Virus record (IMG/VR): IMGVR_UViG_3300037129_000090
Strand: one strand, 5' to 3'
DNA from: a virus
Lineage: Duplodnaviria > Heunggongvirae > Uroviricota > Caudoviricetes
DNA length: 64,000 bases
Shown: in pieces, positions 1 to 64,000 of the stretch
How positions within the stretch are numbered: position 1 is the stretch's first letter
How the letters are laid out: every line of letters begins with the position of its first letter
Program-made: the position numbers and the translations under genes
The notes under the pieces: model-generated
What the model saw: the letters and a program-made list of their open reading frames with translations, nothing else
Database searches by the model: none
Told to the model about the DNA's origin: nothing

Positions 1-127
1 TAATTTAATTAATTTAAGTACTTAATTGACACCTCTGGAACAGAGGGAAGAGCTTATGGAGTTATCTTCATTGGAAGGAGCTATGAAGTAGGAAGCTTCG
101 AAGTCTTTAGCTTCGAGGTAGTTCACC
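1..127 (+). ncRNA. TnpB-associated right-end/omegaRNA-like module; partial IS at window edge
   Basis: 29..127 aligns with 43159..43256, directly downstream of the TnpB at 42047..43159. Shared blocks ACACCTnTGGAAC..AGGGAAGAGC, then a hairpin CTTCGAAG-TCTTTAG-CTTCGAGG at 96..118, then TAGTTCAC. The hairpin stem covaries with the other copies while the loop is identical. A stop codon (TGA 27..29) sits at the position of the TnpB stop. Confidence 0.5.
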
Positions 128-279
128 AGCTATCTTGTCATGTAATTTGGAGAATTCGACTTGAAGGTCATATTTTTGTTTCTCCATCTTTTCGATAACT
201 TCGATAAGTTCAACTGGTGAAATGTATCGATTCTTATGTATACCAAATGTATCTGATGTTGAACCTGTTTTAGCCATTA

Positions 280-690
280 TTACCAACCCTTAATGAAACC
301 ATCGATGAAGTTCTGGAAAGAATCTTTGTATATTTTAGACACATACTGAGCTTCGGTTTTAGTTTCACATACCATTGTAAGCTTTACAAAACATTGCGAC
401 CCAAGCTTAGGGTAATTGCAGTCGATAAAACCATTAACTACAAACTTATCAGTTCCCTTTAATGGTGTTACACTAACTTTTGCTGTGTATTTGTCGTCTC
501 CTTTATGAGTACTGCGTTTTCTTGTGCTATTTGAGTCATTTGTGTTTCTACCTTTGTTCGGCGGATTAGCTAATCTTGGCGCTCCTGGTATGGGCTTGCC
601 TGTGAGCCTGTCTAGGCGCGTACCAGTGAGCGTGTAGACTTTACCGCTATTTGTGAGATAAACATAATCATCTTTTGCCACGCATTTCAC
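280..690 (-). CDS. hypothetical protein
   Basis: 136-aa ORF with SD AAGAGGTGA upstream of the ATG; no recognisable motif. Confidence 0.4.
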   Translation of the reverse strand: MKCVAKDDYVYLTNSGKVYTLTGTRLDRLTGKPIPGAPRLANPPNKGRNTNDSNSTRKRSTHKGDDKYTAKVSVTPLKGTDKFVVNGFIDCNYPKLGSQCFVKLTMVCETKTEAQYVSKIYKDSFQNFIDGFIKGW

Positions 691-808
691 CTCTTATTGC
701 TCGGCTTTTCAGATATACGAGCTAGCCCGAGTTCGTTTATAACATCGCGAACTGTGCGAGTCGCCTTGCTCCGAGGTTTCATATTTACTTTGGGTTTAGC
801 TGTAACCA

Positions 809-1024
809 TTACATCACTTTCCATTCGGTTTCTGAATCCAACTTAGTTTGGATTTTCTTATGTAATATGTTTTTCAAAAACCAGACAGCTTTACCTACAT
901 ATTTTGGTATAGCGCATTGACCACAGGAATGTGTCTCTCTCTTGAAGAGTTCTGAAGCCAACTTTACTAACTGTTCTCCTGTCATTGGTTCTTTGTTGTC
1001 GCCAACAATATACTGTCGTGCCAT
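809..1024 (-). CDS. hypothetical protein
   Basis: 71-aa ORF; Cys pair SCGQC; no confident family. Confidence 0.3.
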   Translation of the reverse strand: MARQYIVGDNKEPMTGEQLVKLASELFKRETHSCGQCAIPKYVGKAVWFLKNILHKKIQTKLDSETEWKVM

Positions 1025-1059
1025 ATTGTATCTGTATCAAATTTTGTGTTTGCATACTT

Positions 1060-1360
1060 AAATAGGTTTGGAGACTTTTCATCCAGATATTTATACTTTA
1101 TAATTTATATTTATATAGAAATAATACTCCTAATTTTATGTCCAATTTTTCTCTTATACTCCTTCTATACATGAGAACTTTTTACAATATTATATCTTAT
1201 GTTATTAATTTAGTAATAAAATAATTTACTAATAAACTAATTTATTATTTATTTAATTTAAGAAGATTAAATTTATTTTCTATTTATTCTAATATAAGAG
1301 CGTATAACTCAAAATTTGGACGTTCATTTTAAAATTATTTATTAATTACTATTTTATCTA
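1060..1360. repeat. AT-rich low-complexity region (>85% AT) with short direct repeats upstream of the primase-helicase gene
   Basis: Reiterated ttatattta / taatttactaataaa units; no ORF. Confidence 0.4.
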
Positions 1361-1503
1361 AGTTGTTGAATAAAACGATATCTATAGCAATGCTTATCCT
1401 TATATACTATGAAGTCTATGTTATTATACATTATTTATATATCTGTAATTTACAAAAATATTATTTAATCATAGTTTTTGTAGACGTAGAAGGAGTTTGT
1501 ATT

Positions 1504-4248
1504 ATGCTTGAATATATAGGAACCCCAGAAGAAGCAAATTTTATTAAACTGCGCCTTGAAGCATATGAACGAATTGATAATCAATCTGATGACTGTGAAA
1601 TGGCAACTCGATTTATAATAGAAAATTGTATGGACATTGACCGAGAAAATGCATATAGAATCATAAAATTATACGTTATAAATCACTTTAGACTCGACAG
1701 AAAGAGTGCATCTGCATTAAAAAAATTCTGGGACGAAAAACATGAGATAGAGAGTGGTATATCCTACACAAAAAATGAATTAAAATTATCGATCAACAGA
1801 GAAATAGAAGGTATTTCTCATGAAATATCATTGAAAATGACCTACGATAATCGGAAAGGATTCGTTGAAAATGTATGGGTTAATGAATTACTAATTGATG
1901 GTAAACAAATTAGTGTACCCGTACATACGTATGACGAACATATTATCGAGTCAACTAAAGATTATACGGCTGTCGCTAGAGATTTTGTTAATATTACTCG
2001 TTCCGAGAAGATCGCTCATGACCTCACAACCTTCCTTGTTTATGCAACTCACTTGCCGGATGAACAAGCATCAGAGATCATAAATGACCTTATGGAACTT
2101 GCTAAGAGCAGAGCAGAAGAAATAGCTCGCCTTGATCCTAAAACAAACGCAGAATTCGAAAGAATCTCAACAAAAGAGAATAATATTGCTACAGATGTCG
2201 ATGAAAGAATATCAAAATTCTTAGATACTAGCAATGAAAGTTTATTTGTTAATGTTAATTCTGACGATATAGATGAACAAGATGGCGTTCGAGTATTGCT
2301 TAGAAATTATACATTATCGAATAATATATCTAAAAATATAGATTTAGCTAAGCAGTTTATCAGAAATCACTATGCAGATGCACCAAAAGCCGATGTGATA
2401 CAAGTCATTGAAATGTATGTAAAACCATATTTTAGATTAGATAATAAAGGTGTCTCATTTATCAAGCAGTCTTGGAATGATATTCAGAAAGAACGAAGGG
2501 ATGCAAAGAAGGCTGATGAAGTAAAAAAACGAGAAGCTAAACTCTCTGTTGATGAAGATGAAGCTATAGAGGCACGGCGAATTGCGGAGGAAACTAGAGC
2601 TCAGAATATTACTATTAGAGAAAAGCGAGAAAAGCGAATCTCTGACCTATATGATATTCTCAAAAATAAAAGTGGTAATAGTACAGTAGCTGATATAGAA
2701 GCTGCAAAGTCTGAAATCAAAGAGAAAATGATGGATACATTTTGGACAATCGAAGGATTTAATGAGAAGACAGGCAACATGGGACATCTTTCACTTAAGA
2801 AACTTGCTATTGCTGACTATATTCAGAAAGCATTTAATATGGTTAGATTCGGTGGGCGTATTTGGTGGTTCGACTGGAATAAATCATTCTATACATATGA
2901 TTCTGATGATGTATTGATTCATCAAGAGATTGTAAGTATTATGAATATTGTTGGTGATGGTGATTTATATAGATATAATGGAAATGTAATATCAGATAAG
3001 GCTCAGATCATAGATGCGGCGAGTAATGTAAAAGTATTTACTGAAAATCCTTTTAATAAATATACAGGGTACATCAATGCAAGAAACGGTGTACTTAAAT
3101 TGGATTATGAAAATAAAAGCGTTACTCAACTCGGCAAACGTCCAGAGTTTATGTTTTCTTATTGTATCGACACAGAATATAAACCAAAAGCGATAGATAG
3201 CGAAATACATAGTATGTTAGGTCAAAATTTGGGTGAGGTACAGCGAGATTTGTTTTACCAGATGGCTGCAATAGCGATCAGAGATACTGATCCAAAACTA
3301 ATTCCATCAAAGATTGCTTATCTCTTCATTGGACCGCGTAACACAGGTAAAAACGTAGTTATGAGTGTGCTCGATGATTTTTTCGGTAAAGCTATAGTGA
3401 GTCGTATTCCTCTTATTGAAATTGCAGAAAACAAATTCGTAAAACCTCTTCTTGAAGGTAAAGTCATCAATCTCGACGACGAGTTGCCAGAACACTTGCC
3501 ACTTACCGAATCTCGTGAAATCAAGTCACTAACTGGTGGTAAATTCCATACACTTGAACCGAAGAACGTAAAACCTTATAGTGGAATCATCACAGCGCTA
3601 ATGGTTTTTGCTGGTAATCAATTTCCAAAATGTAATATTTCAAGAAACGACAGTGCTTTTTGGGATAGATGGGAAATTTTCAATTTCGACAAAGAACAGC
3701 ATAAAGTCGATGAAAATTACCTCAATAAATTACTAACATTAGACAATCTATCTGGATTCTTCAATCGAGTGATAGACCATTTATTTTTCATACATGATAA
3801 TCCAATTAAACGTAAACAAGGATTATATGACACATATGATGAATGGCTGCATTCAGCGAGTACAGTTTATCGCTTCTACTATGATATGACCATCAAAGTT
3901 GATGAACGCATGGAATATCCGAAGGATGAATTCTTTAAATATTACCATGACTGGTGCGAAGCTGTGAATATTCCGATAGAAAATAGAGCTGCTAATTTGC
4001 AAGAATTTGGTAGAGAGCTAGCGCAGACGTGCCATGTCAAAGAAGGTAGAATGGGTACTGGTGAGCGTCAATATACATATCGTATGTTTAGAAGATATGA
4101 ATCCGGTCAATTAGCATATTCACTCATGAAAGAAGAACCTACTATGCACGTCTCTATGCCAGATGACGATGAGATGGAAATACCAGAAGAAGTCTGGACT
4201 ATTGACGAAGATGGTTTTCCTGTTAAAGAGTATATTTACAAAAAGTGA
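1504..4248 (+). CDS. D5-like primase-helicase (SF3 helicase C-terminal domain) with long N-terminal region
   Basis: Walker A FIGPRNTGKN and Walker B VINLDDE with downstream SF3 helicase motifs, resembling poxvirus D5 / P4 alpha C-terminus. The listed ORF starts at 1363, but SD GAAGGAG precedes the ATG at 1504. Confidence 0.8.
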   Translation: MLEYIGTPEEANFIKLRLEAYERIDNQSDDCEMATRFIIENCMDIDRENAYRIIKLYVINHFRLDRKSASALKKFWDEKHEIESGISYTKNELKLSINREIEGISHEISLKMTYDNRKGFVENVWVNELLIDGKQISVPVHTYDEHIIESTKDYTAVARDFVNITRSEKIAHDLTTFLVYATHLPDEQASEIINDLMELAKSRAEEIARLDPKTNAEFERISTKENNIATDVDERISKFLDTSNESLFVNVNSDDIDEQDGVRVLLRNYTLSNNISKNIDLAKQFIRNHYADAPKADVIQVIEMYVKPYFRLDNKGVSFIKQSWNDIQKERRDAKKADEVKKREAKLSVDEDEAIEARRIAEETRAQNITIREKREKRISDLYDILKNKSGNSTVADIEAAKSEIKEKMMDTFWTIEGFNEKTGNMGHLSLKKLAIADYIQKAFNMVRFGGRIWWFDWNKSFYTYDSDDVLIHQEIVSIMNIVGDGDLYRYNGNVISDKAQIIDAASNVKVFTENPFNKYTGYINARNGVLKLDYENKSVTQLGKRPEFMFSYCIDTEYKPKAIDSEIHSMLGQNLGEVQRDLFYQMAAIAIRDTDPKLIPSKIAYLFIGPRNTGKNVVMSVLDDFFGKAIVSRIPLIEIAENKFVKPLLEGKVINLDDELPEHLPLTESREIKSLTGGKFHTLEPKNVKPYSGIITALMVFAGNQFPKCNISRNDSAFWDRWEIFNFDKEQHKVDENYLNKLLTLDNLSGFFNRVIDHLFFIHDNPIKRKQGLYDTYDEWLHSASTVYRFYYDMTIKVDERMEYPKDEFFKYYHDWCEAVNIPIENRAANLQEFGRELAQTCHVKEGRMGTGERQYTYRMFRRYESGQLAYSLMKEEPTMHVSMPDDDEMEIPEEVWTIDEDGFPVKEYIYKK

Positions 4249-4261
4249 TTCGACATTGGCT

Positions 4262-4292
4262 CATCGAAGCCAATTCTGATTTAGTATTACTA
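4262..4292 (+). terminator. hairpin TTGGCT-catcga-AGCCAA followed by a T-rich tract
   Basis: Inverted repeat immediately after the stop at 4248. Confidence 0.35.
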
Positions 4293-4550
4293 ATTTGCTA
4301 TTGAGTTAATCAATACATTTAAGTATAATTAACGTCATACTAAGCTTTGATTAACTGAATTTTATTATTTAAGGCGAATGTTGTGGCTACAGGCAAACAC
4401 ACGTTAAAATACGTCACTGACTTAATCAGAGATATAACGAGCGGAAAAAAGAAGTATAGTTCGTATACAAAGTAAACAAAGTAAATAATGTATACATATG
4501 ATATTATCTAACCTTAAATTATATATACAATACTATCATATGATAGTGTA

Positions 4551-5135
4551 ATGAAAGCTGGAGAAGTACTTAAGGTTCTGCACATCTCAAGACCAACACT
4601 CTACAGGTATGCAGAGGCTGGCTACATTAAAAGACGCTTACTTCCGAATAAGAAGTACGACTATGACGATGAAAGCGTCTACAGCTACCTTAACAAAGAT
4701 GTCAAGAGGAAGACAGTAATTTACAGCAGGGTCTCCACTACAAAGCAAAAGAAAGACCTTGAGAACCAGATTGATTACCTAAAAAACTGGGCTTTCAATA
4801 CTGGCTATCAGATTCATAATGTCTACTCTGATGTCGCTTCTGGAATTTCATTTGATAAGAGGAAGGACTTCTTCTTGATGCTTGATGAGATTCTGGATTA
4901 CAAGGTAGAAAATGTAGTAATAGCCTACAAGGACAGATTAAGTCGAATAGGATTTGAGTTGTTCTCAATCTTGTTTGCTAAGTTCGGAACTAAAATAATA
5001 GTGGTCTCCGAAGTAGGAAGCAAGAAACTGGACACTGAGGAAATCTTCGAAGAAATAATCTCACTTCTCCACTGCTACAGCATGAAGTACTACAGTAACA
5101 GGAAGAATAAAAAACTCGAAATTGAGATTGAATGA
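4551..5135 (+). CDS. tnpA: IS607-type serine recombinase TnpA
   Basis: N-terminal MerR-like HTH (LKVLHISRPTLYRY) plus resolvase-like core with catalytic-serine region VIYSRVSTTKQ. Confidence 0.85.
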   Translation: MKAGEVLKVLHISRPTLYRYAEAGYIKRRLLPNKKYDYDDESVYSYLNKDVKRKTVIYSRVSTTKQKKDLENQIDYLKNWAFNTGYQIHNVYSDVASGISFDKRKDFFLMLDEILDYKVENVVIAYKDRLSRIGFELFSILFAKFGTKIIVVSEVGSKKLDTEEIFEEIISLLHCYSMKYYSNRKNKKLEIEIE

Positions 5136-5146
5136 GGTGATAGAAA

Positions 5147-6379
5147 ATGGCTACAGTTACACGAACAGAACAAATACAATTTACATCGAATCCAGAGGTA
5201 GATTCTATCGGTAGCCTGTGCCATGCTTCTAAGAACCTCTTTAACTTCTCCAACTACCTTGTCAGACAGCGATTCTTCGAGAATGATAAGCTCTACCAAG
5301 AGAAAGGAGAGAAAGGCAAACATCTCTGGTACAAAGAGTTGTACCCTCTGGTGAAGTCCTCAGAACCTTACAAGGCACTTCTAGCGCAGACAGCACAGCA
5401 GATACTTAAATTGCTTGATAAGAGTTGGAAAGGCTATTTCATGTCTTTCAAGGCTTGGTTAGCACATCCAGAGGACTTCCTTGGTAAGCCCAAGCCGCCT
5501 AAATACAAAGCTAAAAACGGTGAACACATACTTGTTTTCACAAATCAGCAGTGTAAAATTGTAGATGGAATACTAAAGTTCCCTAAAATAGTAGGACTTG
5601 AACTCAAAACAAGATTAACAGATGTTGATTTGCGTGAAGTTCGGATTATCCCAAATGGCGTTAATTACATTTGCGAGATAGTGTACAACAAAGAAGTGTT
5701 TCCGGCAGAAATTAATTCAACCAGAGTTATCGGAATTGATACAGGCGAACGCAACATTGTAACCATTGCAAACAACTTTGGTGCTAAACCGATTGTTGTT
5801 AAGGGCAGTACTGCAAATAGCATGAATCAGTTCTACAACAAAGAGAAAGCAAGAGTCCAGAGCATCTACGATAAGCTAGGAATCAAATACGGCGGTAAAT
5901 TAAGGCATCTGGATTTCAAGCGAAATAATAAGATTAAAGACTACTTCCATAAGCTTAGCCGGATGATTGTTGATTACGCAAAAGACAATAATGTCAAAAC
6001 AATCGTTATCGGTAAAAATGTTAATTGGAAACAGGAGATTAACATCGGTAAGCGAAACAACCAGAAGTTCGTACAGCTTCCTCATGCTAAGCTTATCGAA
6101 ATGATACAGTACAAAGCTGAGGAACTTGGAATAGAAGTAGTCCTGCAAGAAGAGGCGCATACATCCAAATGTAGCTTCCTAGATAACGAATCAATTGAAC
6201 ATCATGCTAAATACGTTGGTCGAAGGATTAAAAGAGGCATCTTTAAAACAGCTAAAGGAATCCTCATTAATGCCGATGTTAATGGTGCTCTTAACATAAT
6301 CAGAAAGGCAACTCTGAAAGCCTTTACAGCAGACGGAGTAGAGGGTGTAGGGTTACACCCAGATAGATGGTACATTTGA
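5147..6379 (+). CDS. tnpB: TnpB (RuvC-like RNA-guided nuclease family), zinc finger degenerate
   Basis: RuvC-I GIDTGERN, RuvC-II ...QEEAHTSK, Ruv[15 protein letters not shown]. The usual CxxC...CxxC between RuvC-II and III is reduced to a single Cys. SD GAGGTGAT. Confidence 0.85.
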   Translation: MATVTRTEQIQFTSNPEVDSIGSLCHASKNLFNFSNYLVRQRFFENDKLYQEKGEKGKHLWYKELYPLVKSSEPYKALLAQTAQQILKLLDKSWKGYFMSFKAWLAHPEDFLGKPKPPKYKAKNGEHILVFTNQQCKIVDGILKFPKIVGLELKTRLTDVDLREVRIIPNGVNYICEIVYNKEVFPAEINSTRVIGIDTGERNIVTIANNFGAKPIVVKGSTANSMNQFYNKEKARVQSIYDKLGIKYGGKLRHLDFKRNNKIKDYFHKLSRMIVDYAKDNNVKTIVIGKNVNWKQEINIGKRNNQKFVQLPHAKLIEMIQYKAEELGIEVVLQEEAHTSKCSFLDNESIEHHAKYVGRRIKRGIFKTAKGILINADVNGALNIIRKATLKAFTADGVEGVGLHPDRWYI

Positions 6380-6458
6380 TACTATCTTTTGAAACAAGAA
6401 GGTAACATGTTTACCATTATTGATAACCTACCTGTTCTATGAATATAGGTGAGATATT

Positions 6459-7004
6459 ATGACTGTTCTAACTGGTGAAACTATAAAACGAATGTGCCAA
6501 GGCGATAAGCCATTGATAAGAAATGCTGTCGATCTTGAAACTCAACTTCAACAAAATGGTATTGACTTAACTTTAAAAAAGATTGAGCGATTTAGTGGTC
6601 GTGGAACAATTGATTTTGATAACAGTAAGCGTCAATTACCACCAATGCATGAATTACCAGTAATTCATGGTAATGAGGGTCTACATTTTTATAATTTATT
6701 CCCAGGTTCATATCTTGTTACTTTTAATGAAATCGTTGATATTCCAAAGGCACTTATGGCGCGTGCGTGCCCGCGCTCATCGTTGATGAGATGTGGCGCA
6801 ACAATGAACACAGCTGTATGGGATGCAGGATATGAAGGTCAAAGTCAAGCACTCATCACTGTTCACAACGATGATGGTATGTGGGTTACTGTAAATGCAC
6901 GTATTGCTCAGATTGTTTTTGAAGAACTTGACGATTATGTAGAGAATGGCTATGATGGTATATACCAAGGCGAAGGCGTTATTTCTGACAAAAAAACTGA
7001 GTAA
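6459..7004 (+). CDS. dCTP deaminase / dUTPase family protein
   Basis: dUTPase-fold motif III PRSSLMRCGATMNTAVWDAGYEGQ...ARIAQIVFEE; N-terminal GIDLTL motif typical of Dcd. Confidence 0.7.
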   Translation: MTVLTGETIKRMCQGDKPLIRNAVDLETQLQQNGIDLTLKKIERFSGRGTIDFDNSKRQLPPMHELPVIHGNEGLHFYNLFPGSYLVTFNEIVDIPKALMARACPRSSLMRCGATMNTAVWDAGYEGQSQALITVHNDDGMWVTVNARIAQIVFEELDDYVENGYDGIYQGEGVISDKKTE

Positions 7005-7009
7005 TATTT

Positions 7010-7498
7010 ATGATAGATAACGATACTGGCTACTTATTGTTGAATGCTTTAGCTATACTCATTGCACTTGGTTTAGTTGCAGCTCTCGTTATACTAATGA
7101 TGTCAGGTGTAGGTACAGGATGCTTACACTCACCTATGCCTTGGAAAGCAATTATTTTTGTTGGTATCCTTCTTATTTGTTTTGTTCAATTTGTCCTCTA
7201 TGTTAGTACTTATTACGAATCACAAACTATAGAATACAAAAATGGATACGCAGACTATCCTAATGTTACTTTATATAATAAAGTTAAATTCGCAATAACT
7301 AGTTCATTTACCATTAAGTATGTTTGGTATTGTGATGGCTTTGAGGATGCGCAAAATGAAGCAATTATAAAATCGAATTATACAGATGTCCAACGATTAA
7401 TTAATAGTATAAAAAACATATCAAATATGGCACGTCAACCTGTAGAGTTACCATCTATAAACGAATCAACTATTAAAGCGCAAATATCAAGGGTTTAA
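7010..7498 (+). CDS. membrane protein (two TM helices)
   Basis: Hydrophobic N-terminal helices; no family assigned. Confidence 0.5.
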   Translation: MIDNDTGYLLLNALAILIALGLVAALVILMMSGVGTGCLHSPMPWKAIIFVGILLICFVQFVLYVSTYYESQTIEYKNGYADYPNVTLYNKVKFAITSSFTIKYVWYCDGFEDAQNEAIIKSNYTDVQRLINSIKNISNMARQPVELPSINESTIKAQISRV

Positions 7499-7568
7499 AT
7501 CAATACATATATATAGTATTAAAACCTTGTAAGGTTAATAAATTATAAAACAAAGGAGTTGAATAGCA

Positions 7569-8171
7569 ATGGTTAAATTATTTGATAATTTGAAAGCGAA
7601 AATCACGGCAAAGAAAGAAGAAAAATTAGGTGAATCTGCTGATGTTGAAAACGTAAATGCAACACTAGAAGAGAATATGCCAGAAGGATTCGTTGCGCTC
7701 GATCATAGTGTTGATAATAGTACACCAGTGCCACCGGTAGTTCGTGCGACTGTTATTAGTTTAGAAAAGAACATGCCTACTGAAGAATCACTTAATCTCA
7801 CTAAAAAAGAACAGCCGAATCCACTACCACTTAATCTCAGCAAGAACAGTGTAGAGGAAATACCAGCGGAAGTTATCTTACCACAAGTGGTAAAGAACAC
7901 AGGTTCTTATTCAACTGGTGGTATAAAAGAGCAACTTACACCACCGGTCACAGCCACATCCACAGGTAATGTGAAGGATGTCGCTAAACCACTAATCGAT
8001 AAAGAACTTATAGCCAAAGCTATATTATTTGTGACATTCACGAGTGTAGTAGTTGATGGTTTAATGTATCTCTATGATATCGGACTCGATGGTTTACTTA
8101 TATTAGTTGCAGTTACCGCAATTATCCAGTTTTTACTTGTCACTGAGTATAGAAAACCTACAATGCGATAA
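7569..8171 (+). CDS. C-terminally anchored membrane protein
   Basis: SD AAGGAG; Pro/Thr-rich middle; C-terminal TM helices. Confidence 0.5.
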   Translation: MVKLFDNLKAKITAKKEEKLGESADVENVNATLEENMPEGFVALDHSVDNSTPVPPVVRATVISLEKNMPTEESLNLTKKEQPNPLPLNLSKNSVEEIPAEVILPQVVKNTGSYSTGGIKEQLTPPVTATSTGNVKDVAKPLIDKELIAKAILFVTFTSVVVDGLMYLYDIGLDGLLILVAVTAIIQFLLVTEYRKPTMR

Positions 8172-8221
8172 GCTTTCTTCTTTCTTTATTTTTCTTTTAT
8201 TTACGAATTATGAGGGTTTGG

Positions 8222-10003
8222 ATGAACGAAAAGCGCTTGATAGATTGCTTTCCTGAAGGATATACACCTAGAAAACAACAAGTATTTATACTTAATGAAA
8301 TTGAAAGACACATCAAAAACGGTGTCAAATATATAATTATTAATGCACCAACTGGTATAGGAAAGTCTTTAATAGCAATGGCAATTGGTAATTATTTTAA
8401 GCATTGCTATATATGCACTGGTCAGAAATCACTACAAGACCAATATATAAAAGAATTTGGTGATATGGCTACTACAGTGAAAGGTAGAGCTAATTTTAAA
8501 TGTCTTGATTATAAACGCGAACGCGATGGTGATATAAATAATTGCGATTATGGATGGTGTACAAGAAATAAAGACCCTGAAAAAATATGTCATAGAACAA
8601 TTCATCCACGTGAAGCTGGTAGAGTTGCAGCTTTCTCATGTACACGACAAAATCTGTATTATCAATCAGATGATAAAACATGTGAATATCAGGCGCAAAA
8701 AGCGAAGGCATTAAATTCAAAAATAGTCATAGCTAACTATGATTATGTATTGGCTGCCCTCAATTATATTGGTGATTTTTGTAGACGTGATGTTATTGTA
8801 TCTGATGAAGGACATGGTTTAGAAGCTCACATTGCCAACTTCGTCACCGTAGATATTTCATCGTACTTTTTAGACCGATTAAATGCTCGTTTCCTCAAAA
8901 AAGATTCTCTTAATTTCGCATATACTAACTATAATGATTCACAAGAAGTAAAATTCGAATGCCATTTCTCACAATTACAAAAAATATATAGCAAATTATT
9001 AATAGTTGAAAAGCAATCAGAAGGAAATTCAAAAGACGCGAAATTGTTTAATAATGCGCTCACTAAAATAAGATACTTACTTGATGACATTGAAGAAAAT
9101 AGAAATAACTGGGTCGTAAAAGAGGAAAGAACATATAGTAAAAAAAGTGTTACTAAAATACAGTTTTGTCCAATATTTATTCATCAATATGCCAAGAAAA
9201 ACTTTTTCAGCTTTGGAAAGGTCAATATCATAATGTCAGCTACGATATTAGCTAAAGATAAAGAAGCATGCAATCGGTTTGCAGCAGACCTTGGTATCAA
9301 AGCAAATGAATATGAGTATATAACAGTACCTCAAGTGTTTCCGTGGGTAAATAGTTTAATATATAATTTAGGACTTGTAAATTTAAGATATTCAAAAGAT
9401 AGGTCACCCGAACAAGAGAGAATGTTTTACAAGGATGTGGTGAAACAAATTGATTTAATTTTGGACCTTCATCCGAATGCTAAAGGCATCATACATTGCC
9501 ACACAAAGAAGATCAGTGCGCTAATAGATGAATTTACTACACATAAAGATAGAATAATTACTCATGATACTAAAAATAGAGCAGATAGGTTGAAAGAGCA
9601 TTGTGACTCTAAAAAACCAACGGTTCTATGTTCTCCATCCATGCACGAAGGCGTTGACCTGAAAGACGAGTTATCGCGTTTTCAGATAATCGTTAAAATA
9701 CAATATCCAAACATTAAAGAAGAAAGAATAGAACAACGACTTAAACTTGACCCAACATATATTGATAGACAAGCCTCACTTGCTTTTGCACAGGCACTTG
9801 GTAGGTCTGTGAGATCAAGCAATGACTATGCTAGAACATATACAATAGATAGCCGTTTCACGTGGTTTATTTCCAAAAATCACAATTATCTCAGTGGTAT
9901 AGTTGAAAATCGCATTATACCAGCTAATTCAATTGAATCTAATCTACGGGCTTGTCATAAAAATGAGTTAATGGCATTGGATGAATTATTCAAACGTAAT
10001 TAA
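8222..10003 (+). CDS. XPD/Rad3/DinG-family Fe-S helicase (SF2)
   Basis: Walker A APTGIGKS, DEGH box VIVSDEGHGLE, four-Cys cluster between motifs I and II (C-x-CDYGWC-x-CH), motif VI QALGRSVRSSNDYA. The listed ORF starts at 8210, but the likely start is the ATG at 8222 after GAGGGT. Confidence 0.8.
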   Translation: MNEKRLIDCFPEGYTPRKQQVFILNEIERHIKNGVKYIIINAPTGIGKSLIAMAIGNYFKHCYICTGQKSLQDQYIKEFGDMATTVKGRANFKCLDYKRERDGDINNCDYGWCTRNKDPEKICHRTIHPREAGRVAAFSCTRQNLYYQSDDKTCEYQAQKAKALNSKIVIANYDYVLAALNYIGDFCRRDVIVSDEGHGLEAHIANFVTVDISSYFLDRLNARFLKKDSLNFAYTNYNDSQEVKFECHFSQLQKIYSKLLIVEKQSEGNSKDAKLFNNALTKIRYLLDDIEENRNNWVVKEERTYSKKSVTKIQFCPIFIHQYAKKNFFSFGKVNIIMSATILAKDKEACNRFAADLGIKANEYEYITVPQVFPWVNSLIYNLGLVNLRYSKDRSPEQERMFYKDVVKQIDLILDLHPNAKGIIHCHTKKISALIDEFTTHKDRIITHDTKNRADRLKEHCDSKKPTVLCSPSMHEGVDLKDELSRFQIIVKIQYPNIKEERIEQRLKLDPTYIDRQASLAFAQALGRSVRSSNDYARTYTIDSRFTWFISKNHNYLSGIVENRIIPANSIESNLRACHKNELMALDELFKRN

Positions 10004-10241
10004 AATTAAATAATAACTCTACTGAAATTTATTTATACTTTTTTTTATATAATTGTTAATTTTTTTTATTATGTTTACGATAGTTGATGTTGTTAAAAAT
10101 ACTCATTATTAAGGTTTTCTACTTAATAATTTATTTAAGTGTTTTCAGCGTAAATTATATAAACAATTAATACCATTACTATGTTGCACTCGTTACAAGC
10201 TTCCATGCGTTGTGCGATACATTATTTTGGAAATGAGTATC

Positions 10242-10478
10242 ATGGATGAAAACAAAGCTGATAACGAAAGAATCGAGTGCGTAGAACAGCTTATTGCTCA
10301 GTTGGGTAATTCTACTACGCTCTGGGTTCCCAAGGTCGTTAGAAAAGACCAACCGAATTGGAAGAAACAGAACCCACGCGCTTTCCTAAATGTTCAACAA
10401 GATTCAGTTCAATTAATATATGAATGGAAAGCACATGATGGTGTCATAAACAATACGTCAATTAATAACGAGGAATAA
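10242..10478 (+). CDS. hypothetical small protein
   Basis: ORF only. Confidence 0.35.
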   Translation: MDENKADNERIECVEQLIAQLGNSTTLWVPKVVRKDQPNWKKQNPRAFLNVQQDSVQLIYEWKAHDGVINNTSINNEE

Positions 10479-10480
10479 TT

Positions 10481-11623
10481 ATGCCTACAAGAGAAGAATT
10501 GGCTAAAGTTAAGCCCCCACAAGATGTCATAAATGAAATTTCTAAAGTAAGTGAGATTTCAGGACAATCGAAGGATAGAGTCAAGAATGCGTTTTATAAA
10601 GCTCTTGCATTAAAAACTTTGGACGTATTCACTGATATGGACGAACGTTGCAGACAAGCAATGTACATCATGATAGCCCAACTTAAAGCTAAAATGCCGT
10701 CCGATAACACACCATTATTTCCAATGGAATTTACTGTTTTTGCAGTTACCTCACCTAAAACTATACCAATGAAAAATGAAAAGGTAGACCCAGTATCTGG
10801 AAACAAAATAACAGTGACAGAACCACGTAATGTAGCAAATGTATATGGTGTATTTGCCGGTGGACCGAATCCTGATCCTAATGCTCCTCAATTACCAGCT
10901 AAACTTGGCTTCTTGAGTTTGTGGGGAGATGCATGCCAGCTCGTGACTCAATTCAAAAAAGGTCATTCGTATCTCGCCGGTATGGGTGTTAAAAATAAAG
11001 ACAGCCATTATGAATTATCACTCAGTAATGTTGTGAAAATCGAAGAGTCACAGAACGATTTACCACCTATTAAGGAAATAATCGCTAAGTTCTTTAGTCC
11101 ATTCTCAGTGTCTCAAATACCTATACATCCTGGTAACAACCAATTTGTACATGGTAGGATTGTGAGAGGCTGGACTAAGCTTGATAGAAATGGACAAAAT
11201 AGAGGATATGTTGTAATGGCTGATCCTCTTATTGGTGCAGCTATGCTTGCTTCGGCATCGGGTGGAGAGAAGCGAGAGTACCAAGTCATGTTTTCAAATG
11301 CACCGGAATTTGCAACCGAATATGGTGCAGGCACTGAATGCTATTTCATGGCAAGAATTGATAATAAGAGTGAACAATATGGCGTTAGTGTTTATGGTGA
11401 CTTTATTGTTCCGATAACAATATCTACAACTGATCCAGAAGCAGCATCTGTTTGGGACGACGACCCTTTTGATTATGGTGAGCCAGAAGAGAGCAGCCCC
11501 TCACCAGAACCTATCCAAACTGCTCCTGCGCAAGTGCCTGTAGCCGTACAAGCGCCTGTACAAACACCTGTTGTAACACCACCAAATAACATTCCTAGCC
11601 CTGCCGCAAATGGTGAATGGTGA
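10481..11623 (+). CDS. hypothetical protein with acidic DDDPFDYGEPEE segment and Pro-rich tail (possible ssDNA-binding protein)
   Basis: SD GAGGAA. The acidic DDDPF motif resembles SSB C-terminal tails. Weak. Confidence 0.5.
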   Translation: MPTREELAKVKPPQDVINEISKVSEISGQSKDRVKNAFYKALALKTLDVFTDMDERCRQAMYIMIAQLKAKMPSDNTPLFPMEFTVFAVTSPKTIPMKNEKVDPVSGNKITVTEPRNVANVYGVFAGGPNPDPNAPQLPAKLGFLSLWGDACQLVTQFKKGHSYLAGMGVKNKDSHYELSLSNVVKIEESQNDLPPIKEIIAKFFSPFSVSQIPIHPGNNQFVHGRIVRGWTKLDRNGQNRGYVVMADPLIGAAMLASASGGEKREYQVMFSNAPEFATEYGAGTECYFMARIDNKSEQYGVSVYGDFIVPITISTTDPEAASVWDDDPFDYGEPEESSPSPEPIQTAPAQVPVAVQAPVQTPVVTPPNNIPSPAANGEW

Positions 11624-11628
11624 TTTGA

Positions 11629-12744
11629 ATGGGTTTAGCCGATTCACTCAATAACGCAAAGCAGCCACCTGCTGCTAATGCGTCTCCAATTCAGCGTGGT
11701 TCGTCGCGTATGCAATTGGAGTCGAGAGCACCCAAAATAGTTCCTGCTTCAAAAAAGCGTAAAGGCGAGCAAGAACACACAAAGCGCGTCGCAATAGTAG
11801 GACCGGCTGGTACAGGAAAAACACATTCCATTTTCTCGCTTATCAAACATTTGGCTACTATAGACCATCTCAACCCAGAGGAAATAAGGGTTGAGATGCT
11901 CGATCTTGATGGTGGTATGAGCGAGCTTACTGACCAGCGACTCATTCCAGACGAGTATCTTGATTGCATATATGTTGCCACTTGTCGCGACTTCGAAGAA
12001 CTTGTCGATGCAACAAAGGCAGCATATCAGCGTCTTGATGAGCATAAAAAAAAGTTTGGTGGTATAGGTGACTGGTTGGTAGTTGATAATGTCGAGAAGT
12101 CTTGGGATTATGTACAAAATGACTATTGTTTGGCTGTTTACGGCATGCCATTGATGGAACGTAAAAAACAAGTACGTGAGTCGCAGGTAGAAGCCAGAAA
12201 ACTCGGCGGTAAAGGCGAAAGTGTCTTTGATAAAAACCTTGATTGGGGTACAATAAAACCAATGTACGCAGACTGGATAAAATCGATGGAAGTTTGCGAT
12301 CATAATATTTTATTATTATCACCATGGAAAATGCAAGAAATCAAGGACAAAGCCGGTAATGTAGTTGAGATGCACGAAAAATTCGGTGCTGATGGAAACA
12401 GTTTGATTGTTTCTTACATTATAAAATTACACTTCGATAACAATAAGAATCGTCGTGCTACATTTCTTAAATCAAGAGCAACAAACTTGCTACCAAGAGA
12501 CCTGATCTATTCAAATTGGACTGATTTGTTCAAGGAATTAGACAGAATAGCAGCAGCAGAATTGAAAGAGCGCGAGGCTAGTATGAAACGTGAGGTATAT
12601 GGTAGACCCACTGACATACCTAGAGTAGCTTTGAATTCTGATGAAGAAGCTTTCAAAGAAAAGAAAGTTGAAGAGATAATGAGTGCTGCTGTATCTCAAA
12701 GTGCTTCATCCAACGATGTGGGTGCTACCGACGCCGAATGGTAA
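11629..12744 (+). CDS. P-loop NTPase (RecA/AAA-like)
   Basis: Walker A VAIVGPAGTGKTHS and Walker B WLVVDNVE; SD GGTGAT. Confidence 0.7.
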   Translation: MGLADSLNNAKQPPAANASPIQRGSSRMQLESRAPKIVPASKKRKGEQEHTKRVAIVGPAGTGKTHSIFSLIKHLATIDHLNPEEIRVEMLDLDGGMSELTDQRLIPDEYLDCIYVATCRDFEELVDATKAAYQRLDEHKKKFGGIGDWLVVDNVEKSWDYVQNDYCLAVYGMPLMERKKQVRESQVEARKLGGKGESVFDKNLDWGTIKPMYADWIKSMEVCDHNILLLSPWKMQEIKDKAGNVVEMHEKFGADGNSLIVSYIIKLHFDNNKNRRATFLKSRATNLLPRDLIYSNWTDLFKELDRIAAAELKEREASMKREVYGRPTDIPRVALNSDEEAFKEKKVEEIMSAAVSQSASSNDVGATDAEW

Positions 12745-12771
12745 ATATTTATTAAAGCATTGAGGTAAAAC

Positions 12772-13599
12772 ATGTTTACTTTAAAAATCCCCCATGATGA
12801 ACTTGAGGATTTGGTCAGAAAAATGTCTCTCCCTACAGGGAAAGACGAATTCGTTTTTGAAACCATTTCACCTAAGATAACACCAGAAGGATATCTAGAA
12901 TGGATTGGTAAAACGAAAAACATTACTGTATGGGTACGCGCAAAAGGGCTTGAAGTATCTGGCATCACTGAACCCACCAATCTCACATTGAAAGCCACAG
13001 AAGCAATGAATACACTTGCCTTTTTCCAAAAAGATGATATTATCACTCTCATTCATGACACAGAGCGTGGTGAGGACATCTTTACTGCCGATAACAACAA
13101 GCGTAAAAGAACTATTAAGCTTCCATCTGTTGTTGAAAGTGAGGCAAAGGAGAAACAAGACAAGTTCCCCGGTCAACTAGGTGAAGATGGCATCGTTGTC
13201 TATAAGGGTGGACGTAAACCTGACCTTCGTTGTACATGCGACGCAGGTGTTTTCAGAGAGCTTGTCGCTAATACCAATCTCATAATGGGTGGTAAGAAGA
13301 AAGAGGATACTCCTAATATTTACCATATCATCTTCGATGAGACCAACAATATGCTGAGAACCATTGCGGGTGACAGTACAGACCGCGCACACAAGACAGT
13401 TGATGATGAAGTACATGTCTTGTCTGTTGTCGGAAATGGTACAGTCCACTATGCTATGGGATTCCCTGATGTGATGGGTGTTCTTAATGAAGAAATTGAG
13501 CTGTATGCTCTTTTAGGTGGACCGCTGTGGGTTGTTCAAGATAACGACAATAGGAAATTGCGGTATCTTATTCCACCGGCAAAATTCGATAGAGACTAA
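12772..13599 (+). CDS. hypothetical protein
   Basis: SD GAGGTAA; no motif recognised. Confidence 0.55.
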   Translation: MFTLKIPHDELEDLVRKMSLPTGKDEFVFETISPKITPEGYLEWIGKTKNITVWVRAKGLEVSGITEPTNLTLKATEAMNTLAFFQKDDIITLIHDTERGEDIFTADNNKRKRTIKLPSVVESEAKEKQDKFPGQLGEDGIVVYKGGRKPDLRCTCDAGVFRELVANTNLIMGGKKKEDTPNIYHIIFDETNNMLRTIAGDSTDRAHKTVDDEVHVLSVVGNGTVHYAMGFPDVMGVLNEEIELYALLGGPLWVVQDNDNRKLRYLIPPAKFDRD

Positions 13600-13616
13600 A
13601 TGCTTAGGTGGTTGAC

Positions 13617-15443
13617 ATGGTTAACCTTGGTAAAAATGTGGGTTCGCAAGAGCCCACTTATGCAGAAGACGAAGAAGAATATGAAGAGTATGAGCCTGAA
13701 CCAGAATCAGCACCAGTGATCGTAGATATTCCGATGGACATAAGCGAGGCGGAGTATACTGTCCATGATGGTGGAATTATAACTGGCATGCCTGCACTCG
13801 TCGTTAAAATGGTTTCGTGTAATTTGCACTGTAGCTACTGTTTCGGCGCAAAAAGTGGTAGAGATCAGGATGGACATTATCACAGAAGACCCACACTATG
13901 TCCACCAAACAAAAAAGTTATTTCAATACATAGAGTAAAGGCTGGTGATGTGGTTTTAACTTATGATGAAAACCTTAAGTTGGTTGAAACCACTGTAGTA
14001 AATGTCTTAACGAGAGACGTTGATGAATGGCTAGAAATTATTATAAATAATAAAAAGTATTTCGTTACACCAGAACATCCATTTTTCACTACGAGAGGAC
14101 TTACACCCGCACAAAATTTAGAAATTGGAGATATGATAATTCATTCATCGTCACGAGATAAGATGTCATATCGTATGATTGGTGATAAAAACCCTATACG
14201 TAATATTGATATTCTAAAGAAGAAAATGGAACATACCGATTATGATATAGTTGGTGAAAAAATCCATAATACGCTGCAAGCTCAAATTGAGCGCGGTGAA
14301 TATATACATCCATTTAGTAAATTAACAAAGGAGCAAAAGACTGAAGCTATAAGAAAACTTTCCTTGGGTAAATTAGGTGATAAAAACCCTCGTTGGTCTG
14401 GTGGTCGTTCTACTTGGGATAATAACACACGTCCGAATTATTTTATTTTAACAGAAATGATAGAGAAAGGTGTATATACAGAATGTAAAATATGTGGCTC
14501 TATCGGCTCTAATGGTGGTAGATTATTGGAAGTGCATCATTTAGATGGTGATCCGAATAATGACGATCCTTCTAATCTAACCATTATCTGCCATAAATGT
14601 CATAGCAAAATACACAAAAGAGGAAATAATTTTTGGATGAATCCACGCAAAGATGGTGTGTGTGTTTCCACTGAGTTAGATTTCAGAATGTTAGAACTCA
14701 ATGGTATGGAGGTTACTAAGATAACTAGAGTAACTAATTCAAAAAAGAAACTGAAAGTGTATAATTTTCAGTGTTCGCCATACAACACATATCTTATAGA
14801 TAATATGTGGGTTCATAACTGTGACGTAATTAAACGGAAGATTGAGCGCTCATATAACATGAATAGTATGATCCAATTACTGGTTGGTTATGCAGACTTA
14901 GACCTTATCATCACTGGTGGTGAGCCATTTGTCCAACCCGAAGCTCTTGGTTTCTTAATTAATGTGGGACTCGATGCAAGAAAAGAATTTGGATATTCAA
15001 CAAATGTAGTTGTTGAGACCAATGGTACAATAGGTCCAGAAATATTACGAAGAACACAGTATGAAGCTAGTCGTGTATCAGAAGAAAATCTAAAGGCTGT
15101 CGTTTGGTCTATAAATCCTAAGCTGCATAGTAGTCATGAAGAATGGTCAAAAACGCGATTCACAGATTTTATGGAATTTCCGAATGTTCAAGTACGGCTT
15201 ACGGTGAACCCATTCGACCCTGATGATTTGTCTGATATGAGGCGAATAGCGAGTTTGATACCATCAAACGTACATATTGTGGCACATCCAATGGTTCAAG
15301 ACCTTGAATCATATGATATAGAGGCTTATCAGCGTTCTTTACATGAGTTGTATAAAATCATAATCGATGAACGTCTTGCTAGAGTACGTATTATTCCGCA
15401 GTTACATAAAGTGATTTGGGGAATGAGAAAGGAGTCAATTTAA
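13617..15443 (+). CDS. queE: 7-carboxy-7-deazaguanine synthase QueE (radical SAM) interrupted by an in-frame HNH intein
   Basis: CNLHCSYC (CxxxCxxC) motif. C-terminal exteins ITGGEPFVQPE...VRIIPQLHKVIWG match the QueE ends ISGGNPALL...VRVLPQLHTLLWG. The listed ORF starts at an alternative GTG at 13608. Confidence 0.8.
   Translation: MVNLGKNVGSQEPTYAEDEEEYEEYEPEPESAPVIVDIPMDISEAEYTVHDGGIITGMPALVVKMVSCNLHCSYCFGAKSGRDQDGHYHRRPTLCPPNKKVISIHRVKAGDVVLTYDENLKLVETTVVNVLTRDVDEWLEIIINNKKYFVTPEHPFFTTRGLTPAQNLEIGDMIIHSSSRDKMSYRMIGDKNPIRNIDILKKKMEHTDYDIVGEKIHNTLQAQIERGEYIHPFSKLTKEQKTEAIRKLSLGKLGDKNPRWSGGRSTWDNNTRPNYFILTEMIEKGVYTECKICGSIGSNGGRLLEVHHLDGDPNNDDPSNLTIICHKCHSKIHKRGNNFWMNPRKDGVCVSTELDFRMLELNGMEVTKITRVTNSKKKLKVYNFQCSPYNTYLIDNMWVHNCDVIKRKIERSYNMNSMIQLLVGYADLDLIITGGEPFVQPEALGFLINVGLDARKEFGYSTNVVVETNGTIGPEILRRTQYEASRVSEENLKAVVWSINPKLHSSHEEWSKTRFTDFMEFPNVQVRLTVNPFDPDDLSDMRRIASLIPSNVHIVAHPMVQDLESYDIEAYQRSLHELYKIIIDERLARVRIIPQLHKVIWGMRKESI
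13899..14816 (+). mobile_element. intein (Hint domain + HNH homing endonuclease) inside queE
   Basis: Starts at the Cys of TLC|PPNKK; block B TPEHPFF; HNH CKICGS...HHLDGDPNND...CHKCH; ends WVHN followed by extein Cys. Confidence 0.7.
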
Positions 15444-15455
15444 GCTGGTGTCTAT

Positions 15456-15809
15456 GTGAAAGATGGCTTAATCTGTCGTTTGTTTAAGAAAGAGACTGTT
15501 TCATTTGGTGATTTAATAAGTTCAGTATTAGTCACCTTAATGTTGTTATTTGTAATTGTGACAGGTTCAGCAGCAACTTGTGTATTGGGTTATATGGGTT
15601 TGAATATGCTGCAAAATGCAGGTCTAATAAACTTGGATTTATCAGTAATATTTTCATATCATATTGCAATATATGAATTTGTTGTTGGTCTAGTTCTCTT
15701 AGGTGTAATGATAGCTATAGTAACGGTTTTTGTATTAGCGTGTGAATCAGTCTATACTTTTACCAAGACAATTACAATTGCACAATGTCCGAGATATAAA
15801 AAACCCTGA
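15456..15809 (+). CDS. membrane protein
   Basis: GTG start; three predicted TM helices. Confidence 0.4.
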   Translation: MKDGLICRLFKKETVSFGDLISSVLVTLMLLFVIVTGSAATCVLGYMGLNMLQNAGLINLDLSVIFSYHIAIYEFVVGLVLLGVMIAIVTVFVLACESVYTFTKTITIAQCPRYKKP

Positions 15810-15829
15810 ATAATTAAAACGGTGATGAT

Positions 15830-16786
15830 ATGGAATTAGAAACTACTTGCTATTATCATGGCGACTTGGATGGAATCACAGCTGCGCGTGTTGTATTACA
15901 ACAATACCCAGATGCTAAAATGATACGTGCAAACCACGGTGACGCCTGGAAGGATGAAGATGTTGTCGGTAAACGTGTTATTATTGTTGACTTCTCATTT
16001 CCAGATATGATGGACATACACGATAAGTGTGCTGAATTAGTGTGGTGTGACCATCATAAAACCGCGAAAAGTGAACAGAAAAAATTATGGGGTGACGATA
16101 ATGTTGCTGGATTACGTTCACTTGACTATGCTGGTTGTATGCTAACGTATGCATTCTATAATAATATTAAGCTTTCCGATATTGTTTACAAGATACAGAA
16201 CCTTGACATTCCTTATGTTGTGCGGGCTGTAGCAACATACGATATGTGGCATCATAAAGCATTCGATGATGTCGATGCCTTTTGCGCGACAGCATTTGTA
16301 AAATTGACGTCACCAGATGCAGCTGACTTTGAGCGTTTATTTAATAATAATAAGGCTATTGAGAATGAATACATTGCCACTGGTGAGGTATTATTGCAAG
16401 CCGCCTTGAACAGGATCAGACATGTTGCCAGTCGCGAAGAGATATTGGTGCTGAAACCGTATAGTGGTGACATTTCTGTAATGTTTGTAAATTCCACCAG
16501 TGATATAAGTGCACTTGGTTCATACATAAACAAGGAGCTTGATTGTGATATTGCAATCATCTTTGAAATCATCGGTGAGAAGCGCAAAGATGTCGAATAT
16601 CGTCCAGAATCATGTAGAGTTAGCCTCCGCTCTCGAACATGTAATGTTGAAATAGTTGCACGTGAATTGGCGGGTGGTGGTCATCCGGGCGCAGCAGGAT
16701 TTTCAACAGCTGAAACACCATCTAAGATGCGCGATACTTTACAAGGTATAATCTACCGCATCGGACATCAAATTAAAGTAAAATAA
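15830..16786 (+). CDS. DHH/DHHA1-family phosphoesterase
   Basis: N-terminal HGDLDG, internal DHH (CDHHK) and DHHA1 GGGHPGAAGF motifs; SD GGTGAT. Confidence 0.75.
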   Translation: MELETTCYYHGDLDGITAARVVLQQYPDAKMIRANHGDAWKDEDVVGKRVIIVDFSFPDMMDIHDKCAELVWCDHHKTAKSEQKKLWGDDNVAGLRSLDYAGCMLTYAFYNNIKLSDIVYKIQNLDIPYVVRAVATYDMWHHKAFDDVDAFCATAFVKLTSPDAADFERLFNNNKAIENEYIATGEVLLQAALNRIRHVASREEILVLKPYSGDISVMFVNSTSDISALGSYINKELDCDIAIIFEIIGEKRKDVEYRPESCRVSLRSRTCNVEIVARELAGGGHPGAAGFSTAETPSKMRDTLQGIIYRIGHQIKVK

Positions 16787-16797
16787 TAGGTGATAAG

Positions 16798-17517
16798 GTG
16801 TCTTTTTATATTTTCTGTGGTGCAGATGGTCTAGGTAAAACTACCATCGCAAAACTTTTAGCACAGAAGCTTGAAAAACCATATTTCAAGTTTCCATATG
16901 GTAGTGACAATGATACTGAGGAAATAATATACAGTGGGCAAAGAATTCGTCAGATTCTGAATAAAGACCATACTTGTGATCCTGTTGCATTTCAGGCACT
17001 ACAACTGATAAACAAGCTCGAAGCAGTTCCTGTGTTGAAGGCACTTGAGCTTAAACACGGTATTGTGTTAGTTGATAGATGGTCTCTTAGCGCACTTATA
17101 TATGGTGAAGTTGATGGTGTCGATCGTGTTTGGAACAACAAAATATGTAAGTTTTTTGATAGTCAAATCCAACCAGCTATCATGTTCATATTCACCGGCA
17201 CACCGTTTAAAAACGATGGTGATAAATACGGTAAAAAACAACAAGCTATTGCTGCTCTATATGACAATTATTGCAAGGAACATGCTGACAACAAGCTCAT
17301 AGTTAAGATAGACGTAACAGGTAAGTCTATTGAAACCGTTGCGTTCGAAGTGTTGAGCCATATTGTTCGCGATGCCATGAAAATTAAACCACTTATTACG
17401 TCCACAACTTCAACAGTTGTACATGCGAAGGAAGGACAACAATTTTCATTAACCGACACTCAGAAAGATAAAAATCCTGACAAATCGAGCCATTGCTATG
17501 ACTCTATGGTGATTTAG
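16798..17517 (+). CDS. thymidylate kinase-like dNMP kinase
   Basis: P-loop CGADGLGKTT; DRY-like motif VDRWSLSALIYG characteristic of Tmk; GTG start after AGGTGAT. Confidence 0.75.
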   Translation: MSFYIFCGADGLGKTTIAKLLAQKLEKPYFKFPYGSDNDTEEIIYSGQRIRQILNKDHTCDPVAFQALQLINKLEAVPVLKALELKHGIVLVDRWSLSALIYGEVDGVDRVWNNKICKFFDSQIQPAIMFIFTGTPFKNDGDKYGKKQQAIAALYDNYCKEHADNKLIVKIDVTGKSIETVAFEVLSHIVRDAMKIKPLITSTTSTVVHAKEGQQFSLTDTQKDKNPDKSSHCYDSMVI

Positions 17518-18453
17518 ATGGTGGAAGAATTTAATATCCCCATCTCTGTTCTTATCGAAGGTAAGGACATGGCTAATGCGTGGGCGCGTGAGGTTAATCT
17601 TCTCTCGATGCAACCTCAAATCCTTGCTGGTGAGGATTATTCCGGCAGCGCGAAAATGACTCGTGACATGAATGTCCTTGTTGTTCTTGAGGCTGATGCA
17701 GTTGAGAAAATAAGAAAGGGAGAGATGCATCCTGCGTATGAATCTCGCGCACATGCGCTGCTCGCATATGATCGTGAGTTCACTTATGACTTTGTTTATG
17801 AACAATGGGCTGCTGATGAAAAGCATCAATTTGTTTATAACTACATGGACCGGTTTGTGAACAAACCTGTACCGAGCGAGAATTTTATTTATCAAGGTAA
17901 ACCACATATTCAGGATAAAGAAGTTGCAAAGTACTTAAATAAAGATACTAACGGCTTCGACCAGATAAAATGGTTGCATGATGCTATCAGAGAACAGGGA
18001 ATTTCTAGAAGACACCAAATCATAACGTGGATTGAAGCAATTGATTGTTTTGCACAATCTCCCCCGTGTCTTCAGCGTATCCAGTTGCGTGTTTTAGTAC
18101 CAAAATTAGAATGGCATAATTATGAAGGCTGTATACCAGTGGAAGCCGCAATCGAATACCGTTCTTGGGATATTGGAAGAGCGCAATTAAGTAATATTTA
18201 TGGATTAGTAAGGATGTTGTATAGATATATACTTGGCAATCTTACTGCTGAAGATGAATATGTGCGTGGTTCTGATGGCAAGAGGCTTTGTGATGAACGT
18301 GGTGTTCCAAATGTGTTGAATGATGAAGGTAATAAAATCGAGTTCAAGATAGTGTCACTTAAGTTGTTCGGAAATTTTGCACATTACTACGAAGATTGGG
18401 AAGATGTAGCTCAGACAGTAAAACCAGTCGCCACATTAGCTAAAAGTAGATGA
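17518..18453 (+). CDS. thymidylate synthase (ThyA) family pyrimidine methylase/hydroxymethylase
   Basis: ThyA core motifs SRRHQIITW, catalytic PPC, YRSWD...LSNIYGL, GNFAHYYED. The Asn of NI(A)SY is retained, suggesting a uracil nucleotide substrate. Confidence 0.8.
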   Translation: MVEEFNIPISVLIEGKDMANAWAREVNLLSMQPQILAGEDYSGSAKMTRDMNVLVVLEADAVEKIRKGEMHPAYESRAHALLAYDREFTYDFVYEQWAADEKHQFVYNYMDRFVNKPVPSENFIYQGKPHIQDKEVAKYLNKDTNGFDQIKWLHDAIREQGISRRHQIITWIEAIDCFAQSPPCLQRIQLRVLVPKLEWHNYEGCIPVEAAIEYRSWDIGRAQLSNIYGLVRMLYRYILGNLTAEDEYVRGSDGKRLCDERGVPNVLNDEGNKIEFKIVSLKLFGNFAHYYEDWEDVAQTVKPVATLAKSR

Positions 18454-18509
18454 TAAGTGAGTATTTGTGTATAAATTCTCACATTTTTTTTATATTAGGT
18501 GATTTGCAG

Positions 18510-19250
18510 ATGACAGAATTGTTATGCACCGATGCTATAAATAAAAAACTCATAGTTGTAAATAGAATATTGTGTGGTGAATATGTAGGTTTTGCTGAGC
18601 CAACTAAAATAAAATGTATGATGTGCGGCACTATAAAAGTAATGTCAGTGAGATCAGCCATACGAAGTCAGTGTCGTGCCTGTGCTAAAATTGAAAAAAC
18701 ACGACGTGAACTTAATCAGAATTTGTTTGTGTATGGGTGGGAATTAGCTAGTGAATATAATGGTGCTCGTAAGCCGTGCTCGTTCAGATGTATAAAATGC
18801 GGCAACATTATGTATACACCACAAGCTATAAACATTAGAAAAATAAAATGTAAAAATTGTGAAAAGCATGTGTGTTTAAATTGCGGTAAAGAGTTTCTCA
18901 TCAAAGGTAGTATTGGTATACAGAATACAAGATATTTTTGTTATGAATGTGTTTCTGGGTCAATTACATTGAAAGAAAATCGGAGCGAGTATAATAGATT
19001 GTATAAAGAATATGTACATAAAGAAATTAAGTTAAGATATGGTATATGTTGTACACGCTGTGGTTACAATAAATGTTATAGTGCACTAGAATTTCATCAC
19101 AGAATTCCAGATGAAAAGGAACATGATCCAGCATCTCTGATTTCTAGTTCACATAAGAAAATAAATGATATTTTTAAAGAATTAGATAAATGTGACTTGG
19201 TGTGTGCAAATTGTCATAGAGAAATACATGATATTGAAAAGAAAATTTAA
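18510..19250 (+). CDS. free-standing HNH endonuclease with multiple zinc ribbons
   Basis: Several CxxC pairs; C-terminal HNH EFHHRIPDEKEHD...CANCHREIH. The listed ORF starts at 18450, but SD AGGTGAT precedes the ATG at 18510. Confidence 0.7.
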   Translation: MTELLCTDAINKKLIVVNRILCGEYVGFAEPTKIKCMMCGTIKVMSVRSAIRSQCRACAKIEKTRRELNQNLFVYGWELASEYNGARKPCSFRCIKCGNIMYTPQAINIRKIKCKNCEKHVCLNCGKEFLIKGSIGIQNTRYFCYECVSGSITLKENRSEYNRLYKEYVHKEIKLRYGICCTRCGYNKCYSALEFHHRIPDEKEHDPASLISSSHKKINDIFKELDKCDLVCANCHREIHDIEKKI

Positions 19251-19365
19251 ATAATTTTTGGTGTGAATATTATGGGACTTGAAATAAAAAAAGCTGGATT
19301 GTGTACTCACATGTGATATATGCAAAGCGAAAATACCAATTGAGCAGAAGCTGCTAAAAATTGAT

Positions 19366-19596
19366 ATGACAGAAGGGACGATTTGTACAAGTATTGCTGA
19401 TGCTATTATTAGAATTTCTCCCATCTATCAAAACGATGCGAATTGTGAAGTTGTGCAGATTAATTGCAAGGAACGTAAAATACTATGTCATCGTTGTGGT
19501 ACTATTTATCGTAATCATAAGGAAGCACTTTGGACAAATTACAATGCGCGTAATCAGCCCGAAAGCTTGCTGAAAGCGGTTGAAGACCACATTTAA
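19366..19596 (+). CDS. hypothetical Cys-rich small protein
   Basis: CxxC-type pairs; ORF only. Confidence 0.35.
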   Translation: MTEGTICTSIADAIIRISPIYQNDANCEVVQINCKERKILCHRCGTIYRNHKEALWTNYNARNQPESLLKAVEDHI

Positions 19597-19604
19597 ATCT
19601 TTTT

Positions 19605-19922
19605 TTATTTATATTCTTTAGAGCGTTTTGAAGTCACACCCGATAACTTTCTTCCAGATGCACCAGCAGTTGAAGAGGGTTTCCTTATAGATGATGTACC
19701 TATTTTTATTTCAGTACCCCAATATTTCATAGGTAATGTTATAGTTTTAAACTCTGCGCCATTACCACGATTAGCAAGTTTATATTCACCTAGCAGAAAG
19801 TCTTTTTCTGCTCTATCTTTTGCATAGTCGCAATGTTCCCATTCTTTATTATAGACGGGATATCTTATTAAGATTTGATATTTGTATCCATATTCTGGGT
19901 CATATGCTTTTGGATATGTCAT
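19605..19922 (-). CDS. hypothetical protein
   Basis: Convergent with upstream genes; no motif. Confidence 0.5.
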   Translation of the reverse strand: MTYPKAYDPEYGYKYQILIRYPVYNKEWEHCDYAKDRAEKDFLLGEYKLANRGNGAEFKTITLPMKYWGTEIKIGTSSIRKPSSTAGASGRKLSGVTSKRSKEYK

Positions 19923-20234
19923 AAATTTTCCTCACTAAAGAATATTTCCTATAACTATATTCATTTATATCTGATTATCTTGACTTGTCAGTTTTAGATT
20001 TATTGATTTTGTCATTTAATTACTTATTTAACATAAATGCGATATGTGTGTATATAAATTTATTTATACTTTTAGGAAAGCTCGGGCTAATCTCCATTAT
20101 TTCAATGGTCGACTACAACCTGAGTTGTGATATAAACCAATATACTTAAATAGTATTACGTAGTTATTAATTGCATGGTGTGGAGAACATACCATAATGA
20201 CAATCATAAAACAGAAATAGAGAGGTAAGAAATT

Positions 20235-20789
20235 ATGGTAGACATTATAACAATAATTGCAATATTAGTAATAATTGTAGCTTTGTTTATAATCAGCTGC
20301 TTTGTGTCTATTGGACCTAAAGAGCGTGGATTATTGACAAAGAAATTTGGTGCTCCGTTGCCACAGGGTGACATAATCGCCTTTAATGGTGAAGCGGGTT
20401 ACCAAGCTAACTTAGTACAACCAGGATGGAGATTTATACTTAAACCGATTTACTCGGTCATGAAAATTCCGCTTGTACAGACAACTGCAAATGGTGGAGG
20501 AATAATAATTTCACAGATTGGTAAAGATATTCCAACTGGATTTATCAATGCAACAGGCGAAGGATTAACACTTGATGATTTCAGAGACCCTAAACAGTTC
20601 CTTGCTAAGAACGGTGAGAAGGGTATACAGAGAATCATGCTTCCGGTATCTACAAGTATGGAAATACATCCCATTGCCTTCCTTGTGAAGACTACACAGG
20701 GTATCTATGGAAAACCACTTACTCAGAATAGTGAAGAGGAATTACAGAGACTTTCACCTGAACTTGTAGTGATCAATGGAGGTAAGTAA
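20235..20789 (+). CDS. membrane-anchored SPFH (band-7) domain protein, N-terminal type
   Basis: N-terminal TM helix, then SPFH-like PGWRFILKPIYSVMKIPL; SD GAGGTAA. Confidence 0.6.
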   Translation: MVDIITIIAILVIIVALFIISCFVSIGPKERGLLTKKFGAPLPQGDIIAFNGEAGYQANLVQPGWRFILKPIYSVMKIPLVQTTANGGGIIISQIGKDIPTGFINATGEGLTLDDFRDPKQFLAKNGEKGIQRIMLPVSTSMEIHPIAFLVKTTQGIYGKPLTQNSEEELQRLSPELVVINGGK

Positions 20790-20790
20790 C

Positions 20791-22374
20791 ATGGGTCTGA
20801 TAGATACTATTGACAATGTGATAGATAACGCATCGAATAAAGTCAATGCTTCTCGTTCAAATCCCAATCTAACTCCTAATAATGTTAAAGTAGTGAGCTC
20901 TTCACCGAAGAGTTTCTATGGCAATGCTACAAATGGGAATTCGACTGAGGACTATATTGGTATTGTGATTGCCAGAGAAGGAGCACCACTTACAGAAGGA
21001 GACATTGCAAGCAGAATTGGTGGTTTCAAAGACATACAGTCACTTGAAGCAAGTGGCGCAACCGATGAAGACCTGATCGCAGAAATCCTGAAAACCAAAA
21101 ACAATCTTCACAATAACTATCAGGATGCACAAGCTTTCTTAAAAGCTGGTGGACAGGTTGGTATGCAGCATGACCCACTTCTTTATGGTGCATATAGGAT
21201 AAATCCAGCATCATTCACAGTTATGCTTGTACCTATGCTCGTTGTTGAGCAAGGTGAAGTAGCAGTCATCAAGGCGTATGTTGGAAACAAAGGTAGAGAT
21301 ACATCCGGTGAAGTATTCAGATTCGGTGAACTGGTAAGACCTGGTGACCGTGGTGTTTGGAGAACTCCATTAAGAACTGGTAAATACGCTATCAACCCCA
21401 AGTGTTATGAAGCGGTTATGGTAAAGACCAGCATCATCAACTTGAACTGGGCTGATGCAATTTCATCTGCCCACCAGTTGGACGCAAGGCTGTCATCTAT
21501 TCATGCAAAAAGCAAGGAAGGTTTCGAGCTTATCATCGACCTGCAAGTGCAGATTCACATTCCAGATACAGAGGCTTCGAAAGTTATCTCGTCTGTCGGT
21601 ACTATGCAGAACCTGATCGACGATATCCTTCAGGCAGCCGTAGGTAATCACTTCCGTGACAGGCTTCAGTCAATGTCTGCTGTGGCGTTTATCAACGACA
21701 GACAAAAGATACAGGAAGAAGCTTTCTCTCACATCAAAGAGAAGCTTACTATGTATGGTGTAGAAACTGTTGGTGTCTATATCCAGAACGTTATCTATCC
21801 TGACCAGCTGATTAAAGTCTTGCAGGACAGAGAACTTGCTAACCAGCAGAAGGATACCTACAAGTCTCAGGAAGCCGCTCAACTCCAGCGTATCGACATG
21901 GAAGCCAAGAAAGGTACTGCCGATAAACAGGCTGAACTTGCCGCATCTCAGGTGGGTATTGATATTGCTGATAACAACTCTAAAGCCAACATCAAGAAAG
22001 CAGAGGGTGACTCAAAGTACACTCAGCAGGTCGGTTTCGCTGAAGCAGATGTTATTAAACAGAAACAGCTGGCAGAAGCCGCAGGTTACGTTGCGAAAGT
22101 CAATGCTCTCGGTGCTGAAAACACTGCGCTCGTAACTGTACTTAAAGACATCGCTGCATCCCAGACCGGCATTAAGATAATGCCAGAAACCATGATTATG
22201 GGTGGTGGCGGAGGCGCTATGGAAGGATTCTTTGCTAAGGCAATGGGTTTCCTTAATGCTTATCAGGGTGTTGTTGCACCGAAGAAACAGCTCGATGCTG
22301 CTTCCGACGAAGACAATACTTCTGGGTCTAACAATAACCAAGACGATGTAGGTGATCTTAAATATATGGCATAA
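20791..22374 (+). CDS. flotillin-like SPFH protein
   Basis: SPFH core (ELIIDLQVQIHIPD...NHFRD) followed by flotillin-type A/E/Q-rich coiled coil (QAELAASQVG...AEADVIKQKQLAEAAG). Real start is MGLIDT after GGAGGT. Confidence 0.75.
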   Translation: MGLIDTIDNVIDNASNKVNASRSNPNLTPNNVKVVSSSPKSFYGNATNGNSTEDYIGIVIAREGAPLTEGDIASRIGGFKDIQSLEASGATDEDLIAEILKTKNNLHNNYQDAQAFLKAGGQVGMQHDPLLYGAYRINPASFTVMLVPMLVVEQGEVAVIKAYVGNKGRDTSGEVFRFGELVRPGDRGVWRTPLRTGKYAINPKCYEAVMVKTSIINLNWADAISSAHQLDARLSSIHAKSKEGFELIIDLQVQIHIPDTEASKVISSVGTMQNLIDDILQAAVGNHFRDRLQSMSAVAFINDRQKIQEEAFSHIKEKLTMYGVETVGVYIQNVIYPDQLIKVLQDRELANQQKDTYKSQEAAQLQRIDMEAKKGTADKQAELAASQVGIDIADNNSKANIKKAEGDSKYTQQVGFAEADVIKQKQLAEAAGYVAKVNALGAENTALVTVLKDIAASQTGIKIMPETMIMGGGGGAMEGFFAKAMGFLNAYQGVVAPKKQLDAASDEDNTSGSNNNQDDVGDLKYMA

Positions 22375-22380
22375 GTTCTT

Positions 22381-22420
22381 AGTGAGGTGTTTTCACACCT
22401 CTTATTGACTTTTTTGATTT
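22381..22420 (+). terminator. intrinsic terminator-like hairpin GAGGTG-ttttca-CACCTC plus T-rich tail
   Basis: Immediately after the stop at 22374. Confidence 0.5.
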
Positions 22421-22484
22421 TGTAAAACGTTAACTATTTAAGCAAGGTTTACCTTTTTATTCTTGAAAAGATTAAGAAGGTATT

Positions 22485-23516
22485 ATGATGTCAGAGGAAA
22501 GACACACAAAAACATCACACTCAAAGTGTGAAGTGTTCAACGAATGCTTGTTGCAGGGCTATTTCAAGTACATTATTTACGCCCCACCTGAACCCAAGTT
22601 CAAAGACAACTCTTTTATAGGCTCTTACACTCACGATTGTGTGGAGAATTGGCTTTACTACTACCACGATATAAAGGTAGGTAATCTTCAGTTTCCTGCA
22701 ACTCATTTTGCAGAGACGATGGATGGTTTCTACAGAGCTAATGAGGATACTATACCAAAAGCACCACCATCTGATCCAATGGGCAATGATGAAATAATAT
22801 GTAATTGTTTAGATAATTTTGTAGATTTCATGGTGCGTAGACTCGAACGTGTTAAGAAACTTAACATGGCTGATATGTTCGCTCCCATATTGGTCGAAAA
22901 AGAATTCAAATCCAATATTAATGGTGTACCGTTACAGGGTTATCTCGATGCTGGTTTTCAAGATACACAATACTGGTTCTTTGACTGGAAGACAAACAAG
23001 AAGCCTGAAATAATAAAGAAGTACATAACTCAGGCGACTCGTTATGTGCTTTTACTTGAGGCTTCTGGCGAATACGACAAACCAATTAACGACTTTTACA
23101 TGATAAACCTGCGTAACCGCGTTGATTTGGCTAAAGCTCATGTGATCATTACTGAAGAAATGAAGCGAGCAGAAGAAGCCGAGCTTTTACGGTTATGGGA
23201 TTTGATGAATGGTACGGAGTTTCCAAAACCTGGACACAACAAGAACTGCTTTTTCTGTGAATATAAATTGAGGTGTCTGTCTTATCCTACACATGGTGCA
23301 ACACACGATTGGTCTATACCTGTAGAGTATAAATCATATAGTAACAACAGTAGTAACGCACTACCGACACAAGTACCACCATTAACACCAGAAGAGGTTT
23401 TAGCGGCAGCTGCCGCAGACCCAGCGATGGAAGATATACTTGCTGACCTTGGTATAATTACTGAGAAACCAAAAGCACCAGAAGAAGACAAGACTGACCT
23501 AGATTGGTGGATGTAA
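22485..23516 (+). CDS. Cas4/RecB-like PD-(D/E)XK nuclease with Fe-S cysteines
   Basis: N-terminal Cys (HSKCEVFNEC), C-terminal CFFCEYKLRC, motif II FFDWKT (D-x-K), motif QATRY (QxxxY). Confidence 0.75.
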   Translation: MMSEERHTKTSHSKCEVFNECLLQGYFKYIIYAPPEPKFKDNSFIGSYTHDCVENWLYYYHDIKVGNLQFPATHFAETMDGFYRANEDTIPKAPPSDPMGNDEIICNCLDNFVDFMVRRLERVKKLNMADMFAPILVEKEFKSNINGVPLQGYLDAGFQDTQYWFFDWKTNKKPEIIKKYITQATRYVLLLEASGEYDKPINDFYMINLRNRVDLAKAHVIITEEMKRAEEAELLRLWDLMNGTEFPKPGHNKNCFFCEYKLRCLSYPTHGATHDWSIPVEYKSYSNNSSNALPTQVPPLTPEEVLAAAAADPAMEDILADLGIITEKPKAPEEDKTDLDWWM

Positions 23517-23570
23517 ATGTTTTAATTACCGCTGAGCCAAAAGCTCGGTGGTTTTCTGCTGGAGTCTGTT

Positions 23571-25871
23571 ATGAAAATTAGTGTTACGATAGGCGATGCA
23601 CGTAAAGTGCTCAAAGATTTACCTGATAACTCGATTCAGTGTTGTGTGACATCACCACCATATTATAACCTTCGTTCCTATTGCGATGAAGATTCACCAG
23701 AGAAAGAGGATGAAATAGGCACTGAGCAGACTCCTCAAGAATACATTGACAATATGGTTGATGTTTGTCGCGAAATAAAAAGAGTGTTGCGCGACGATGG
23801 AATACTATGGATTAACATAGGTGATGCGTTTTATAATTATCGTCCTGGTAAGGGACAAGCTCTTAGTAAACAAACATTTGCAAAAACAGATCAGGATTTA
23901 CCGCAATTATGTCCAAGACGTGGAAATAAACTTGATGGTCTTAAAGAGAAGGATTTGATTGGAGTGCCGTGGGCTTTAGCCTTTGCACTAAGAGATGATG
24001 GTTGGTTTTTGAGAAGAGACATAATCTGGAACAAGCTAAATAATATGCCAGAGTCAGTTTCTGATAGGGCAACTACTGCACATGAATATATCTTTATGTT
24101 TACTAAAAATAGCAAATATTTTTATGACAGTGAAGCAGTAAAAGAACCTGCTGACTACGATGGGCGTAAGGATACTGTAATGAAAGGTAGCGAAAAATAT
24201 AAAGAAGCCGCAGTACCTGGAAAGAAAGAACAAAGTATGGCTGTTGATGGCACTGAGAGATGGCAACGCAATGAAGATGGTGAGTATCTCAGAAATCTTC
24301 GTTCGGTGTGGAGTGTTCCAACCGAGTCTTATACGGACGCCCACTTTGCTTGTGTAGATGCTGAAACTGAATGTTTGACTGCTGGTGGATGGCGTAGATA
24401 TCATGAATTACGCATTGGTGAGATGATTTATTCTTATAACATGGAAAATGATTGTCTTGAGTTACAGCAACTAGAAGATGTCATGGTTTATTATCATACT
24501 GGTAATATGATTTCAGTAAGTGGTAGGTCTAGCTCGATGTTATTAACTGAAAATCATAGATGTGTAGTAAGACGTAGAAATACAAGGAAAGGTGGTTTTC
24601 GAGATACTATTATAGTTGCAGCTAGTGAACTTAATGGTAGTATGGTATTTCCAGTCGCTGCTGAGCTACACGGTGAACATATAGTACCAGATGAAATTCC
24701 AAATTACTATTATTTATTGGGAATTGTGGCATCTGAAGGTTTTTATAGCGATGCAGGTGAGATTGGGATAGCTCAATCACTCAGGGCTAATCCTAAAATT
24801 GTTAGTAAAATAGACGATGTATTGATTTCACTTAATGCTGAATATAGTAGATGGGTGTCCCATAGTGATAAAAATGGTGATGTTGTAACTTGGCGATTAC
24901 ATGATAAGTATAGAAGTAAAATAAGATTTGATTTACCTGATAAGTTTAGATTACCTGAGAAGCTTTTACATCTTCCAAAGGCTTATATAGACGCGTTTCT
25001 TGAAGGTTTCGTCGATGGTGATGGTAGTGTGAGAGAAGATGGAAGAATTTCAATTTATCAAAAAGTTAAACAGCCACTTGATATTATTCAGGCTATGTAT
25101 GTGCTTAGTGGTAAATCATGTATACTAACACAGAGAGGTAACCAGAATTGGAGTGCCTATGTTACAGATAAAAGATTTAGATATTTTAAAAATGCAACAT
25201 CTGAAATTATCACAGTAGTTCCTCATCAGGGAAATGTCTGGTGTCCTAAAACAAAGAATGGTACTTGGGTAGCTCGTAGACAAGGCAGACCTTTTATTAC
25301 TGGTAATTCATTTTCAACCAAGCTTATCGACCCATGTCTTAAAGCAGGCACTTCAGAGAGAGGTTGTTGTCCTGAATGTGGAGCTCCATGGGAAAGAGTC
25401 GTAGAGAAGCGTAGGATGCAACGCTGTGAGCTCCCACAAGACGATATTAGGTATCGTCCCAATACTTATCATGGCGCTTACGAAGACATCAATGGCAGAG
25501 GCGACGCTGGCTACACAGTATCAAAGACACTCGGATGGCAACCTACATGTGACTGCTATAACGTTACTAGAGTGCAAAAGCCTAAGAAAGATGATTCTGA
25601 CGAGATTAAAATAGAAAGAGAGCGACAATTAAATAACTTCAAAGAATTATCTTCAATTCCATGTACCGCTTTAGACCCATTTGCTGGTACTGGCACTGTA
25701 GGTCGCTGGTGTGTTGAAAACGATAGAAGCGTTGTGTTAATAGAACTTAATCCTAAATATAAACCCTTGATCGAACGTAGGCTCTCCTGCAACAAGGAAG
25801 TTATGTTGATTAAATCAGATAATGGAAATAATATGAATTTTGAAACCTCTACACTAGACGATTGGTTGTAA
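23571..25871 (+). CDS. beta-class DNA methyltransferase (SPPY motif IV N-terminal, motif I DPFAGTGT C-terminal; N6-A or N4-C) interrupted by a LAGLIDADG intein
   Basis: CVTSPPYYNL and ALDPFAGTGTVG extein motifs; SD GGAG. Confidence 0.85.
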   Translation: MKISVTIGDARKVLKDLPDNSIQCCVTSPPYYNLRSYCDEDSPEKEDEIGTEQTPQEYIDNMVDVCREIKRVLRDDGILWINIGDAFYNYRPGKGQALSKQTFAKTDQDLPQLCPRRGNKLDGLKEKDLIGVPWALAFALRDDGWFLRRDIIWNKLNNMPESVSDRATTAHEYIFMFTKNSKYFYDSEAVKEPADYDGRKDTVMKGSEKYKEAAVPGKKEQSMAVDGTERWQRNEDGEYLRNLRSVWSVPTESYTDAHFACVDAETECLTAGGWRRYHELRIGEMIYSYNMENDCLELQQLEDVMVYYHTGNMISVSGRSSSMLLTENHRCVVRRRNTRKGGFRDTIIVAASELNGSMVFPVAAELHGEHIVPDEIPNYYYLLGIVASEGFYSDAGEIGIAQSLRANPKIVSKIDDVLISLNAEYSRWVSHSDKNGDVVTWRLHDKYRSKIRFDLPDKFRLPEKLLHLPKAYIDAFLEGFVDGDGSVREDGRISIYQKVKQPLDIIQAMYVLSGKSCILTQRGNQNWSAYVTDKRFRYFKNATSEIITVVPHQGNVWCPKTKNGTWVARRQGRPFITGNSFSTKLIDPCLKAGTSERGCCPECGAPWERVVEKRRMQRCELPQDDIRYRPNTYHGAYEDINGRGDAGYTVSKTLGWQPTCDCYNVTRVQKPKKDDSDEIKIERERQLNNFKELSSIPCTALDPFAGTGTVGRWCVENDRSVVLIELNPKYKPLIERRLSCNKEVMLIKSDNGNNMNFETSTLDDWL
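24351..25307 (+). mobile_element. intein with LAGLIDADG homing endonuclease domain inside the methyltransferase gene
   Basis: Begins AHFA|CVDAETECLTAGG; block B LTENHRCVV; LAGLIDADG-like YYYLLGIVASEGF and LEGFVDGDGSV; ends ...FITGN|SFS. Confidence 0.75.
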
Positions 25872-26101
25872 TGGCTGCGACTCGGTTGAAAATCAGAGAT
25901 ATTAATGTGCAGTTTATTAAAAAGAAAGTATATGAATGGTTAGATGACCATTTACTAGCACTGTTAGCTGCTGGTTTTTCATTGTTGGTAACTACATTAA
26001 TGCTACTTGTAGATCATTTCTTTCCTGGTTATGGTGCATTGGTAGCTTTAGTCGCTCTTGCGGTTGGTGCAGGAGTTATATCAAGATTCTTAGGTTGCTG
26101 A
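25871..26101 (+). CDS. small membrane protein
   Basis: ATG overlaps the upstream stop (TAATG); two TM helices. Confidence 0.5.
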   Translation: MAATRLKIRDINVQFIKKKVYEWLDDHLLALLAAGFSLLVTTLMLLVDHFFPGYGALVALVALAVGAGVISRFLGC

Positions 26102-26128
26102 ATTATATTACATATTGGGTGATTGGTT

Positions 26129-26530
26129 ATGACTGAGGAATATGATTTATCTGAGGAAATGTCCGTAAAGTATGTTGAAAGGGACGATGGTATTGAAGAT
26201 GTAGTCGAGGGTGAGCTATGCTATATTGATTTGTTTATGGAGTATCCTTGTCATTATTTGTCAAAGTTCGCTGAAAAAATAAGGATGCAGCCGTTATCAC
26301 GTGACGACATTATTAGAATGATTGAGCTCTTAAATATGGATTCATATGTCATTCATCGTGCACTTGCTGTGGGTGTACATCCAATTACAGGCTTTGTATG
26401 GCGTGATTATAAAGATGAACGAATAGTTGAGAGAGCAGAGCGTTTAATTGCAAGAAACAATAGAAAGATAACTGTTTTGAAAAATTTACTTAGAAAACAC
26501 GAGACTGCTGAAATAAAAGCAGAATCTTAA
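26129..26530 (+). CDS. hypothetical protein
   Basis: SD GGGTGAT. Confidence 0.5.
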   Translation: MTEEYDLSEEMSVKYVERDDGIEDVVEGELCYIDLFMEYPCHYLSKFAEKIRMQPLSRDDIIRMIELLNMDSYVIHRALAVGVHPITGFVWRDYKDERIVERAERLIARNNRKITVLKNLLRKHETAEIKAES

Positions 26531-26716
26531 TCAACCTGTTGGTTATAACGAAAATCAAAGAGAAATCGCCTTACGCGGGAAACCGACAATCGAAATCAGG
26601 AGCGGTAGCGAATGATTTAAGAACTATGACAGCGTGTTATTGTATTACCTGATTTCCTCCATTCTCACATGTGTGAGCGGTATTTCGATTTCAAACTTTG
26701 TTTCTGGTGATAATCA

Positions 26717-27136
26717 ATGTGCGTTGACAATATATTTGCAGGCAGAGAGCGTGCTTCAGAGATTTTAAACACAATAGAACCTGAAGATGGCGAATTTTTA
26801 TATGGTGAGAGAAATGGCGGGATAGGTTATTGTCCTTTTAAGTATGTAAAAGATGGTCAAGAATTCGTGGCGACAGTTCGGACGACAAATCGAAATTTTG
26901 TGAAAATCGATCCTCGAATGTTAGCAACAAATATTGCGGCAGCGGAAGACAGAGAAATCGAACATGTATTGATTGTTGTTTTTAATTGGCTTTCCTCAAA
27001 AACGATGTTTATAGTACGTAATTGTGAAAGTTATATTCATCACGAAACAAACGGCTGGCGTTATAAGGTCTTTAGAAAAGATCACTTATCTACAATCGCA
27101 CGGGGTGGCTCAAATGGCGATGTTCAACTTTTATGA
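26717..27136 (+). CDS. hypothetical protein
   Basis: SD GGTGAT. Confidence 0.5.
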   Translation: MCVDNIFAGRERASEILNTIEPEDGEFLYGERNGGIGYCPFKYVKDGQEFVATVRTTNRNFVKIDPRMLATNIAAAEDREIEHVLIVVFNWLSSKTMFIVRNCESYIHHETNGWRYKVFRKDHLSTIARGGSNGDVQLL

Positions 27137-28202
27137 AGTGCCTCGCGCCTTCGGTACTCCTTCTCAAACAGTTGTCAAGACAGAAGAGGACTTACACCGT
27201 CTTATCCATACTAATATTGGCAAAACACCTATTTTCATTTCACACAATTCTTTTCCTGCATTTGTTAAGAATAAAGTGGGTTTTGAAGAACCGTCACAAG
27301 TGAATGTGTCTAAAATCTTTCTTGATTTTGATTCCGACCGTAAACCTGAAAATGCGCAGCTTGATGCGATAAAGGTAATCGACTTTTGTGAAAGTGAAAA
27401 CTTACCTTTCATTGTTGCTTTCTCGGGTTCTAAAGGATTTCATATATACATCGCGTTAAAGCCCACCGTTTATAACTATGGGCAGTTCCTGAAAGATGCA
27501 ACTAAAGCGATTCACGTTTGGTTGCAGCAAAAACTTGGTCTCAGGACACTTGACTTAAAATGTGCAGAGCCGCGTAGATTGTGTCGAGTCTTTTACACCC
27601 CTCACGTCAAAACAGACAAGAAGACAGGTAAGGCATATGCGAATGGCATGTATTGCTGCCCTCTAGAACCTATGTGGGTTCGTGACTGGCGTATGGAGCA
27701 AATAATGCGATTTGCTATGTCTCCTGTAAAGATAAATTATAAACCAAAAGGATATTGCATTACATTAGATGATTTTCTCACTAAATTCGACATAAATATA
27801 GAAGAAATGTTAAAGGCATCGGTTAGTGAGTCGTGTTCTTCTAGAAATTCATTGGTTGAGTACATACCTGTAAACGATGAGTATATTAAATCTATTCTAC
27901 CACTTCCATGTATTCATTCTCAAATAGCTCATAATCCCAATCCTTGTCATTTTGCGAGATTCGCCGCAGCCTGTTGGTTGCATGACATTGGTTTGGATAG
28001 AAGTGTAGCATTTAAGTTTTTTAAAGCAAGGAACTACGTCGATCATAAAGATGATGTGTGTGCAACTCAAATAAATAACATCTATGATCACGGTTACAAG
28101 TTTCCTTCATGTAGTAAACTTTACGAGAATTCACTCTGTGTAGGTAAGGCGTGTCCAAAGTTCGAAGCTTTTGCGAGACGGTCTAAGATCGTAGCAGAGT
28201 AA
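27114..28202 (+). CDS. archaeo-eukaryotic primase (AEP) superfamily primase-polymerase
   Basis: FLDFDSD (DxD) and FSGSKGFHIYI motifs. Likely start MAMFNFYEV after GGGGTGG; the listed ORF from 27024 is over-extended. Confidence 0.8.
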   Translation: MAMFNFYEVPRAFGTPSQTVVKTEEDLHRLIHTNIGKTPIFISHNSFPAFVKNKVGFEEPSQVNVSKIFLDFDSDRKPENAQLDAIKVIDFCESENLPFIVAFSGSKGFHIYIALKPTVYNYGQFLKDATKAIHVWLQQKLGLRTLDLKCAEPRRLCRVFYTPHVKTDKKTGKAYANGMYCCPLEPMWVRDWRMEQIMRFAMSPVKINYKPKGYCITLDDFLTKFDINIEEMLKASVSESCSSRNSLVEYIPVNDEYIKSILPLPCIHSQIAHNPNPCHFARFAAACWLHDIGLDRSVAFKFFKARNYVDHKDDVCATQINNIYDHGYKFPSCSKLYENSLCVGKACPKFEAFARRSKIVAE

Positions 28203-28216
28203 ATACTGTGGTGTCT

Positions 28217-28567
28217 ATGGCTTTAACGAGAAAGGTGTTAGATAAGACTTTACGTGAGTGTATGGACTTGAGAATTTTGCTCGCTGGTAAGTATCCTTAT
28301 GGTACTTTTCGTGTAATGTACCATCCGAGTATACCGAAAGAAGAGAATGTGAAGATCGCGAAAAAGCGTCGTGGTGATGTCAATAGATTGTCTATAAACT
28401 ACGATTCGAATCATATAGAGCATAGAGATTTGTTAAATTATCTGAGTGAAAATGGTTACAGTCACTTTGAGCCGAGTGTTTCGAGTGACGAAATTGATAC
28501 TAATTACGATTCACGTGTGGTTGGTTACTTACATCCAGAAATAAATCATTTCTCGAAATTCGTATAA
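28217..28567 (+). CDS. hypothetical protein
   Basis: ORF only. Confidence 0.5.
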   Translation: MALTRKVLDKTLRECMDLRILLAGKYPYGTFRVMYHPSIPKEENVKIAKKRRGDVNRLSINYDSNHIEHRDLLNYLSENGYSHFEPSVSSDEIDTNYDSRVVGYLHPEINHFSKFV

Positions 28568-28778
28568 TTTTTTTTATTTCTATTTAATATTATTTTAATA
28601 TATTGCTTTTACTAAATAGCACAATATAAGCTACGTTTTCTCTTTTTTGGCAACAAGTGTATTAATCTCGCCCAGGATTTATAATTAGCTATATATACGT
28701 CCATGTAATATTTACAAACAGGACAAAATTATAGAGTTTTAGTTATAATATAGTAAAATGTGTTAGGCGTTGATCGGA

Positions 28779-29081
28779 ATGGACATATCTTATCAATTTG
28801 TAGCATTCGTTGTGTTATTGCTTCTGGGCGTAGTCATACTTGATAGTGCGGTTTCATCGCAAGGCGATAGCTTGAACAGTTTAAATAATTATACTCTTAA
28901 CTTTACCCAGAATCCCCAAGCTGGAAGTACGTTAGTTGTAGACCATCAGGTGTTTGAGTTCACAAATAACACATCATTAAATGATGGTAACATTCCTGTG
29001 TTTATCGACGCCGATGTGAATACTACGGCAGCCAATCTTAAGCAAGCGATTGGTAATCATACAAGTCTGGTGGTCTCGTAA
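28779..29081 (+). CDS. small secreted/membrane glycoprotein-like protein, translationally coupled to the giant surface protein
   Basis: Signal/TM segment VAFVVLLLLGVVIL; several N-x-S/T sequons; stop overlaps the next ATG (TAATG). Confidence 0.5.
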   Translation: MDISYQFVAFVVLLLLGVVILDSAVSSQGDSLNSLNNYTLNFTQNPQAGSTLVVDHQVFEFTNNTSLNDGNIPVFIDADVNTTAANLKQAIGNHTSLVVS

Positions 29082-32000
29082 TGAAAACAATGAACATTAT
29101 ACTTTCAGCTTTATTTATTTTATTGCTAGCAGGAATGGCTGGTGTTGCGTCGGCTCAAGCTTATTGGATCGATAATAATAATAATATGTGGGTTAATACA
29201 AGTATACCAGCTGGTATAAACACTACAACACTTTATGTTACAAAAACAGCTGGCAATATATCTAATGGAAGTAATGTGTTTGATTTGTATGATGAATTTA
29301 ATGGCAATACATTGAATAATTCATGGATGAAAATTAGTAATCCAACAACGGCAAGTGTGGGTTCAGGTATCTTGACAGTTAAGCCATCTGGTGGTTCTGC
29401 TTTCATTGGTGGTGTAAGAACAACATCGAATTTGTCTAATAATGATTTCATATTAGATACACGTATGTCTTTTGATAATTATAATGGTGCGATAATGTAT
29501 CGTGCCAGTAATAGTAATTTTTATCCAGGTGATTTTGTGTGGGTTCAAGATACTGGTGCGTGGGGATTTTCTCATAAGCCAACTGCCACAACTTATATTC
29601 TTGATACTAGTGGTGGAATATGCGCAAGTGACACTTATTTTAATCTTACACTTAAAGTATATGGAAATAATATTGAGTTGTACAAAGAGGGTGTATTACA
29701 GAAGACAACTAGTGATTCTAGCATGCCAGCGAGTGGGGGTATAGGTTTTTCATCATGGAGTGGTGGTGGTGCTGATAATAATAAAATAGATTTCGTCAGA
29801 GTTAGAAAATACAATGCAACTGAACCAACTGTAAGTGTTGTGACAAATGGTGTCTCAGGTTATATAGTTAATATATCAAGTGGTACGTCACTTACAAATT
29901 ATCAAGTTAACATAAGTGGTGCGGCTTTAGGTGTTACATCTGCTGGTGATTCATATTCAGTAAGTACTACCCCACCGGGTTTAATTTCGTTTACTTCAAA
30001 TGTAACGTCTGGTACATATCCTTTAACTGTTAAATTCAATGACACATCTTCTAATTCACCAACTATATGGGCATGGAATTTTGGTGATAATACAGCTAAT
30101 GTTACAACACAAAATTGTACACATACTTTTGTGGGTGTTGGAACGTTTACTGTTACACTTGGTGCAACCAGTAATGGGATTACTACATATGCACAGCAAA
30201 CAGTAACTGTAAACAAAACAACTCCAACTATAACATGGTCAAATCCAGCCAACATAACTTATGGAACTGCTTTATCTGGTACACAACTCAATGCAAATGT
30301 AGCTTCTCCTGCTGGTTCAATTACATATAGTCCTGATACAGGTGCGGTACTTGCAGCTGGTACTCAAACGTTAGGCTGTACATTTACACCTACTGATACT
30401 GCTAATTACAGTACAGCCACAGGTAGTGTATCTTTAGTTATTAATAAAGTTACTCCAGTTATAACATGGACTGTGCCTGACGCTATTACTTACGGCACAG
30501 CACTTTCTGGTACTCAATTATCAGCTACGTGTCCTCAAACAGGGTCTTTCACATACAATCCTGTGAGTGGAACAGTGATTGCAGCTGGAACTCAAATTTT
30601 ACAAACTACATTCACACCATCTGGTGCAGATGCTACTAACTATACAACAAACATAGCTTCTGTAAATTTAACTGTGAACAAAGCGACGCCAGTAATTACA
30701 TGGGCTACACCAGCAGCGATTACCTATGGTACAGCTTTGTCTGCAACGCAATTATCAGCCACGTGTCCACAATCAGGTAATTTTGTGTATTCACCTGTTA
30801 GTGGTACAGTACTGGGTGTGGGTAACAAAACACTATCAACTACATTTACTTCGTCAGGTGCAGCTGCTGTAAATTATACGAATAATACAGCATCGGTATA
30901 TTTAACTGTAAATAAAGCAATACCAAGTATTACATGGGCTACGCCGACAGCTGTAAATTATGGAACAGCATTAAGTGATACGCAATTGAATGCAACTTCT
31001 GCAACTGCTGGTGCAATGACATATATTCCTGCTTCTGGAACAATATTGGCGGCTGGCAATCAGACACTTAATGTCACATTAACTCCGACAGACATAGCTA
31101 ATTATACCACTGCTACGGCTTCTGTGACACTCGTAATCAATAAAATAGTGTCTGTTATATCATGGGATACGCCTGAAACTATTGACTATCCGACTGTATT
31201 AAGCGCAACACAATTAAATGCAACTTGTAATGCACCTGGTACATTAGTTTATACTCCGCCAGTTGGTACTTTATTAGGTGTAGGAACGCATAATCTTAGT
31301 GTTACATTTACACCGTCAGACCTGACCAATTATACAACAGCTACAGACCAAGTCGCACAGATCGTTATAAATCAAAATAAGACTAATTTAACATGGATTC
31401 CTCCCGCAGACATAGTATATGGTACGCCATTGAGTGCAACGCAACTAAATGCTAGTGGTGGTGATATACCTGGTGTTTTTACATATGCTCCAGCAACTGG
31501 AACTGTATTGGGTGTAGGTACACAGATTCTTAATGCTACGTTTACACCAACAGATTATCTAAATTATTCAGGTAATTCAATAAATGTAACATTGAATGTG
31601 ACACAAGCAACACCAACAATTACTTGGAGTACACCAGCTAACATAACTTACGGAACTGGTTTATCTACAACCCAATTGTCTGCTACTTCTCCACAATCAG
31701 GAAGTTTTGCCTATTCACCTACAACAGGCACTATATTTGGTGTAGGTACACATACTCTAAATACAACATTTACACCGTCTGGTGCATCTGCGGTAAACTA
31801 TACCACAAATACAGCTTCTGTAAACTTAATAGTTAATCAAGCAACACCAAGTATTACATGGAGTAATCCAGCGGCTATAACTTATGGAACAACATTGAAC
31901 TCTACTCAACTTTCAGCAACTTGTATTGCAGCTGGTACATTTACATATACACCAGCGAGCGGGTACATAATGCACGCGGGCGCTGGACAAACTCTACATG

Positions 32001-35000
32001 TGGACTTTGCGCCAACAGATGCTGTAAATTATACAGTGGCTTCAAAAGATGTCGCAATAACGGTGAATAAAGGCACAACCAGTTTCACAGCTAATGTAAG
32101 TACAGTTACTATACCTGCTGGTGTACAATTTACAGATACTTCAACAGGTGCACCGACTCATTGGTCTTGGGACTTTGGTGATGGAACTACCGATACTGTG
32201 CAAAATCCAATACACTATTTTACCACAGCTGGTCATCATAGTGTAACTTTGAATTTCTCGGACTTCGCAAATTACACCTACGAATCTGGACCAACCGATA
32301 TTTTTGTGCTTAATGCAATACCAGTTGCAAATATCACAATGAATGGAAAGCAGGGCGCAATCAATACAACTGCACCATTAATAGCTTACTTTAATGATAC
32401 TTCAAACGGTGTAAATATTACACAATGGTCTTGGGATTTCAATGATACTATGGGTGGTCTTCAATATGCAACAACTCAGAATGCCACTCACGTATTCCCA
32501 TTGGCTGGTAATTATACAGTAACGTTAGCTGTAACAAACGATGGTGGTATTAATACTACAGAAATGCCAATAACAGTTGTTGGTGGCGGAGGTACTGGTG
32601 GACCACAAAAACCAATCGCTGGTTTCTCTGCGAATGCATCAATTGGTTATATTCCATTAACTGTACAATTCACGAATGTTAGTGCATTTACACCTACTTC
32701 ATGGCGTTGGGATTTCGGTGACAATACAAATAGTACTCTAGAAAACCCAATTCACACCTATCCAGATCGCGGTGTATATAATGTTACATTCACTGCGACA
32801 AATGACTATGGATCAGATACAGCACAGTGTATTAACTTTATTCATACATACTACGCTCCGCCTGTTACTAACTTTATCACAAATGTAACTAATGGCGATA
32901 TACCTCTAAATGTTCAATTTACCGATACATCAACAGGTATAATTTCCGCGTACAATTGGTCATTTGGTGATGGTACGTATAGTACAGAACAAAATCCAAT
33001 ACATGTATATACGCAAATTGGTTTGTATAATGTATCGTTGAATGCAAGTAACATAGACAATAACTATACAGTTACAAGAGTCAACTACATAGTTGTGGGC
33101 GTACCAATACCTGCACCAGTGGCTGATTTCAATGCAAATATTACAAGTGGAGCTGCACCTACAACAGTTCAGTTTGTTGATAATAGTACTGGTCCGGTTA
33201 GTAATTACACGTGGGATTTTGGTGATGGTATTGGTTCGTATACTCAAAATCCAGTACATGTATATGCAAATAATGGTAATTACACAGTTTCGTTAAATGT
33301 TAGTAATACAAAAGGGTTTAATGTATCAACAAAATATAACTATATAGTTGTAGCAGAAAGTATACCAGTGCCAGTTTCAGATTTCCATGCAGTAACTACA
33401 TCTGGTGGTGTACCTTTCAGTACACAATTTATAGACGATAGTACTGGTATTGTGCAGAGTCGTGTATGGGATTTCGGAGATGGTAACACAGCGACATCAC
33501 AGAATCCAACACACACCTATACACAAGTTGGTGTTTATACTGTCTCGTTGAATGTGAGTAATAGTAATGGATTCAATGTGTCAGTCAAAGCAAATTATAT
33601 AAATGCGACTTCACAATCACCAGCACCAACTGCGGCATTCCATGCAGTAACCGCCACAGGAATACCACCACTCGATGTACAGTTCATAGATGATAGTACA
33701 GGTGTTGTTGATAATCGTGACTGGGATTTCGGCGATGGTAGTACAGCACATTCACAGAATCCAATACACACGTATACGCAAGCAGGTACTTATACAGTTA
33801 CATTGAATGCCAGTAACTTCAATGGATTTACTACTTCGACAAGAACTAATTACATTGGTGTTAGTGCTGTAGAACCAGCACCAGTTTCTGCATTCCATGC
33901 AAATATGACTGGTGGATTAGTACCTCTAACTGTTCAGTTTGTAGATGACAGCGATGGTAATGTCTCTGGTAGAGTGTGGAATTTCGGTGATGGTAATGGT
34001 TCGAGTGCATTGAATCCAATACATACATATTCAACAGTCGGTGTTTATACAGTTTCTTTGAATGTAAGTAATGCTGGTGGTTCTAATGAATCAATGAAAG
34101 TAGGTTATATTAATGCAACAGACATTGCAATCCCGCACCCACCACTTGCCTCATTCAGAGAGAATGTAACTGGTGGAATTGCGCCGGTTACAGTACAATT
34201 CAAAGATACAAGTAGTAATACACCAACATACTGGTTATGGAACTTCGGAGATGGTGTAGGAACAAATGAGCAGAACCCCACCCACACATATACAGTACCT
34301 GGTACTTACAATGTAACATTGGAAATTGGTAATGTTGATGGAAATGATACAATCTCCGAGCTTGTAAATGTGTTAAAACCAATTAGTATACCAGTTGCTA
34401 ATTTCACTTCGGATGTTAGTGTAGGTGGGCTACCACTGACCGTACATTTCATAGACCTTTCGAGTAATGACACAGCTAATTGGTTATGGGACTTTGGTGA
34501 TAATAATACGGCTATAATCGAGAGTCCTACCCATGTATACCAGCAAGCTGGAAATTACACAGTTAATTTAACTGTGAATAACTCTGCCGGTAGCAACACA
34601 ATGACAAAGATTGATTACATAGTTGTAGGCAACCAAGTAAGGGCAAATTTTACAACAAATAACACGAATGGTACAGTTCCTCTGTTTGTTCAATTCACCG
34701 ATGTGTCGACAGGTTCACCGCAGAACTTTAGTTGGAATTTCGGAGATAATGCAACAAGCACAGAGCAGAATCCGATGCATGAATACAATGTATCTGGAAA
34801 CTACAGTGTTTCAGAGACTGTGGGGTTAGGTAATGCGAATGATACAATGACAAAAACGGATTATATTACAGCGCAATTACCATCAGCTGCACCACCGATC
34901 GCTCAGTTCTATGTGAGTGAAACCAATATTTCAATACCAGATGGTGTAGATACCAACACATCCGTGAAATTTACCGATACTTCGATAGGTGTTGGTATTA

Positions 35001-35617
35001 ATGCATGGGTGTGGGTGTTTGGTGATGGAAATACCAGTAATGAGCAGAACCCGACTCATATCTATCAGAAACCTGGCACATATAACGTTGTGTTGACAGC
35101 CACTTCACCGTATGGCACATCTGTTTCTGCACCGACAACGTTGAACATCATACAAGGCGCACCAAATGTAACTATGATGGTAAATGTGTCTGAAGGGTAT
35201 GTTCCCTTAACAGTAGCATTCATAGATTCAACTACTAATGTGAGTGGGCAAACATATTGGGATTTTGGTGACGGTAGTACTTCGAATGAATCTAATCCTA
35301 TTCATACATATATTGACGATGGTATTTATGGGGCTACGTTAATTGTAAATAGGAATGGACAAAATTATAGTATTACTCAGATGATCAATGCACATTACGT
35401 TACTGTGGCGACAGTAAAAATTAATGCGACTCAGCAGGACCAGATGCTAGATGTAAATTCAACAGCCGGTAAATCATTGAGATTGGAACAAACAAGCAAA
35501 CAATCAGCAATGTATGGTGCTGTTCATGCAGTTGAAAAAGGAACAAGCGGCGGATACACCTTATTAGTTGTGGCAATTCTAATATTGGGTGCTCTATCAT
35601 TCTGGTTCTTGTTTTAA
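29081..35617 (+). CDS. giant secreted surface protein: signal peptide, ConA-like/LamG-like N-domain, about 12 Ig-like MBG-like repeats (loose family call), about 18 PKD domains, C-terminal TM anchor
   Basis: Signal peptide ...GVASA|QA; repeated ITYGTALS..TQL.AT...GTF.Y.P..GT.LAAG.QTL...FTPTD..NY units; repeated W.FGDG..S.EQNP.HTY PKD motifs; C-terminal hydrophobic LLVVAILILGALSFWFLF; very high density of N-x-S/T sequons. Confidence 0.85.
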   Translation: MKTMNIILSALFILLLAGMAGVASAQAYWIDNNNNMWVNTSIPAGINTTTLYVTKTAGNISNGSNVFDLYDEFNGNTLNNSWMKISNPTTASVGSGILTVKPSGGSAFIGGVRTTSNLSNNDFILDTRMSFDNYNGAIMYRASNSNFYPGDFVWVQDTGAWGFSHKPTATTYILDTSGGICASDTYFNLTLKVYGNNIELYKEGVLQKTTSDSSMPASGGIGFSSWSGGGADNNKIDFVRVRKYNATEPTVSVVTNGVSGYIVNISSGTSLTNYQVNISGAALGVTSAGDSYSVSTTPPGLISFTSNVTSGTYPLTVKFNDTSSNSPTIWAWNFGDNTANVTTQNCTHTFVGVGTFTVTLGATSNGITTYAQQTVTVNKTTPTITWSNPANITYGTALSGTQLNANVASPAGSITYSPDTGAVLAAGTQTLGCTFTPTDTANYSTATGSVSLVINKVTPVITWTVPDAITYGTALSGTQLSATCPQTGSFTYNPVSGTVIAAGTQILQTTFTPSGADATNYTTNIASVNLTVNKATPVITWATPAAITYGTALSATQLSATCPQSGNFVYSPVSGTVLGVGNKTLSTTFTSSGAAAVNYTNNTASVYLTVNKAIPSITWATPTAVNYGTALSDTQLNATSATAGAMTYIPASGTILAAGNQTLNVTLTPTDIANYTTATASVTLVINKIVSVISWDTPETIDYPTVLSATQLNATCNAPGTLVYTPPVGTLLGVGTHNLSVTFTPSDLTNYTTATDQVAQIVINQNKTNLTWIPPADIVYGTPLSATQLNASGGDIPGVFTYAPATGTVLGVGTQILNATFTPTDYLNYSGNSINVTLNVTQATPTITWSTPANITYGTGLSTTQLSATSPQSGSFAYSPTTGTIFGVGTHTLNTTFTPSGASAVNYTTNTASVNLIVNQATPSITWSNPAAITYGTTLNSTQLSATCIAAGTFTYTPASGYIMHAGAGQTLHVDFAPTDAVNYTVASKDVAITVNKGTTSFTANVSTVTIPAGVQFTDTSTGAPTHWSWDFGDGTTDTVQNPIHYFTTAGHHSVTLNFSDFANYTYESGPTDIFVLNAIPVANITMNGKQGAINTTAPLIAYFNDTSNGVNITQWSWDFNDTMGGLQYATTQNATHVFPLAGNYTVTLAVTNDGGINTTEMPITVVGGGGTGGPQKPIAGFSANASIGYIPLTVQFTNVSAFTPTSWRWDFGDNTNSTLENPIHTYPDRGVYNVTFTATNDYGSDTAQCINFIHTYYAPPVTNFITNVTNGDIPLNVQFTDTSTGIISAYNWSFGDGTYSTEQNPIHVYTQIGLYNVSLNASNIDNNYTVTRVNYIVVGVPIPAPVADFNANITSGAAPTTVQFVDNSTGPVSNYTWDFGDGIGSYTQNPVHVYANNGNYTVSLNVSNTKGFNVSTKYNYIVVAESIPVPVSDFHAVTTSGGVPFSTQFIDDSTGIVQSRVWDFGDGNTATSQNPTHTYTQVGVYTVSLNVSNSNGFNVSVKANYINATSQSPAPTAAFHAVTATGIPPLDVQFIDDSTGVVDNRDWDFGDGSTAHSQNPIHTYTQAGTYTVTLNASNFNGFTTSTRTNYIGVSAVEPAPVSAFHANMTGGLVPLTVQFVDDSDGNVSGRVWNFGDGNGSSALNPIHTYSTVGVYTVSLNVSNAGGSNESMKVGYINATDIAIPHPPLASFRENVTGGIAPVTVQFKDTSSNTPTYWLWNFGDGVGTNEQNPTHTYTVPGTYNVTLEIGNVDGNDTISELVNVLKPISIPVANFTSDVSVGGLPLTVHFIDLSSNDTANWLWDFGDNNTAIIESPTHVYQQAGNYTVNLTVNNSAGSNTMTKIDYIVVGNQVRANFTTNNTNGTVPLFVQFTDVSTGSPQNFSWNFGDNATSTEQNPMHEYNVSGNYSVSETVGLGNANDTMTKTDYITAQLPSAAPPIAQFYVSETNISIPDGVDTNTSVKFTDTSIGVGINAWVWVFGDGNTSNEQNPTHIYQKPGTYNVVLTATSPYGTSVSAPTTLNIIQGAPNVTMMVNVSEGYVPLTVAFIDSTTNVSGQTYWDFGDGSTSNESNPIHTYIDDGIYGATLIVNRNGQNYSITQMINAHYVTVATVKINATQQDQMLDVNSTAGKSLRLEQTSKQSAMYGAVHAVEKGTSGGYTLLVVAILILGALSFWFLF

Positions 35618-35621
35618 GTAT

Positions 35622-35658
35622 GTATTACCGACCAACATTGGTTGGTTTTTTTTTAATA
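35622..35658 (+). terminator. intrinsic terminator ACCAAC-attg-GTTGGT followed by T9
   Basis: Perfect hairpin plus oligo-T directly after the giant gene. Confidence 0.6.
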
Positions 35659-35939
35659 TTTTAAAAGTCTAGTTAAATTTAATAAGGAGTAATTCAATTT
35701 TTTTTACGAGTGATAATATGGGAATAATTGACGACATTCTTGAAATCAATCCTAACTGTCTTTTTGCGTGGACAGAATGGAGTAAAAAAGGTACTTCTCC
35801 GCTTATTAAAAAACCGAGAGAAGAAAAAGATGGTCATTATACAACGTACATTCTTCTTGTTGTGCGTGCGATGGCTTCTGGTAGTGGTAAAACATTCAAT
35901 TACACAGAATTACGAGAAACAGAGCTGAAAATCATTTCA

Positions 35940-37375
35940 AAGATTATAAGTGGGGTCAACTACCGCTAGGCTAAAGACCTAGCGGCTTGTAATTTCCTCA
36001 GATTTTACAATTTGATTCAAACGCTAAAAACAAACGCTTTGGTCTGTTGACTAGACCTCTACTAACTATCTTCTGTATAGGAGAATCGCTAGCTACTTTT
36101 CTCAATATATTTAATGCACCATTTACATCTGCATTAATTAATTGACCAGTAATACTTTTATACAAGCCTCTCTTAACACGTCTTGATTTACCATAAGGTT
36201 GTTTTTTAATTTCATCTAAAGCCAAAGCATCGGTTCTACTTGTATATGCTTCATCAACTAATTGATATTTGATACCATAGTAGTCACATTTACTTTGAAG
36301 CTTACCTTTGAATTTTCCAAATGGTATTGACACAAAGCTCTGATTATTGCGCTTGCCATGATTTATTCCTTGCTTTATTTCCTTAAGTTCACCGATTAGA
36401 ATATTACCTATCTTATTTTCTAAACAGTGTTTTATGATGTAGTTAACTGTTCGGTTCATGAACTCTGATATCTTGTTAGCGCGTTTAGTTAAGAGTTTAA
36501 TCTGCTTATTTGTTATTAATTTTATTCCTTGTTTATCTTTGATACTCTGTAATCTAGCATTCTCCTTGTTATACCACTGGTTAATAGATTTTATATACTT
36601 ACCATCTATGATAATGGCAGTCCCATCGGTATCTATCCAAGTTGCAAAATTAGAAACGCCTAAATCTATGCTAAGATATTTAGAGTAATCAAGTTCTTGT
36701 TGTTGTTTCTTTTCTTCATAACAATATTTTATTTTGAAATACCGCCCATCATACATCGGTATGACATGAACTTCTTGTATACTGAACTTTTTAGTTCTCA
36801 ATGGTTTTGGTAATTTAAAAGTTAACAGCTTTTTAGCATTCCTGTTTTGCTTTAGAAACTCAATTGAAATACCCAACCGTATATTATTACCTTTGAATGA
36901 AAAAGCATTCTTAGGAAATGCTATCAAGAAATTACTATCTTTGTTAAGATAATGTGGTATATTAGGTTTATCCAATTGTCCATTTCTATAGAGTTTTAAC
37001 AAACCAAAAAAGCTTCGCATCCCTCTTTCTACCATCTTCAGAGATTGCTGAGCACTAGCCGCCTGCATTAACTTATAATTCTCATCTTCCTTGCAAAGAT
37101 GATAATTTTGAGGATATTTCAAAAATTCATTATTATTGAAGAAATATTGTCGAGTGTTATACAATCCTAAATTATACAAGTTTTTAGAAGCGCGACTAAG
37201 TGACCTCAACATTATATATTGTTCCTTGTTTAATCTAAGATTATTTGTGATACTCAACATTATGTATACATAATGTGATATTTGTATATATACTTTTGTC
37301 TAAATCAAATTGTATTTAACTTCCGGTCGCAATTCATCCACGAAACTAAAGATTTCGTGGTTTTCTTATGAACCT
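35940..37375 (-). mobile_element. IS200/IS605-like non-autonomous element (tnpB only)
   Basis: Subterminal hairpins with identical loop TCTTTAG at both ends on the minus strand: CCACGAAA-TCTTTAG-TTTCGTGG (37346..37368) and CCGCTAGG-TCTTTAG-CCTAGCGG then TAGTTGAC (35950..35982). No tnpA. Confidence 0.65.
35998..37260 (-). CDS. tnpB: TnpB, paralog of the IS607-associated copy; zinc finger absent
   Basis: Ruv[10 protein letters not shown], RuvC-II ...LVDEAYTSR, Ruv[15 protein letters not shown]. No Cys pairs between II and III. N-terminal [18 protein letters not shown] matches ASKNLFNFSNYLVRQRFF of 5147..6379. Confidence 0.85.
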
Positions 37376-37457
37376 TTTATAAAATTATTAAAAGATAAGT
37401 TAGAAGTAATTAAAGCAATGGCTTTTTTAAAAGTGTAAGATAGAGCGTAGTACGCTC

Positions 37458-37958
37458 TTAAATTTTTCTTCTTGATTTACTCATTGCAGCCACTGATTTT
37501 GATACTGCTTTTTCCATAAGTGGTGTTGATTGTATAGGCATTTTGTTAAGGAAGAAGTCAGAGTGCATTTTCACAGCAAATTGTCCTGCGTATTTTTTCA
37601 GTATTTTTCGAATCGTAGCAGCTTGTTTTGGTGTAAGTCTTTTACCTGCGCTTGGTCTTTTTTCATAAGATTTACCGTTTAATTTTGCGATGGCTGCTTC
37701 GACGCCTCCTTTGCCACCTTTTGTTTGTTCATAGATACTCGTTACAAACTCAGCGTCAAATGCGCTTAATCCCATACCATTGTGATGATTTGTTGTCTTG
37801 TCGACTACTTCATCAGCTGTCTGATTTTCTATGATGCGAGGAAGCCACACTACTTCTAATTCATATGGTGTTGCGTCATCGATCATTTTTCTAATAACTT
37901 CTTTTTTACCATCTAGTTTTTTCTTAGCTATGCTAGCTTCTGTTGGTGCTCTTGGCAT
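37458..37958 (-). CDS. hypothetical basic protein
   Basis: Lys-rich; no family. Confidence 0.5.
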   Translation of the reverse strand: MPRAPTEASIAKKKLDGKKEVIRKMIDDATPYELEVVWLPRIIENQTADEVVDKTTNHHNGMGLSAFDAEFVTSIYEQTKGGKGGVEAAIAKLNGKSYEKRPSAGKRLTPKQAATIRKILKKYAGQFAVKMHSDFFLNKMPIQSTPLMEKAVSKSVAAMSKSRRKI

Positions 37959-38039
37959 AATATAACTCCATCAATTTAAATTTATATAAGTAACAAAGTA
38001 TGAACCAATATAAAATTATATCCAGACTTTTAATTTTAC

Positions 38040-38078
38040 GAACGAAGATATTTCTAAGCACGTGCGTGCATTATGCGC
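38040..38078. promoter_or_regulatory. imperfect palindrome AAGCACGTGCGTGCAT-TATGCGCACGTGTGCTT in a divergent intergenic region
   Basis: Operator-like inverted repeat with CACGTG cores between divergent genes (37958 minus, 38155 plus). Confidence 0.4.
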
Positions 38079-38154
38079 ACGTGTGCTTAACTTGCCTCTT
38101 TTAACAAATATATTTATATACCTTTAAACACATTATGTATTTGAGGTTATGATT

Positions 38155-38481
38155 ATGAATGAGATCGAAATGATCGAGGATTCTATTAGTGATGCTACAA
38201 AAACGTATGCACAGGGTATGCCAGCAGAGCAACTGGATGGGATAATCGAGTCAAACGAAAAAGCTCTCGGTTACTGCGATAGATTGTTAAATCATGAACT
38301 GTTGTCCCTTGAAAAACACATTGGTGAAATGGAGTCTATCATGGACGCTCCACCTGAAGAACAAAAGAAGATGTCGTCGCTAATGGGTTCTATGGATGAC
38401 CTCAATGAAATGCTTATTAATATACGTGCGCTGAGTGAGGCTCGTAAATTCATTGCTGCTAGAAATGCCGCGCTGACTTGA
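38155..38481 (+). CDS. hypothetical small protein
   Basis: SD GAGGT. Confidence 0.5.
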   Translation: MNEIEMIEDSISDATKTYAQGMPAEQLDGIIESNEKALGYCDRLLNHELLSLEKHIGEMESIMDAPPEEQKKMSSLMGSMDDLNEMLINIRALSEARKFIAARNAALT

Positions 38482-38720
38482 TTGTTATGTTCAAGAAAAT
38501 AGAAGCCATCTACGATGATGAATATGATATTCTTTATATTATCATAGGTAAACCTACAGCGTGTGATTCGGAGTGGCTCGAAGATGGTGTCTATTTACGA
38601 AAGAGTTTTGCAACGGGTAGACTTCGAGGAGTAATCATAGAGGATTATTCTAAGAAAGACAGAGACCATCTCGCTAAAATACTACCAGATAATTTAGGTA
38701 TCTGCTTGCCGGTGTTATAA
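38478..38720 (+). CDS. hypothetical small protein
   Basis: Overlapping start/stop with neighbours. Confidence 0.45.
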   Translation: MIVMFKKIEAIYDDEYDILYIIIGKPTACDSEWLEDGVYLRKSFATGRLRGVIIEDYSKKDRDHLAKILPDNLGICLPVL

Positions 38721-39488
38721 ATGTATGTAAATCGTGAGAAGACCCTTAAAGATTATGCCCGAGATATAAAACATGCTCTGGTCGAAGAGAGGTTACAGTA
38801 TCTCTGGTATAATTTTAGGCGGTCTGATAGGTCACAGACTTTTATTTGTGGCGGCAAGCAATACAAATACGCATATTATAGCAAGAATTCAATTTATCTT
38901 GGCGAGCGAGCCATTGAAGTACCTATTGCGTTGGGAGCGGTAAACGCATGTAAGTTAGCGAGAGAATCATATGCGAATAATTGTAGGATATTAGAAGTAG
39001 GTAACGTTTTAAGTTATCAGTCTGACTTTCCTCATACTATAATTGATAAATACGAGAAAGCAGATAACGTAATTAATAAAGACGTAATGGACTTAGACCC
39101 AACCGATGTCTACGACCTTGTTATTTCGATTTCAACCATTGAACATATTGGTTTCGATGAAGCTGAAAAAGATAGCGAGAAACCTTTAAAAGCGCTTGAA
39201 AAATTAATGCAAATTACTAAATCAAGTGGTAGGTTGATTATTACAATACCACTGGGTTATAATCTATCACTCGAAGAACATATACGTAGTGGTAGACTTG
39301 AAAAGTGCATTGAAGCTAATCATACCTTTACTCATTCGATGTACTTAATGCATCGTGATGCTTCAAATAAATATGATAATATTTGGACAGAAATGCCAAT
39401 CGATCTTGTAAAAACTAAAACTGACTTTGAATATGGCACAATGAATAAGTTTTCTGCTGACTGGTTATTGATTTTAATGATCGAATGA
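38721..39488 (+). CDS. hypothetical protein, weak Rossmann-fold methyltransferase-like features
   Basis: RILEVGN... and DLVISISTIEHIGF resemble class I MTase motifs, but the Gly-rich loop is degenerate. Confidence 0.45.
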   Translation: MYVNREKTLKDYARDIKHALVEERLQYLWYNFRRSDRSQTFICGGKQYKYAYYSKNSIYLGERAIEVPIALGAVNACKLARESYANNCRILEVGNVLSYQSDFPHTIIDKYEKADNVINKDVMDLDPTDVYDLVISISTIEHIGFDEAEKDSEKPLKALEKLMQITKSSGRLIITIPLGYNLSLEEHIRSGRLEKCIEANHTFTHSMYLMHRDASNKYDNIWTEMPIDLVKTKTDFEYGTMNKFSADWLLILMIE

Positions 39489-39497
39489 GGTAATTTT

Positions 39498-40238
39498 GTG
39501 AATTATATTGACGATGATATTATTAAATCATTAAAATATTTAAAGTATGTACAAGAAGACACACGTAATGGTATGACTACAGCTGAGCTTATCGAATACA
39601 ATGAGCATATTGATGCAGTTTACATTCATAATACAACTGCAATTGAAGGAAACAGCCTTAGTCTAACTGCCGTCAAAAAGCTATTGAAAGAACCTGCTTT
39701 CAGGCAGTGTATATGGGGTGTTACTGAACGCGAATTCGATGAGGTATTGAATTACCCAAAAGTATTGAAGTATAGTCGAGGTTATACCGGTAACGTAGAT
39801 TTGCGTTTTATAAAACAACTACATGAGCGCATAATGACAGATATCCTTGAATTACCAGGTGAATTCAGGATACATAATAACATCTATATTTCAGGTGTAG
39901 ATAAATTGCTCACACCAGCTGATTTAATAATAGATGAATTAGAAGTTGCATTGCGCTATTACTACTCTAATGTTAAAAGTGACAGTAATCTTTTCGAGCG
40001 AGCTGTGATATTTCATTATATTTTCGAAGGTATTCATCCTTTCCTAGATGGTAATGGAAGGACAGGTAGAGAGATTTTTAATTATATGATTACCAATGCA
40101 GGCTATCCCATGATGCTCTTTGAAGGTCACAGAAATTACTATCTGTCTTTGCTGCAATGTGGTGACGCTGGGTTAATGGAGGAGATGGTAAATGGTTTTG
40201 CTAAAATAATGCTTCGTGATTATGGGATTAAGTGTTGA
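39498..40238 (+). CDS. Fic/Doc family protein
   Basis: Canonical Fic motif HPFLDGNGRTGR; GTG start after TGAGGTAAT. Confidence 0.8.
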   Translation: MNYIDDDIIKSLKYLKYVQEDTRNGMTTAELIEYNEHIDAVYIHNTTAIEGNSLSLTAVKKLLKEPAFRQCIWGVTEREFDEVLNYPKVLKYSRGYTGNVDLRFIKQLHERIMTDILELPGEFRIHNNIYISGVDKLLTPADLIIDELEVALRYYYSNVKSDSNLFERAVIFHYIFEGIHPFLDGNGRTGREIFNYMITNAGYPMMLFEGHRNYYLSLLQCGDAGLMEEMVNGFAKIMLRDYGIKC

Positions 40239-40240
40239 CT

Positions 40241-40666
40241 ATGACTAAAATAGTTATCAACAAAGGTGTAAGTTTTCATCTTTCGTATGAAGGTGTAATG
40301 AGGTACGCTGAGCTTACAGGGATTAGGCTGTATCCTTATAAATATAATGATGAAATTAAGAGTTATGTAAAAATAGATTATGGAACATGGGATTTGGCTC
40401 GTGATCCTGATTATTTCCGTTGCTCAGATGATATAATTCATTACATTAACGAGCGTGATAAGATCAACGAGTTATATTTTAGTGTATATCGCCTTGAGCG
40501 CGATGACCCAATTTTAGTGCAGGTAGTAGAAGAACTCGGTGAAAAAGCAAACACCGTATTCTCTGAGCTTAAAATCGTCGAGATACCAGATGATGTAATC
40601 TGGGAAATCGATGAGGATGAAAGCGGTCCAGAAAAAGTGCGTGAAGTTTCAAGGGTATGGGATTAA
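40241..40666 (+). CDS. hypothetical protein, tandem paralog 1
   Basis: Shares MRYAEL(T/A)GI, DDP(I/L)L(V/I)QV(V/I)EELG and (E/D)(I/V)PDDV(I/V)WEIDE(D/N) with 40669..41127. Confidence 0.55.
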   Translation: MTKIVINKGVSFHLSYEGVMRYAELTGIRLYPYKYNDEIKSYVKIDYGTWDLARDPDYFRCSDDIIHYINERDKINELYFSVYRLERDDPILVQVVEELGEKANTVFSELKIVEIPDDVIWEIDEDESGPEKVREVSRVWD

Positions 40667-40668
40667 TT

Positions 40669-41127
40669 ATGCCTAAAATTGCAATAAATCGAGCTATTGG
40701 TGGTTTTACATTGTCTCATAAAGCAATGATGAGATATGCTGAACTCGCAGGTATTGCAATATTCCCATATTACCATAATCTTGATAATGATACTTTCATT
40801 CGGCTTACAGCTAGAGAAATTGAAACAATAGATGACCACAATCGTTCTGATTCCGAAGAATATTATGGTAATCCATGGTATTTTTACGTTGATGCAGATG
40901 TGATTAATTATAGGAATTCGGAAGCTGATAGTAAATTTTTAACTGAGAGAGATATTAAAAGAGACGACCCACTTCTGATACAGGTCATAGAGGAACTAGG
41001 CGACGATGCTACTGGCTCAAGTGGTAAGATCAAAGTTGTGGATGTACCAGATGATGTGGTCTGGGAAATAGACGAAAATGACGCTGGGTACGAATGGGTA
41101 CAAGAAAAACCACGTAAGTGGTACTAG
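40669..41127 (+). CDS. hypothetical protein, tandem paralog 2
   Basis: See paralog 1. Confidence 0.55.
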   Translation: MPKIAINRAIGGFTLSHKAMMRYAELAGIAIFPYYHNLDNDTFIRLTAREIETIDDHNRSDSEEYYGNPWYFYVDADVINYRNSEADSKFLTERDIKRDDPLLIQVIEELGDDATGSSGKIKVVDVPDDVVWEIDENDAGYEWVQEKPRKWY

Positions 41128-41130
41128 ACG

Positions 41131-41475
41131 GTGATTTGTGTGTTTGACGAGTATATATGCAAGCATTTCAATATGAGTGAGGTGTATCTTTCAGATGTAG
41201 CAGATGCTACACTGCATTGGTGTTATGCTACATGGCGCAAGATTGCATGGTATGCGGCTGCAATAGCAGTGTTATCCTATATAACATATATCGGCTGGTT
41301 GGATGTAATTAATAAACTAATTGACGCAGCTGTGTTTCTTGCTCCGATTATAGCTATTCTCACGGTAGCAACTTTCATAGGTGGATACATTCTTGTATAT
41401 TCTCTCGTGTGGATCACAGAGAAGTGTAGAACGATTAAGGTTGCGCAATGCTCTATGGTCAATAGAAACAAGTAG
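41131..41475 (+). CDS. membrane protein
   Basis: Three TM helices. Confidence 0.5.
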   Translation: MICVFDEYICKHFNMSEVYLSDVADATLHWCYATWRKIAWYAAAIAVLSYITYIGWLDVINKLIDAAVFLAPIIAILTVATFIGGYILVYSLVWITEKCRTIKVAQCSMVNRNK

Positions 41476-41483
41476 GTATTGCC

Positions 41484-41945
41484 ATGGTAGATCATTATGT
41501 TCATGTAACTAGGCGGCATACCGCGCTCGGGCGCGTTGTGTATGACGATGTTAAAATTCCACTATGGCATAGACGTGAAGTTGAATTATCAGATATACCG
41601 TTTATACAGTTGGTGGAACATCTTCCTGACGTAATTAAAGCAGGTAATGAATGTATTATTTATCCGGTAGTGTTTTTTAAATCCACTGATGAAGTTGTTG
41701 GAGATGATGTAGCTAGTAAAGTTATGCACGTTATGCACAAGTTTTTTAAGCAAAGCGATGTATTAGTTGTAGTAGCAATTGTTTATTTAAAAGAAGAGGA
41801 ATTTGCGCAGTATGGCAATTCGTATAGAGGTCAGTTCTCATATAAAGAAGACGTGCATGGTGTTGGTGGCTTTAAAGACACTTTTGGTGATTTGCCTTAT
41901 CAGTTTAATGTCGTCATTATGAAAGAATCACTATGGGATTTATAA
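41484..41945 (+). CDS. hypothetical protein
   Basis: Stop abuts the IS left end. Confidence 0.5.
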   Translation: MVDHYVHVTRRHTALGRVVYDDVKIPLWHRREVELSDIPFIQLVEHLPDVIKAGNECIIYPVVFFKSTDEVVGDDVASKVMHVMHKFFKQSDVLVVVAIVYLKEEEFAQYGNSYRGQFSYKEDVHGVGGFKDTFGDLPYQFNVVIMKESLWDL

Positions 41946-42046
41946 GAGGTTCGCAAGAAAACCACTGAGTCTTCAGCTCAGTGGATGAATTGCGATGACA
42001 AAATTTTACCAAAAAGTATATATGTTGGTAAAACAATATACGTACT

Positions 42047-43159
42047 ATGTTAAAAGCCTACAAATATCGACTATATCCTACAAAGAACCAAGCTGATCAA
42101 TTTAATCAGCATATCGGTAGTTGTAGATTTGTCTATAATTGGGCTCTTGACCAGAAAATTAAAGCATATGAACAAACAGGTAAATCTGTATCAAGATATA
42201 CATTAAATAAACTTATACCATCTCTTAAAACCAATAGTCCGTGGTTAAGTGAAGTTAATTCACAATCATTACAGGGAATGACTAAACAGGTAGAATCTGC
42301 TTTCACTAAATTCTTTAGAGAAAAAGCAGGTTTCCCAAAGTTCAAATCTAAGAAGAATCCAATACAGTCATTTCCAGTACCACAGCATTATGAAGTAGAT
42401 TTTGATAGTGGTACAATCAAGTTACCTAAGATAGGTGACGTGAAAGTTGTTCTACATAAAAAATTTACAGGTACTCTTAAAACTGCTGTTATCTCAAGAA
42501 CAGTCACAGGCAAGTATTTCATTAGTGTCCTAGTTGATAATAATGAAGCTACTCCTAGTAAATCTATATTTTCTGAAATAACAACTGTAGGTGTAGATGT
42601 TGGTATCAAGGATTTTGCAGTTCTCTCGACAGGAGAAAAAGTAGAGAATCCAAAATATCTTAAAAATTCGATTCATAGACTAAAATGTCTTCAACGAAGA
42701 GTATCAAAGAAAGTTAAGGGTTCTAAAAATAGAAATAAAGCAAGACAACATCTTTCAAAGATTCATGAAATCATTACCAATCAAAGAAATAATTTCCAAC
42801 ACAAAATCTCTTCTAGATTGATATGCGAGAACCAAGCTATAGCGTTGGAAACTTTGAATGTTAAAGGTATGTTAAAGAATCACTGTCTTGCCCAATCGAT
42901 AAGTGATGTAGCATGGAGTAGTTTTGTAACTAAGTTAGAGTACAAAGCCGAATGGTTCGGAAAAACCATACTTAGAATAGGTAGATTTGAACCGTCGAGT
43001 AAGACGTGTAGTATTTGTGGCTATCGTAATAATACTCTAACATTGAAAGATAGGGAATGGGAATGCCCTGATTGCAAAACAAAACATGATAGAGATATTA
43101 ATGCGGCGATAAACATTAAGAAATTTGCATTAATAGATCAGAATTTAATCGGAATATAA
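42047..43159 (+). CDS. tnpB: TnpB (canonical, with zinc finger)
   Basis: RuvC-I VGVDVGIKD, RuvC-II LEYKAEWFG, Zn finger CSICGY...CPDCKTKHDRD, RuvC-III DINAAINI. Confidence 0.9.
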   Translation: MLKAYKYRLYPTKNQADQFNQHIGSCRFVYNWALDQKIKAYEQTGKSVSRYTLNKLIPSLKTNSPWLSEVNSQSLQGMTKQVESAFTKFFREKAGFPKFKSKKNPIQSFPVPQHYEVDFDSGTIKLPKIGDVKVVLHKKFTGTLKTAVISRTVTGKYFISVLVDNNEATPSKSIFSEITTVGVDVGIKDFAVLSTGEKVENPKYLKNSIHRLKCLQRRVSKKVKGSKNRNKARQHLSKIHEIITNQRNNFQHKISSRLICENQAIALETLNVKGMLKNHCLAQSISDVAWSSFVTKLEYKAEWFGKTILRIGRFEPSSKTCSICGYRNNTLTLKDREWECPDCKTKHDRDINAAINIKKFALIDQNLIGI

Positions 43160-43256
43160 CACCTATGGAACGTAGGGAAGAGCCTGTGGACTTGTGAACA
43201 CTAGTTCGAAGTATGAAGCAGGAAGCCACTGAGTCTTTAGCTCAGTGGTAGTTCAC
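43160..43256 (+). ncRNA. putative omegaRNA (right-end element RNA) scaffold of the TnpB element
   Basis: Lies immediately 3' of tnpB. Structured, with stems that covary against the copies at 1..127 and (minus strand) 35950..35982 while the loop TCTTTAG and tail TAGTTSAC are conserved. Confidence 0.55.
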
Positions 43257-43367
43257 ATGTTGTTTCTTTTTCAGTACCGCAACCATCGCTACAACTATTG
43301 CAGTACCCCAACTGATTCAATGCTGAACCACACATACTACATCTTTTATGCCATTGTTACCACCTTC

Positions 43368-43664
43368 TTAAGTAAACGAAATTTCAATACCGCTATCGTC
43401 AGCGTAATCGATACACATTCTTAAGAAATATTTTACCTTTTTTCTCTGCCATTTGTCAGTTATAAATGTGTGCGCTATCTTCCACTTATGCTTTAATTCA
43501 GCTTTCATAAAGGTTTTCCAACCAACACCACCCTGTTTTTCTCTAAAGTCAGCGACACCCATTAAGTTGTAAAATTCTGTATATAACACATTATTGCAGC
43601 TAAAACACATATCTGTTACGCCGTAATCATCACTTACCCGATGTGCAACAACATCTATTCCCAT
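43368..43664 (-). CDS. hypothetical protein
   Basis: ORF only. Confidence 0.45.
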   Translation of the reverse strand: MGIDVVAHRVSDDYGVTDMCFSCNNVLYTEFYNLMGVADFREKQGGVGWKTFMKAELKHKWKIAHTFITDKWQRKKVKYFLRMCIDYADDSGIEISFT

Positions 43665-43678
43665 TGTCTACTACCTCC

Positions 43679-44251
43679 TTATTCATCTTCATCCTCTTCG
43701 ATGTCGAGATACCACTTAATGAAGTTGTATCCAAGGTCAAATACATCCAGAGTTTCCCTGAACTTCGCTTTTTGAAGAATATCTTGTATAGGCGGAATTT
43801 CATCTTCATCTCTGTCGTCCATTGTTATAAGATAGTCCAGAGCATCGTTAACATAGGTTTCTCTTGTAAATGGATTGATAGCAAACCAATTAGCTAGAAC
43901 ATCCAAACCCATAGTACAACAAACCTCACCCTCTACGATTGACAACATTACACGATCCAAGTCCTGCGATGTGTACGTTCCCAAATCCAGTTCCAGAAGT
44001 CTAGCAAAATGATTTAAGAACTCATACATATCTTCTCTTGTGTACTCATCCTTTATCATGTCGTATGTTTCCAATCTACCAATGACGTTTTCAGGAGCAT
44101 CATCAGCGAAGACGGTGACGATCTTTCCTTTAATCTGCTTTATTGTTAGAAAACTTCTCAGTGAATTAACCATTTCTTGTGTAATTTCAGTAGGCATAAT
44201 TATCATCTCCTTTATTTTATATGTCATTAATAACAGCATAATGCCAGCCAT
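43679..44251 (-). CDS. hypothetical acidic protein
   Basis: SD GGAGATGATAA plus ATG. Confidence 0.55.
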   Translation of the reverse strand: MAGIMLLLMTYKIKEMIIMPTEITQEMVNSLRSFLTIKQIKGKIVTVFADDAPENVIGRLETYDMIKDEYTREDMYEFLNHFARLLELDLGTYTSQDLDRVMLSIVEGEVCCTMGLDVLANWFAINPFTRETYVNDALDYLITMDDRDEDEIPPIQDILQKAKFRETLDVFDLGYNFIKWYLDIEEDEDE

Positions 44252-44450
44252 CTTCTTTAGACCAAACTTTTATTTTCATAAGCGTTGCGAATTCAATACA
44301 AGCCTTAAGAGTAGTAGGTCTCTTAACATCTGGATAAATATCTTTATTTTCTCTGTATAATTTTTGTACTGATTTTATAAAGCCATCTCGATGTTCTCCC
44401 ATGCCATCTCCAAGTCTATACATAGGATTACGACACTTCATTGTTATCAT
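44217..44450 (-). CDS. hypothetical small protein
   Basis: SD GGAGATGATAACAATG. Confidence 0.5.
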   Translation of the reverse strand: MITMKCRNPMYRLGDGMGEHRDGFIKSVQKLYRENKDIYPDVKRPTTLKACIEFATLMKIKVWSKEDGWHYAVINDI

Positions 44451-44470
44451 CTCCTGTATTTGATTTTAAG

Positions 44471-44542
44471 GGCACATAAAGGGAATTGAACCCTGATATT
44501 AACTCCCACAACGTTACGCATTACCGCTGTGCTACATATGCC
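44471..44542 (-). tRNA. tRNA-His (anticodon GTG) with encoded G-1, no encoded CCA
   Basis: Manual fold of the reverse complement GGCATATGTAGCACAGCGGTAATGCGTAACGTTGTGGGAGTTAATATCAGGGTTCAATTCCCTTTATGTGCC: acceptor 7 bp (with G-U pairs), anticodon loop TTGTGGG, T-loop TTCAATT, extra 5' G pairing with discriminator C. Preceded by a TAACAA...TTATATATA promoter motif. Confidence 0.55.
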
Positions 44543-44619
44543 ACTTGTTTACTACACATACTATTAGCTTCTAGTATATATAATCTACGTTAGTTGTTTT
44601 GTTAGTAAAAATTAAAAAG

Positions 44620-44643
44620 CTTTCAGAAACATTGTTCTGAAAG
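44620..44643 (-). terminator. hairpin CTTTCAGAA-N6-TTCTGAAAG followed (minus strand) by T-rich CTTTTTAATTTTT
   Basis: Perfect 9-bp stem spanning the stop of 44623..44937. Confidence 0.5.
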
Positions 44644-44937
44644 TTTCTTAAATTTCTCATTCAGCCCTGCTAATTTAGCCTTCATATTATCAATTTTAAC
44701 ATCATACATTCTGCCAAGCACTTCTATTTCTGCCATTATCAGCGTTCTTGTAAGCATATTTTCATTGAAATCAAAGCGTGTCAACCTAGTTACATCCTCT
44801 AACACAATTTGTACTTCTATTAAATCAGCATATTTAGAATGTAATTCGTTATCGCGTTTATTCATTACAATTCTCATATCCCTGATTATCTTATTCGCTT
44901 TTAGCATGTTTTCCTTTATATCATTAGCGTTACCCAT
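44623..44937 (-). CDS. hypothetical coiled-coil protein
   Basis: ORF only. Confidence 0.5.
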   Translation of the reverse strand: MGNANDIKENMLKANKIIRDMRIVMNKRDNELHSKYADLIEVQIVLEDVTRLTRFDFNENMLTRTLIMAEIEVLGRMYDVKIDNMKAKLAGLNEKFKKLSEQCF

Positions 44938-45179
44938 TATACACCCTCAACTTTGTTAAGTTTATTACTCCATTGAGTATCTTTATCTTCCGGCGTGTCG
45001 TCCCATAATACAATAACAGTAGTGGGGTCAGGCAAATTAGTGTCAACTTCTTTAACTGTACCATAACAATCCACTGCTCTTACGTGTTCTACCCTGTCAC
45101 CCTCTTTAAGCTTGTGTTCATATTCAGTCATTTCATCGCCTTTAATCGCTATCAAGCAAGAGGAAACACATATAATCAA
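44937..45179 (-). CDS. hypothetical small protein
   Basis: ORF only. Confidence 0.45.
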   Translation of the reverse strand: MIICVSSCLIAIKGDEMTEYEHKLKEGDRVEHVRAVDCYGTVKEVDTNLPDPTTVIVLWDDTPEDKDTQWSNKLNKVEGV

Positions 45180-45675
45180 TATTTTCTACCCTAACATACA
45201 TCGTGTCGTATCTTTCAGCTATTAAGAAGACTTTAGTCAAGCCTTGCACTTTCAGATTTTGATTAATTGTATAGCTCATCAAGGTCTCTTCGCTTATATC
45301 TGCATCATTACAGCCACAATCAACACCTATAACATGATTAGCAAAAGCTACTTCTTTGCTTTTAACCAAGCTTCTCAGAATATCATTAGCCGCATCTCCA
45401 CCTTCCTGAAAGCCTTCGATACCTTTTAAGACCCAATCGAAGTTTCCAAGTCCAGAGAACTCAGCAATAATTTCAGGATTGATACCTGACATGTTATTGA
45501 GTACATCATCTCTAAGTGCTTCATACATCATTTTTTCTGACATTATAACTGCGGTGACACCATCTGAATAAAAGACAGGAAACCCGCATATTTCATATCC
45601 TCTTTTCACAATCTCGCCGTTTCTGCAATTCAGTGCTTTCATAGCAACTCTATTTACTATATCCATATTTAACAC
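45142..45675 (-). CDS. hypothetical protein, member of a paralogous family (with 48595..49086 and 50306..50569)
   Basis: Shared motif GFPVF(Y/F)...(I/V)AE(F/Y)...G(G/E)(D/E)AAN..(I/L)R(S/L)L. Confidence 0.55.
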   Translation of the reverse strand: MLNMDIVNRVAMKALNCRNGEIVKRGYEICGFPVFYSDGVTAVIMSEKMMYEALRDDVLNNMSGINPEIIAEFSGLGNFDWVLKGIEGFQEGGDAANDILRSLVKSKEVAFANHVIGVDCGCNDADISEETLMSYTINQNLKVQGLTKVFLIAERYDTMYVRVENIDYMCFLLLDSD

Positions 45676-45676
45676 C

Positions 45677-46624
45677 TCACCAATCTTTTAACATTTCTTG
45701 TAGGACATCGTTAGCTTCATCGTAAGTCATGAATACAGCTTGATTCAAGAACTTATCTTTAGGTACTCCGAATCTGCCTCGCTCAAGCTCTTCATAGATT
45801 ATGTATACTTCCTCATTAATTGAATCATCGAGCAGATAACCTATAATATCAATCATGCCATATTTACGTATGGCGCAGTAATTTCCCTCATTCGCTGAAA
45901 TTACATCGTTATCATCCGCAACCAAATAGAGGTCGTCAAGTGAGCGAGCCATAATTCGTGGCGGTAGACAGTAATCCTCGAAAGGTATACTAACGAATGA
46001 CGGTATTTCAACACCTTCATGGGTTATCAAGTTGCATAACGTTTCATACAGATATTTTGAAGTAGACTTTCTACTAACTATTCCTTTTTCTATGTTAATC
46101 GCTTCGAGCTTCTTGTATGCTTCTGCATCCGTAGCGAATACAACTTGCTCAAACTGTCTATAAATGCCGTAAACTCCACTTCCAATATCTTCATAAATTG
46201 CGTAAATGAAATCATCTGTTGCTTCTCCCTTAAGATAGCAAGAAGGCTGCGTAGCACCTTTGAAGTACACAGCACAGTATACTTCACCCTTGAACTTAAT
46301 CAGCTCAGTGAATGCAACTCGCATATCAAGCTCATCGATGTCGATAGCCCTTACGAAAGGCGCATTCCATAAGCGGTCATAGAGTATCTTCATTCCTACA
46401 TATTTAGCCATGACAAGCTCATACAAAGTGTCGTAGACATCAGTCTCTTCTACTACGCGCTCACTTTTTATTTCCTCAAGCTCTTTAATAGCCGATTTTA
46501 GCTTTTTGCAGAAAGGATTTGTCGGGCAGAACCTATTGGCTTTCTGAGTCAGTAAGTATATGACAAATGAAAGATTATCAGACTCTTCCATCTGTTTAAA
46601 AGTCCAGTGTTCCATGTTTATCAT
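45677..46624 (-). CDS. hypothetical protein
   Basis: MINM-type N-terminus: the first ATG lies inside SD GGAGATGATAAACATG, so the real start is probably M4. Confidence 0.55.
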   Translation of the reverse strand: MINMEHWTFKQMEESDNLSFVIYLLTQKANRFCPTNPFCKKLKSAIKELEEIKSERVVEETDVYDTLYELVMAKYVGMKILYDRLWNAPFVRAIDIDELDMRVAFTELIKFKGEVYCAVYFKGATQPSCYLKGEATDDFIYAIYEDIGSGVYGIYRQFEQVVFATDAEAYKKLEAINIEKGIVSRKSTSKYLYETLCNLITHEGVEIPSFVSIPFEDYCLPPRIMARSLDDLYLVADDNDVISANEGNYCAIRKYGMIDIIGYLLDDSINEEVYIIYEELERGRFGVPKDKFLNQAVFMTYDEANDVLQEMLKDW

Positions 46625-46640
46625 CTCCGTATCTGTTTGT

Positions 46641-46913
46641 TTATTCCTTCAAGAAGTCGAAAGGGATACGTATAACTTTAGCTGTACTACCACCTTCGAC
46701 AAGATATGTACTAAAGAACACGCCTTCGAGACCTTCTAATTCATCGATGCAATATCCTTCAAACGTTTCTACACCATTAACTTGTAATCTTACACCCTCG
46801 GTAAAATCGAGAAGACAGAATTCCATAACACTACCATCTGGAACTCTATACATACCTGTTATTGAAAAGGTATGATTATTTATATCGATTGGTTTTCGTT
46901 TCTCCCAAGCCAT
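46641..46913 (-). CDS. hypothetical small protein
   Basis: SD GGAGATGATAACAG. Confidence 0.5.
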   Translation of the reverse strand: MAWEKRKPIDINNHTFSITGMYRVPDGSVMEFCLLDFTEGVRLQVNGVETFEGYCIDELEGLEGVFFSTYLVEGGSTAKVIRIPFDFLKE

Positions 46914-46939
46914 CTGTTATCATCTCCTTACTCTTTTCT

Positions 46940-47803
46940 TTACTCTTGTTTAACCATCTCTGGAAACAGCTCAAGAAGAAGGTCTTCGGGAGCTTTAAAG
47001 AGCGCATCGACAAAGGTAAACATATCGTTTTCGCTGTTGAATGTTACCGGCATATTTCCGTTCATTTGATAATGCAGTTTAAGAAGCTTAGTTTCGTTCT
47101 TACCACCCGCTTCAACCAACCTCTCGCATTTAGACTCAGATGGTTTTACCTTACCCAAAACTATCTCAGCGAATTTGACAATCGCATCTTGTTCAAATTT
47201 ATCATGAGGCACGAACACGATACCTTTTTTACTTGATCTCTCAACATCTGAAAAGTTAGATGGTTTAACGCCACATCCTCTTCTACCGCCGCCTACATCA
47301 GCGAGAGCGCGCTTAGCAAGCTGTTGAAGCTGACTGATAGTTTCATACTCTTCATCATCAACATATAGCTCGAACAGCCTTATCATAAGCTCAGTGGGAT
47401 TAAAGATTTTATTGTTATCAAACAACTCATCAAGATAGATGCGAACTTCACTTCTGCTTATTCTCGCATTTTGCATTGTTGATTCTACGGTAGTGATTAC
47501 ATAATCTGCAAACCTATCGGTAGCATTCTCATACGTACTTTTCAGTGTGTCAAGAGTATAGTACTCAATCACATTTCTATGGCGTTGAATCGGCTCTCCG
47601 TCATTCTCAACTACAAGTATTTCAGTGAACTTATTAGCACACGCCTCTACTGCTTTAATACCAAGATACATAATCTTCAATGTATATTCAAGCGGCTCAA
47701 AGTAATCCACTGAAAGCCCTTTCACTTCGATGAGAGCTTTTATTTCTGGCTTGATTTCTGTAACTTCGCTGTACGGTTTATACGGCTCTTCCATATTTAT
47801 CAT
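46940..47803 (-). CDS. hypothetical protein
   Basis: MINM-type start; SD GGAGATGATAAAT. Confidence 0.55.
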   Translation of the reverse strand: MINMEEPYKPYSEVTEIKPEIKALIEVKGLSVDYFEPLEYTLKIMYLGIKAVEACANKFTEILVVENDGEPIQRHRNVIEYYTLDTLKSTYENATDRFADYVITTVESTMQNARISRSEVRIYLDELFDNNKIFNPTELMIRLFELYVDDEEYETISQLQQLAKRALADVGGGRRGCGVKPSNFSDVERSSKKGIVFVPHDKFEQDAIVKFAEIVLGKVKPSESKCERLVEAGGKNETKLLKLHYQMNGNMPVTFNSENDMFTFVDALFKAPEDLLLELFPEMVKQE

Positions 47804-47871
47804 CTCCTATTTCATAATGCTCTACACATACTAGCGTTAATAGATATATAAATATATTGGTTATTAGCTTG

Positions 47872-48474
47872 TTACTCATCAACCAAATTAGCTCGAACAT
47901 CTTTACAGAGACCATTCCAGTAATCAACAATATACTGGTCAATCCATGTAAAGAGCTTGTGTATTGCATTAACAAACTTCATTACAACCTCATAGTCAAC
48001 ATCGTATAAGTCATAAGATACAAAGCCATCGACATAACGTTTAACCTCTACAAAGCTCTCAGGCATCTTTACATGGATTTGGAAATGTCCTGCTGACCTG
48101 CCTTCAAATCCGGTTTTATTCTCTCTTATAGCAAACTTCAACTCAGGGACAGCTTCTTTTACCGCTTCGTTTACAGCTTCTATGAAATCAGTATAGTACA
48201 TGTCATCAGCGTCGGAGTAGATATAGTCAAAGAATGTCTGCTGATTCTCTTTTGTTAGTCGATTAGCTTTAGCATCAATGTCTACAACACAGTTGATGTC
48301 TTGATTAACGTTAATGAAATTGAAAAGTATTCTGCTGTTATACTCCATTTCAGCGACCGCTTCAAATACATCTCTGTACTCATTGTATAATTCATCTTCT
48401 GATAACTCTCGTGGGTCTCTTCTTATCGCTATTGATTTTCTTTGTTTGAGTTTTTTAACCGTCATAACTTTCAT
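47872..48474 (-). CDS. hypothetical protein
   Basis: SD GGAGATGAAAGTTATG. Confidence 0.55.
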   Translation of the reverse strand: MKVMTVKKLKQRKSIAIRRDPRELSEDELYNEYRDVFEAVAEMEYNSRILFNFINVNQDINCVVDIDAKANRLTKENQQTFFDYIYSDADDMYYTDFIEAVNEAVKEAVPELKFAIRENKTGFEGRSAGHFQIHVKMPESFVEVKRYVDGFVSYDLYDVDYEVVMKFVNAIHKLFTWIDQYIVDYWNGLCKDVRANLVDE

Positions 48475-48594
48475 CTCCTAACTTGTAAATTGTGATCTAT
48501 TAATTGTAACTACTCATACTATCACTACAAAGTATATAAAAGTATTGTTCATAACATTGTTAGATTAATAAAAAAAAGTAAATGGAGATGATTG

Positions 48595-49086
48595 TTAGCG
48601 AATGAATACGCCGTAATAGAATTTCATTGTGTCTTTATCGCTCGCGTGTGCGAGCTTCATTTCTTTAGCTGTTTTATAAGTGCCGTTATACATTCGTAAG
48701 GTCTTCATGTAACCCTCGATTTCATTAAATACATAACTTGCGATGTCTCCCTGACGTATCTCACATGAAAACTCATCTTCATCTCGAAGCAACAACCTAA
48801 TAGCACAGTTAGCCGCTTCTCCGCCTTTCTGTAAGGCTTTTATAGCTTCAACCATCCAATCAGTCGCACCCTCGAATGTATACTCTGCAATGGTCTTAGG
48901 ATCGTATGTATACAATCTACTAAAGACGCACTCATCTACAAACGCAGAAACTTTAAACTGCTCTATGAGTACAACTGTTTTTAGACCAAAGAAGAATACT
49001 GGAAAACCGAATATATCAAAGCTTTCTGGTATTACATCGTCTGGTTCACACTTTAGCATCTGAGCAGCCACATCATTTAAGGTCAT
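48595..49086 (-). CDS. hypothetical protein, paralogous family member
   Basis: See 45142..45675. Confidence 0.55.
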   Translation of the reverse strand: MTLNDVAAQMLKCEPDDVIPESFDIFGFPVFFFGLKTVVLIEQFKVSAFVDECVFSRLYTYDPKTIAEYTFEGATDWMVEAIKALQKGGEAANCAIRLLLRDEDEFSCEIRQGDIASYVFNEIEGYMKTLRMYNGTYKTAKEMKLAHASDKDTMKFYYGVFIR

Positions 49087-49090
49087 TGAA

Positions 49091-49696
49091 TCATCTCTCT
49101 TTCTTTATTTTAAGATTATTGTCAATGTAGGCTTCTGCCTCTCCCCATGTTTTGAATGTAAGTTTTGATTCTGCATGAGGATAAGATTCTTTATCGCGTC
49201 TAGTGTATACTAGATACACCTCTCGCGTGAGTGTGCGGTCGCGTATGTATACGGGAAGCGCGCCTATACCTGTATCTAAGTACACTGGTTGCACTATTCT
49301 AGTATACTGTTCTCCCCTGAGTGTAAACTTATCTTCGTAAACAATTTCTTTAATGAAACACTGATCGGGCATAGATGTACTTATGAATGGAGTCTTACGT
49401 TTCTTGTCTTCGTCTTCCATATTGATTATCTCAACGTTAATACTCTTGAAATAATCGAGAACATTGACAAAAACCCTCACCTGCTGACCGTTGTTATCTA
49501 CAACAAAGCCATTATCACCTGCGAGCGCAAGTTTTGTTTTTATCTCTTCAAGCTCATACCTTGTCTGTTCAAGTTTAACAGTGAGCGGAGCATACCCATT
49601 CGTGAGACCGCTTTCCCTTTCATACAGTACAGCTTCCGCAAAGTCAATAGTGTCTGTATTATTAATCTCACCCATCGTCCATCTTCGATTTGCCAT
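49091..49696 (-). CDS. hypothetical protein
   Basis: SD GGAGATGATAAGTAATG. Confidence 0.55.
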   Translation of the reverse strand: MANRRWTMGEINNTDTIDFAEAVLYERESGLTNGYAPLTVKLEQTRYELEEIKTKLALAGDNGFVVDNNGQQVRVFVNVLDYFKSINVEIINMEDEDKKRKTPFISTSMPDQCFIKEIVYEDKFTLRGEQYTRIVQPVYLDTGIGALPVYIRDRTLTREVYLVYTRRDKESYPHAESKLTFKTWGEAEAYIDNNLKIKKER

Positions 49697-49921
49697 TACT
49701 TATCATCTCCTTATAAATCAAAGAAATTTCTTCTGTTTCTGTATAACATCGATTGTAAGTTTAGCAGCTTCACTTGATAAACAACTGATAGCCGCCTCTG
49801 CATCTTCACCCTTCTTCATAGCCCCTAAGACTTCTAGCACATGCCGTTGATCGTCCAGTGATAGCTTTCCAAAAGCTTCCAATCTCTTAATATCATCTGT
49901 ATTCGTTGATTACCATCTCCT

Positions 49922-50221
49922 TTAAACACTTCCATGCGGATGTGCTAACCACCATTGTCTTGTGTGTTCTTTTGCTTCCTCTAATTTTTCAGGCATAAAA
50001 TATCTTATGTCTCCTTCGGTAAGACCACAAGCAGGACACTGATATAGGGGATTAGTGTTACGCCCGATGTATGGTTCACTAACTCTCACTACTTTTCCGT
50101 TTTCATCTCTCGCCATTGTATCTTCAACAAGCGCATTATGTTTTGCTAGTAGTTTACCTTCGTTGTTTCCACATTTGGGACATGTTAACGGTAATAATTC
50201 ACCTTCGGTCATATTAATCAT
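49922..50221 (-). CDS. zinc-ribbon protein (CPKCG...CPACG)
   Basis: Two CxxC pairs about 45 aa apart; MINM-type start. Confidence 0.5.
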   Translation of the reverse strand: MINMTEGELLPLTCPKCGNNEGKLLAKHNALVEDTMARDENGKVVRVSEPYIGRNTNPLYQCPACGLTEGDIRYFMPEKLEEAKEHTRQWWLAHPHGSV

Positions 50222-50305
50222 CTCCTTTATTCACTACTAATACTAAGCTTATATTGAATATATAATTTTCTGTCTTAACGTTGTTAGTAAAAAGTTGAAA
50301 GAGAG

Positions 50306-50712
50306 TTAGATAGTATATGCGAAGTAAGTAACACCATCGAACTCTATAATGTCCTCTGTCATATAGCGAGATAGGTATTCACCGTAGCCGCCTACTATAT
50401 TATTTGCTATACTCTCAATGAACGAATCAACATCATAAAGCAGATTGAAAAGGCACTCATCGGCATCGAAAACCTCAGAAAGGCTAAGTATTTCAACTGC
50501 TCTTATCATTCCCTCAGTACACCCCGCTTTTGTGTATTTTGCGATTGTCTCAGGACAAAATATGTGCATGTTCTCTTTGAGGACTTTATTGTTTCTTCTA
50601 TCAAGTCATTGGAGTTAATATTAAACATTTCCAGTGAATCGTTGTAAACTCTTTCCTTTGCTTTTTCTGAAAGCTCCCTATATCTGTAAACTGTGACATT
50701 TTTAGTTTCCAT
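50306..50712 (-). pseudogene. possible frameshifted member of the 45142/48595 paralog family (two overlapping ORFs 50506..50712 and 50306..50569)
   Basis: The downstream ORF matches the middle of the family (CPETIAKYTKAGCTEGMIRAVEIL vs DPKTIAEYTFEGATDWMVEAIKAL). The upstream ORF carries the SD and start. They overlap in different frames. Confidence 0.35.
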
Positions 50713-50812
50713 AATTTATCATCTCCGTAATCATTCACTACTCATACTACTCAAGCATTACATATAAACATATCGCTTCTGTCTTTGTTAGTACAAAATA
50801 AGAATTAGTGGA

Positions 50813-51106
50813 TTAAACCCCGAATCGCTCCATATGGAAGTCTTCAAGCCCGAAGTTTATATAAGTCCGGTAATCGCTTATAAGCTTCCTGACTTGCTCT
50901 ACTGTAAACGTAAGAACATTATAATAAATATTGTAATCTTGAAGATAATAATCGTTTCTATCCTGCTGCATGTCTATATCATACCTCGGTCTAAACGATA
51001 TGGATAAACTCTGTGTGCCTCTAGCACTCACTTCTATTCTTCCATCCAACTTAGGATACATTATTTGTGCTTCATCTACTATCATTGCTAATGTGTGTAA
51101 ATCCAT
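50813..51106 (-). CDS. hypothetical protein
   Basis: ORF only. Confidence 0.45.
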   Translation of the reverse strand: MDLHTLAMIVDEAQIMYPKLDGRIEVSARGTQSLSISFRPRYDIDMQQDRNDYYLQDYNIYYNVLTFTVEQVRKLISDYRTYINFGLEDFHMERFGV

Positions 51107-51133
51107 ATCGTATCAACTCCTTATTAAAAATAA

Positions 51134-51553
51134 TTAAAATAGGGACAGTTTTAGCCCTGTAAAGTTCTCGAATATCGGTTTTAATTGGTCAACATACAAA
51201 TCCTCAAAAGTTTCTACAGTCTTGGGAGGTTGCGTTACTGTTAGATAGTAAGCTTGTTTATCGCTATCGCCTTTATTCTCTCTTTTTGCTTTCGGGATTT
51301 TGATAAATTCCATCTTGTATAGGTCTTTACCCTCAAGATATGTAATTCTGCAATGTGACGCTTTTTTACATAGCTTAAACTGGAAAGTCATTTCTCCTTT
51401 TCTGCTGTATGTAAAATTCTTAGCTCCTAACATGGATTGAAGCCTTCCATAACCGCCCATTTGAGCAATTATTGTGTCGCCTATGCGTTTAGCTGTTTCA
51501 TTATCATAAAGGTAATCTTGTGTTTCCATAGTTATGTATCTCCTTTTAATCAT
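51134..51553 (-). CDS. hypothetical protein
   Basis: SD GGAGATACAT. Confidence 0.5.
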   Translation of the reverse strand: MIKRRYITMETQDYLYDNETAKRIGDTIIAQMGGYGRLQSMLGAKNFTYSRKGEMTFQFKLCKKASHCRITYLEGKDLYKMEFIKIPKAKRENKGDSDKQAYYLTVTQPPKTVETFEDLYVDQLKPIFENFTGLKLSLF

Positions 51554-51610
51554 TCTTTACTAATACTATGCACACATTACATATATACTTTTCTATTATG
51601 TCTTTGTTAT

Positions 51611-51845
51611 TTATTCCTCATACTGCTTGTCCTGTGTCTCAGCTTCAAGAAGAATCTGATAGTAATTTGAATACAAGTTATATATTCGTGTATCACCGAC
51701 AGCATGTGCAAAAACCATTATTCCTAGACACTTATCTTTAGTTAAAAGAGCCTTAAATGCATCCATACTAAATTTAGGAAGATTAACTCTTTCCATAAGC
51801 ATAATAGCCGCCGCATCTGTTGTTATTATAAATTCATCTTTCATA
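51611..51845 (-). CDS. hypothetical small protein
   Basis: Likely start MKDEF after AGGTGATAAT; the listed ORF 51611..52003 is over-extended into the upstream gene. Confidence 0.4.
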
Positions 51846-51872
51846 TTATCACCTACAAAAAATATTAGTGGA

Positions 51873-52367
51873 TTATTCTGAAACCCACTCATAATTAGCC
51901 ATTTCTTGCTTTTCGTTGTATTTCGTTGAGTGCGTTTGTGTTCCATTGTATTTAGTTGACTGTATTTGTGTTTGCACTGTCGGAGTTGTAATATCCTCAG
52001 CACTTAGAATGTTTCGATACTGTGAAATTACATCCCATCTGTAACTTACACAATCAAACTTATACTTATGACCTACTTGAATTTTTCCGTACAAGTCGCT
52101 CGAATTCCAACGCCCATTTATCGCAGAATCCCGAATTGCATAAGTTTCATTATTACCCCATACCAAATACTGAGCTGATTTTCCGTCTTTAGAAACCACT
52201 CTCTCGGCTTTTGTAACCGTGTCATAAGCTGTGCTGTGCTGTGTATCCATATAGAGACCATATACCCATATACCCACTGAGAGCCCAATTATAAGCAATA
52301 TAACAAGCACATAGATTAAATCAAATGCGCCTTCTGCTTTTTCATTATTTCTGAAACTCTTTACCAT
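51873..52367 (-). CDS. membrane protein with pilin-like N-terminus
   Basis: KAEG|AFDLIYVLVILLIIGL resembles a class III (prepilin-type) signal; SD GGAGATGTTAAACATG. Confidence 0.45.
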   Translation of the reverse strand: MVKSFRNNEKAEGAFDLIYVLVILLIIGLSVGIWVYGLYMDTQHSTAYDTVTKAERVVSKDGKSAQYLVWGNNETYAIRDSAINGRWNSSDLYGKIQVGHKYKFDCVSYRWDVISQYRNILSAEDITTPTVQTQIQSTKYNGTQTHSTKYNEKQEMANYEWVSE

Positions 52368-52369
52368 GT

Positions 52370-52582
52370 TTAACATCTCCTGTTTTGTTTTATTGATTGT
52401 CTTTTGTCGTTTATAGCTGTTTGAATTATAAGTACTGCAAAGTCAAATATACCGACACAACATAAAGCAACTGTGTCAATTAATTTTTCATTCGGAAATA
52501 CTGTATTAGACAATAGTGAAACTGCAATTACTATAATCATTGCCAGAATGCATGTCAACATATTTTTATAATATTCATCCAT
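52370..52582 (-). CDS. small membrane protein
   Basis: Two TM helices. Confidence 0.45.
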   Translation of the reverse strand: MDEYYKNMLTCILAMIIVIAVSLLSNTVFPNEKLIDTVALCCVGIFDFAVLIIQTAINDKRQSIKQNRRC

Positions 52583-52595
52583 TCTTAGCCGCTCC

Positions 52596-52805
52596 TTAAT
52601 TGATTAATCCCATTTTTACATGGTATTCCTCTTTTGTGAATTTACCTTCATTGATTAGAACATCAAGAACCTTGCTAACATCAGATGTCGTATATCCTGT
52701 TCTCATTGAAACTGTCAAAGCAACATCACATATATACGTTCTGTGTTCGCTGTGTTCTTCTAAGGCTCTTCTTGCTTCTGCTTCTATCACATTTTTATCT
52801 ACCAT
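52596..52805 (-). CDS. hypothetical small protein
   Basis: SD AGGGTAAGGTGATAACAATATG. Confidence 0.5.
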   Translation of the reverse strand: MVDKNVIEAEARRALEEHSEHRTYICDVALTVSMRTGYTTSDVSKVLDVLINEGKFTKEEYHVKMGLIN

Positions 52806-52995
52806 ATTGTTATCACCTTACCCTTTTCTTAGTATCCTAACGTCATTACTCTATTCAATCTTTCAGAATCAAGGCAACCTGCACCTGTCCTATAAACACA
52901 ATGACAGCATTTTGTTTTCTTGCATTCTGCTTTTGTTTGTGGTTTTTGCTCTCCGAATATTCCGCTTTCCATATCCGACACCTTACCCTACTTAC

Positions 52996-53202
52996 TCACT
53001 CACAAAAAACTCTCAAGCTCTGCATGTCAATATCTTTTAATGACTCTATCGCGCTTGTGTGTGATTTAATCTCTTCTTCCCACTGCCTTATTAAGTGGTT
53101 ATCATTATCTTCCTGCTTCTCAGTCGCTATCATTCGCTGTAATAGCTCTATTTCTTCCTTTAAGTGTTCTATCGTTCTCCAATGCGATTCGTACATAGCC
53201 AT
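52996..53202 (-). CDS. hypothetical small coiled-coil protein
   Basis: ORF only. Confidence 0.4.
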   Translation of the reverse strand: MAMYESHWRTIEHLKEEIELLQRMIATEKQEDNDNHLIRQWEEEIKSHTSAIESLKDIDMQSLRVFCE

Positions 53203-53216
53203 ACCTTATCCTCTCC

Positions 53217-53447
53217 TTAATCTGTTTCCTTACCCTTAGCTGCCTTGTATATTGCTTGTTTCTTCATCATCAGATAATCATTATATGCAAATGCAAGATG
53301 AGTATCCACGATTCCAATAGTGAATACAGTTATCAAGCCATCCACTACCTGAAATGTCGATTCAATTATAGTTTCGTGTCTCCTGTATTGGAAATAACCA
53401 TACTGAGACTTCTTGTATCGTAAATCAAAGCCTACAAACTTTTTCAT
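53217..53447 (-). CDS. hypothetical small protein
   Basis: SD GGAGGGTAAGGTATG. Confidence 0.5.
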   Translation of the reverse strand: MKKFVGFDLRYKKSQYGYFQYRRHETIIESTFQVVDGLITVFTIGIVDTHLAFAYNDYLMMKKQAIYKAAKGKETD

Positions 53448-53471
53448 ACCTTACCCTCCGCTTCCTTACCC

Positions 53472-53696
53472 TTATGCGCTTCCTCTTACTAACTCAGCGC
53501 ATGGAGTTATAATAATCTCATCCGGCTCTCCTTTTACATGCTCTATATCGCTCTCCTTTACCATACCTGACCGCATTTGCTCAAGAATCATATTTCTTGC
53601 TTCATCAACATTTCGAGCATACGCAAACGCAAAGCCTAAGCCGTACTGCTCTAATATGTCTCTCCAAATAAAAAGTTTAAATGAAGGTACTCGCAT
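53472..53696 (-). CDS. hypothetical small protein
   Basis: ORF only. Confidence 0.45.
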   Translation of the reverse strand: MRVPSFKLFIWRDILEQYGLGFAFAYARNVDEARNMILEQMRSGMVKESDIEHVKGEPDEIIITPCAELVRGSA

Positions 53697-53702
53697 TTAT
53701 TA

Positions 53703-53993
53703 TCAACTCCTTAGCCTACTATTGAGATAATTTATTTGGTCTTGAATTTCTTCCTCTGTATATTCGACACCAACTAAATCAAGAATATTTCCAGCCATGT
53801 CATACGATTTTATTTTATTGTATGGTAAATTATCGTTATCGTTTAGTACATTAGTTCTGTGATATTGCTCTCTGTACTGTAAACATTCACCTGAATGGTG
53901 ACAGTATCTACAAAAGCTATAATGTGTTAGATTATAGCACCCGAATGTATCCCTAGTTTTTTGTTGCATAAGTTTTACCTCTACTTCTAACAA
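53703..53993 (-). CDS. Cys/His-rich small protein
   Basis: CYNLTHYSFCRYCHHSGEC; upstream AAAAGTATATATATAA TATA-like box and GAGGT SD. Confidence 0.5.
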   Translation of the reverse strand: MLEVEVKLMQQKTRDTFGCYNLTHYSFCRYCHHSGECLQYREQYHRTNVLNDNDNLPYNKIKSYDMAGNILDLVGVEYTEEEIQDQINYLNSRLRS

Positions 53994-54031
53994 GTACTAC
54001 ATTATATATATACTTTTCTGTTCTGTTCTTG

Positions 54032-54379
54032 TTATATTTCGATACTAACTAATTCGTCACCGTCCTCGAATTCGTCAACCCATCCATGACAGTCTACTAT
54101 TTTTTTAATTCTGTTATACTTCATATTCCAGAGAATTGTGTCATTCTCGCCGTTAATGTTCTCCGCTTGCACTTCTTCATAAGTCTTAACTATACCGTTA
54201 ATAAAATAATTGCCACTCTTTTCTAGTACCTTTCCGTCATCTGATACCTTTGTTAAAAACTGAAACGATGCCGGAAATACACCATGACTATTGATAAACT
54301 GTATAGCTCTTTTTTTAACCGCTTCAATATCCCACTCAGGAATTTCTTCTAAAACTGGTTGACTACTTCCAAAATTCAT
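54032..54379 (-). CDS. hypothetical protein
   Basis: ORF only. Confidence 0.5.
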   Translation of the reverse strand: MNFGSSQPVLEEIPEWDIEAVKKRAIQFINSHGVFPASFQFLTKVSDDGKVLEKSGNYFINGIVKTYEEVQAENINGENDTILWNMKYNRIKKIVDCHGWVDEFEDGDELVSIEI

Positions 54380-54685
54380 CGGAATATCAAACCTAACAAA
54401 CTTTTTACCATATTTATCTACCTCATATATTTTAATTCTTACAACAAACTAAGTACTTATAACATATATACCTTTCTGTTCTGTTCTTGTTATACTTATT
54501 TTCAAGCTCTATAACTCAGATAAATTGTATTCAGGATTAAAACTTGCCTTTACTACAAGCCCATAGAGAGGATTTTACAAGCTTCTTAATGGAATATTAT
54601 CTCAGCTTGTCTAATCCTCTCTAATAGCCTGTAATTGCGTTACGTGTCTATGTGTTTATGAATATGCTCTCCTGTATGCGTATGT

Positions 54686-54722
54686 AAGAAAAAGGTTTAA
54701 AGGTAACTAAAATTTAAACCTC
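54686..54722 (-). terminator. hairpin GGTTTAAA-N11-TTTAAACC followed (minus strand) by TTTTTCTT
   Basis: 8-bp perfect stem spanning the stop of the SNF2 gene. Confidence 0.5.
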
Positions 54723-57056
54723 TGCAAGCGCATACAATTCTTCATTTAACGAATCATAATCTACTTCCACTTTTCTACTTGTTTTCTGTTTACATGCATA
54801 TTTTGAAATGTTTGCGTATAAATCAAAGCGCAGTTTTTTGTTATCAGAGACCACTGTTTGAGATGTGCCTCGCTTTTCTTCAAGTAACATCATTTTATAC
54901 TCTTCTATTGTATCCTCTGATAATGTATAGTAGCATGTGACAGCGTTTTTCTGTGTTATTCTGTGTGTCCTGTCTTCCGCTTGGTCATGGTCAGCGGGAG
55001 TCCACCCCAATTCAAGGAAAACGACATTAGAAGAAGCTGTAAGCGTCAGTCCAACACCGGCTGCCTTAATATTTCCGAGAAACACTAAGATTTCAGGGTC
55101 ATTCTGGAATTTTTCTTTAGCCGCTTGTCTTACTTCATCTTTCTTTACTGAGCCGTCAATCCTTACAAACTTTACTTTATCGTCCTCGAAATGTTTTTGT
55201 AATTTGTCTAAGGTCTTTATGTGAGTTGCGAATATTACTACTTTAGTTCCGGTAGCAATAAAGCTGTTATCTATCCACTCGATAGCGTTTTTCATCTTGC
55301 CTTCTATAACAATTTGACTTAATCGCTCAAACCCTCCTAATAATTGACCTCTCAGCATTTCTATTTCTTTTTGTATGCTTACTGATTGTGTTTCTTGGTA
55401 TTCAATATATAAATCCTTTATCATATCCTTTATTTCTTCAAGTTCAAGTTCCACAGCACGGTAAGCCGCCCTGTTATCAAGTTCAAAGACTACTGGTACT
55501 CTTCGCTTGTCTGGAAGCTCTTTAAGAACATCCTCTTTAATTCTTCTTATCATTACTGCTTGTAATAATGTAGCTAACTCTTTTAAATTAGTTGCACCGC
55601 TGAAATCCCATGCAGTACGATTGAACCCGATACTTATTTCCTTTCCACCACAGAACTTTTTACCAAAATTAAAGAAACCCTTAGTGGGATATAATCTTGG
55701 ATTAATAATATTCAATTGTGTGTATAATTCTTTTGGTTTATTTAATACTGGTGTTCCTGTTGCCAATATTACCATAGGCACATTTTCAGTTATTTCCTGC
55801 GCTGCCTTAGTTCTTTGAGCCTCAAGATTTTTAAGCATATGACTTTCATCAAAAACCATTATCTGAGGATTCAATTGTTTTATTTCTTCTTTATATTTTT
55901 TAAGCATATCATAATTTATTATTATTATGCTTGCTATAAGTGCTTTTTGTTTTCCGCTCTTGATTACCTGTATATCGTCGTTAGTATCAAGCCATGTTTC
56001 GCATTCATACCGCCAGTTAAGTTTAAGGCTTGCCGGACATACTATTACTGCCGTTCTTGCATCTTTATGAAGCTGTATAAATGAAAGTATTTCAATTGTT
56101 TTCCCTAATCCCATTTCATCAGCTATTAAAGCTCTGCCTTTTGCTAATTGCAGAAATTCTAAACAAGCCTTCTGAAAAGGCATTAACGTTTTACCGTGTC
56201 CGAATCCACCCAAATCAAATTCGGCATCTGTAGACATTGCTCTTGCTTTAGACTGTAAAAGTTTTCTGTTGGCAACAAATTGTATAAATTCAGAACTCAT
56301 TTTAGCATTAGGGAACTTCTCAAGAACTTCCTCAACATTATTAAGAGGTACAGTCCAATATTTTCCTGTTTCATCCTTCTCGAATTTCCTAACACTTAAT
56401 TCTTGTGCTTTAGATATAAGTTCTTCATTGTAAGGAAAACGTATGTGTATTCTGTCTCCCGCAATTGATAATGTTAAATCACTGGATTGAGAAGGAGTTG
56501 CACCTATTTCTTTGTTATTTACAACTGCAACCGCCGCTGCTTTTACATCTTTATTATTGAAATCTTCATTTTCGGCTATCCATTGTAAATATCCTAGATT
56601 TTCCTCTGCAAGTTGAGCCATAGATTTTCCTTTATGTTTACCTATAGGCATAATAAAGGCTTTCCATGATTCACGAATGACTATTTTTTGTTTAGTCCTT
56701 GTTACTGTTTTATTAGAATCTTGTGTTTCGTGCTTGCCATGAAATTCAAGTTTAATATCATCGTAATTAATACCGAAGTGTGATAACTGTTTCGTGTATT
56801 TCTTCAATTTTAGATACATTTCAATAACTGTAGAATCCCATAAGCCGCCTGTCGCTCTCTCTTTAGCTAAAAATGGTTTAAAGAATTTAGCATCAAGCCC
56901 ATTAAACCCCTGCTCATCAAGAGCCTTTGCGCCATCACAAACACAATCAAGAACGTTAGCCGCCCTCAAAATAGTTATTCTTGCTTCCGGCGTAAGTTTT
57001 CCGTATATTTGGGACATTTTAATTGCTTGGTCTTTTATTTTTTCATGCTCTTCCAT
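54714..57056 (-). CDS. HARP-SNF2 family helicase (SMARCAL1-like annealing helicase architecture) with N-terminal extension
   Basis: SNF2 motifs LADEMGLGKTIE (I), DESHMLKN (II), LATGTPVLNKPKELY (III), QAEDRTHRITQ (VI). Upstream HARP-like segment (RIHIRFPYNEELISKAQEL...KYWTVP) and MPIGKHKGKSMAQL...YLQWI motif. Confidence 0.8.
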   Translation of the reverse strand: MEEHEKIKDQAIKMSQIYGKLTPEARITILRAANVLDCVCDGAKALDEQGFNGLDAKFFKPFLAKERATGGLWDSTVIEMYLKLKKYTKQLSHFGINYDDIKLEFHGKHETQDSNKTVTRTKQKIVIRESWKAFIMPIGKHKGKSMAQLAEENLGYLQWIAENEDFNNKDVKAAAVAVVNNKEIGATPSQSSDLTLSIAGDRIHIRFPYNEELISKAQELSVRKFEKDETGKYWTVPLNNVEEVLEKFPNAKMSSEFIQFVANRKLLQSKARAMSTDAEFDLGGFGHGKTLMPFQKACLEFLQLAKGRALIADEMGLGKTIEILSFIQLHKDARTAVIVCPASLKLNWRYECETWLDTNDDIQVIKSGKQKALIASIIIINYDMLKKYKEEIKQLNPQIMVFDESHMLKNLEAQRTKAAQEITENVPMVILATGTPVLNKPKELYTQLNIINPRLYPTKGFFNFGKKFCGGKEISIGFNRTAWDFSGATNLKELATLLQAVMIRRIKEDVLKELPDKRRVPVVFELDNRAAYRAVELELEEIKDMIKDLYIEYQETQSVSIQKEIEMLRGQLLGGFERLSQIVIEGKMKNAIEWIDNSFIATGTKVVIFATHIKTLDKLQKHFEDDKVKFVRIDGSVKKDEVRQAAKEKFQNDPEILVFLGNIKAAGVGLTLTASSNVVFLELGWTPADHDQAEDRTHRITQKNAVTCYYTLSEDTIEEYKMMLLEEKRGTSQTVVSDNKKLRFDLYANISKYACKQKTSRKVEVDYDSLNEELYALAEV

Positions 57057-57444
57057 AGTTAGAACCTCTCTAATAATATTCTTGCCTGTATCTTCCTATA
57101 TGAGAGTATTCATATATAAGCATATTGCTTTAAACATTGATAGCTAAATCAGATATTGAAGAACCATTTTAAAAAATAAATTAAATAGGCATATGATTGA
57201 ATTATCTTAAACGAAATTATTACAAGCGTTATTATAAAGTTCATAATTACCACCGCTCTCTACTTGACCGCTCAATCATCTTGCGTTCTGCTTTTTCTGC
57301 ATTTTTACGCTCATGTTCTGCTCTAAGCGCGGGATTTACAAAATATTCATAAGCCGCTCTTATTGCAGACACTACAATAAACAATATCATTGCATAAAAT
57401 CCCCAACTCATAGGTTATCAACTCCATTTATTTTCTAAAGTTCT

Positions 57445-57570
57445 CTCCTTACCCATCTCAACGTTTCCTCTGTTATCGTTTATCTTCTTTATTCTTTTTA
57501 ATCGCTCCTTACCCTTCCTATTTGTCCTCTCCTTACCCTTTATATTCTCCTTACCCCTCCTGAGATGTCA
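57445..57570 (-). repeat. four spaced copies of GGGTAAGGAG (minus strand; CTCCTTACCC on plus), 28-40 bp apart, in a non-coding stretch
   Basis: The same decamer serves as the SD in front of several nearby genes (for example 52805 and 53447). Here no ORF follows. Confidence 0.5.
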
Positions 57571-57649
57571 ACCACTGTTGTTTTATTCTCTTTTCTTTTC
57601 CATCTACTTATTTTAAGATTGATTCTATATGTCATTAATTATCATCTCC

Positions 57650-58081
57650 TTAATCATAAACTAATCTGGTCATAATCTCATCAAGCTTTATGTCTCTATA
57701 TTCAGCTTCTTGAAATACTTTTTCTGCAAGCTCAACCGTCATTTTAATGTAATCATTATAATTGTTTATCGGTTCGCCGCTTTCAGCTATTCCGATTAAG
57801 TTTAGTAAGCTGTCGGTAACTTCAATATACAAGGGAATTAAACCCTCTCCATTCTGAAAGTCAAAGTATGGGCATGACCGCACAATAAAGTTTTCACTGT
57901 GCCAATAAGCTATTTTTCCATAACTTAACAGGCTATCAAAGCTTAGTTTAAAGCTCTCTCCGTTTATCGTTATGTTGCCTTTATAGTCCATAAAATCCTC
58001 TATGTTAGCTATGTAATGCATTTCTAGCATTTCCATAGTAAACATTAAGTTATTATCCTCTATAAGCCTTGTATTAACCAT
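57650..58081 (-). CDS. hypothetical protein
   Basis: SD GGAGATGATAATTAATG. Confidence 0.55.
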   Translation of the reverse strand: MVNTRLIEDNNLMFTMEMLEMHYIANIEDFMDYKGNITINGESFKLSFDSLLSYGKIAYWHSENFIVRSCPYFDFQNGEGLIPLYIEVTDSLLNLIGIAESGEPINNYNDYIKMTVELAEKVFQEAEYRDIKLDEIMTRLVYD

Positions 58082-58482
58082 TTTAAGACCATCTCCATAT
58101 TAAGTGATATGTTCCTATTAACTAATCTATTTTCATTGTGTGCGCTGCTATAAGGCATTTCATATAGTAACAATTATCAAAATCTTCCTTCCTACACATT
58201 GAAAGTGTGTAAGAGGGACACTCAGGAGTATTACACTCCTTAACAAGTCTTGATTCTGGTTTCTGGTGTTTACTTCTCTTGATTTCTGTTTTATCCATAA
58301 TTAAACCTTCTTGTTACCACGCATAAACAGGATAGATACTTATTAAACTTAGTACGTTTCCTGTTGCTCTTGCTTTATCTGCTGCATTCGGCACACTAAC
58401 GGCATCAATAGGCATTATACGAATACTTCCAGACAAATCTTCAAACGTTACATCGAATTTTACCATAGTTTTAAGCCTCCTG

Positions 58483-58857
58483 TTATGCTTTTATCATTTG
58501 TACTCCTGTTATGTGTTCACCCTTAACGTTTCTTAACTTCTCGCTTTCATCGAAAACGATTATCTTAACATTTGCGTTTAATATCGCTTCTTTATGTTTC
58601 TTGAATAAAACATAATCAATAATTATTATGCTTCCGGTTATTTCTACAGCTTTAAAGCCCTTGATTTCCTGTACTGTTTCAGTTTCACCGAAGAACTTTT
58701 CCGCTTCATTTACCCAGTTCTGTTTTAAGATAGTCTCGCAAACAATCACTGAGGGTCTCGCTTCTTTGTTGTTCAGTAAATAATTTAATGATTGAATTGT
58801 TTTTCCTGTTCCCATTTCTTCTAACATAGCTTTAAGCCTCCGATTTTCATTAATCAA
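58483..58857 (-). pseudogene. SNF2 helicase N-terminal fragment (motifs I-II only), decayed paralog of 54714..57056
   Basis: EEMGTGKTIQSL (motif I) and IIVFDESEKLRN (motif II), aligning with IIINYDMLKKYKEEIKQLNPQIMVFDESHMLKN of the full gene. Ends after 124 aa. Confidence 0.55.
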
Positions 58858-59048
58858 AAAAGGACATTAGCATATATAAGCTTATTGGTTTTATCCTTGT
58901 TGCTATTCTAAGCCCTTCTAAGCCCTTGTATATGCGTTATGTGTGTTTATATCTATATGCGCTTGTATGCCCGCCTGTGAGCCTCTTAATACCTTCTCAG
59001 CTTAAGTTTAAGTTTATGGTCTTTTTCTAGTCTTTTCCTTTTATTAAA

Positions 59049-59441
59049 TTAAATACACTGCTTGAATTGTAAAAACTTATTTCCGTATCTTTCAAATTGA
59101 TATTTTTTTCCAATTGCATTTTCTATATTACGATTAGCTGAAAAATCTGGTAAAAATACACTACTAAAATTTTCAAGCTCATCAATAAATACTAATTTAA
59201 TTCCAGTATTAAAGTCAACGTTAACTTCTGATGTTATTGTTTTTTCGTTTGTGCAATCCCTTAATATTATTGAAGTTGTATAGTTTTCTTCTTGCATGTC
59301 CTTTGATTCATTAAATTGAATTTCATTAATCTCATAAATATTAGGACATACTGGTTTTTCAGCATCAATAGCCAATGTTGTTACTACTGTTTTTTCAGAA
59401 TACCCTATTTTCTTTGTTACTTTTTTAACCATGTTTAACAT
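59049..59441 (-). CDS. hypothetical protein
   Basis: MLNM-type start. Confidence 0.5.
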   Translation of the reverse strand: MLNMVKKVTKKIGYSEKTVVTTLAIDAEKPVCPNIYEINEIQFNESKDMQEENYTTSIILRDCTNEKTITSEVNVDFNTGIKLVFIDELENFSSVFLPDFSANRNIENAIGKKYQFERYGNKFLQFKQCI

Positions 59442-59448
59442 CTCCTTG

Positions 59449-59715
59449 TTAATTGTTCTTAGGTCTCTCAGCCTCTAGCTTTATGTAAGTTTTACCTTGA
59501 CATGGGGAAGATTCACAAACAACCTTAAAGCCGTCCTTCCTCATTTCCCGCGCAAATCTGTTTCTTACCTTTGTATAGTCCGTATCGTCTTTATCAAGCC
59601 AATAAACATCTACTTTATCAAATTTTTCCAGATATTCAGCCGGATAACATCTGCTACTCCACTCTTGCGCGCCCTCCGCTATTGCTTTTGTGTTCCATTC
59701 TTCTTGTGTTGCCAT
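59449..59715 (-). CDS. hypothetical small protein
   Basis: ORF only. Confidence 0.5.
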   Translation of the reverse strand: MATQEEWNTKAIAEGAQEWSSRCYPAEYLEKFDKVDVYWLDKDDTDYTKVRNRFAREMRKDGFKVVCESSPCQGKTYIKLEAERPKNN

Positions 59716-59761
59716 GTTATTTATCTCCTTGATAGTGAAAAAAATTATTTTGTGATTTTAT

Positions 59762-60085
59762 TTAACATTCTCTTCTTAATCTCCTTTTTATGAAATTTAA
59801 TTCGCTTGTATAGTCTTGCCCTGCACAATATCCCTCTTTTGATACCCGCCTGTAGATACCGATATTTTCAGGAAGGTTATCAGGTGACATTCTTCTTATT
59901 GCTCTTGCGATTTCTGATTTTTGACTTCTGCACGTTTCGAGAAGCGCGTCCTTGATTTCCTCAAGGTATTTAATTTGCTCATCATCGGTCATGTCTCTCC
60001 ATCCTTCTTTTTCAAGGATTCTTTTACCTATGACGTTTTCAAGTGATACATGTAATTTAAATTCTCTTCTTGCTCTTCCTTCCAT
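59762..60085 (-). CDS. hypothetical protein
   Basis: Preceded by the conserved promoter/operator module. Confidence 0.5.
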   Translation of the reverse strand: MEGRARREFKLHVSLENVIGKRILEKEGWRDMTDDEQIKYLEEIKDALLETCRSQKSEIARAIRRMSPDNLPENIGIYRRVSKEGYCAGQDYTSELNFIKRRLRREC

Positions 60086-60094
60086 GCTTTTTAT

Positions 60095-60180
60095 CTCCTT
60101 GTTATTGTGAAAATTTGTTTTGTGGTTTGCATTTCACCACAAAAGATAATAGTACATTTTAGTATTTAAGCCTTGTTATT
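60095..60180 (-). promoter_or_regulatory. conserved promoter module: ATAACAAG-GCTTAAATA (TATA-like) - N17 - palindromic operator TTTTGTGGT-N9-ACCACAAAA - SD
   Basis: Copy 1 of at least 4 near-identical modules (others at 60655..60735, 61905..61995, 63200..63300). Confidence 0.5.
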
Positions 60181-60189
60181 TTGTCCTTG

Positions 60190-60636
60190 TTAAATTTTTG
60201 TAGGGACAATAAGCGTGCCCCTGATACCGAATGAGTCTCTCCTTAGTTGTTCTAATGTCTGAGCCTCTTCTATTTCTTCCGGTGTTATTGTTCCCACTCT
60301 GCATTTATCTATTAAATCATTCAACCGCTGCAATTCGTTAAATCTGAATTGCCTTAGTTGGATAGTGTTGCCGCCCTTAGCTTTTATGGTTTCAGCCAAT
60401 TGTGAATATGTCTTACCTTCCTGTTTTTTCCAGTAATCAGTTTTTTCATTAAATTGTTTTCGTATTTCGCTTTTATCGCCTGTAGGGTCAAATGTGAAAA
60501 TTTCAAGTGTGATACATTCAAATGAATTCACACCGAATTCTCCCGATACTGCAAATGCATCATTCGCTATCTGTTGGCTTGATACACATCTTAGCGTTCT
60601 TCTTTTAATCTGGTTGCTTATGTCTTTTCCTTCCAT
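60190..60636 (-). CDS. hypothetical protein
   Basis: Preceded by promoter/operator module copy 2. Confidence 0.5.
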   Translation of the reverse strand: MEGKDISNQIKRRTLRCVSSQQIANDAFAVSGEFGVNSFECITLEIFTFDPTGDKSEIRKQFNEKTDYWKKQEGKTYSQLAETIKAKGGNTIQLRQFRFNELQRLNDLIDKCRVGTITPEEIEEAQTLEQLRRDSFGIRGTLIVPTKI

Positions 60637-60654
60637 TTGTAAAACCTCTTAATT

Positions 60655-60735
60655 GTTTTGTTTGTGGGTTTTATTTTACCACAAACAATAAAGCATATTT
60701 AACTATTTAAGCCTTGTTATCTTGTCTTTGTTAGA
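60655..60735 (-). promoter_or_regulatory. conserved promoter/operator module, copy 2 (TTTGTGGG-N9-TACCACAAAC)
   Basis: See copy 1. Confidence 0.5.
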
Positions 60736-61143
60736 TTAAAGTCTGCAAAAAGCCTAGAGTAAAGCTGATAGTACAATAAGCAACATAGCAGAGTAAAGCA
60801 ATTTCATAAGGATTATTTGTATTGATACTCATTTCAAGCACTCCTTAAACTCTTTATATTTTTTCTGAACCATTTGCTGTTTTCGTTTTTCTGGTATTCC
60901 TTTTCTTCTTTCATTAAAGCCTTGTATTCTAACATATCAGCTTTTTCTATTTGTATTTTCATGTTTACCGCCCCGAATTAAAATTTAAGGTTTTTACAAG
61001 TATAGGATAGTCCGGTTAATCTGCTTAGTTCTTCCGCTTCTTCTTGATTCAATCCTCTACAATTGAGAATATCAAACAGCATAGTTATTTTTTCGCTTAT
61101 TGATAATTTCCATTTACCGTTTATGTATTTCATGTTTACCGCC

Positions 61144-61452
61144 TCAGAAATTATAATCATAAAACTTTACTGGAACATCAGAAATAATATGTTTACCGTA
61201 TTTACTCCAATAAAAGCCGTCTTTCCTCATATAAGCTTTTATTAATGGGTTGTTTTCGTTTTGCGCTATTATCCATTCTTGTTTATTGTTATTCGTACAA
61301 ATTGCAGAGAAGCCGCCTTCAACGTATTCAGGTTTAAAAGCCTTCTCAAATTGCATTTGTCTTATTGTTATTGTTTTTTTCGTTTCCTTTATTACTTCAA
61401 AAGGTACAATATCAGAATATCCATGTAAGTTAGCATATTTTTTTTCTTCCAT
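61144..61452 (-). CDS. hypothetical protein
   Basis: ORF only. Confidence 0.45.
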   Translation of the reverse strand: MEEKKYANLHGYSDIVPFEVIKETKKTITIRQMQFEKAFKPEYVEGGFSAICTNNNKQEWIIAQNENNPLIKAYMRKDGFYWSKYGKHIISDVPVKFYDYNF

Positions 61453-61475
61453 GTTAACCGCTTCCTGAAAAAGGA

Positions 61476-61748
61476 TTAATAGAAGTTATAAGCTTTTACC
61501 GCGTCACCGCTTGCATGAAGCTTAATTAAAATGTGGTCGTCGTATCCGTCAAACCCTTCCATAAACTTTGGAGGGTTCACACAATACACTTTATTATGCA
61601 AGTTCATTATTTCGTCTAAGAAGTATTTGTTACCTCTGAATACAAAATAACTTCTACAGTCTTCCTCTTCACTCTCAGGAACATCAGTCTGAATTTCAAG
61701 CCAATGTTCGTTTCCGGTTATTGTAACACCGTCTATTGTTTTCTTCAT
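61476..61748 (-). CDS. hypothetical small protein
   Basis: Upstream tandem AAATCAAGTTATAATA repeats. Confidence 0.5.
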   Translation of the reverse strand: MKKTIDGVTITGNEHWLEIQTDVPESEEEDCRSYFVFRGNKYFLDEIMNLHNKVYCVNPPKFMEGFDGYDDHILIKLHASGDAVKAYNFY

Positions 61749-61774
61749 TCTTTAAAACCTCTTATTTTATTATG

Positions 61775-61820
61775 ACTTGATTTTATTATAACTTGATTTT
61801 ATTATAACTTGATTTAAGTA
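61775..61820. repeat. tandem direct repeat, 16-bp unit acttgattttattata x about 3
   Basis: Perfect copies at 61775..61790 and 61791..61806, partial third copy. Lies between the tRNA-Asp 3' end and the next gene start. Confidence 0.6.
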
Positions 61821-61827
61821 TCAAGTA

Positions 61828-61899
61828 CGCCAATGTCGGGAATTGAACCCAAATCCAAACGCCGACAACGTTTGATGATAGCCATTACACTACATTGGC
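61828..61899 (-). tRNA. tRNA-Asp (anticodon GTC), no encoded CCA
   Basis: Manual fold of the reverse complement GCCAATGTAGTGTAATGGCTATCATCAAACGTTGTCGGCGTTTGGATTTGGGTTCAATTCCCGACATTGGCG: 7-bp acceptor, D-loop with GG, perfect anticodon stem AAACG/CGTTT with loop TTGTCGG, T-arm TTGGG-TTCAATT-CCCGA, discriminator G. Confidence 0.75.
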
Positions 61900-61904
61900 A
61901 TTTA

Positions 61905-61995
61905 CTTTTATTTAACCTCTTATCTGTTTTGTGGTTTGCATTTTACCACAAACATTAAAGAACGTTTCAATATTTAAAGCTTGTTATTCGTATTT
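61905..61995 (-). promoter_or_regulatory. conserved promoter/operator module, copy 3, upstream of tRNA-Asp (GCTTTAAATA ... TTTGTGGT-N9-ACCACAAAA)
   Basis: Same module as copies 1-2 and the plus-strand copy at 63200..63300. Confidence 0.5.
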
Positions 61996-62159
61996 TGTTA
62001 GTTTTCTGGTAAAACGCTATTTTTAGCTTAAACAGCCTAAGTATAGCGTTTTACCATTTGGATAGTGACAAATATGATAGAATCAATTTTCTGTATATCG
62101 TTTCTGGTAATGTGGTTTCTCCTTCCTAATGGATTTTAGTTATCAGTCAATCTTCTATA

Positions 62160-63180
62160 CGCATATGCGCCCGCGTATATGTCACTTGTATGTGATCATG
62201 TCACACGTACTTGTATTCGTGTTATACGCGCATATCCGCGCATATGTGCCCATGTCATACGTATATGCGCCATTTCATTAATGCGCCCGCGCATGTTAAA
62301 ACGCGCCCGCGTATTAATTAATGCGTAATGCGTATGTCAAAAGGCTATATAGCTGATATATCCGATTTGATACGTTTAATATATCAGCTTTCCATACTAT
62401 TTAGCTTATGTTTTACTACCTATTCTTATCATTCCTCCATGATTCGATACTACTACAAATACCTCTGAGAATATAAAGCTTTCGTATGGTATGCTGTTAT
62501 TTTAGAATGTAGTATCTCATATATAACGCACTCGCATGATACGTATTATGCGCCCGCGTAATATGCGCCCGCGTGTATTATACGTATAGCGCATAATGCG
62601 CGTAATGTAGCAACCAATAGATTTATATGCAATAATGCCATAGTAATTGTATCGAATTTAAGCTAAAACAACAAAAAACACTATACGCGGGCGCGCATAA
62701 TGCGTATATGCGTATATAAAGGAGATTTGAAACATGGATATATTTGTATCTGGATTTATAGCGGGATTTATAGGTACTTTGTACGTAATCATTAATATTA
62801 GTAGTATATTGATAAACCTTAAAGCCATATTTGCTAAACGTACATAACGCGGGCATAATACGTATGCGGGCGCGTTTAATACGTATGCGTGTACGTATAA
62901 GACGCGGGCGCGATATACGTATATACGCGCATAATACGTTATGCAACGCGGGCGCGCATGATACGCATACGTATAATACGTTATGCGCGCATAATATACG
63001 TTATGTGTACGTATAGGCTTTAAGGTTTAATCTGAAAGTCTTATATATACGTATGCGTTATAATACGCGGGCGGGCGCGCATATATAGAGAGAATTAAGG
63101 CAAAAAGCAATAAATCAGGCTTTTTGAGTAATTCCCTATACGCGGGCGCGCATATAATAATATAACGCGGGCGCGCATAT
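62160..63180. repeat. array of about 13 GC-rich 10-bp motifs CGCGGGCGCG (each flanked by ATRCG/CGYAT) in inverted orientation around about 62630; putative origin/iteron or protein-binding array
   Basis: C-strand orientation (GCGCCCGCG) at about 62168, 62283, 62303, 62551, 62567. G-strand orientation at about 62690, 62868, 62904, 62948, 63064 (extended GGGCGGGC), 63142, 63168. A roughly 200-bp AT-rich motif-free gap at 62320..62545. Sits at the strand-switch point. Confidence 0.6.
62734..62847 (+). CDS. possible 37-aa hydrophobic peptide embedded in the repeat array
   Basis: Strong SD AAGGAGAT 7 nt before the ATG; sequence MDIFVSGFIAGFIGTLYVIINISSILINLKAIFAKRT. Confidence 0.3.
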   Translation: MDIFVSGFIAGFIGTLYVIINISSILINLKAIFAKRT

Positions 63181-63199
63181 AATGACGTAAAATAGCTTA

Positions 63200-63300
63200 A
63201 ACTTAGCTAAAAAGGATAAAACCAATAGCTTTAAATAGATTACTTGCATTAGTCTTATTGTGGTACGATTTACCACAAAACAACAAAATAAGGAGATAAC
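63200..63300 (+). promoter_or_regulatory. conserved promoter/operator module, plus-strand copy (GCTTTAAATAG ... TTGTGGTA-cgattt-ACCACAAAACAA - AAGGAGAT) driving the GHKL ATPase gene
   Basis: Aligns base-for-base with the minus-strand copies. Confidence 0.5.
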
Positions 63301-63305
63301 AAGCG

Positions 63306-64000
63306 ATGCAACAAGAAATAATGGAAAATCGAGAAATAGCTAGAATCAAGGTAGATTTTAACTATTTCAAAACATGTGCAAAAAGAGAATATACGCAAAA
63401 ATTACCGGTAATCTGGATTAGGGAAGCATTGCAGAATTCGACCGATGCGGGCGCGGAAAACGTTTGGATTGAGTTAACCGATGACGAAATTACCTTTACA
63501 GATGACGGAAAAGGTATGGATTCAAATATCATTAACAATAAGCTGTTAACTCTCGGCGGGTCATTAAAAGACGCGGGCGCGGTCGGGGGATTTGGAAAAG
63601 CAAAAGAAGTTTTGTTTTTCTGCCATGAAGAATGGAGTATTACAAGCTGTCCGAATAAAAATACTAAATACTTCATTAATCACCAAATGATTGACAAAGT
63701 ACCAATAAGGATCACTAAGGGCGAATTTACTAAGGGAACAGAAATAAAAATAAAATATGATCCTAACGAATGTAATAAACAAACATGGGCTTCATGTATA
63801 AGGGACTTTGTTTCAACCTGTAGTACAAAAACTAAAATCTTCCTTAACTGCGATGAATTAGTTAAATTGGAAAATAGAGGAAAATGCATTGAGTATGACA
63901 TAGGAACACTCAGGATAAACAAAAGTAAGAAAACTAATAATGTCTATGTAAGAATAAGAGGAATTACAATGTTCTCCTTTTCGTCATGGGGAGACATTGA
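63306..64000 (+). CDS. GHKL-superfamily ATPase (MutL/Hsp90/MORC-like Bergerat fold), 5' partial, runs off the window
   Basis: Motif N IREALQNSTDAGA and motif G1 DDGKGMD; a second Gly-rich segment GGSLKDAGAVGGFGK. Confidence 0.7.
   Translation, partial: MQQEIMENREIARIKVDFNYFKTCAKREYTQKLPVIWIREALQNSTDAGAENVWIELTDDEITFTDDGKGMDSNIINNKLLTLGGSLKDAGAVGGFGKAKEVLFFCHEEWSITSCPNKNTKYFINHQMIDKVPIRITKGEFTKGTEIKIKYDPNECNKQTWASCIRDFVSTCSTKTKIFLNCDELVKLENRGKCIEYDIGTLRINKSKKTNNVYVRIRGITMFSFSSWGDI

Follow-up and report, generated by a model that had tools for sequence, protein, structure and literature searches.

Transcriptional control in methanogen viruses is essentially uncharted, the known regulators of archaeal viruses coming from viruses of the Sulfolobales and of haloarchaea (PMC5569661, PMC10123103). 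In SSV1 (Fuselloviridae), F55 recognises one short site that recurs at several clustered early promoters (T5, T6, Tind and Tlys) and overlaps the transcription start and the BRE, i.e. one factor controls a set of genes transcribed with the host TBP, TFB and RNA polymerase (PMC5569661). For the phiH1 repressor and the winged-helix (wHTH) protein Orf4 of SNJ2, a palindrome lies by the core promoter and a dimeric winged-helix repressor has been proposed or shown; SNJ2 has a single regulated promoter, with the palindrome beside the TATA box and a spacer of critical length, a 1-nt change of which abolished repression in the one archaeal virus operator so tested (PMC10123103). SIRV1 and SIRV2 carry a virus-specific element, the GTC motif, between TATA and start at many of their promoters (cited in PMC5569661).

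The locus described here, in a 64,000-nucleotide stretch of DNA (the window) from an uncultivated virus, shares features with each of these systems: one short site is repeated at several clustered promoters, it is a palindrome by the core promoter, and it lies downstream of TATA at the predicted start. We hold with middling confidence that the palindrome, at the predicted start of transcription, acts as a cis-regulatory site shared by several promoters, most likely as the operator of one repressor. That the four modules carrying it are paralogs, all copied from a single archaeal (TBP/TFB-dependent) promoter cassette, is a proposal in which we place about the same, intermediate, degree of trust.

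Results

Four cassettes with a common layout

The preliminary description reported four promoter-plus-palindrome modules, and all of them were confirmed (M1 to M4, Table 1). Their common layout is TAACAAG, a box-A/TATA element (C/TTTAAATA), 19-20 nt, TTGTGG-N9-11-CCACAA and a Shine-Dalgarno (SD) sequence. The TATA octamers fit TTTA(A/T)ATA, and every copy of the palindrome is intergenic, on the strand of its gene and at a constant distance from an exact match to that motif. An A-rich stretch (AACAAGG or CCAATAG), without a recognised BRE consensus, adjoins TATA upstream at the BRE position, and a second upstream element, TAACAA(G/A), lies 14 nt farther out in each module; downstream there is an AT-rich segment at about -10 (CTTTAWTGTT) and a leader of 25-40 nt with the SD. 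The modules head four units that flank an origin-like region, namely the 107-aa gene and the genes downstream of it (M1), the 148-aa gene (M2), the tRNA-Asp and five small genes (M3), and the GHKL ATPase and the genes downstream of it (M4).

Several details of the earlier reading were revised. The gap between the end of TATA and TTGTGG measures 19-20 nt rather than about 17 nt. The arms, which had been read as perfect over 8 bp, do form a real palindrome (exact in three copies, mismatched in one), but the symmetric core that is constant across modules is only 6 bp, TTGTGG/CCACAA, with spacings of 11, 11, 11 and 9 nt. An SD is present in each module, but in two variants (AAGGAGAT in M1 and M4, TAAGAGGTT in M2 and M3, where that of M3 is vestigial) rather than as one common sequence.

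In Methanolobus/Methanosarcinaceae the distance from BRE/TATA to the transcription start is 19-22 nt (PMC5378194). TTGTGG begins at the 20th-21st nt after TATA, i.e. at the expected Methanosarcinaceae start, and its T-G steps fall 21-25 nt after TATA. The left half-site is thereby predicted to coincide with the start, in agreement with the earlier placement of the palindrome.

Table 1. Positions of the modules, their elements and related features in the window.
Feature	Position	Strand	Remarks
Module M1	60093-60192	minus	5' of 107-aa gene (59762-60085)
M1 distal element TAACAAGG	60185-60192	minus	overlaps stop codon of 148-aa gene
M1 proximal element ATAACAAGG	60171-60179	minus	
M1 TATA CTTAAATA	60163-60170	minus	
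M1 inverted repeat	60118-60144	minus	cores 60137-60142 and 60120-60125
M1 SD AAGGAGAT	60093-60100	minus	
Module M2	60643-60734	minus	5' of 148-aa gene (60190-60636)
M2 distal element CTAACAAAG	60726-60734	minus	
M2 TATA CTTAAATA	60704-60711	minus	
M2 inverted repeat	60661-60685	minus	cores 60679-60684 and 60662-60667; 7th position mismatched
M2 SD TAAGAGGTT	60643-60651	minus	
Module M3	61914-62002	minus	ortholog of the L285 module directly 5' of 90-aa gene
M3 distal element CTAACAAAA	61994-62002	minus	
M3 TATA TTTAAATA	61971-61978	minus	
M3 inverted repeat	61927-61952	minus	cores 61946-61951 and 61929-61934
M3 vestigial SD TAAGAGGTT	61914-61922	minus	
Module M4	63207-63297	plus	5' of 514-aa GHKL ATPase (ATG 63306)
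M4 distal element CTAAAAAGG	63207-63215	plus	
M4 ACCAATAG	63221-63228	plus	
M4 TATA TTTAAATA	63230-63237	plus	
M4 half-sites	63258-63263 (TTGTGG), 63273-63278 (CCACAA)	plus	9-nt spacing
M4 SD AAGGAGAT	63290-63297	plus	
tRNA cassette	61766-61913	minus	~158-bp insertion between M3 and 90-aa gene; 13-nt leader
tRNA-Asp(GTC)	61827-61900	minus	part of tRNA cassette
Three 16-nt tandem repeats	61764-61821	minus	part of tRNA cassette
Promoter P5	58873-58903	minus	upstream half that of M4 (AACAAGGATAAAACCAATAAGCTTATATA); no palindrome
Palindrome-less promoters (TAACAAG, ~17 nt, TTTATATA)	span 47845-57143: 57113-57143, 54464-54492, 54005-54034, 50762-50792, ~50258-50287, 48533-48564, 47845-47875	minus	
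Module remnant (3' half)	59712-59758	minus	TCACAAAA, right-arm-like, with 5'UTR and SD AAGGAGAT; 5' of 88-aa gene

Occurrence and conservation of the palindrome

The pattern TTGTGGT-N6-10-ACCACAA has three exact matches (60120, 61929 and 63258), against 0.00 expected from 100 dinucleotide-preserving shuffles; the fourth copy (60661-60685) has a single mismatch, at the innermost arm position (GTGGG/ACCAC). Further operator sites, for which a search had been recommended, were found neither in the window nor in the 6.6 kb past its right end on the same contig (L121). A scan of other loci, about 1 Mb in all, gave a single chance match, and the combined TATA-plus-palindrome pattern had 0 matches across IMG/VR. 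The same pattern gave 39 single matches in metagenome contigs, all unrelated on inspection (including the promising-looking L201), and the palindrome alone gave at least 120 single chance matches across IMG/VR, which were uninformative. Searches of 50,697 phage records with megablast, blastn and tblastn matched neither the region nor the GHKL ATPase.

The preliminary description had named absence from related genomes as grounds for refutation; the palindrome is present in two relatives, L285 and L288. Within 6 kb of L285, whose homologue of the 107-aa protein shows 86% identity, there are six intact modules and a seventh that has decayed; a module precedes nearly every gene in this block of small ORFs. 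L288 (homologue of the 148-aa protein, 66%) has one intact and one decayed module. The TATA octamers of these relatives are TTTAAATA, CTTAAATA, TATAAATA or TTTATATA. Across the 11 intact copies in the three genomes, no deviation occurs at the 12 core positions (132 of 132 cells identical), with the spacer, -10 block, loop and leader just 49-68% identical. The left arm keeps a constant distance from TATA in these copies and the right arm floats, the half-sites being spaced by 9 nt in one copy, 10 in two, 11 in seven and 12 in one. The decayed copies (R1_3 and R2_A) retain their TATA and gene, which suggests that the promoter can work without the palindrome, as would be the case for a negative element. 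The relatives identified through the GHKL ATPase (L123-L165) show synteny and have repeated promoter cassettes of their own, from which the palindrome is absent; the reuse of such cassettes by distant relatives, e.g. AAAACAATAAGTTTATATA three times in L126 (47% GHKL identity), counts against reading the palindrome as an operator.

Promoters without the palindrome and the tRNA insertion

About nine further promoters in the virus have the same upstream architecture and no palindrome. Those listed together in Table 1 lie 36-70 nt 5' of a start codon with an SD of the GGAGATGA type or the AGAGG/GAGG type, and P5, which drives a 114-aa gene encoding an SNF2 N-terminal fragment, serves as an internal control. 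The existence of promoters of the same architecture without it indicates that the palindrome is a separable, class-specific control element, marking a separate class of promoter. A weaker fifth copy had been reported at about 59735, but this remnant, in a 46-nt gap, lacks both TATA and the left arm and is therefore not a promoter module.

M3 had also been described as driving the tRNA-Asp. It is positioned upstream of that gene, but the relation is one of position only: the tRNA cassette is flanked by a direct repeat, ATAAGAGGTT (61756-61765 and 61914-61923), and is missing from the orthologous site in L285. Judged from this sequence comparison, the tRNA-Asp was inserted secondarily, in this lineage, into the leader of the cassette that belongs to the 90-aa gene.

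Discussion

A proposed operator at the predicted start

If the palindrome is the operator of one repressor, it would place the four units near the origin-like region under one common signal. A single sequence-specific factor, viral or host, would bind both invariant half-sites and, with TBP and TFB occupying TATA, would block the recruitment or initiation of RNA polymerase, the outcome being coordinated shut-off or timing of the module gene set, which is probably early. Archaeal repressors bound downstream of TATA are known to block RNA polymerase recruitment or initiation in this way. In this explanation we infer the start position, the binding of a protein and the sign of regulation. The module genes had been likened to a lysogeny switch, which is without support as no integrase was found in 70 kb, and an early gene class is the more natural guess.

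The idea of a common repressor agrees with the repeated, conserved site, but an operator would be expected to have a fixed half-site spacing, and the 9-12 nt observed here vary; nor was a small HTH or ribbon-helix-helix (RHH) gene, suggested earlier as a candidate, detected nearby by Pfam or by AlphaFold and Foldseek. Pfam at lenient thresholds found only the HTH of an IS607 resolvase and generic zinc ribbons among 86 small ORFs, and Foldseek matched the AlphaFold models of the 148-aa and 107-aa proteins (pLDDT 72.6 and 55.8) to no DNA-binding fold in the PDB. The 148-aa protein had looked by eye like an HTH protein, and was rejected since its model, a three-strand sheet with four helices, has no fold match.

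A possible hairpin in the transcript

Variable arm spacing and the failure to detect a regulator make a 5'-terminal RNA hairpin a rival to be taken seriously, although we consider it somewhat unlikely. The palindrome would then act in RNA, the transcripts of the class beginning with an identical stem-loop (GUGG(U)...(A)CCAC, up to UUGUGG/CCACAA) that either shields the mRNA from 5'-3' decay (RNase J/aCPSF2-type) or tags it for one RNA-binding factor, giving class-wide stabilisation, processing or translational control. With the left arm opening at the predicted start, the hairpin would form the very 5' end of the transcript, and regulatory 5'UTRs are common in Methanosarcinaceae mRNAs (PMC5378194). 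A loop varying over 9-12 nt while the left arm holds its distance from TATA is exactly what a hairpin model predicts, the seventh pair is a U-G wobble in one copy, and if the whole repeat is transcribed the stems reach -8 to -11 kcal/mol (z -1.8 to -3.7 against shuffles). However, with a start at the G of TTG only 4-5 bp and -3.9 to -7.3 kcal/mol are left, in which case M2 does not surpass shuffles (z = 0.03). Covariation scores no higher than in shuffles (0.040 against 0.044), the six pairs being invariant and the flanking pairs breaking without compensatory change, and complete sequence invariance amid diverged flanks exceeds what pairing alone needs. Rfam matched only the two tRNAs, with no family for the palindrome.

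A more speculative proposal, which we think unlikely, is that the repeat, instead of being a duplex operator of the classical sort, forms a hairpin at the first transcribed nucleotides, in RNA or in extruded non-template DNA, that is read sequence-specifically by one viral factor. Were such a dedicated "class tag" of early transcripts real, it would be an archaeal counterpart of phage hairpin-dependent early expression, and the first defined cis-regulatory code of a large Methanosarcina-associated virus.

A possible positive element, and the probable host

We regard it as improbable that the repeat is a positive, class-defining element at or around +1, i.e. an activator or specificity site, read by a viral or alternative host initiation factor, that directs host RNA polymerase. 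The class does have its own TATA variant (TTAAATA, where the window's promoters that lack the palindrome have TTATATA) and a conserved -10 block, and the modules before nearly every small ORF of the L285 block resemble a dedicated early promoter; SIRV promoters offer a precedent for a virus-specific motif downstream of TATA (PMC5569661). However, the L288 copy uses TTTATATA, so the TATA variant and the palindrome are not strictly linked, and the decayed palindromes still stand on an intact TATA before intact genes. The search for TFB, TBP and TFE homologues found none, giving sub-threshold zinc-ribbon matches only. Known archaeal activators, moreover, bind upstream of the BRE.

Judging from indirect evidence, a methanogenic archaeon, most likely of the Methanosarcina type, is the probable host. 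The TnpB shares 72-77% identity with dozens of copies from Methanosarcina/Methanosarcinaceae (best bacterial copies 47%), a GHKL homologue is named in a Methanogenium MAG, and a 2178-aa PKD-repeat protein is of archaeal style, with a signal peptide and a C-terminal membrane anchor. Since the host is most likely archaeal, the match to the archaeal TATA consensus pointed out in the preliminary description is meaningful. In a bacterial host, which we consider very improbable, TAACAA would be a -35 and TTAAAT or TAAATA a -10 hexamer at 17-19 nt, and the palindrome, lying within the leader at 13-35 nt, would serve either as a roadblock operator or as a hairpin in the RNA. Every copy does contain two hexamers separated by about 17 nt, the SD sites are strong and of the GGAG type, and the 107-aa family is present also in Bacillus and Parabacteroides phages; in L289 a 52% homologue sits behind TTGACA-N18-TATAAT, and the DNA at that promoter resembles the upstream half of M1. 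However, neither candidate -10 hexamer has A2 and T6 together, sigma-70-like sites are not enriched (73 against 78.8 +/- 10 expected) and none falls at the modules. The module 8-mer is an exact methanogen box A and, besides the TnpB identities, the contigs with GHKL relatives belong to methanogen MAGs and use SD sites of the GGTGA type.

Two further roles were rejected: a terminator, as no T-run follows the hairpin on either strand and no module appeared in a terminator scan, and an origin iteron, as every copy is in constant register with TATA and a downstream gene and the L285 copies lie kilobases from any origin-like repeats.

Comparison with known systems

The cassettes probably form a shared on/off switch; such control, with one site per promoter class, would be of an ordinary kind, though one that has not previously been described for methanogen viruses, and its value lies in the system rather than the principle. 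A strong box-A promoter with an invariant 6+6-bp element at the predicted start makes a compact, testable unit, for which the promoter lacking the element, the decayed copies and the 9-12 nt spacing variants are natural controls. The unit could be moved into Methanosarcina reporters and could give a repressible promoter part for methanogen genetics.

Coliphage N4 also has repeated early-region promoters, each with a small conserved inverted repeat close to where transcription starts; these repeats form DNA hairpins (5-7-bp stem, 3-nt loop) upstream of +1 that are read by a virion-packaged phage RNA polymerase. The modules differ from N4-type hairpin promoters in having loops of 9-12 nt, a position at +1 and a canonical archaeal TATA, and no viral RNA polymerase domain was found among the proteins scanned, which cover part of the genome, several larger ORFs having been compared with PHROGs only or left out.

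Compared with SSV1, a temperate virus in which F55 binds as an RHH dimer to tandem direct repeats (ATAGATAG), this virus has an inverted repeat of variable spacing and a probable methanogen host, with no RHH protein or integrase found. Compared with SNJ2, there are four promoters (six intact in a relative) rather than one, the site is at the predicted start rather than beside TATA, the spacing ranges over 9-12 nt and no wHTH protein was detected. The SIRV1 and SIRV2 element is a trinucleotide found at most promoters, whereas here an inverted repeat of 21-24 bp distinguishes a subset of them.

Four promoter modules share a palindrome with an invariant core

The preliminary description had claimed four promoter modules, and reading 59400-64000 confirmed that all of them are present, each on the strand of its gene. 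Each module (M1-M4) contains a TAACAAG element, a box A/TATA, an inverted repeat (TTGTGG-N9-11-CCACAA) and a Shine-Dalgarno site. The pattern TTGTGGT-N6-10-ACCACAA was observed 3 times against an expectation of 0.00, with M2 carrying a single mismatch at the innermost arm position, and neither the window nor the 6.6 kb past its end on the same contig contained any additional palindrome copy. A 'weak copy' near 59735 proved to be just the 3' half of a module, lacking both the TATA and the left arm.

Promoters with and without the palindrome
Feature	Position	Strand	In front of
M1	60093-60192	minus	107-aa gene
M2	60643-60734	minus	148-aa gene
M3	61914-62002	minus	tRNA-Asp (61827-61900)
M4	63207-63297	plus	514-aa GHKL ATPase (PF13589)
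Palindrome-less promoter (P5)	58873-58903	minus	
Palindrome-less promoter	57113-57143	minus	SNF2 helicase
Palindrome-less promoter	54464-54492	minus	
Palindrome-less promoter	54005-54034	minus	
Palindrome-less promoter	50762-50792	minus	
Palindrome-less promoter	48533-48564	minus	
Palindrome-less promoter	47845-47875	minus	

The palindrome is a real, non-random and conserved feature. Its conservation in related genomes, on which the preliminary description had made its reading depend, was seen in both related contigs reached via homologues of the 107-aa and 148-aa proteins. The first (L285) is syntenic, encodes a 107-aa homologue with 86% identity and has, within 6 kb, six modules that are intact and one that has decayed, each followed by a gene; the second (L288) encodes a 148-aa homologue with 66% identity, with one copy intact and another decayed. 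When the 11 intact copies were compared, TTGTGG and CCACAA were identical in 132 of 132 cells; mean pairwise identity was 0.89 for the TATA, 0.68 for the loop, 0.59 for the -10 block, 0.58 for the leader and 0.49 for the initial part of the spacer. The distance from the TATA to the start of TTGTGG was mostly 19 nt (eight copies), otherwise 20 nt (two) or 21 nt (one), and the arms were separated by 9 nt (one copy), 10 nt (two), 11 nt (seven) or 12 nt (one). In further loci, amounting to about 1 Mb, there was one chance match, and more distant relatives such as L126, a GHKL-encoding contig with 47% identity, reuse promoter cassettes of their own that lack the TTGTGG/CCACAA repeat.

The palindrome is separable from the promoter

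Further promoters were sought with a profile built from the module upstream halves, which yielded about nine more sites, all on the gene strand with start codons 36-70 nt downstream, and all with the layout TAACAA(G/A), about 17 nt, TTTATATA. The palindrome was absent from every one of these profile-found promoters, and hence is a separable feature, one that sets four promoters apart. Those four flank an origin-like GC-rich repeat field (62150-63180).

The TAACAA(G/A)/~17 nt/TTTATATA architecture is virus-wide (47845-58903, minus; 37990-38009, plus; ~65701-65727 on the extended contig), with its conserved distal element at roughly -50 and a two-hexamer geometry that superficially mimics a bacterial -35/-10 pair. 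One gene with a promoter of its own (P5), at 58483-58857 (minus, 114-124 aa), encodes only the N-terminal segment of SNF2 (PF00176, E = 4e-11); the full-length SNF2 helicase (54714-57056, minus) is 1.4 kb downstream of it, and the short gene may have arisen by duplication of a fragment or by gene splitting.

The origin-like field consists of GC-rich 9-mers within AT-rich DNA, GCGCCCGCG being commonest on its left side (62160-62580) and the complement CGCGGGCGC on its right (62680-63180), and contains a 37-aa hydrophobic ORF (62734-62847) with its own Shine-Dalgarno site. A 20-nt inverted repeat at 62007-62056 (TGGTAAAACGCTATTTTTAG / CTAAGTATAGCGTTTTACCA, 90% complementary, 10-nt loop) sits immediately upstream of M3, between that module and the field. 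In L126, a comparable GCGCGCGTA field is located between SNF2 and GHKL (L126 2750-3400), at the edge of which, the expected place of divergent promoters, a 33-nt inverted repeat (L126 2656-2727, 88% complementary) surrounds a TTTATATA box.

The tRNA-Asp is a late addition

The proposal that a module drives tRNA-Asp holds in that the tRNA is probably co-transcribed from M3, but alignment with L285 indicates that it did not belong to the set from the start. There the M3 orthologue directly drives the 90-aa gene, and the orthologous site lacks the ~158 bp that are inserted in the leader of this gene in the window (61756-61923, minus); the tRNA-Asp is thus a recent passenger. The insertion comprises a 13-nt leader, the tRNA-Asp and 16-nt tandem repeats in three copies (61764-61821), with a 10-bp direct repeat, ATAAGAGGTT, on either side, and resembles a small mobile cassette carrying a tRNA. 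Behind M3, only a vestige of the Shine-Dalgarno site remains.

Host and genome context

The window, which represents the replication and accessory portion of a large mobile genome, encodes a D5-like primase, helicases, SNF2, dUTPase/dCTP deaminase, thymidylate kinase, a methyltransferase and Fic. A Methanosarcina-type methanogen is the most likely host. The TnpB at 42047-43159 shares 72-77% identity with dozens of Methanosarcina/Methanosarcinaceae copies, and at best 47% with bacterial copies. GHKL relatives were located in IMG/VR viral contigs, and a Methanogenium MAG is the source named for one homologue. A 2178-aa protein (29081-35617, plus) contains 14 PKD repeats together with a signal peptide and, at its C terminus, a membrane anchor.

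This PKD protein also has many N-x-S/T sequons, resembles Methanosarcina surface proteins and is unusual as viral cargo. Three genes are of the TnpB type, one within 41962-43248 and the others within 4551-6379 and 35998-37260; that at 42047-43159 has near-identical hairpins, CCACTGAGTCTT(C/T)AGCTCAGTGG, on its two sides (41962 and 43226), and that at 5147-6379 comes after an IS607-type serine recombinase gene (4551-5135).

Likenesses also occur in other contigs. At 300-395 of a different, bacterial-looking contig (L289), a 52% homologue of the 107-aa protein stands behind TTGACA-N18-TATAAT, and L289 DNA (TTTGACAAGACAAAATAA...) is similar to the M1 upstream half (TTTAACAAGGACAAAATAA...); the family is also found in Bacillus and Parabacteroides phages at ~35% identity. 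A distant GHKL-encoding viral contig (L133, IMGVR_UViG_3300037246_002669) has six intergenic copies of another palindrome, TTTGCAA-N4-TTGCAAA, between 295 and 19975, some adjoining TTGACA-type promoters; the regulatory logic is the same, in what is apparently a bacterial phage.

Possible functions of the palindrome

In Methanolobus (Methanosarcinaceae), transcription starts 19-22 nt from the BRE/TATA (PMC5378194), and the left half-site therefore lies on the predicted transcription start. Our leading reading, to which we give roughly an even chance, is that the palindrome is a putative duplex operator for a common repressor. This would explain its symmetry, its sequence invariance without covariation, its confinement to a single class of promoter and the persistence of promoters in which it has decayed. 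The variable half-site spacing counts against an operator; in SNJ2, a 1-nt spacer change leads to loss of repression (PMC10123103).

The same variability favors a less likely alternative, that the palindrome forms a 5'-terminal RNA hairpin, as do two further points against an operator: the left arm keeps its distance from the TATA whereas the position of the right arm shifts, and no DNA-binding protein was found in a search that covered Pfam scans of 86 small ORFs and structure models of the 107-aa and 148-aa proteins, including a product of the small HTH or ribbon-helix-helix gene that the preliminary description had proposed to look for. Candidates for a binding factor are the small ORFs behind M1-M4 (107, 148, 90, 102, 51, 42 and 33 aa) and a 48-aa zinc ribbon (67112-67258 of the extended contig). 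The hairpin is predicted to have a stability of -8 to -11 kcal/mol when the whole repeat is transcribed and -4 to -7 kcal/mol if the start is the G. However, the total sequence invariance exceeds what pairing by itself needs. We consider it improbable that the palindrome is a positive class-specific element. That the modules are bacterial promoters is very doubtful indeed; sigma-70-like sites were not enriched (73 vs 78.8 +/- 10) and 0 coincided with modules, which also counts toward a methanogen host. Box A of methanogens is TTTA(A/T)ATA, which the module octamers, (C/T)TTAAATA, match exactly or nearly so. The earlier reading of the TATA as part of an archaeal promoter is well supported. The suggested lysogeny switch is without support, because no integrase was found in 70 kb.

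The palindrome is new in its system, since we know of no cis-regulatory element defined so far for such methanogen viruses, and is ordinary in kind. The precedent for a duplex operator is SSV1 F55, the sites of which overlap the transcription start and BRE at several early promoters (PMC5569661).

Follow-up and report, generated by a model that had tools for sequence, protein, structure and literature searches.

A non-coding island of about 1 kb in this viral or plasmid-like DNA is a conserved cis-acting element, an array of CpG-centred quasi-palindromes of the form ATRCG-(core)-CGYAT. It lies at ~62150-63190 of the window (the whole stretch of 64,000 nt that was analysed), is the largest non-coding region there and has two outlying sites in the neighbouring GHKL gene. 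The island is probably a multi-site landing pad for a putative sequence-specific DNA-binding protein, which is itself probably dimeric. We tentatively propose, at somewhat less than even confidence, that it serves as an internal bidirectional replication origin of a ~77-kb extrachromosomal element. This element is uncultivated, virus or plasmid-like, and its host is an archaeon of the Methanosarcina type. Hardly any origin or cis-acting maintenance site has been mapped in large viruses or plasmid-like elements of methanogens and of organisms related to them, Borg and mini-Borg elements of Methanosarcinales included. The parts of the island and its flanks are listed here by coordinates, strand and feature.

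60120-60142: third copy of the promoter/operator module
61929-61990, minus strand: leftward promoter module, with TATA GCTTTAAATA at 61971-61980 and an operator palindrome at 61929-61951
62007-62056, no strand: inverted repeat (I6) separating the leftward promoter from block A; its arms of 20 nt are 90% complementary
62150-62340, minus strand: block A, with GCGGGCGC at 62167-62174, 62283-62290 and 62303-62310, and further units ATACGCAT, ATACGCGCAT, ATACGTAT and ATGCGTAT
62341-62519, no strand: motif-free gap of 179-181 bp, ~30% GC
62351-62361 and 62379-62389: perfect 11-bp inverted repeat in the gap
~62470-62478, minus strand: TATA of a predicted promoter-like BRE/TATA element (cgaaagCTTTATATT) in the gap
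62520-62610, minus strand: block B, with GCGGGCGC at 62550-62557 and 62565-62572, and ATACGTAT and GCGCATAATGCGCG units
62611-62684, plus strand: AT-rich spacer, 26% GC, where the motif polarity switches, with a predicted plus-strand promoter at 62621
62685-62733, plus strand: first plus-strand site region, with ATACGCGGGCGCGCAT (62683-62698, holding GCGGGCGC at 62687), two ATGCGTAT units and the Shine-Dalgarno sequence of the small ORF
62734-62847, plus strand: small hydrophobic ORF of 37 aa (MDIFVSGFIAGFIGTLYVIINISSILINLKAIFAKRT), led by a Shine-Dalgarno sequence
62848-63190, plus strand: block C, with six exact GCGGGCGC (62866, 62904, 62948, 63071, 63142, 63167), variants at 62849 and 63067, and many ATACGTAT, ATACGCGCAT and ATGCGCGCAT units
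63101-63126: terminator-like hairpin, then T5, after most of block C
63220-63288, plus strand: rightward promoter module, with TATA GCTTTAAATA at 63228-63237 and operator TTGTGGT-N7-ACCACAA at 63258-63278
63447-63454 and 63573-63580, plus strand: GCGGGCGCGG copies inside the GHKL gene

The 8-mer GCGGGCGC has 15 exact copies in the window, against a chance expectation of about none. Twelve are inside 62160-63180, two are on the plus strand of the GHKL ATPase gene (63447 and 63573) and one is at 31976. The exact 10-mer CGCGGGCGCG is found seven times in the window and never in 100 dinucleotide-preserving shuffles. The island also holds two variants of the 8-mer, GCGGGCAT at 62849 and the overlapping GCGGGCGG at 63067, so that the initial annotation, which had counted about 13 copies within 1 kb, was accurate, and the motif is not equally frequent outside (12 copies against 3). 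The flanks ATRCG...CGYAT that it had described likewise fit the consensus around the core, atAC-GCGGGCGC-(GC)AT. No other multi-copy 8-mer cluster exists in the window, and the array is unique within 71 kb of element sequence. The island is not an assembly artefact, since two other contigs from two samples span all of it with 0 mismatches; two further contigs cover it in part.

The sites are strictly polar. All five minus-strand copies of GCGGGCGC lie left of 62610 and all seven plus-strand copies in the island lie right of it, a segregation with a chance of 2/792, in agreement with the orientation split seen earlier near 62630. GGG and CCC triplets in the island are partitioned by strand in the same way. 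The switch is not at the motif-free gap but at the 76-bp spacer (62611-62684). Successive copies are 116, 20, 247, 15, 120, 162, 17, 38, 44, 123, 71 and 25 bp apart, an irregular spacing without helical phasing.

The GCGGGCGC sites form one subclass within a far larger family of palindromes centred on CpG, which the first reading had missed. Quasi-palindromes of the type ATRCG-(0-12 nt)-CGYAT number 25 in the island (1.15 kb) and five in the other 62 kb; ATRCG is enriched 24-fold in the island, and ATRCGYAT is found there 13 times and four times elsewhere. The core lengths of the palindromes vary (8-20 bp), and one rigid dimer would not read all of them alike. Purine-pyrimidine alternation reaches 0.72-0.83 in the blocks (0.77 in block A, which has 21 CpG in 191 bp, and 0.83 in block B), compared with a window mean of 0.50 and a maximum of 0.65 elsewhere. 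Of the 35 alternating runs of at least 12 nt, 12 are in the island; the four longest in the window (17-21 nt) are among them, and the 21-nt runs are in block C. Thermodynamically, few parts of the window are more stable than the palindrome blocks.

Two copies of the motif extend into the GHKL coding region and, as had been noted, both translate as D-A-G-A. They do so with rare codons (the codon-usage probability of GCG-GGC-GCG is ~0.003 per site), and the second DAGA is confined to this lineage. Judged from the coding sequence, the rare codons and the lineage-specific DAGA together indicate that DNA-level selection extends into the gene.

The motif-free gap does exist, with net limits of ~62341-62519, although its proposed role as an AT-rich unwinding element finds little in its composition, which is ordinary. 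Its GC content is 30%, against 36% for the window and 18-31% for four other measured non-coding stretches, and its duplex instability is at about the 92nd percentile of the window. No significant RNA structure (fold z about -1.6) and no credible ORF were found in the gap, and we rejected its reading as a non-coding RNA or small gene, which has no conservation, structure, ORF or Rfam match. The spacer 62611-62684 is a paralogue of the GHKL promoter module that lacks the operator (AACCAATAGATTTATATGC...ATTTAAGCTAAAACAACAAAA; repeat families D13 and D15), and it lies at the 52nd-66th percentile of instability in an 80-bp window. The tiny, Shine-Dalgarno-led hydrophobic ORF reported inside the island is also called as a gene on an independent contig (L013); its 37-aa product has no family match. 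To the left of block A, 61981-62150 has a fold z-score of -5.8. In an Rfam search over 61400-63500, tRNA-Asp (61828-61899) alone passed the gathering threshold.

Two gene blocks diverge from the region, and homologous promoter/operator modules stand on both sides of the island, both as previously described. The rightward module precedes the GHKL gene, which starts at 63306, and the leftward one drives tRNA-Asp and the minus-strand operon. Three promoter copies carry the operator palindrome TTGTGGT-N7-9-ACCACAA at their start region. The nearest GCGGGCGC lies ~55 bp upstream of the TATA box at the rightward promoter and ~190 bp upstream at the leftward one, and the GCGGGCGC sites do not overlap the core promoter or the start of the flanking genes. 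Because the diverging operons have TATA and operator modules of their own, with the nearest sites 55-190 bp upstream, the island is probably not simply their operator. A transcriptional role is nevertheless possible, since both the gap and the spacer look like promoters.

The block architecture is kept in a distant relative, L021, whose flanking proteins are 44-47% identical to those of the window (GHKL 47%, SNF2 44%). L021 has the same three-block layout, with a gap of 179 bp between blocks A and B and a short spacer between blocks B and C. Its gap is close in length to the 181 bp measured here, with no similarity in sequence. The alternation of its blocks is 0.75-0.84, and its core motif has drifted to GCGCGCGTAWT. 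The positions and orientations of its promoters relative to the blocks differ, and both modules point one way. The only neighbours of the island kept in both elements are the GHKL (MORC-type fold) ATPase and the SNF2 ATPase; no small protein near the island is common to the two. We scanned 80 metagenome and 15 Logan/JGI loci with GHKL relatives for 8-mer arrays and CpG/alternation islands, and found an island in L021 and L022 only. A single diverged relative with an island was found, and the other relatives have GHKL homologues without any island. The contigs of the closest SNF2 relative (54% identity) end before the expected island. More distant SNF2 relatives are ordinary tailed phages. Among sequenced phages, no close relatives were found by DNA (near and distant modes) or by GHKL protein.

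The element encodes replication proteins of its own, namely a D5_N/DUF5906 primase-helicase, a PrimPol/PriL-like protein encoded at 27024-28202, and XPD-like, RecJ-like and Sak4-like proteins. The D5-like primase-helicase (1363-4248) is a plausible candidate initiator. Its gene is ~58 kb from the island on the contig, or ~15-16 kb if the full contig of 77,060 bp is circular. Among annotated genes the protein is best matched by PICI-type 'DNA primase' genes from Streptococcus satellite phages. Its matches among sequenced phages, to PICI and Nitrosopumilaceae virus primases, are all weak; three homologues were found in all, and PDB holds no sequence relatives. The P-loop ATPase at 11629, named in the initial annotation as a candidate initiator, is instead a Sak4/AAA_24-like recombination protein. 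P-loop ORFs in the 71 kb are XPD-like, Sak4-like, dTMP kinase, SNF2 and unrelated proteins. Neither AAA/Cdc6 matches among the scanned ORFs nor an orc1/cdc6 gene adjoining the island were detected. Pfam domains were absent from 20 small proteins near the island, so that a candidate binder was not found among them.

The opposed sites suggest how an origin of this kind could work. The 12-14 asymmetric GCGGGCGC-core sites, polar and in two opposed sets around the AT-rich spacer 62611-62684, would orient initiator and helicase assemblies in opposite directions, and the promoters embedded in the island may aid DNA opening. SaPI Rep origins and archaeal ORB/DUE origins are built on the same logic. 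Polar, conserved, under DNA-level selection and located at a divergence point and skew minimum, the array fits a cis-acting locus for protein binding, of which an origin is one example. The earlier proposal of a replication origin or control locus is thus supported in part, in that the array is non-random, polar, conserved and at the divergence point of the genes. The origin reading is weakened because the gap is not unusually AT-rich and no initiator gene adjoins the island. It is further weakened because the least stable DNA of the window (top 0.5%; 1087-1478, 18% GC) is directly upstream of the D5-like gene and not at the island; genes diverge at that segment too, and the skew reaches a minimum there. 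At the island the cumulative GC skew has a local minimum, but it follows the gene strand and has an equal minimum at ~1.5 kb; GC skew is inseparable here from gene orientation. The contig end at window base 1 is common to independent assemblies, and because of this shared end the genome may be linear and replicated from its termini, as proposed for mini-Borgs.

SaPI Rep origins have core repeats of 5-8 bp in 6-12 copies, as two opposed sets around an AT-rich centre, and SaPI initiators are self-loading helicases of the D5/DUF5906-type family, which this element also encodes (PMC9371898). The island shares with SaPI/PICI Rep systems the opposed site sets around an AT-rich centre (five minus-strand sites on the left, seven plus-strand sites, with two more in the gene, on the right) and the D5_N and DUF5906 primase-helicase encoded here. 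A SaPI origin lies directly downstream of rep, whereas the island is tens of kb from the D5-like gene, and the 300 bp downstream of that gene hold three weak TTAATCA repeats and no comparable array. In origins of the SaPI/P4 type, the cognate Rep binds the iterons through its winged-helix C-terminal domain. The island is also ~10 times longer, has quasi-palindromic sites with variable cores, promoters in its centre and an archaeal host. In archaeal chromosomal origins, ORB or mini-ORB repeats, to which Orc1/Cdc6 binds, flank a DUE (PMC5333045). The island shares with archaeal oriC the host domain, polar repeats in inverted sets, an AT-rich stretch and a long intergenic region, but its element has no detected orc1/cdc6 and its AT-rich segment is not exceptionally unstable. 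To our knowledge, the motif ATAC-GCGGGCGC-GCAT is unlike ORB consensus sequences.

Dyad-symmetric sites are also repeated beside an easily opened stretch in lambda and in theta plasmids, whose iterons are direct repeats at a regular spacing of ~20-22 bp, within or beside the initiator gene. In the island, by contrast, the spacing is 15-247 bp and the sets are inverted. Herpesvirus oriLyt regions are of kb scale, non-coding and set between divergent genes, with binding-site arrays, embedded or bidirectional promoters and transcribed GC-rich repeats. Their likeness to the island is one of architecture alone; there is no homology, and the hosts of oriLyt are eukaryotic. PMC8557881 mentions a bidirectional promoter within HCMV oriLyt.

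On a further, improbable reading, the island belongs to a previously undescribed type of origin or maintenance locus of archaeal extrachromosomal elements, that is, a novel kb-scale, promoter-containing locus of polar CpG palindromes, independent of Orc1/Cdc6 and unlinked to an initiator gene. Such a locus would always have the G-cluster strand outward, as the RNA-like strand, and might be read by a new initiator or fired by transcription-coupled opening (R-loop or Z-DNA).

The island could instead be a transcriptional control region, a reading that we consider rather unlikely yet the most probable of the rivals. Here the palindromes would bind an activator or silencer, from either the element or its host, that coats the 1.2-kb divergent region and controls how active the flanking and the two embedded promoters are, as an enhancer, a silencer or a lysis-dormancy switch. 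The island does lie between divergent promoters and contains both the promoter paralogue at 62611-62684 and the minus-strand BRE/TATA-like element at 62478; its dyad-symmetric sites are typical of dimeric transcription factors, and the nearest ones are 50-60 bp from TATA boxes, the distance at which archaeal upstream activators bind. However, the flanking promoters and the copy at 60120 already have a dedicated operator palindrome in common at the start region, and the sites number more than 25, some of them ~270 bp into the coding region, whereas the archaeal virus regulators known to us use far fewer than 25. The neighbouring small proteins have no detected DNA-binding domain, and in L021 the promoters do not keep their positions and orientations relative to the blocks. 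The conserved GHKL and SNF2 neighbours would fit another, improbable reading, in which the island is a centromere-like partition site or a nucleation site for genome compaction, bound by a CTP- or ATP-dependent clamp or adaptor that spreads from it, on the model of ParB-parS, R1 parC, omega heptad arrays or a MORC/SNF2-type machine. In R1 parC, the omega heptads of pSM19035 and ParB-parS, blocks of short repeats, direct and inverted, occupy a promoter-bearing intergenic region, and parS is a 16-bp CG-centred palindrome. The 16-bp quasi-palindromic sites of the island, in mixed-orientation blocks within a long non-coding region, resemble such centromere arrays, and no virion genes (terminase, portal or capsid) were recognised among the scanned proteins; the element, perhaps plasmid-like, may thus depend on segregation. 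Yet plasmid centromere arrays are contiguous whereas the island is irregularly spaced, GHKL homologues occur elsewhere without an island, and in the 71 kb we found no ParA-type deviant Walker A protein, no ParB, ParR or omega-like gene and no cognate ParA/ParM NTPase and adaptor gene beside the array.

Explanations that dispense with a dedicated sequence-specific binder, or place the function in RNA, appear still less probable. By its sequence the island would count as Z-DNA-prone, with long CG-rich alternating runs, and its CG/TA tracts might form Z-DNA or cruciforms under negative supercoiling between the divergent promoters and act as a torsional sink or switch. The high alternation of the blocks and their long runs speak for this, as does L021, which keeps the alternation rather than the exact motif, but we think it quite improbable: the most conserved core, GCGGGCGC, interrupts the alternation at GGG, strict polarity is meaningless for Z-DNA, and the runs are short, with many TA steps, from which Z-DNA forms poorly. 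It is very improbable that the blocks are a transcribed repeat or R-loop zone, read outward from internal promoters with the G-cluster strand RNA-like, in which the motif acts in RNA (a non-coding RNA or 3' UTR) or promotes R-loops. The polarity of blocks A and C and of the in-gene copies is co-directional with the rightward paralogue and the candidate leftward promoter, and the terminator-like hairpin with T5 at 63101-63126 would suit such a transcript; block B, however, is upstream of both candidate promoters and yet polar, the modules of L021 both point the same way, and there is no Rfam match. Least of all do we expect a pac-like site for packaging initiation, in which two clusters of methylatable palindromes flank a cleavage region in the style of phage P1 pac. 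Short palindrome clusters do lie on either side of the ~180-bp gap and the element encodes an N6/N4 DNA methyltransferase, but the packaging and virion genes noted above were not recognised, and contigs of different samples run through the island or end at scattered points, with no common terminus.

For the elements considered here, the island is a sharply bounded, conserved and experimentally tractable candidate: it spans 1 kb, its motifs follow a clear grammar, and a relative offers a natural variant of it. Should it support autonomous replication or stable inheritance, Methanosarcina vectors could be built directly with it. A role in replication would show how such elements replicate without Orc1/Cdc6-linked origins, and if the island is regulatory, its size would be unusual for a binding array of an archaeal element.

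A literature search on the motif returned nothing relevant. In IMG/VR, the 16-mer TACGCGGGCGCGCATA has 12 single matches, with no array and none resembling the element, and a mixed CG/ATACGTAT pattern, too strict even for the window itself, has 0 matches. Two GCGGGCGC cores 5-35 nt apart occur at 102 loci, which we dismissed as chance or coding repeats and not relatives; the most AT-rich of them has 44% GC, and the majority exceed 52%. Three ATRCGYAT units within 80 nt are present in more than 120 IMG/VR contigs. The large arrays among these are tandem repeats or ACGTATACGT arrays of another style, without CG cores, and a search on two of them gave no annotated relatives; we regard them as a separate phenomenon.

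The 64-kb window contains seven copies of the 10-mer CGCGGGCGCG, of which 100 shuffles yielded none, and 15 copies of the 8-mer GCGGGCGC. Twelve of the 15 copies lie within 62160-63180, two in the adjacent GHKL ATPase gene, and only one elsewhere (at 31976); the 7 kb beyond the window, supplied by contig L013, add one further copy. The initial annotation had described about 13 copies in 1 kb, in opposite orientations on either side of about 62630. These counts (12 exact sites and two variants, at 62849 and 63067) and the segregation of strands show the description to be correct: the minus strand carries every site left of 62610 (5/5), the plus strand every site right of it (7/7) together with the variants and the two in-gene copies. 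The chance of such perfect segregation of five and seven sites is 2/792. The oriented consensus of the sites is atAC-GCGGGCGC-(GC)AT. Nor is the region, hereafter the island, an assembly artefact, given that it is covered entirely and with zero mismatches by two other contigs from two different samples (and partly by two more). The features of the island and its flanks are as follows.

60120-60142, within the left operon: third copy of the promoter module
61929-61980, minus strand: leftward promoter module, palindrome at 61929-61951
62150-62340: block A, three minus-strand sites
between blocks A and B: motif-free gap, 181 bp
62520-62610: block B, two minus-strand sites
between blocks B and C: spacer of 76 bp, 26% GC, where the polarity flips
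62685-63190: block C, plus-strand sites, interrupted by a small ORF
62734-62847, inside block C: hydrophobic ORF of 37 aa
63228-63278, plus strand: rightward (GHKL) promoter module, next after block C, palindrome at 63258-63278

The initial observation is thus confirmed, and it is also extended: GCGGGCGC is merely the most conspicuous member of a larger palindrome family. The half-site ATRCG/CGYAT (63 copies) is 21-24-fold enriched in 62150-63190 relative to the rest of the window and CGCG 24-fold, while ATRCGYAT occurs 13 times against four in the remaining window and TACGTA 11 times against 11. Complete units of the form ATRCG-(0-12 nt)-CGYAT, such as ATACGTAT, ATGCGCGCAT, ATACGCGCAT, ATGCGCCCGCGTAT and ATACGCGGGCGCGCAT, number 25 in the parsed region and five in the other 62 kb. 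Purine-pyrimidine alternation reaches 0.72-0.83 in the blocks, whereas the window averages 0.50 and no 180-bp segment elsewhere exceeds 0.65, and the four longest alternating runs of the window are all in the island.

Both in-gene copies of GCGGGCGC encode D-A-G-A, as initially annotated, written GAY-GCG-GGC-GCG. Based on the codon usage of 14 long window ORFs, the probability of GCG-GGC-GCG is about 0.003 per A-G-A. The first DAGA is located in the conserved N-box of the ATPase, where homologues use other codons, and the second is confined to the present element and a 92% identical relative. Given the rare codons and the lineage-limited second DAGA, the array seems to run about 270 bp into the GHKL gene under DNA-level, possibly RNA-level, selection. 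The GHKL family itself (L013:6185-7729; window 63306 onward) comprises proteins of about 500 aa with an HATPase_c_3 domain. Its conserved C-terminal signature, HExxH...H...E..F, suggests a metal-dependent domain; PDB sequences include no relative of the family, and phage records gave no match.

Among 95 loci with GHKL homologues, the island is present in only one other element, of which two datasets supplied one contig each (L021 and L022). There, as in the window, it is flanked by an SNF2 helicase gene (minus) and the GHKL gene (plus), whose proteins share 44% and 47% identity, respectively, with those of the window. The layout follows the same order: block A (103 bp), gap (179 bp, compared with 181 bp in the window), block B (101 bp), a short spacer and block C (211 bp). 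Alternation in the blocks (0.75, 0.84 and 0.74) and ATRCG/CGYAT enrichment are also the same. Drift has turned the commonest core into GCGCGCGTAWT, full GCGGGCGC sites number only two (one per strand), and the gap sequences are unrelated, with a local alignment score inside the range of shuffled sequences. A constant grammar and gap length with a drifting motif would be the pattern of a cis-acting element that co-evolves with its binding protein. Near the full-length SNF2 gene, both elements have small ORFs similar to the N-terminal portion of the SNF2 domain (58483-58857 and L021:2265-2606), the latter directly adjoining the island.

In agreement with the initial annotation, the genes diverge from this region and promoter modules flank it. 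The modules at which the two operons begin are homologous to each other and archaeal in type. The modules consist of AATAACAAG-CTTTAAATA, in which CTTTAAATA is the TATA box, then about 20 nt, the palindrome TTGTGGT-N7-9-ACCACAA, and AAACA. Because it is located at the expected transcription start, the palindrome is predicted to be the natural operator of the diverging promoters, probably one that the early operons share as the target of a repressor. A tRNA-Asp (61827-61900, minus strand) lies within the leader of the minus-strand operon, and a 16-nt tandem repeat (ATTTTATTATAACTTG, 3.2 copies, 61764-61815) just ahead of its first gene. Between the leftward promoter and block A is an inverted repeat (62007-62056, 20-nt arms, 90% complementary) that could terminate transcription, form a cruciform or serve as a further binding site; the fold z-score of the surrounding 61981-62150 is -5.8. 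Block C contains a perfect 8-bp hairpin (CAAAAAGC / GCTTTTTG, 63101-63126) with a T5 end on the plus strand, which looks like the terminator of the 37-aa ORF transcript.

The AT-rich gap, initially suggested as a possible unwinding element, is not conspicuous as one. Its GC content is 30%, compared with a window average of 36% and 18-31% in four other measured non-coding stretches, and its duplex is only at about the 92nd percentile of window instability; the island blocks are among the most stable DNA in the window. On its minus strand the gap carries a good BRE/TATA-like element (cgaaagCTTTATATT, 62478), and the polarity-switch spacer is a paralogue of the GHKL promoter module that lacks the operator (families D13 and D15).

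The window is part of an uncultivated element of about 77 kb, which may be a virus or plasmid-like; a protein identical to the D5-like one is encoded on a 77,060-bp contig. No relatives were found among sequenced phages. The best relatives of the IS transposase (42047-43159) are in genomes of Methanosarcina and other Methanosarcinaceae (70-76% amino-acid identity) and one GHKL homologue is labelled as from a Methanogenium MAG; the host is therefore an archaeon of the Methanosarcina type. Contig L013 (window 43229-71034) breaks about 70 bp past the transposase gene. Two other mobile-element gene sets are an IS607-like pair of serine recombinase and TnpB (4551-6379) and a second TnpB (35998-37260, minus strand). 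Genes for replication and nucleotide metabolism include the D5_N/DUF5906 primase-helicase, a PrimPol/PriL-like protein, XPD-like, RecJ-like and Sak4-like proteins, and a PD-(D/E)XK nuclease. A QueE-like radical SAM gene (13608-15443) and an N6/N4 DNA methyltransferase gene (23571-25871) both have an apparent intein-like insert (HINT/HNH and LAGLIDADG-like, respectively), and the element may modify its own DNA through a 7-deazaguanine pathway and methylation. A protein of 2178 aa, which carries 14 or more PKD domains (29081-35617), resembles surface proteins, an unusual cargo for a region of replication genes. A contig of 30,120 bp from a different sample (JGI 3300038475; L420:1-2) stops 1 bp short of window base 1, and this common end is suggestive of a physical end of the genome or the edge of a repeat; the 71 kb available show no terminal repeat. 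Methanoperedens is known to have linear mini-Borg-type elements that are similar in size and GC content.

The island probably offers many landing sites to a putative DNA-binding protein that would be sequence-specific and probably dimeric. The single most likely function of the island, which we propose tentatively, would be that of an internal bidirectional replication origin. The initial proposal of an origin or control locus is supported in part: the island is the sole iteron-like cluster in 71 kb, has two polar site sets opposed around an AT-rich spacer, coincides with a gene-divergence point and a GC-skew minimum, is conserved and extends into coding DNA, is distinct from the promoter operators, and belongs to an element encoding a helicase-initiator of a family whose known origins follow exactly such logic. 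However, the initiator gene is away from the island, skew is inseparable from gene strand, site spacing is irregular, palindrome core lengths vary, and both gap and spacer are occupied by promoter-like elements. DNA stability in the window is lowest directly upstream of the D5-like gene (1087-1478, 18% GC), within another divergent intergenic region (1025-1500) that holds 16-nt tandem repeats (1206-1244), has an equal, second cumulative GC-skew minimum and is an alternative origin candidate. Moreover, with a contig of another sample ending within 1 bp of window base 1, the genome may be a linear one whose replication starts at its ends. A new type of origin, promoter-containing, Orc1-independent and built from polar CpG palindromes, is a reading of low probability.

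An array acting as a transcriptional enhancer or silencer is a less likely alternative to the internal origin; the CG sites nearest to the TATA boxes are 55-190 bp upstream of them, and ordinary repression of these promoters is already explained by the operator palindrome, which speaks for a different or an additional role of the island. A partition or compaction site, for which the only conserved neighbours of the island (a MORC-type GHKL ATPase and an SNF2 ATPase) would speak, is quite unlikely, and the P-loop ORFs lack a ParA-type deviant Walker A motif. It is improbable that the island is a non-B-DNA torsional element, and more improbable still that it is a transcribed repeat or R-loop zone. 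Least probable of all is a pac-like site; no capsid, portal or terminase was recognised among the scanned proteins. Origins and maintenance sites are essentially unmapped so far in this group of elements.

Through its opposed polar repeats the island is nearest in working to SaPI/P4-type origins and to archaeal origins with ORBs around a DUE (PMC5333045). In SaPI Rep origins, 6-12 short iterons flank an AT-rich centre, two or more per side, and point in opposite directions (PMC9371898). Unlike SaPI/P4-type origins, the island does not adjoin the initiator gene, and unlike archaeal origins it lacks an Orc1/Cdc6 partner, no Orc1/Cdc6-type match being found among the scanned ORFs. Its irregular spacing differs from the regular phasing of iteron origins, no cognate par operon of the kind that accompanies centromere arrays was found, and its sites do not overlap core promoters as promoter operator arrays do. 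As these features of membership failed and Rfam gave no match, the island is placed in no known family and is described as a repeat-array cis element.

Numerous dispersed ACGTATACGT / ATACGTAT palindromes, in part separated by GC-rich hairpins, occur in non-coding islands of several AT-rich IMG/VR contigs (L397:2050-2900, L378:3780-4560, L344:600-1100, L326:960-1420 and L300:1500-2350). Unlike the window island, these islands are of a different motif style, without CG cores; neither of the two checked (L326 and L397) yielded annotated relatives. In elements with more distant GHKL homologues (JGI 3300040998, 3300040999 and 3300038998), the intergenic DNA is full of near-perfect tandem repeats with 16-33-nt units (L027:2448-2786, L031:1990-2165 and 892-981, L028 and L032), which recall Borg-type elements.
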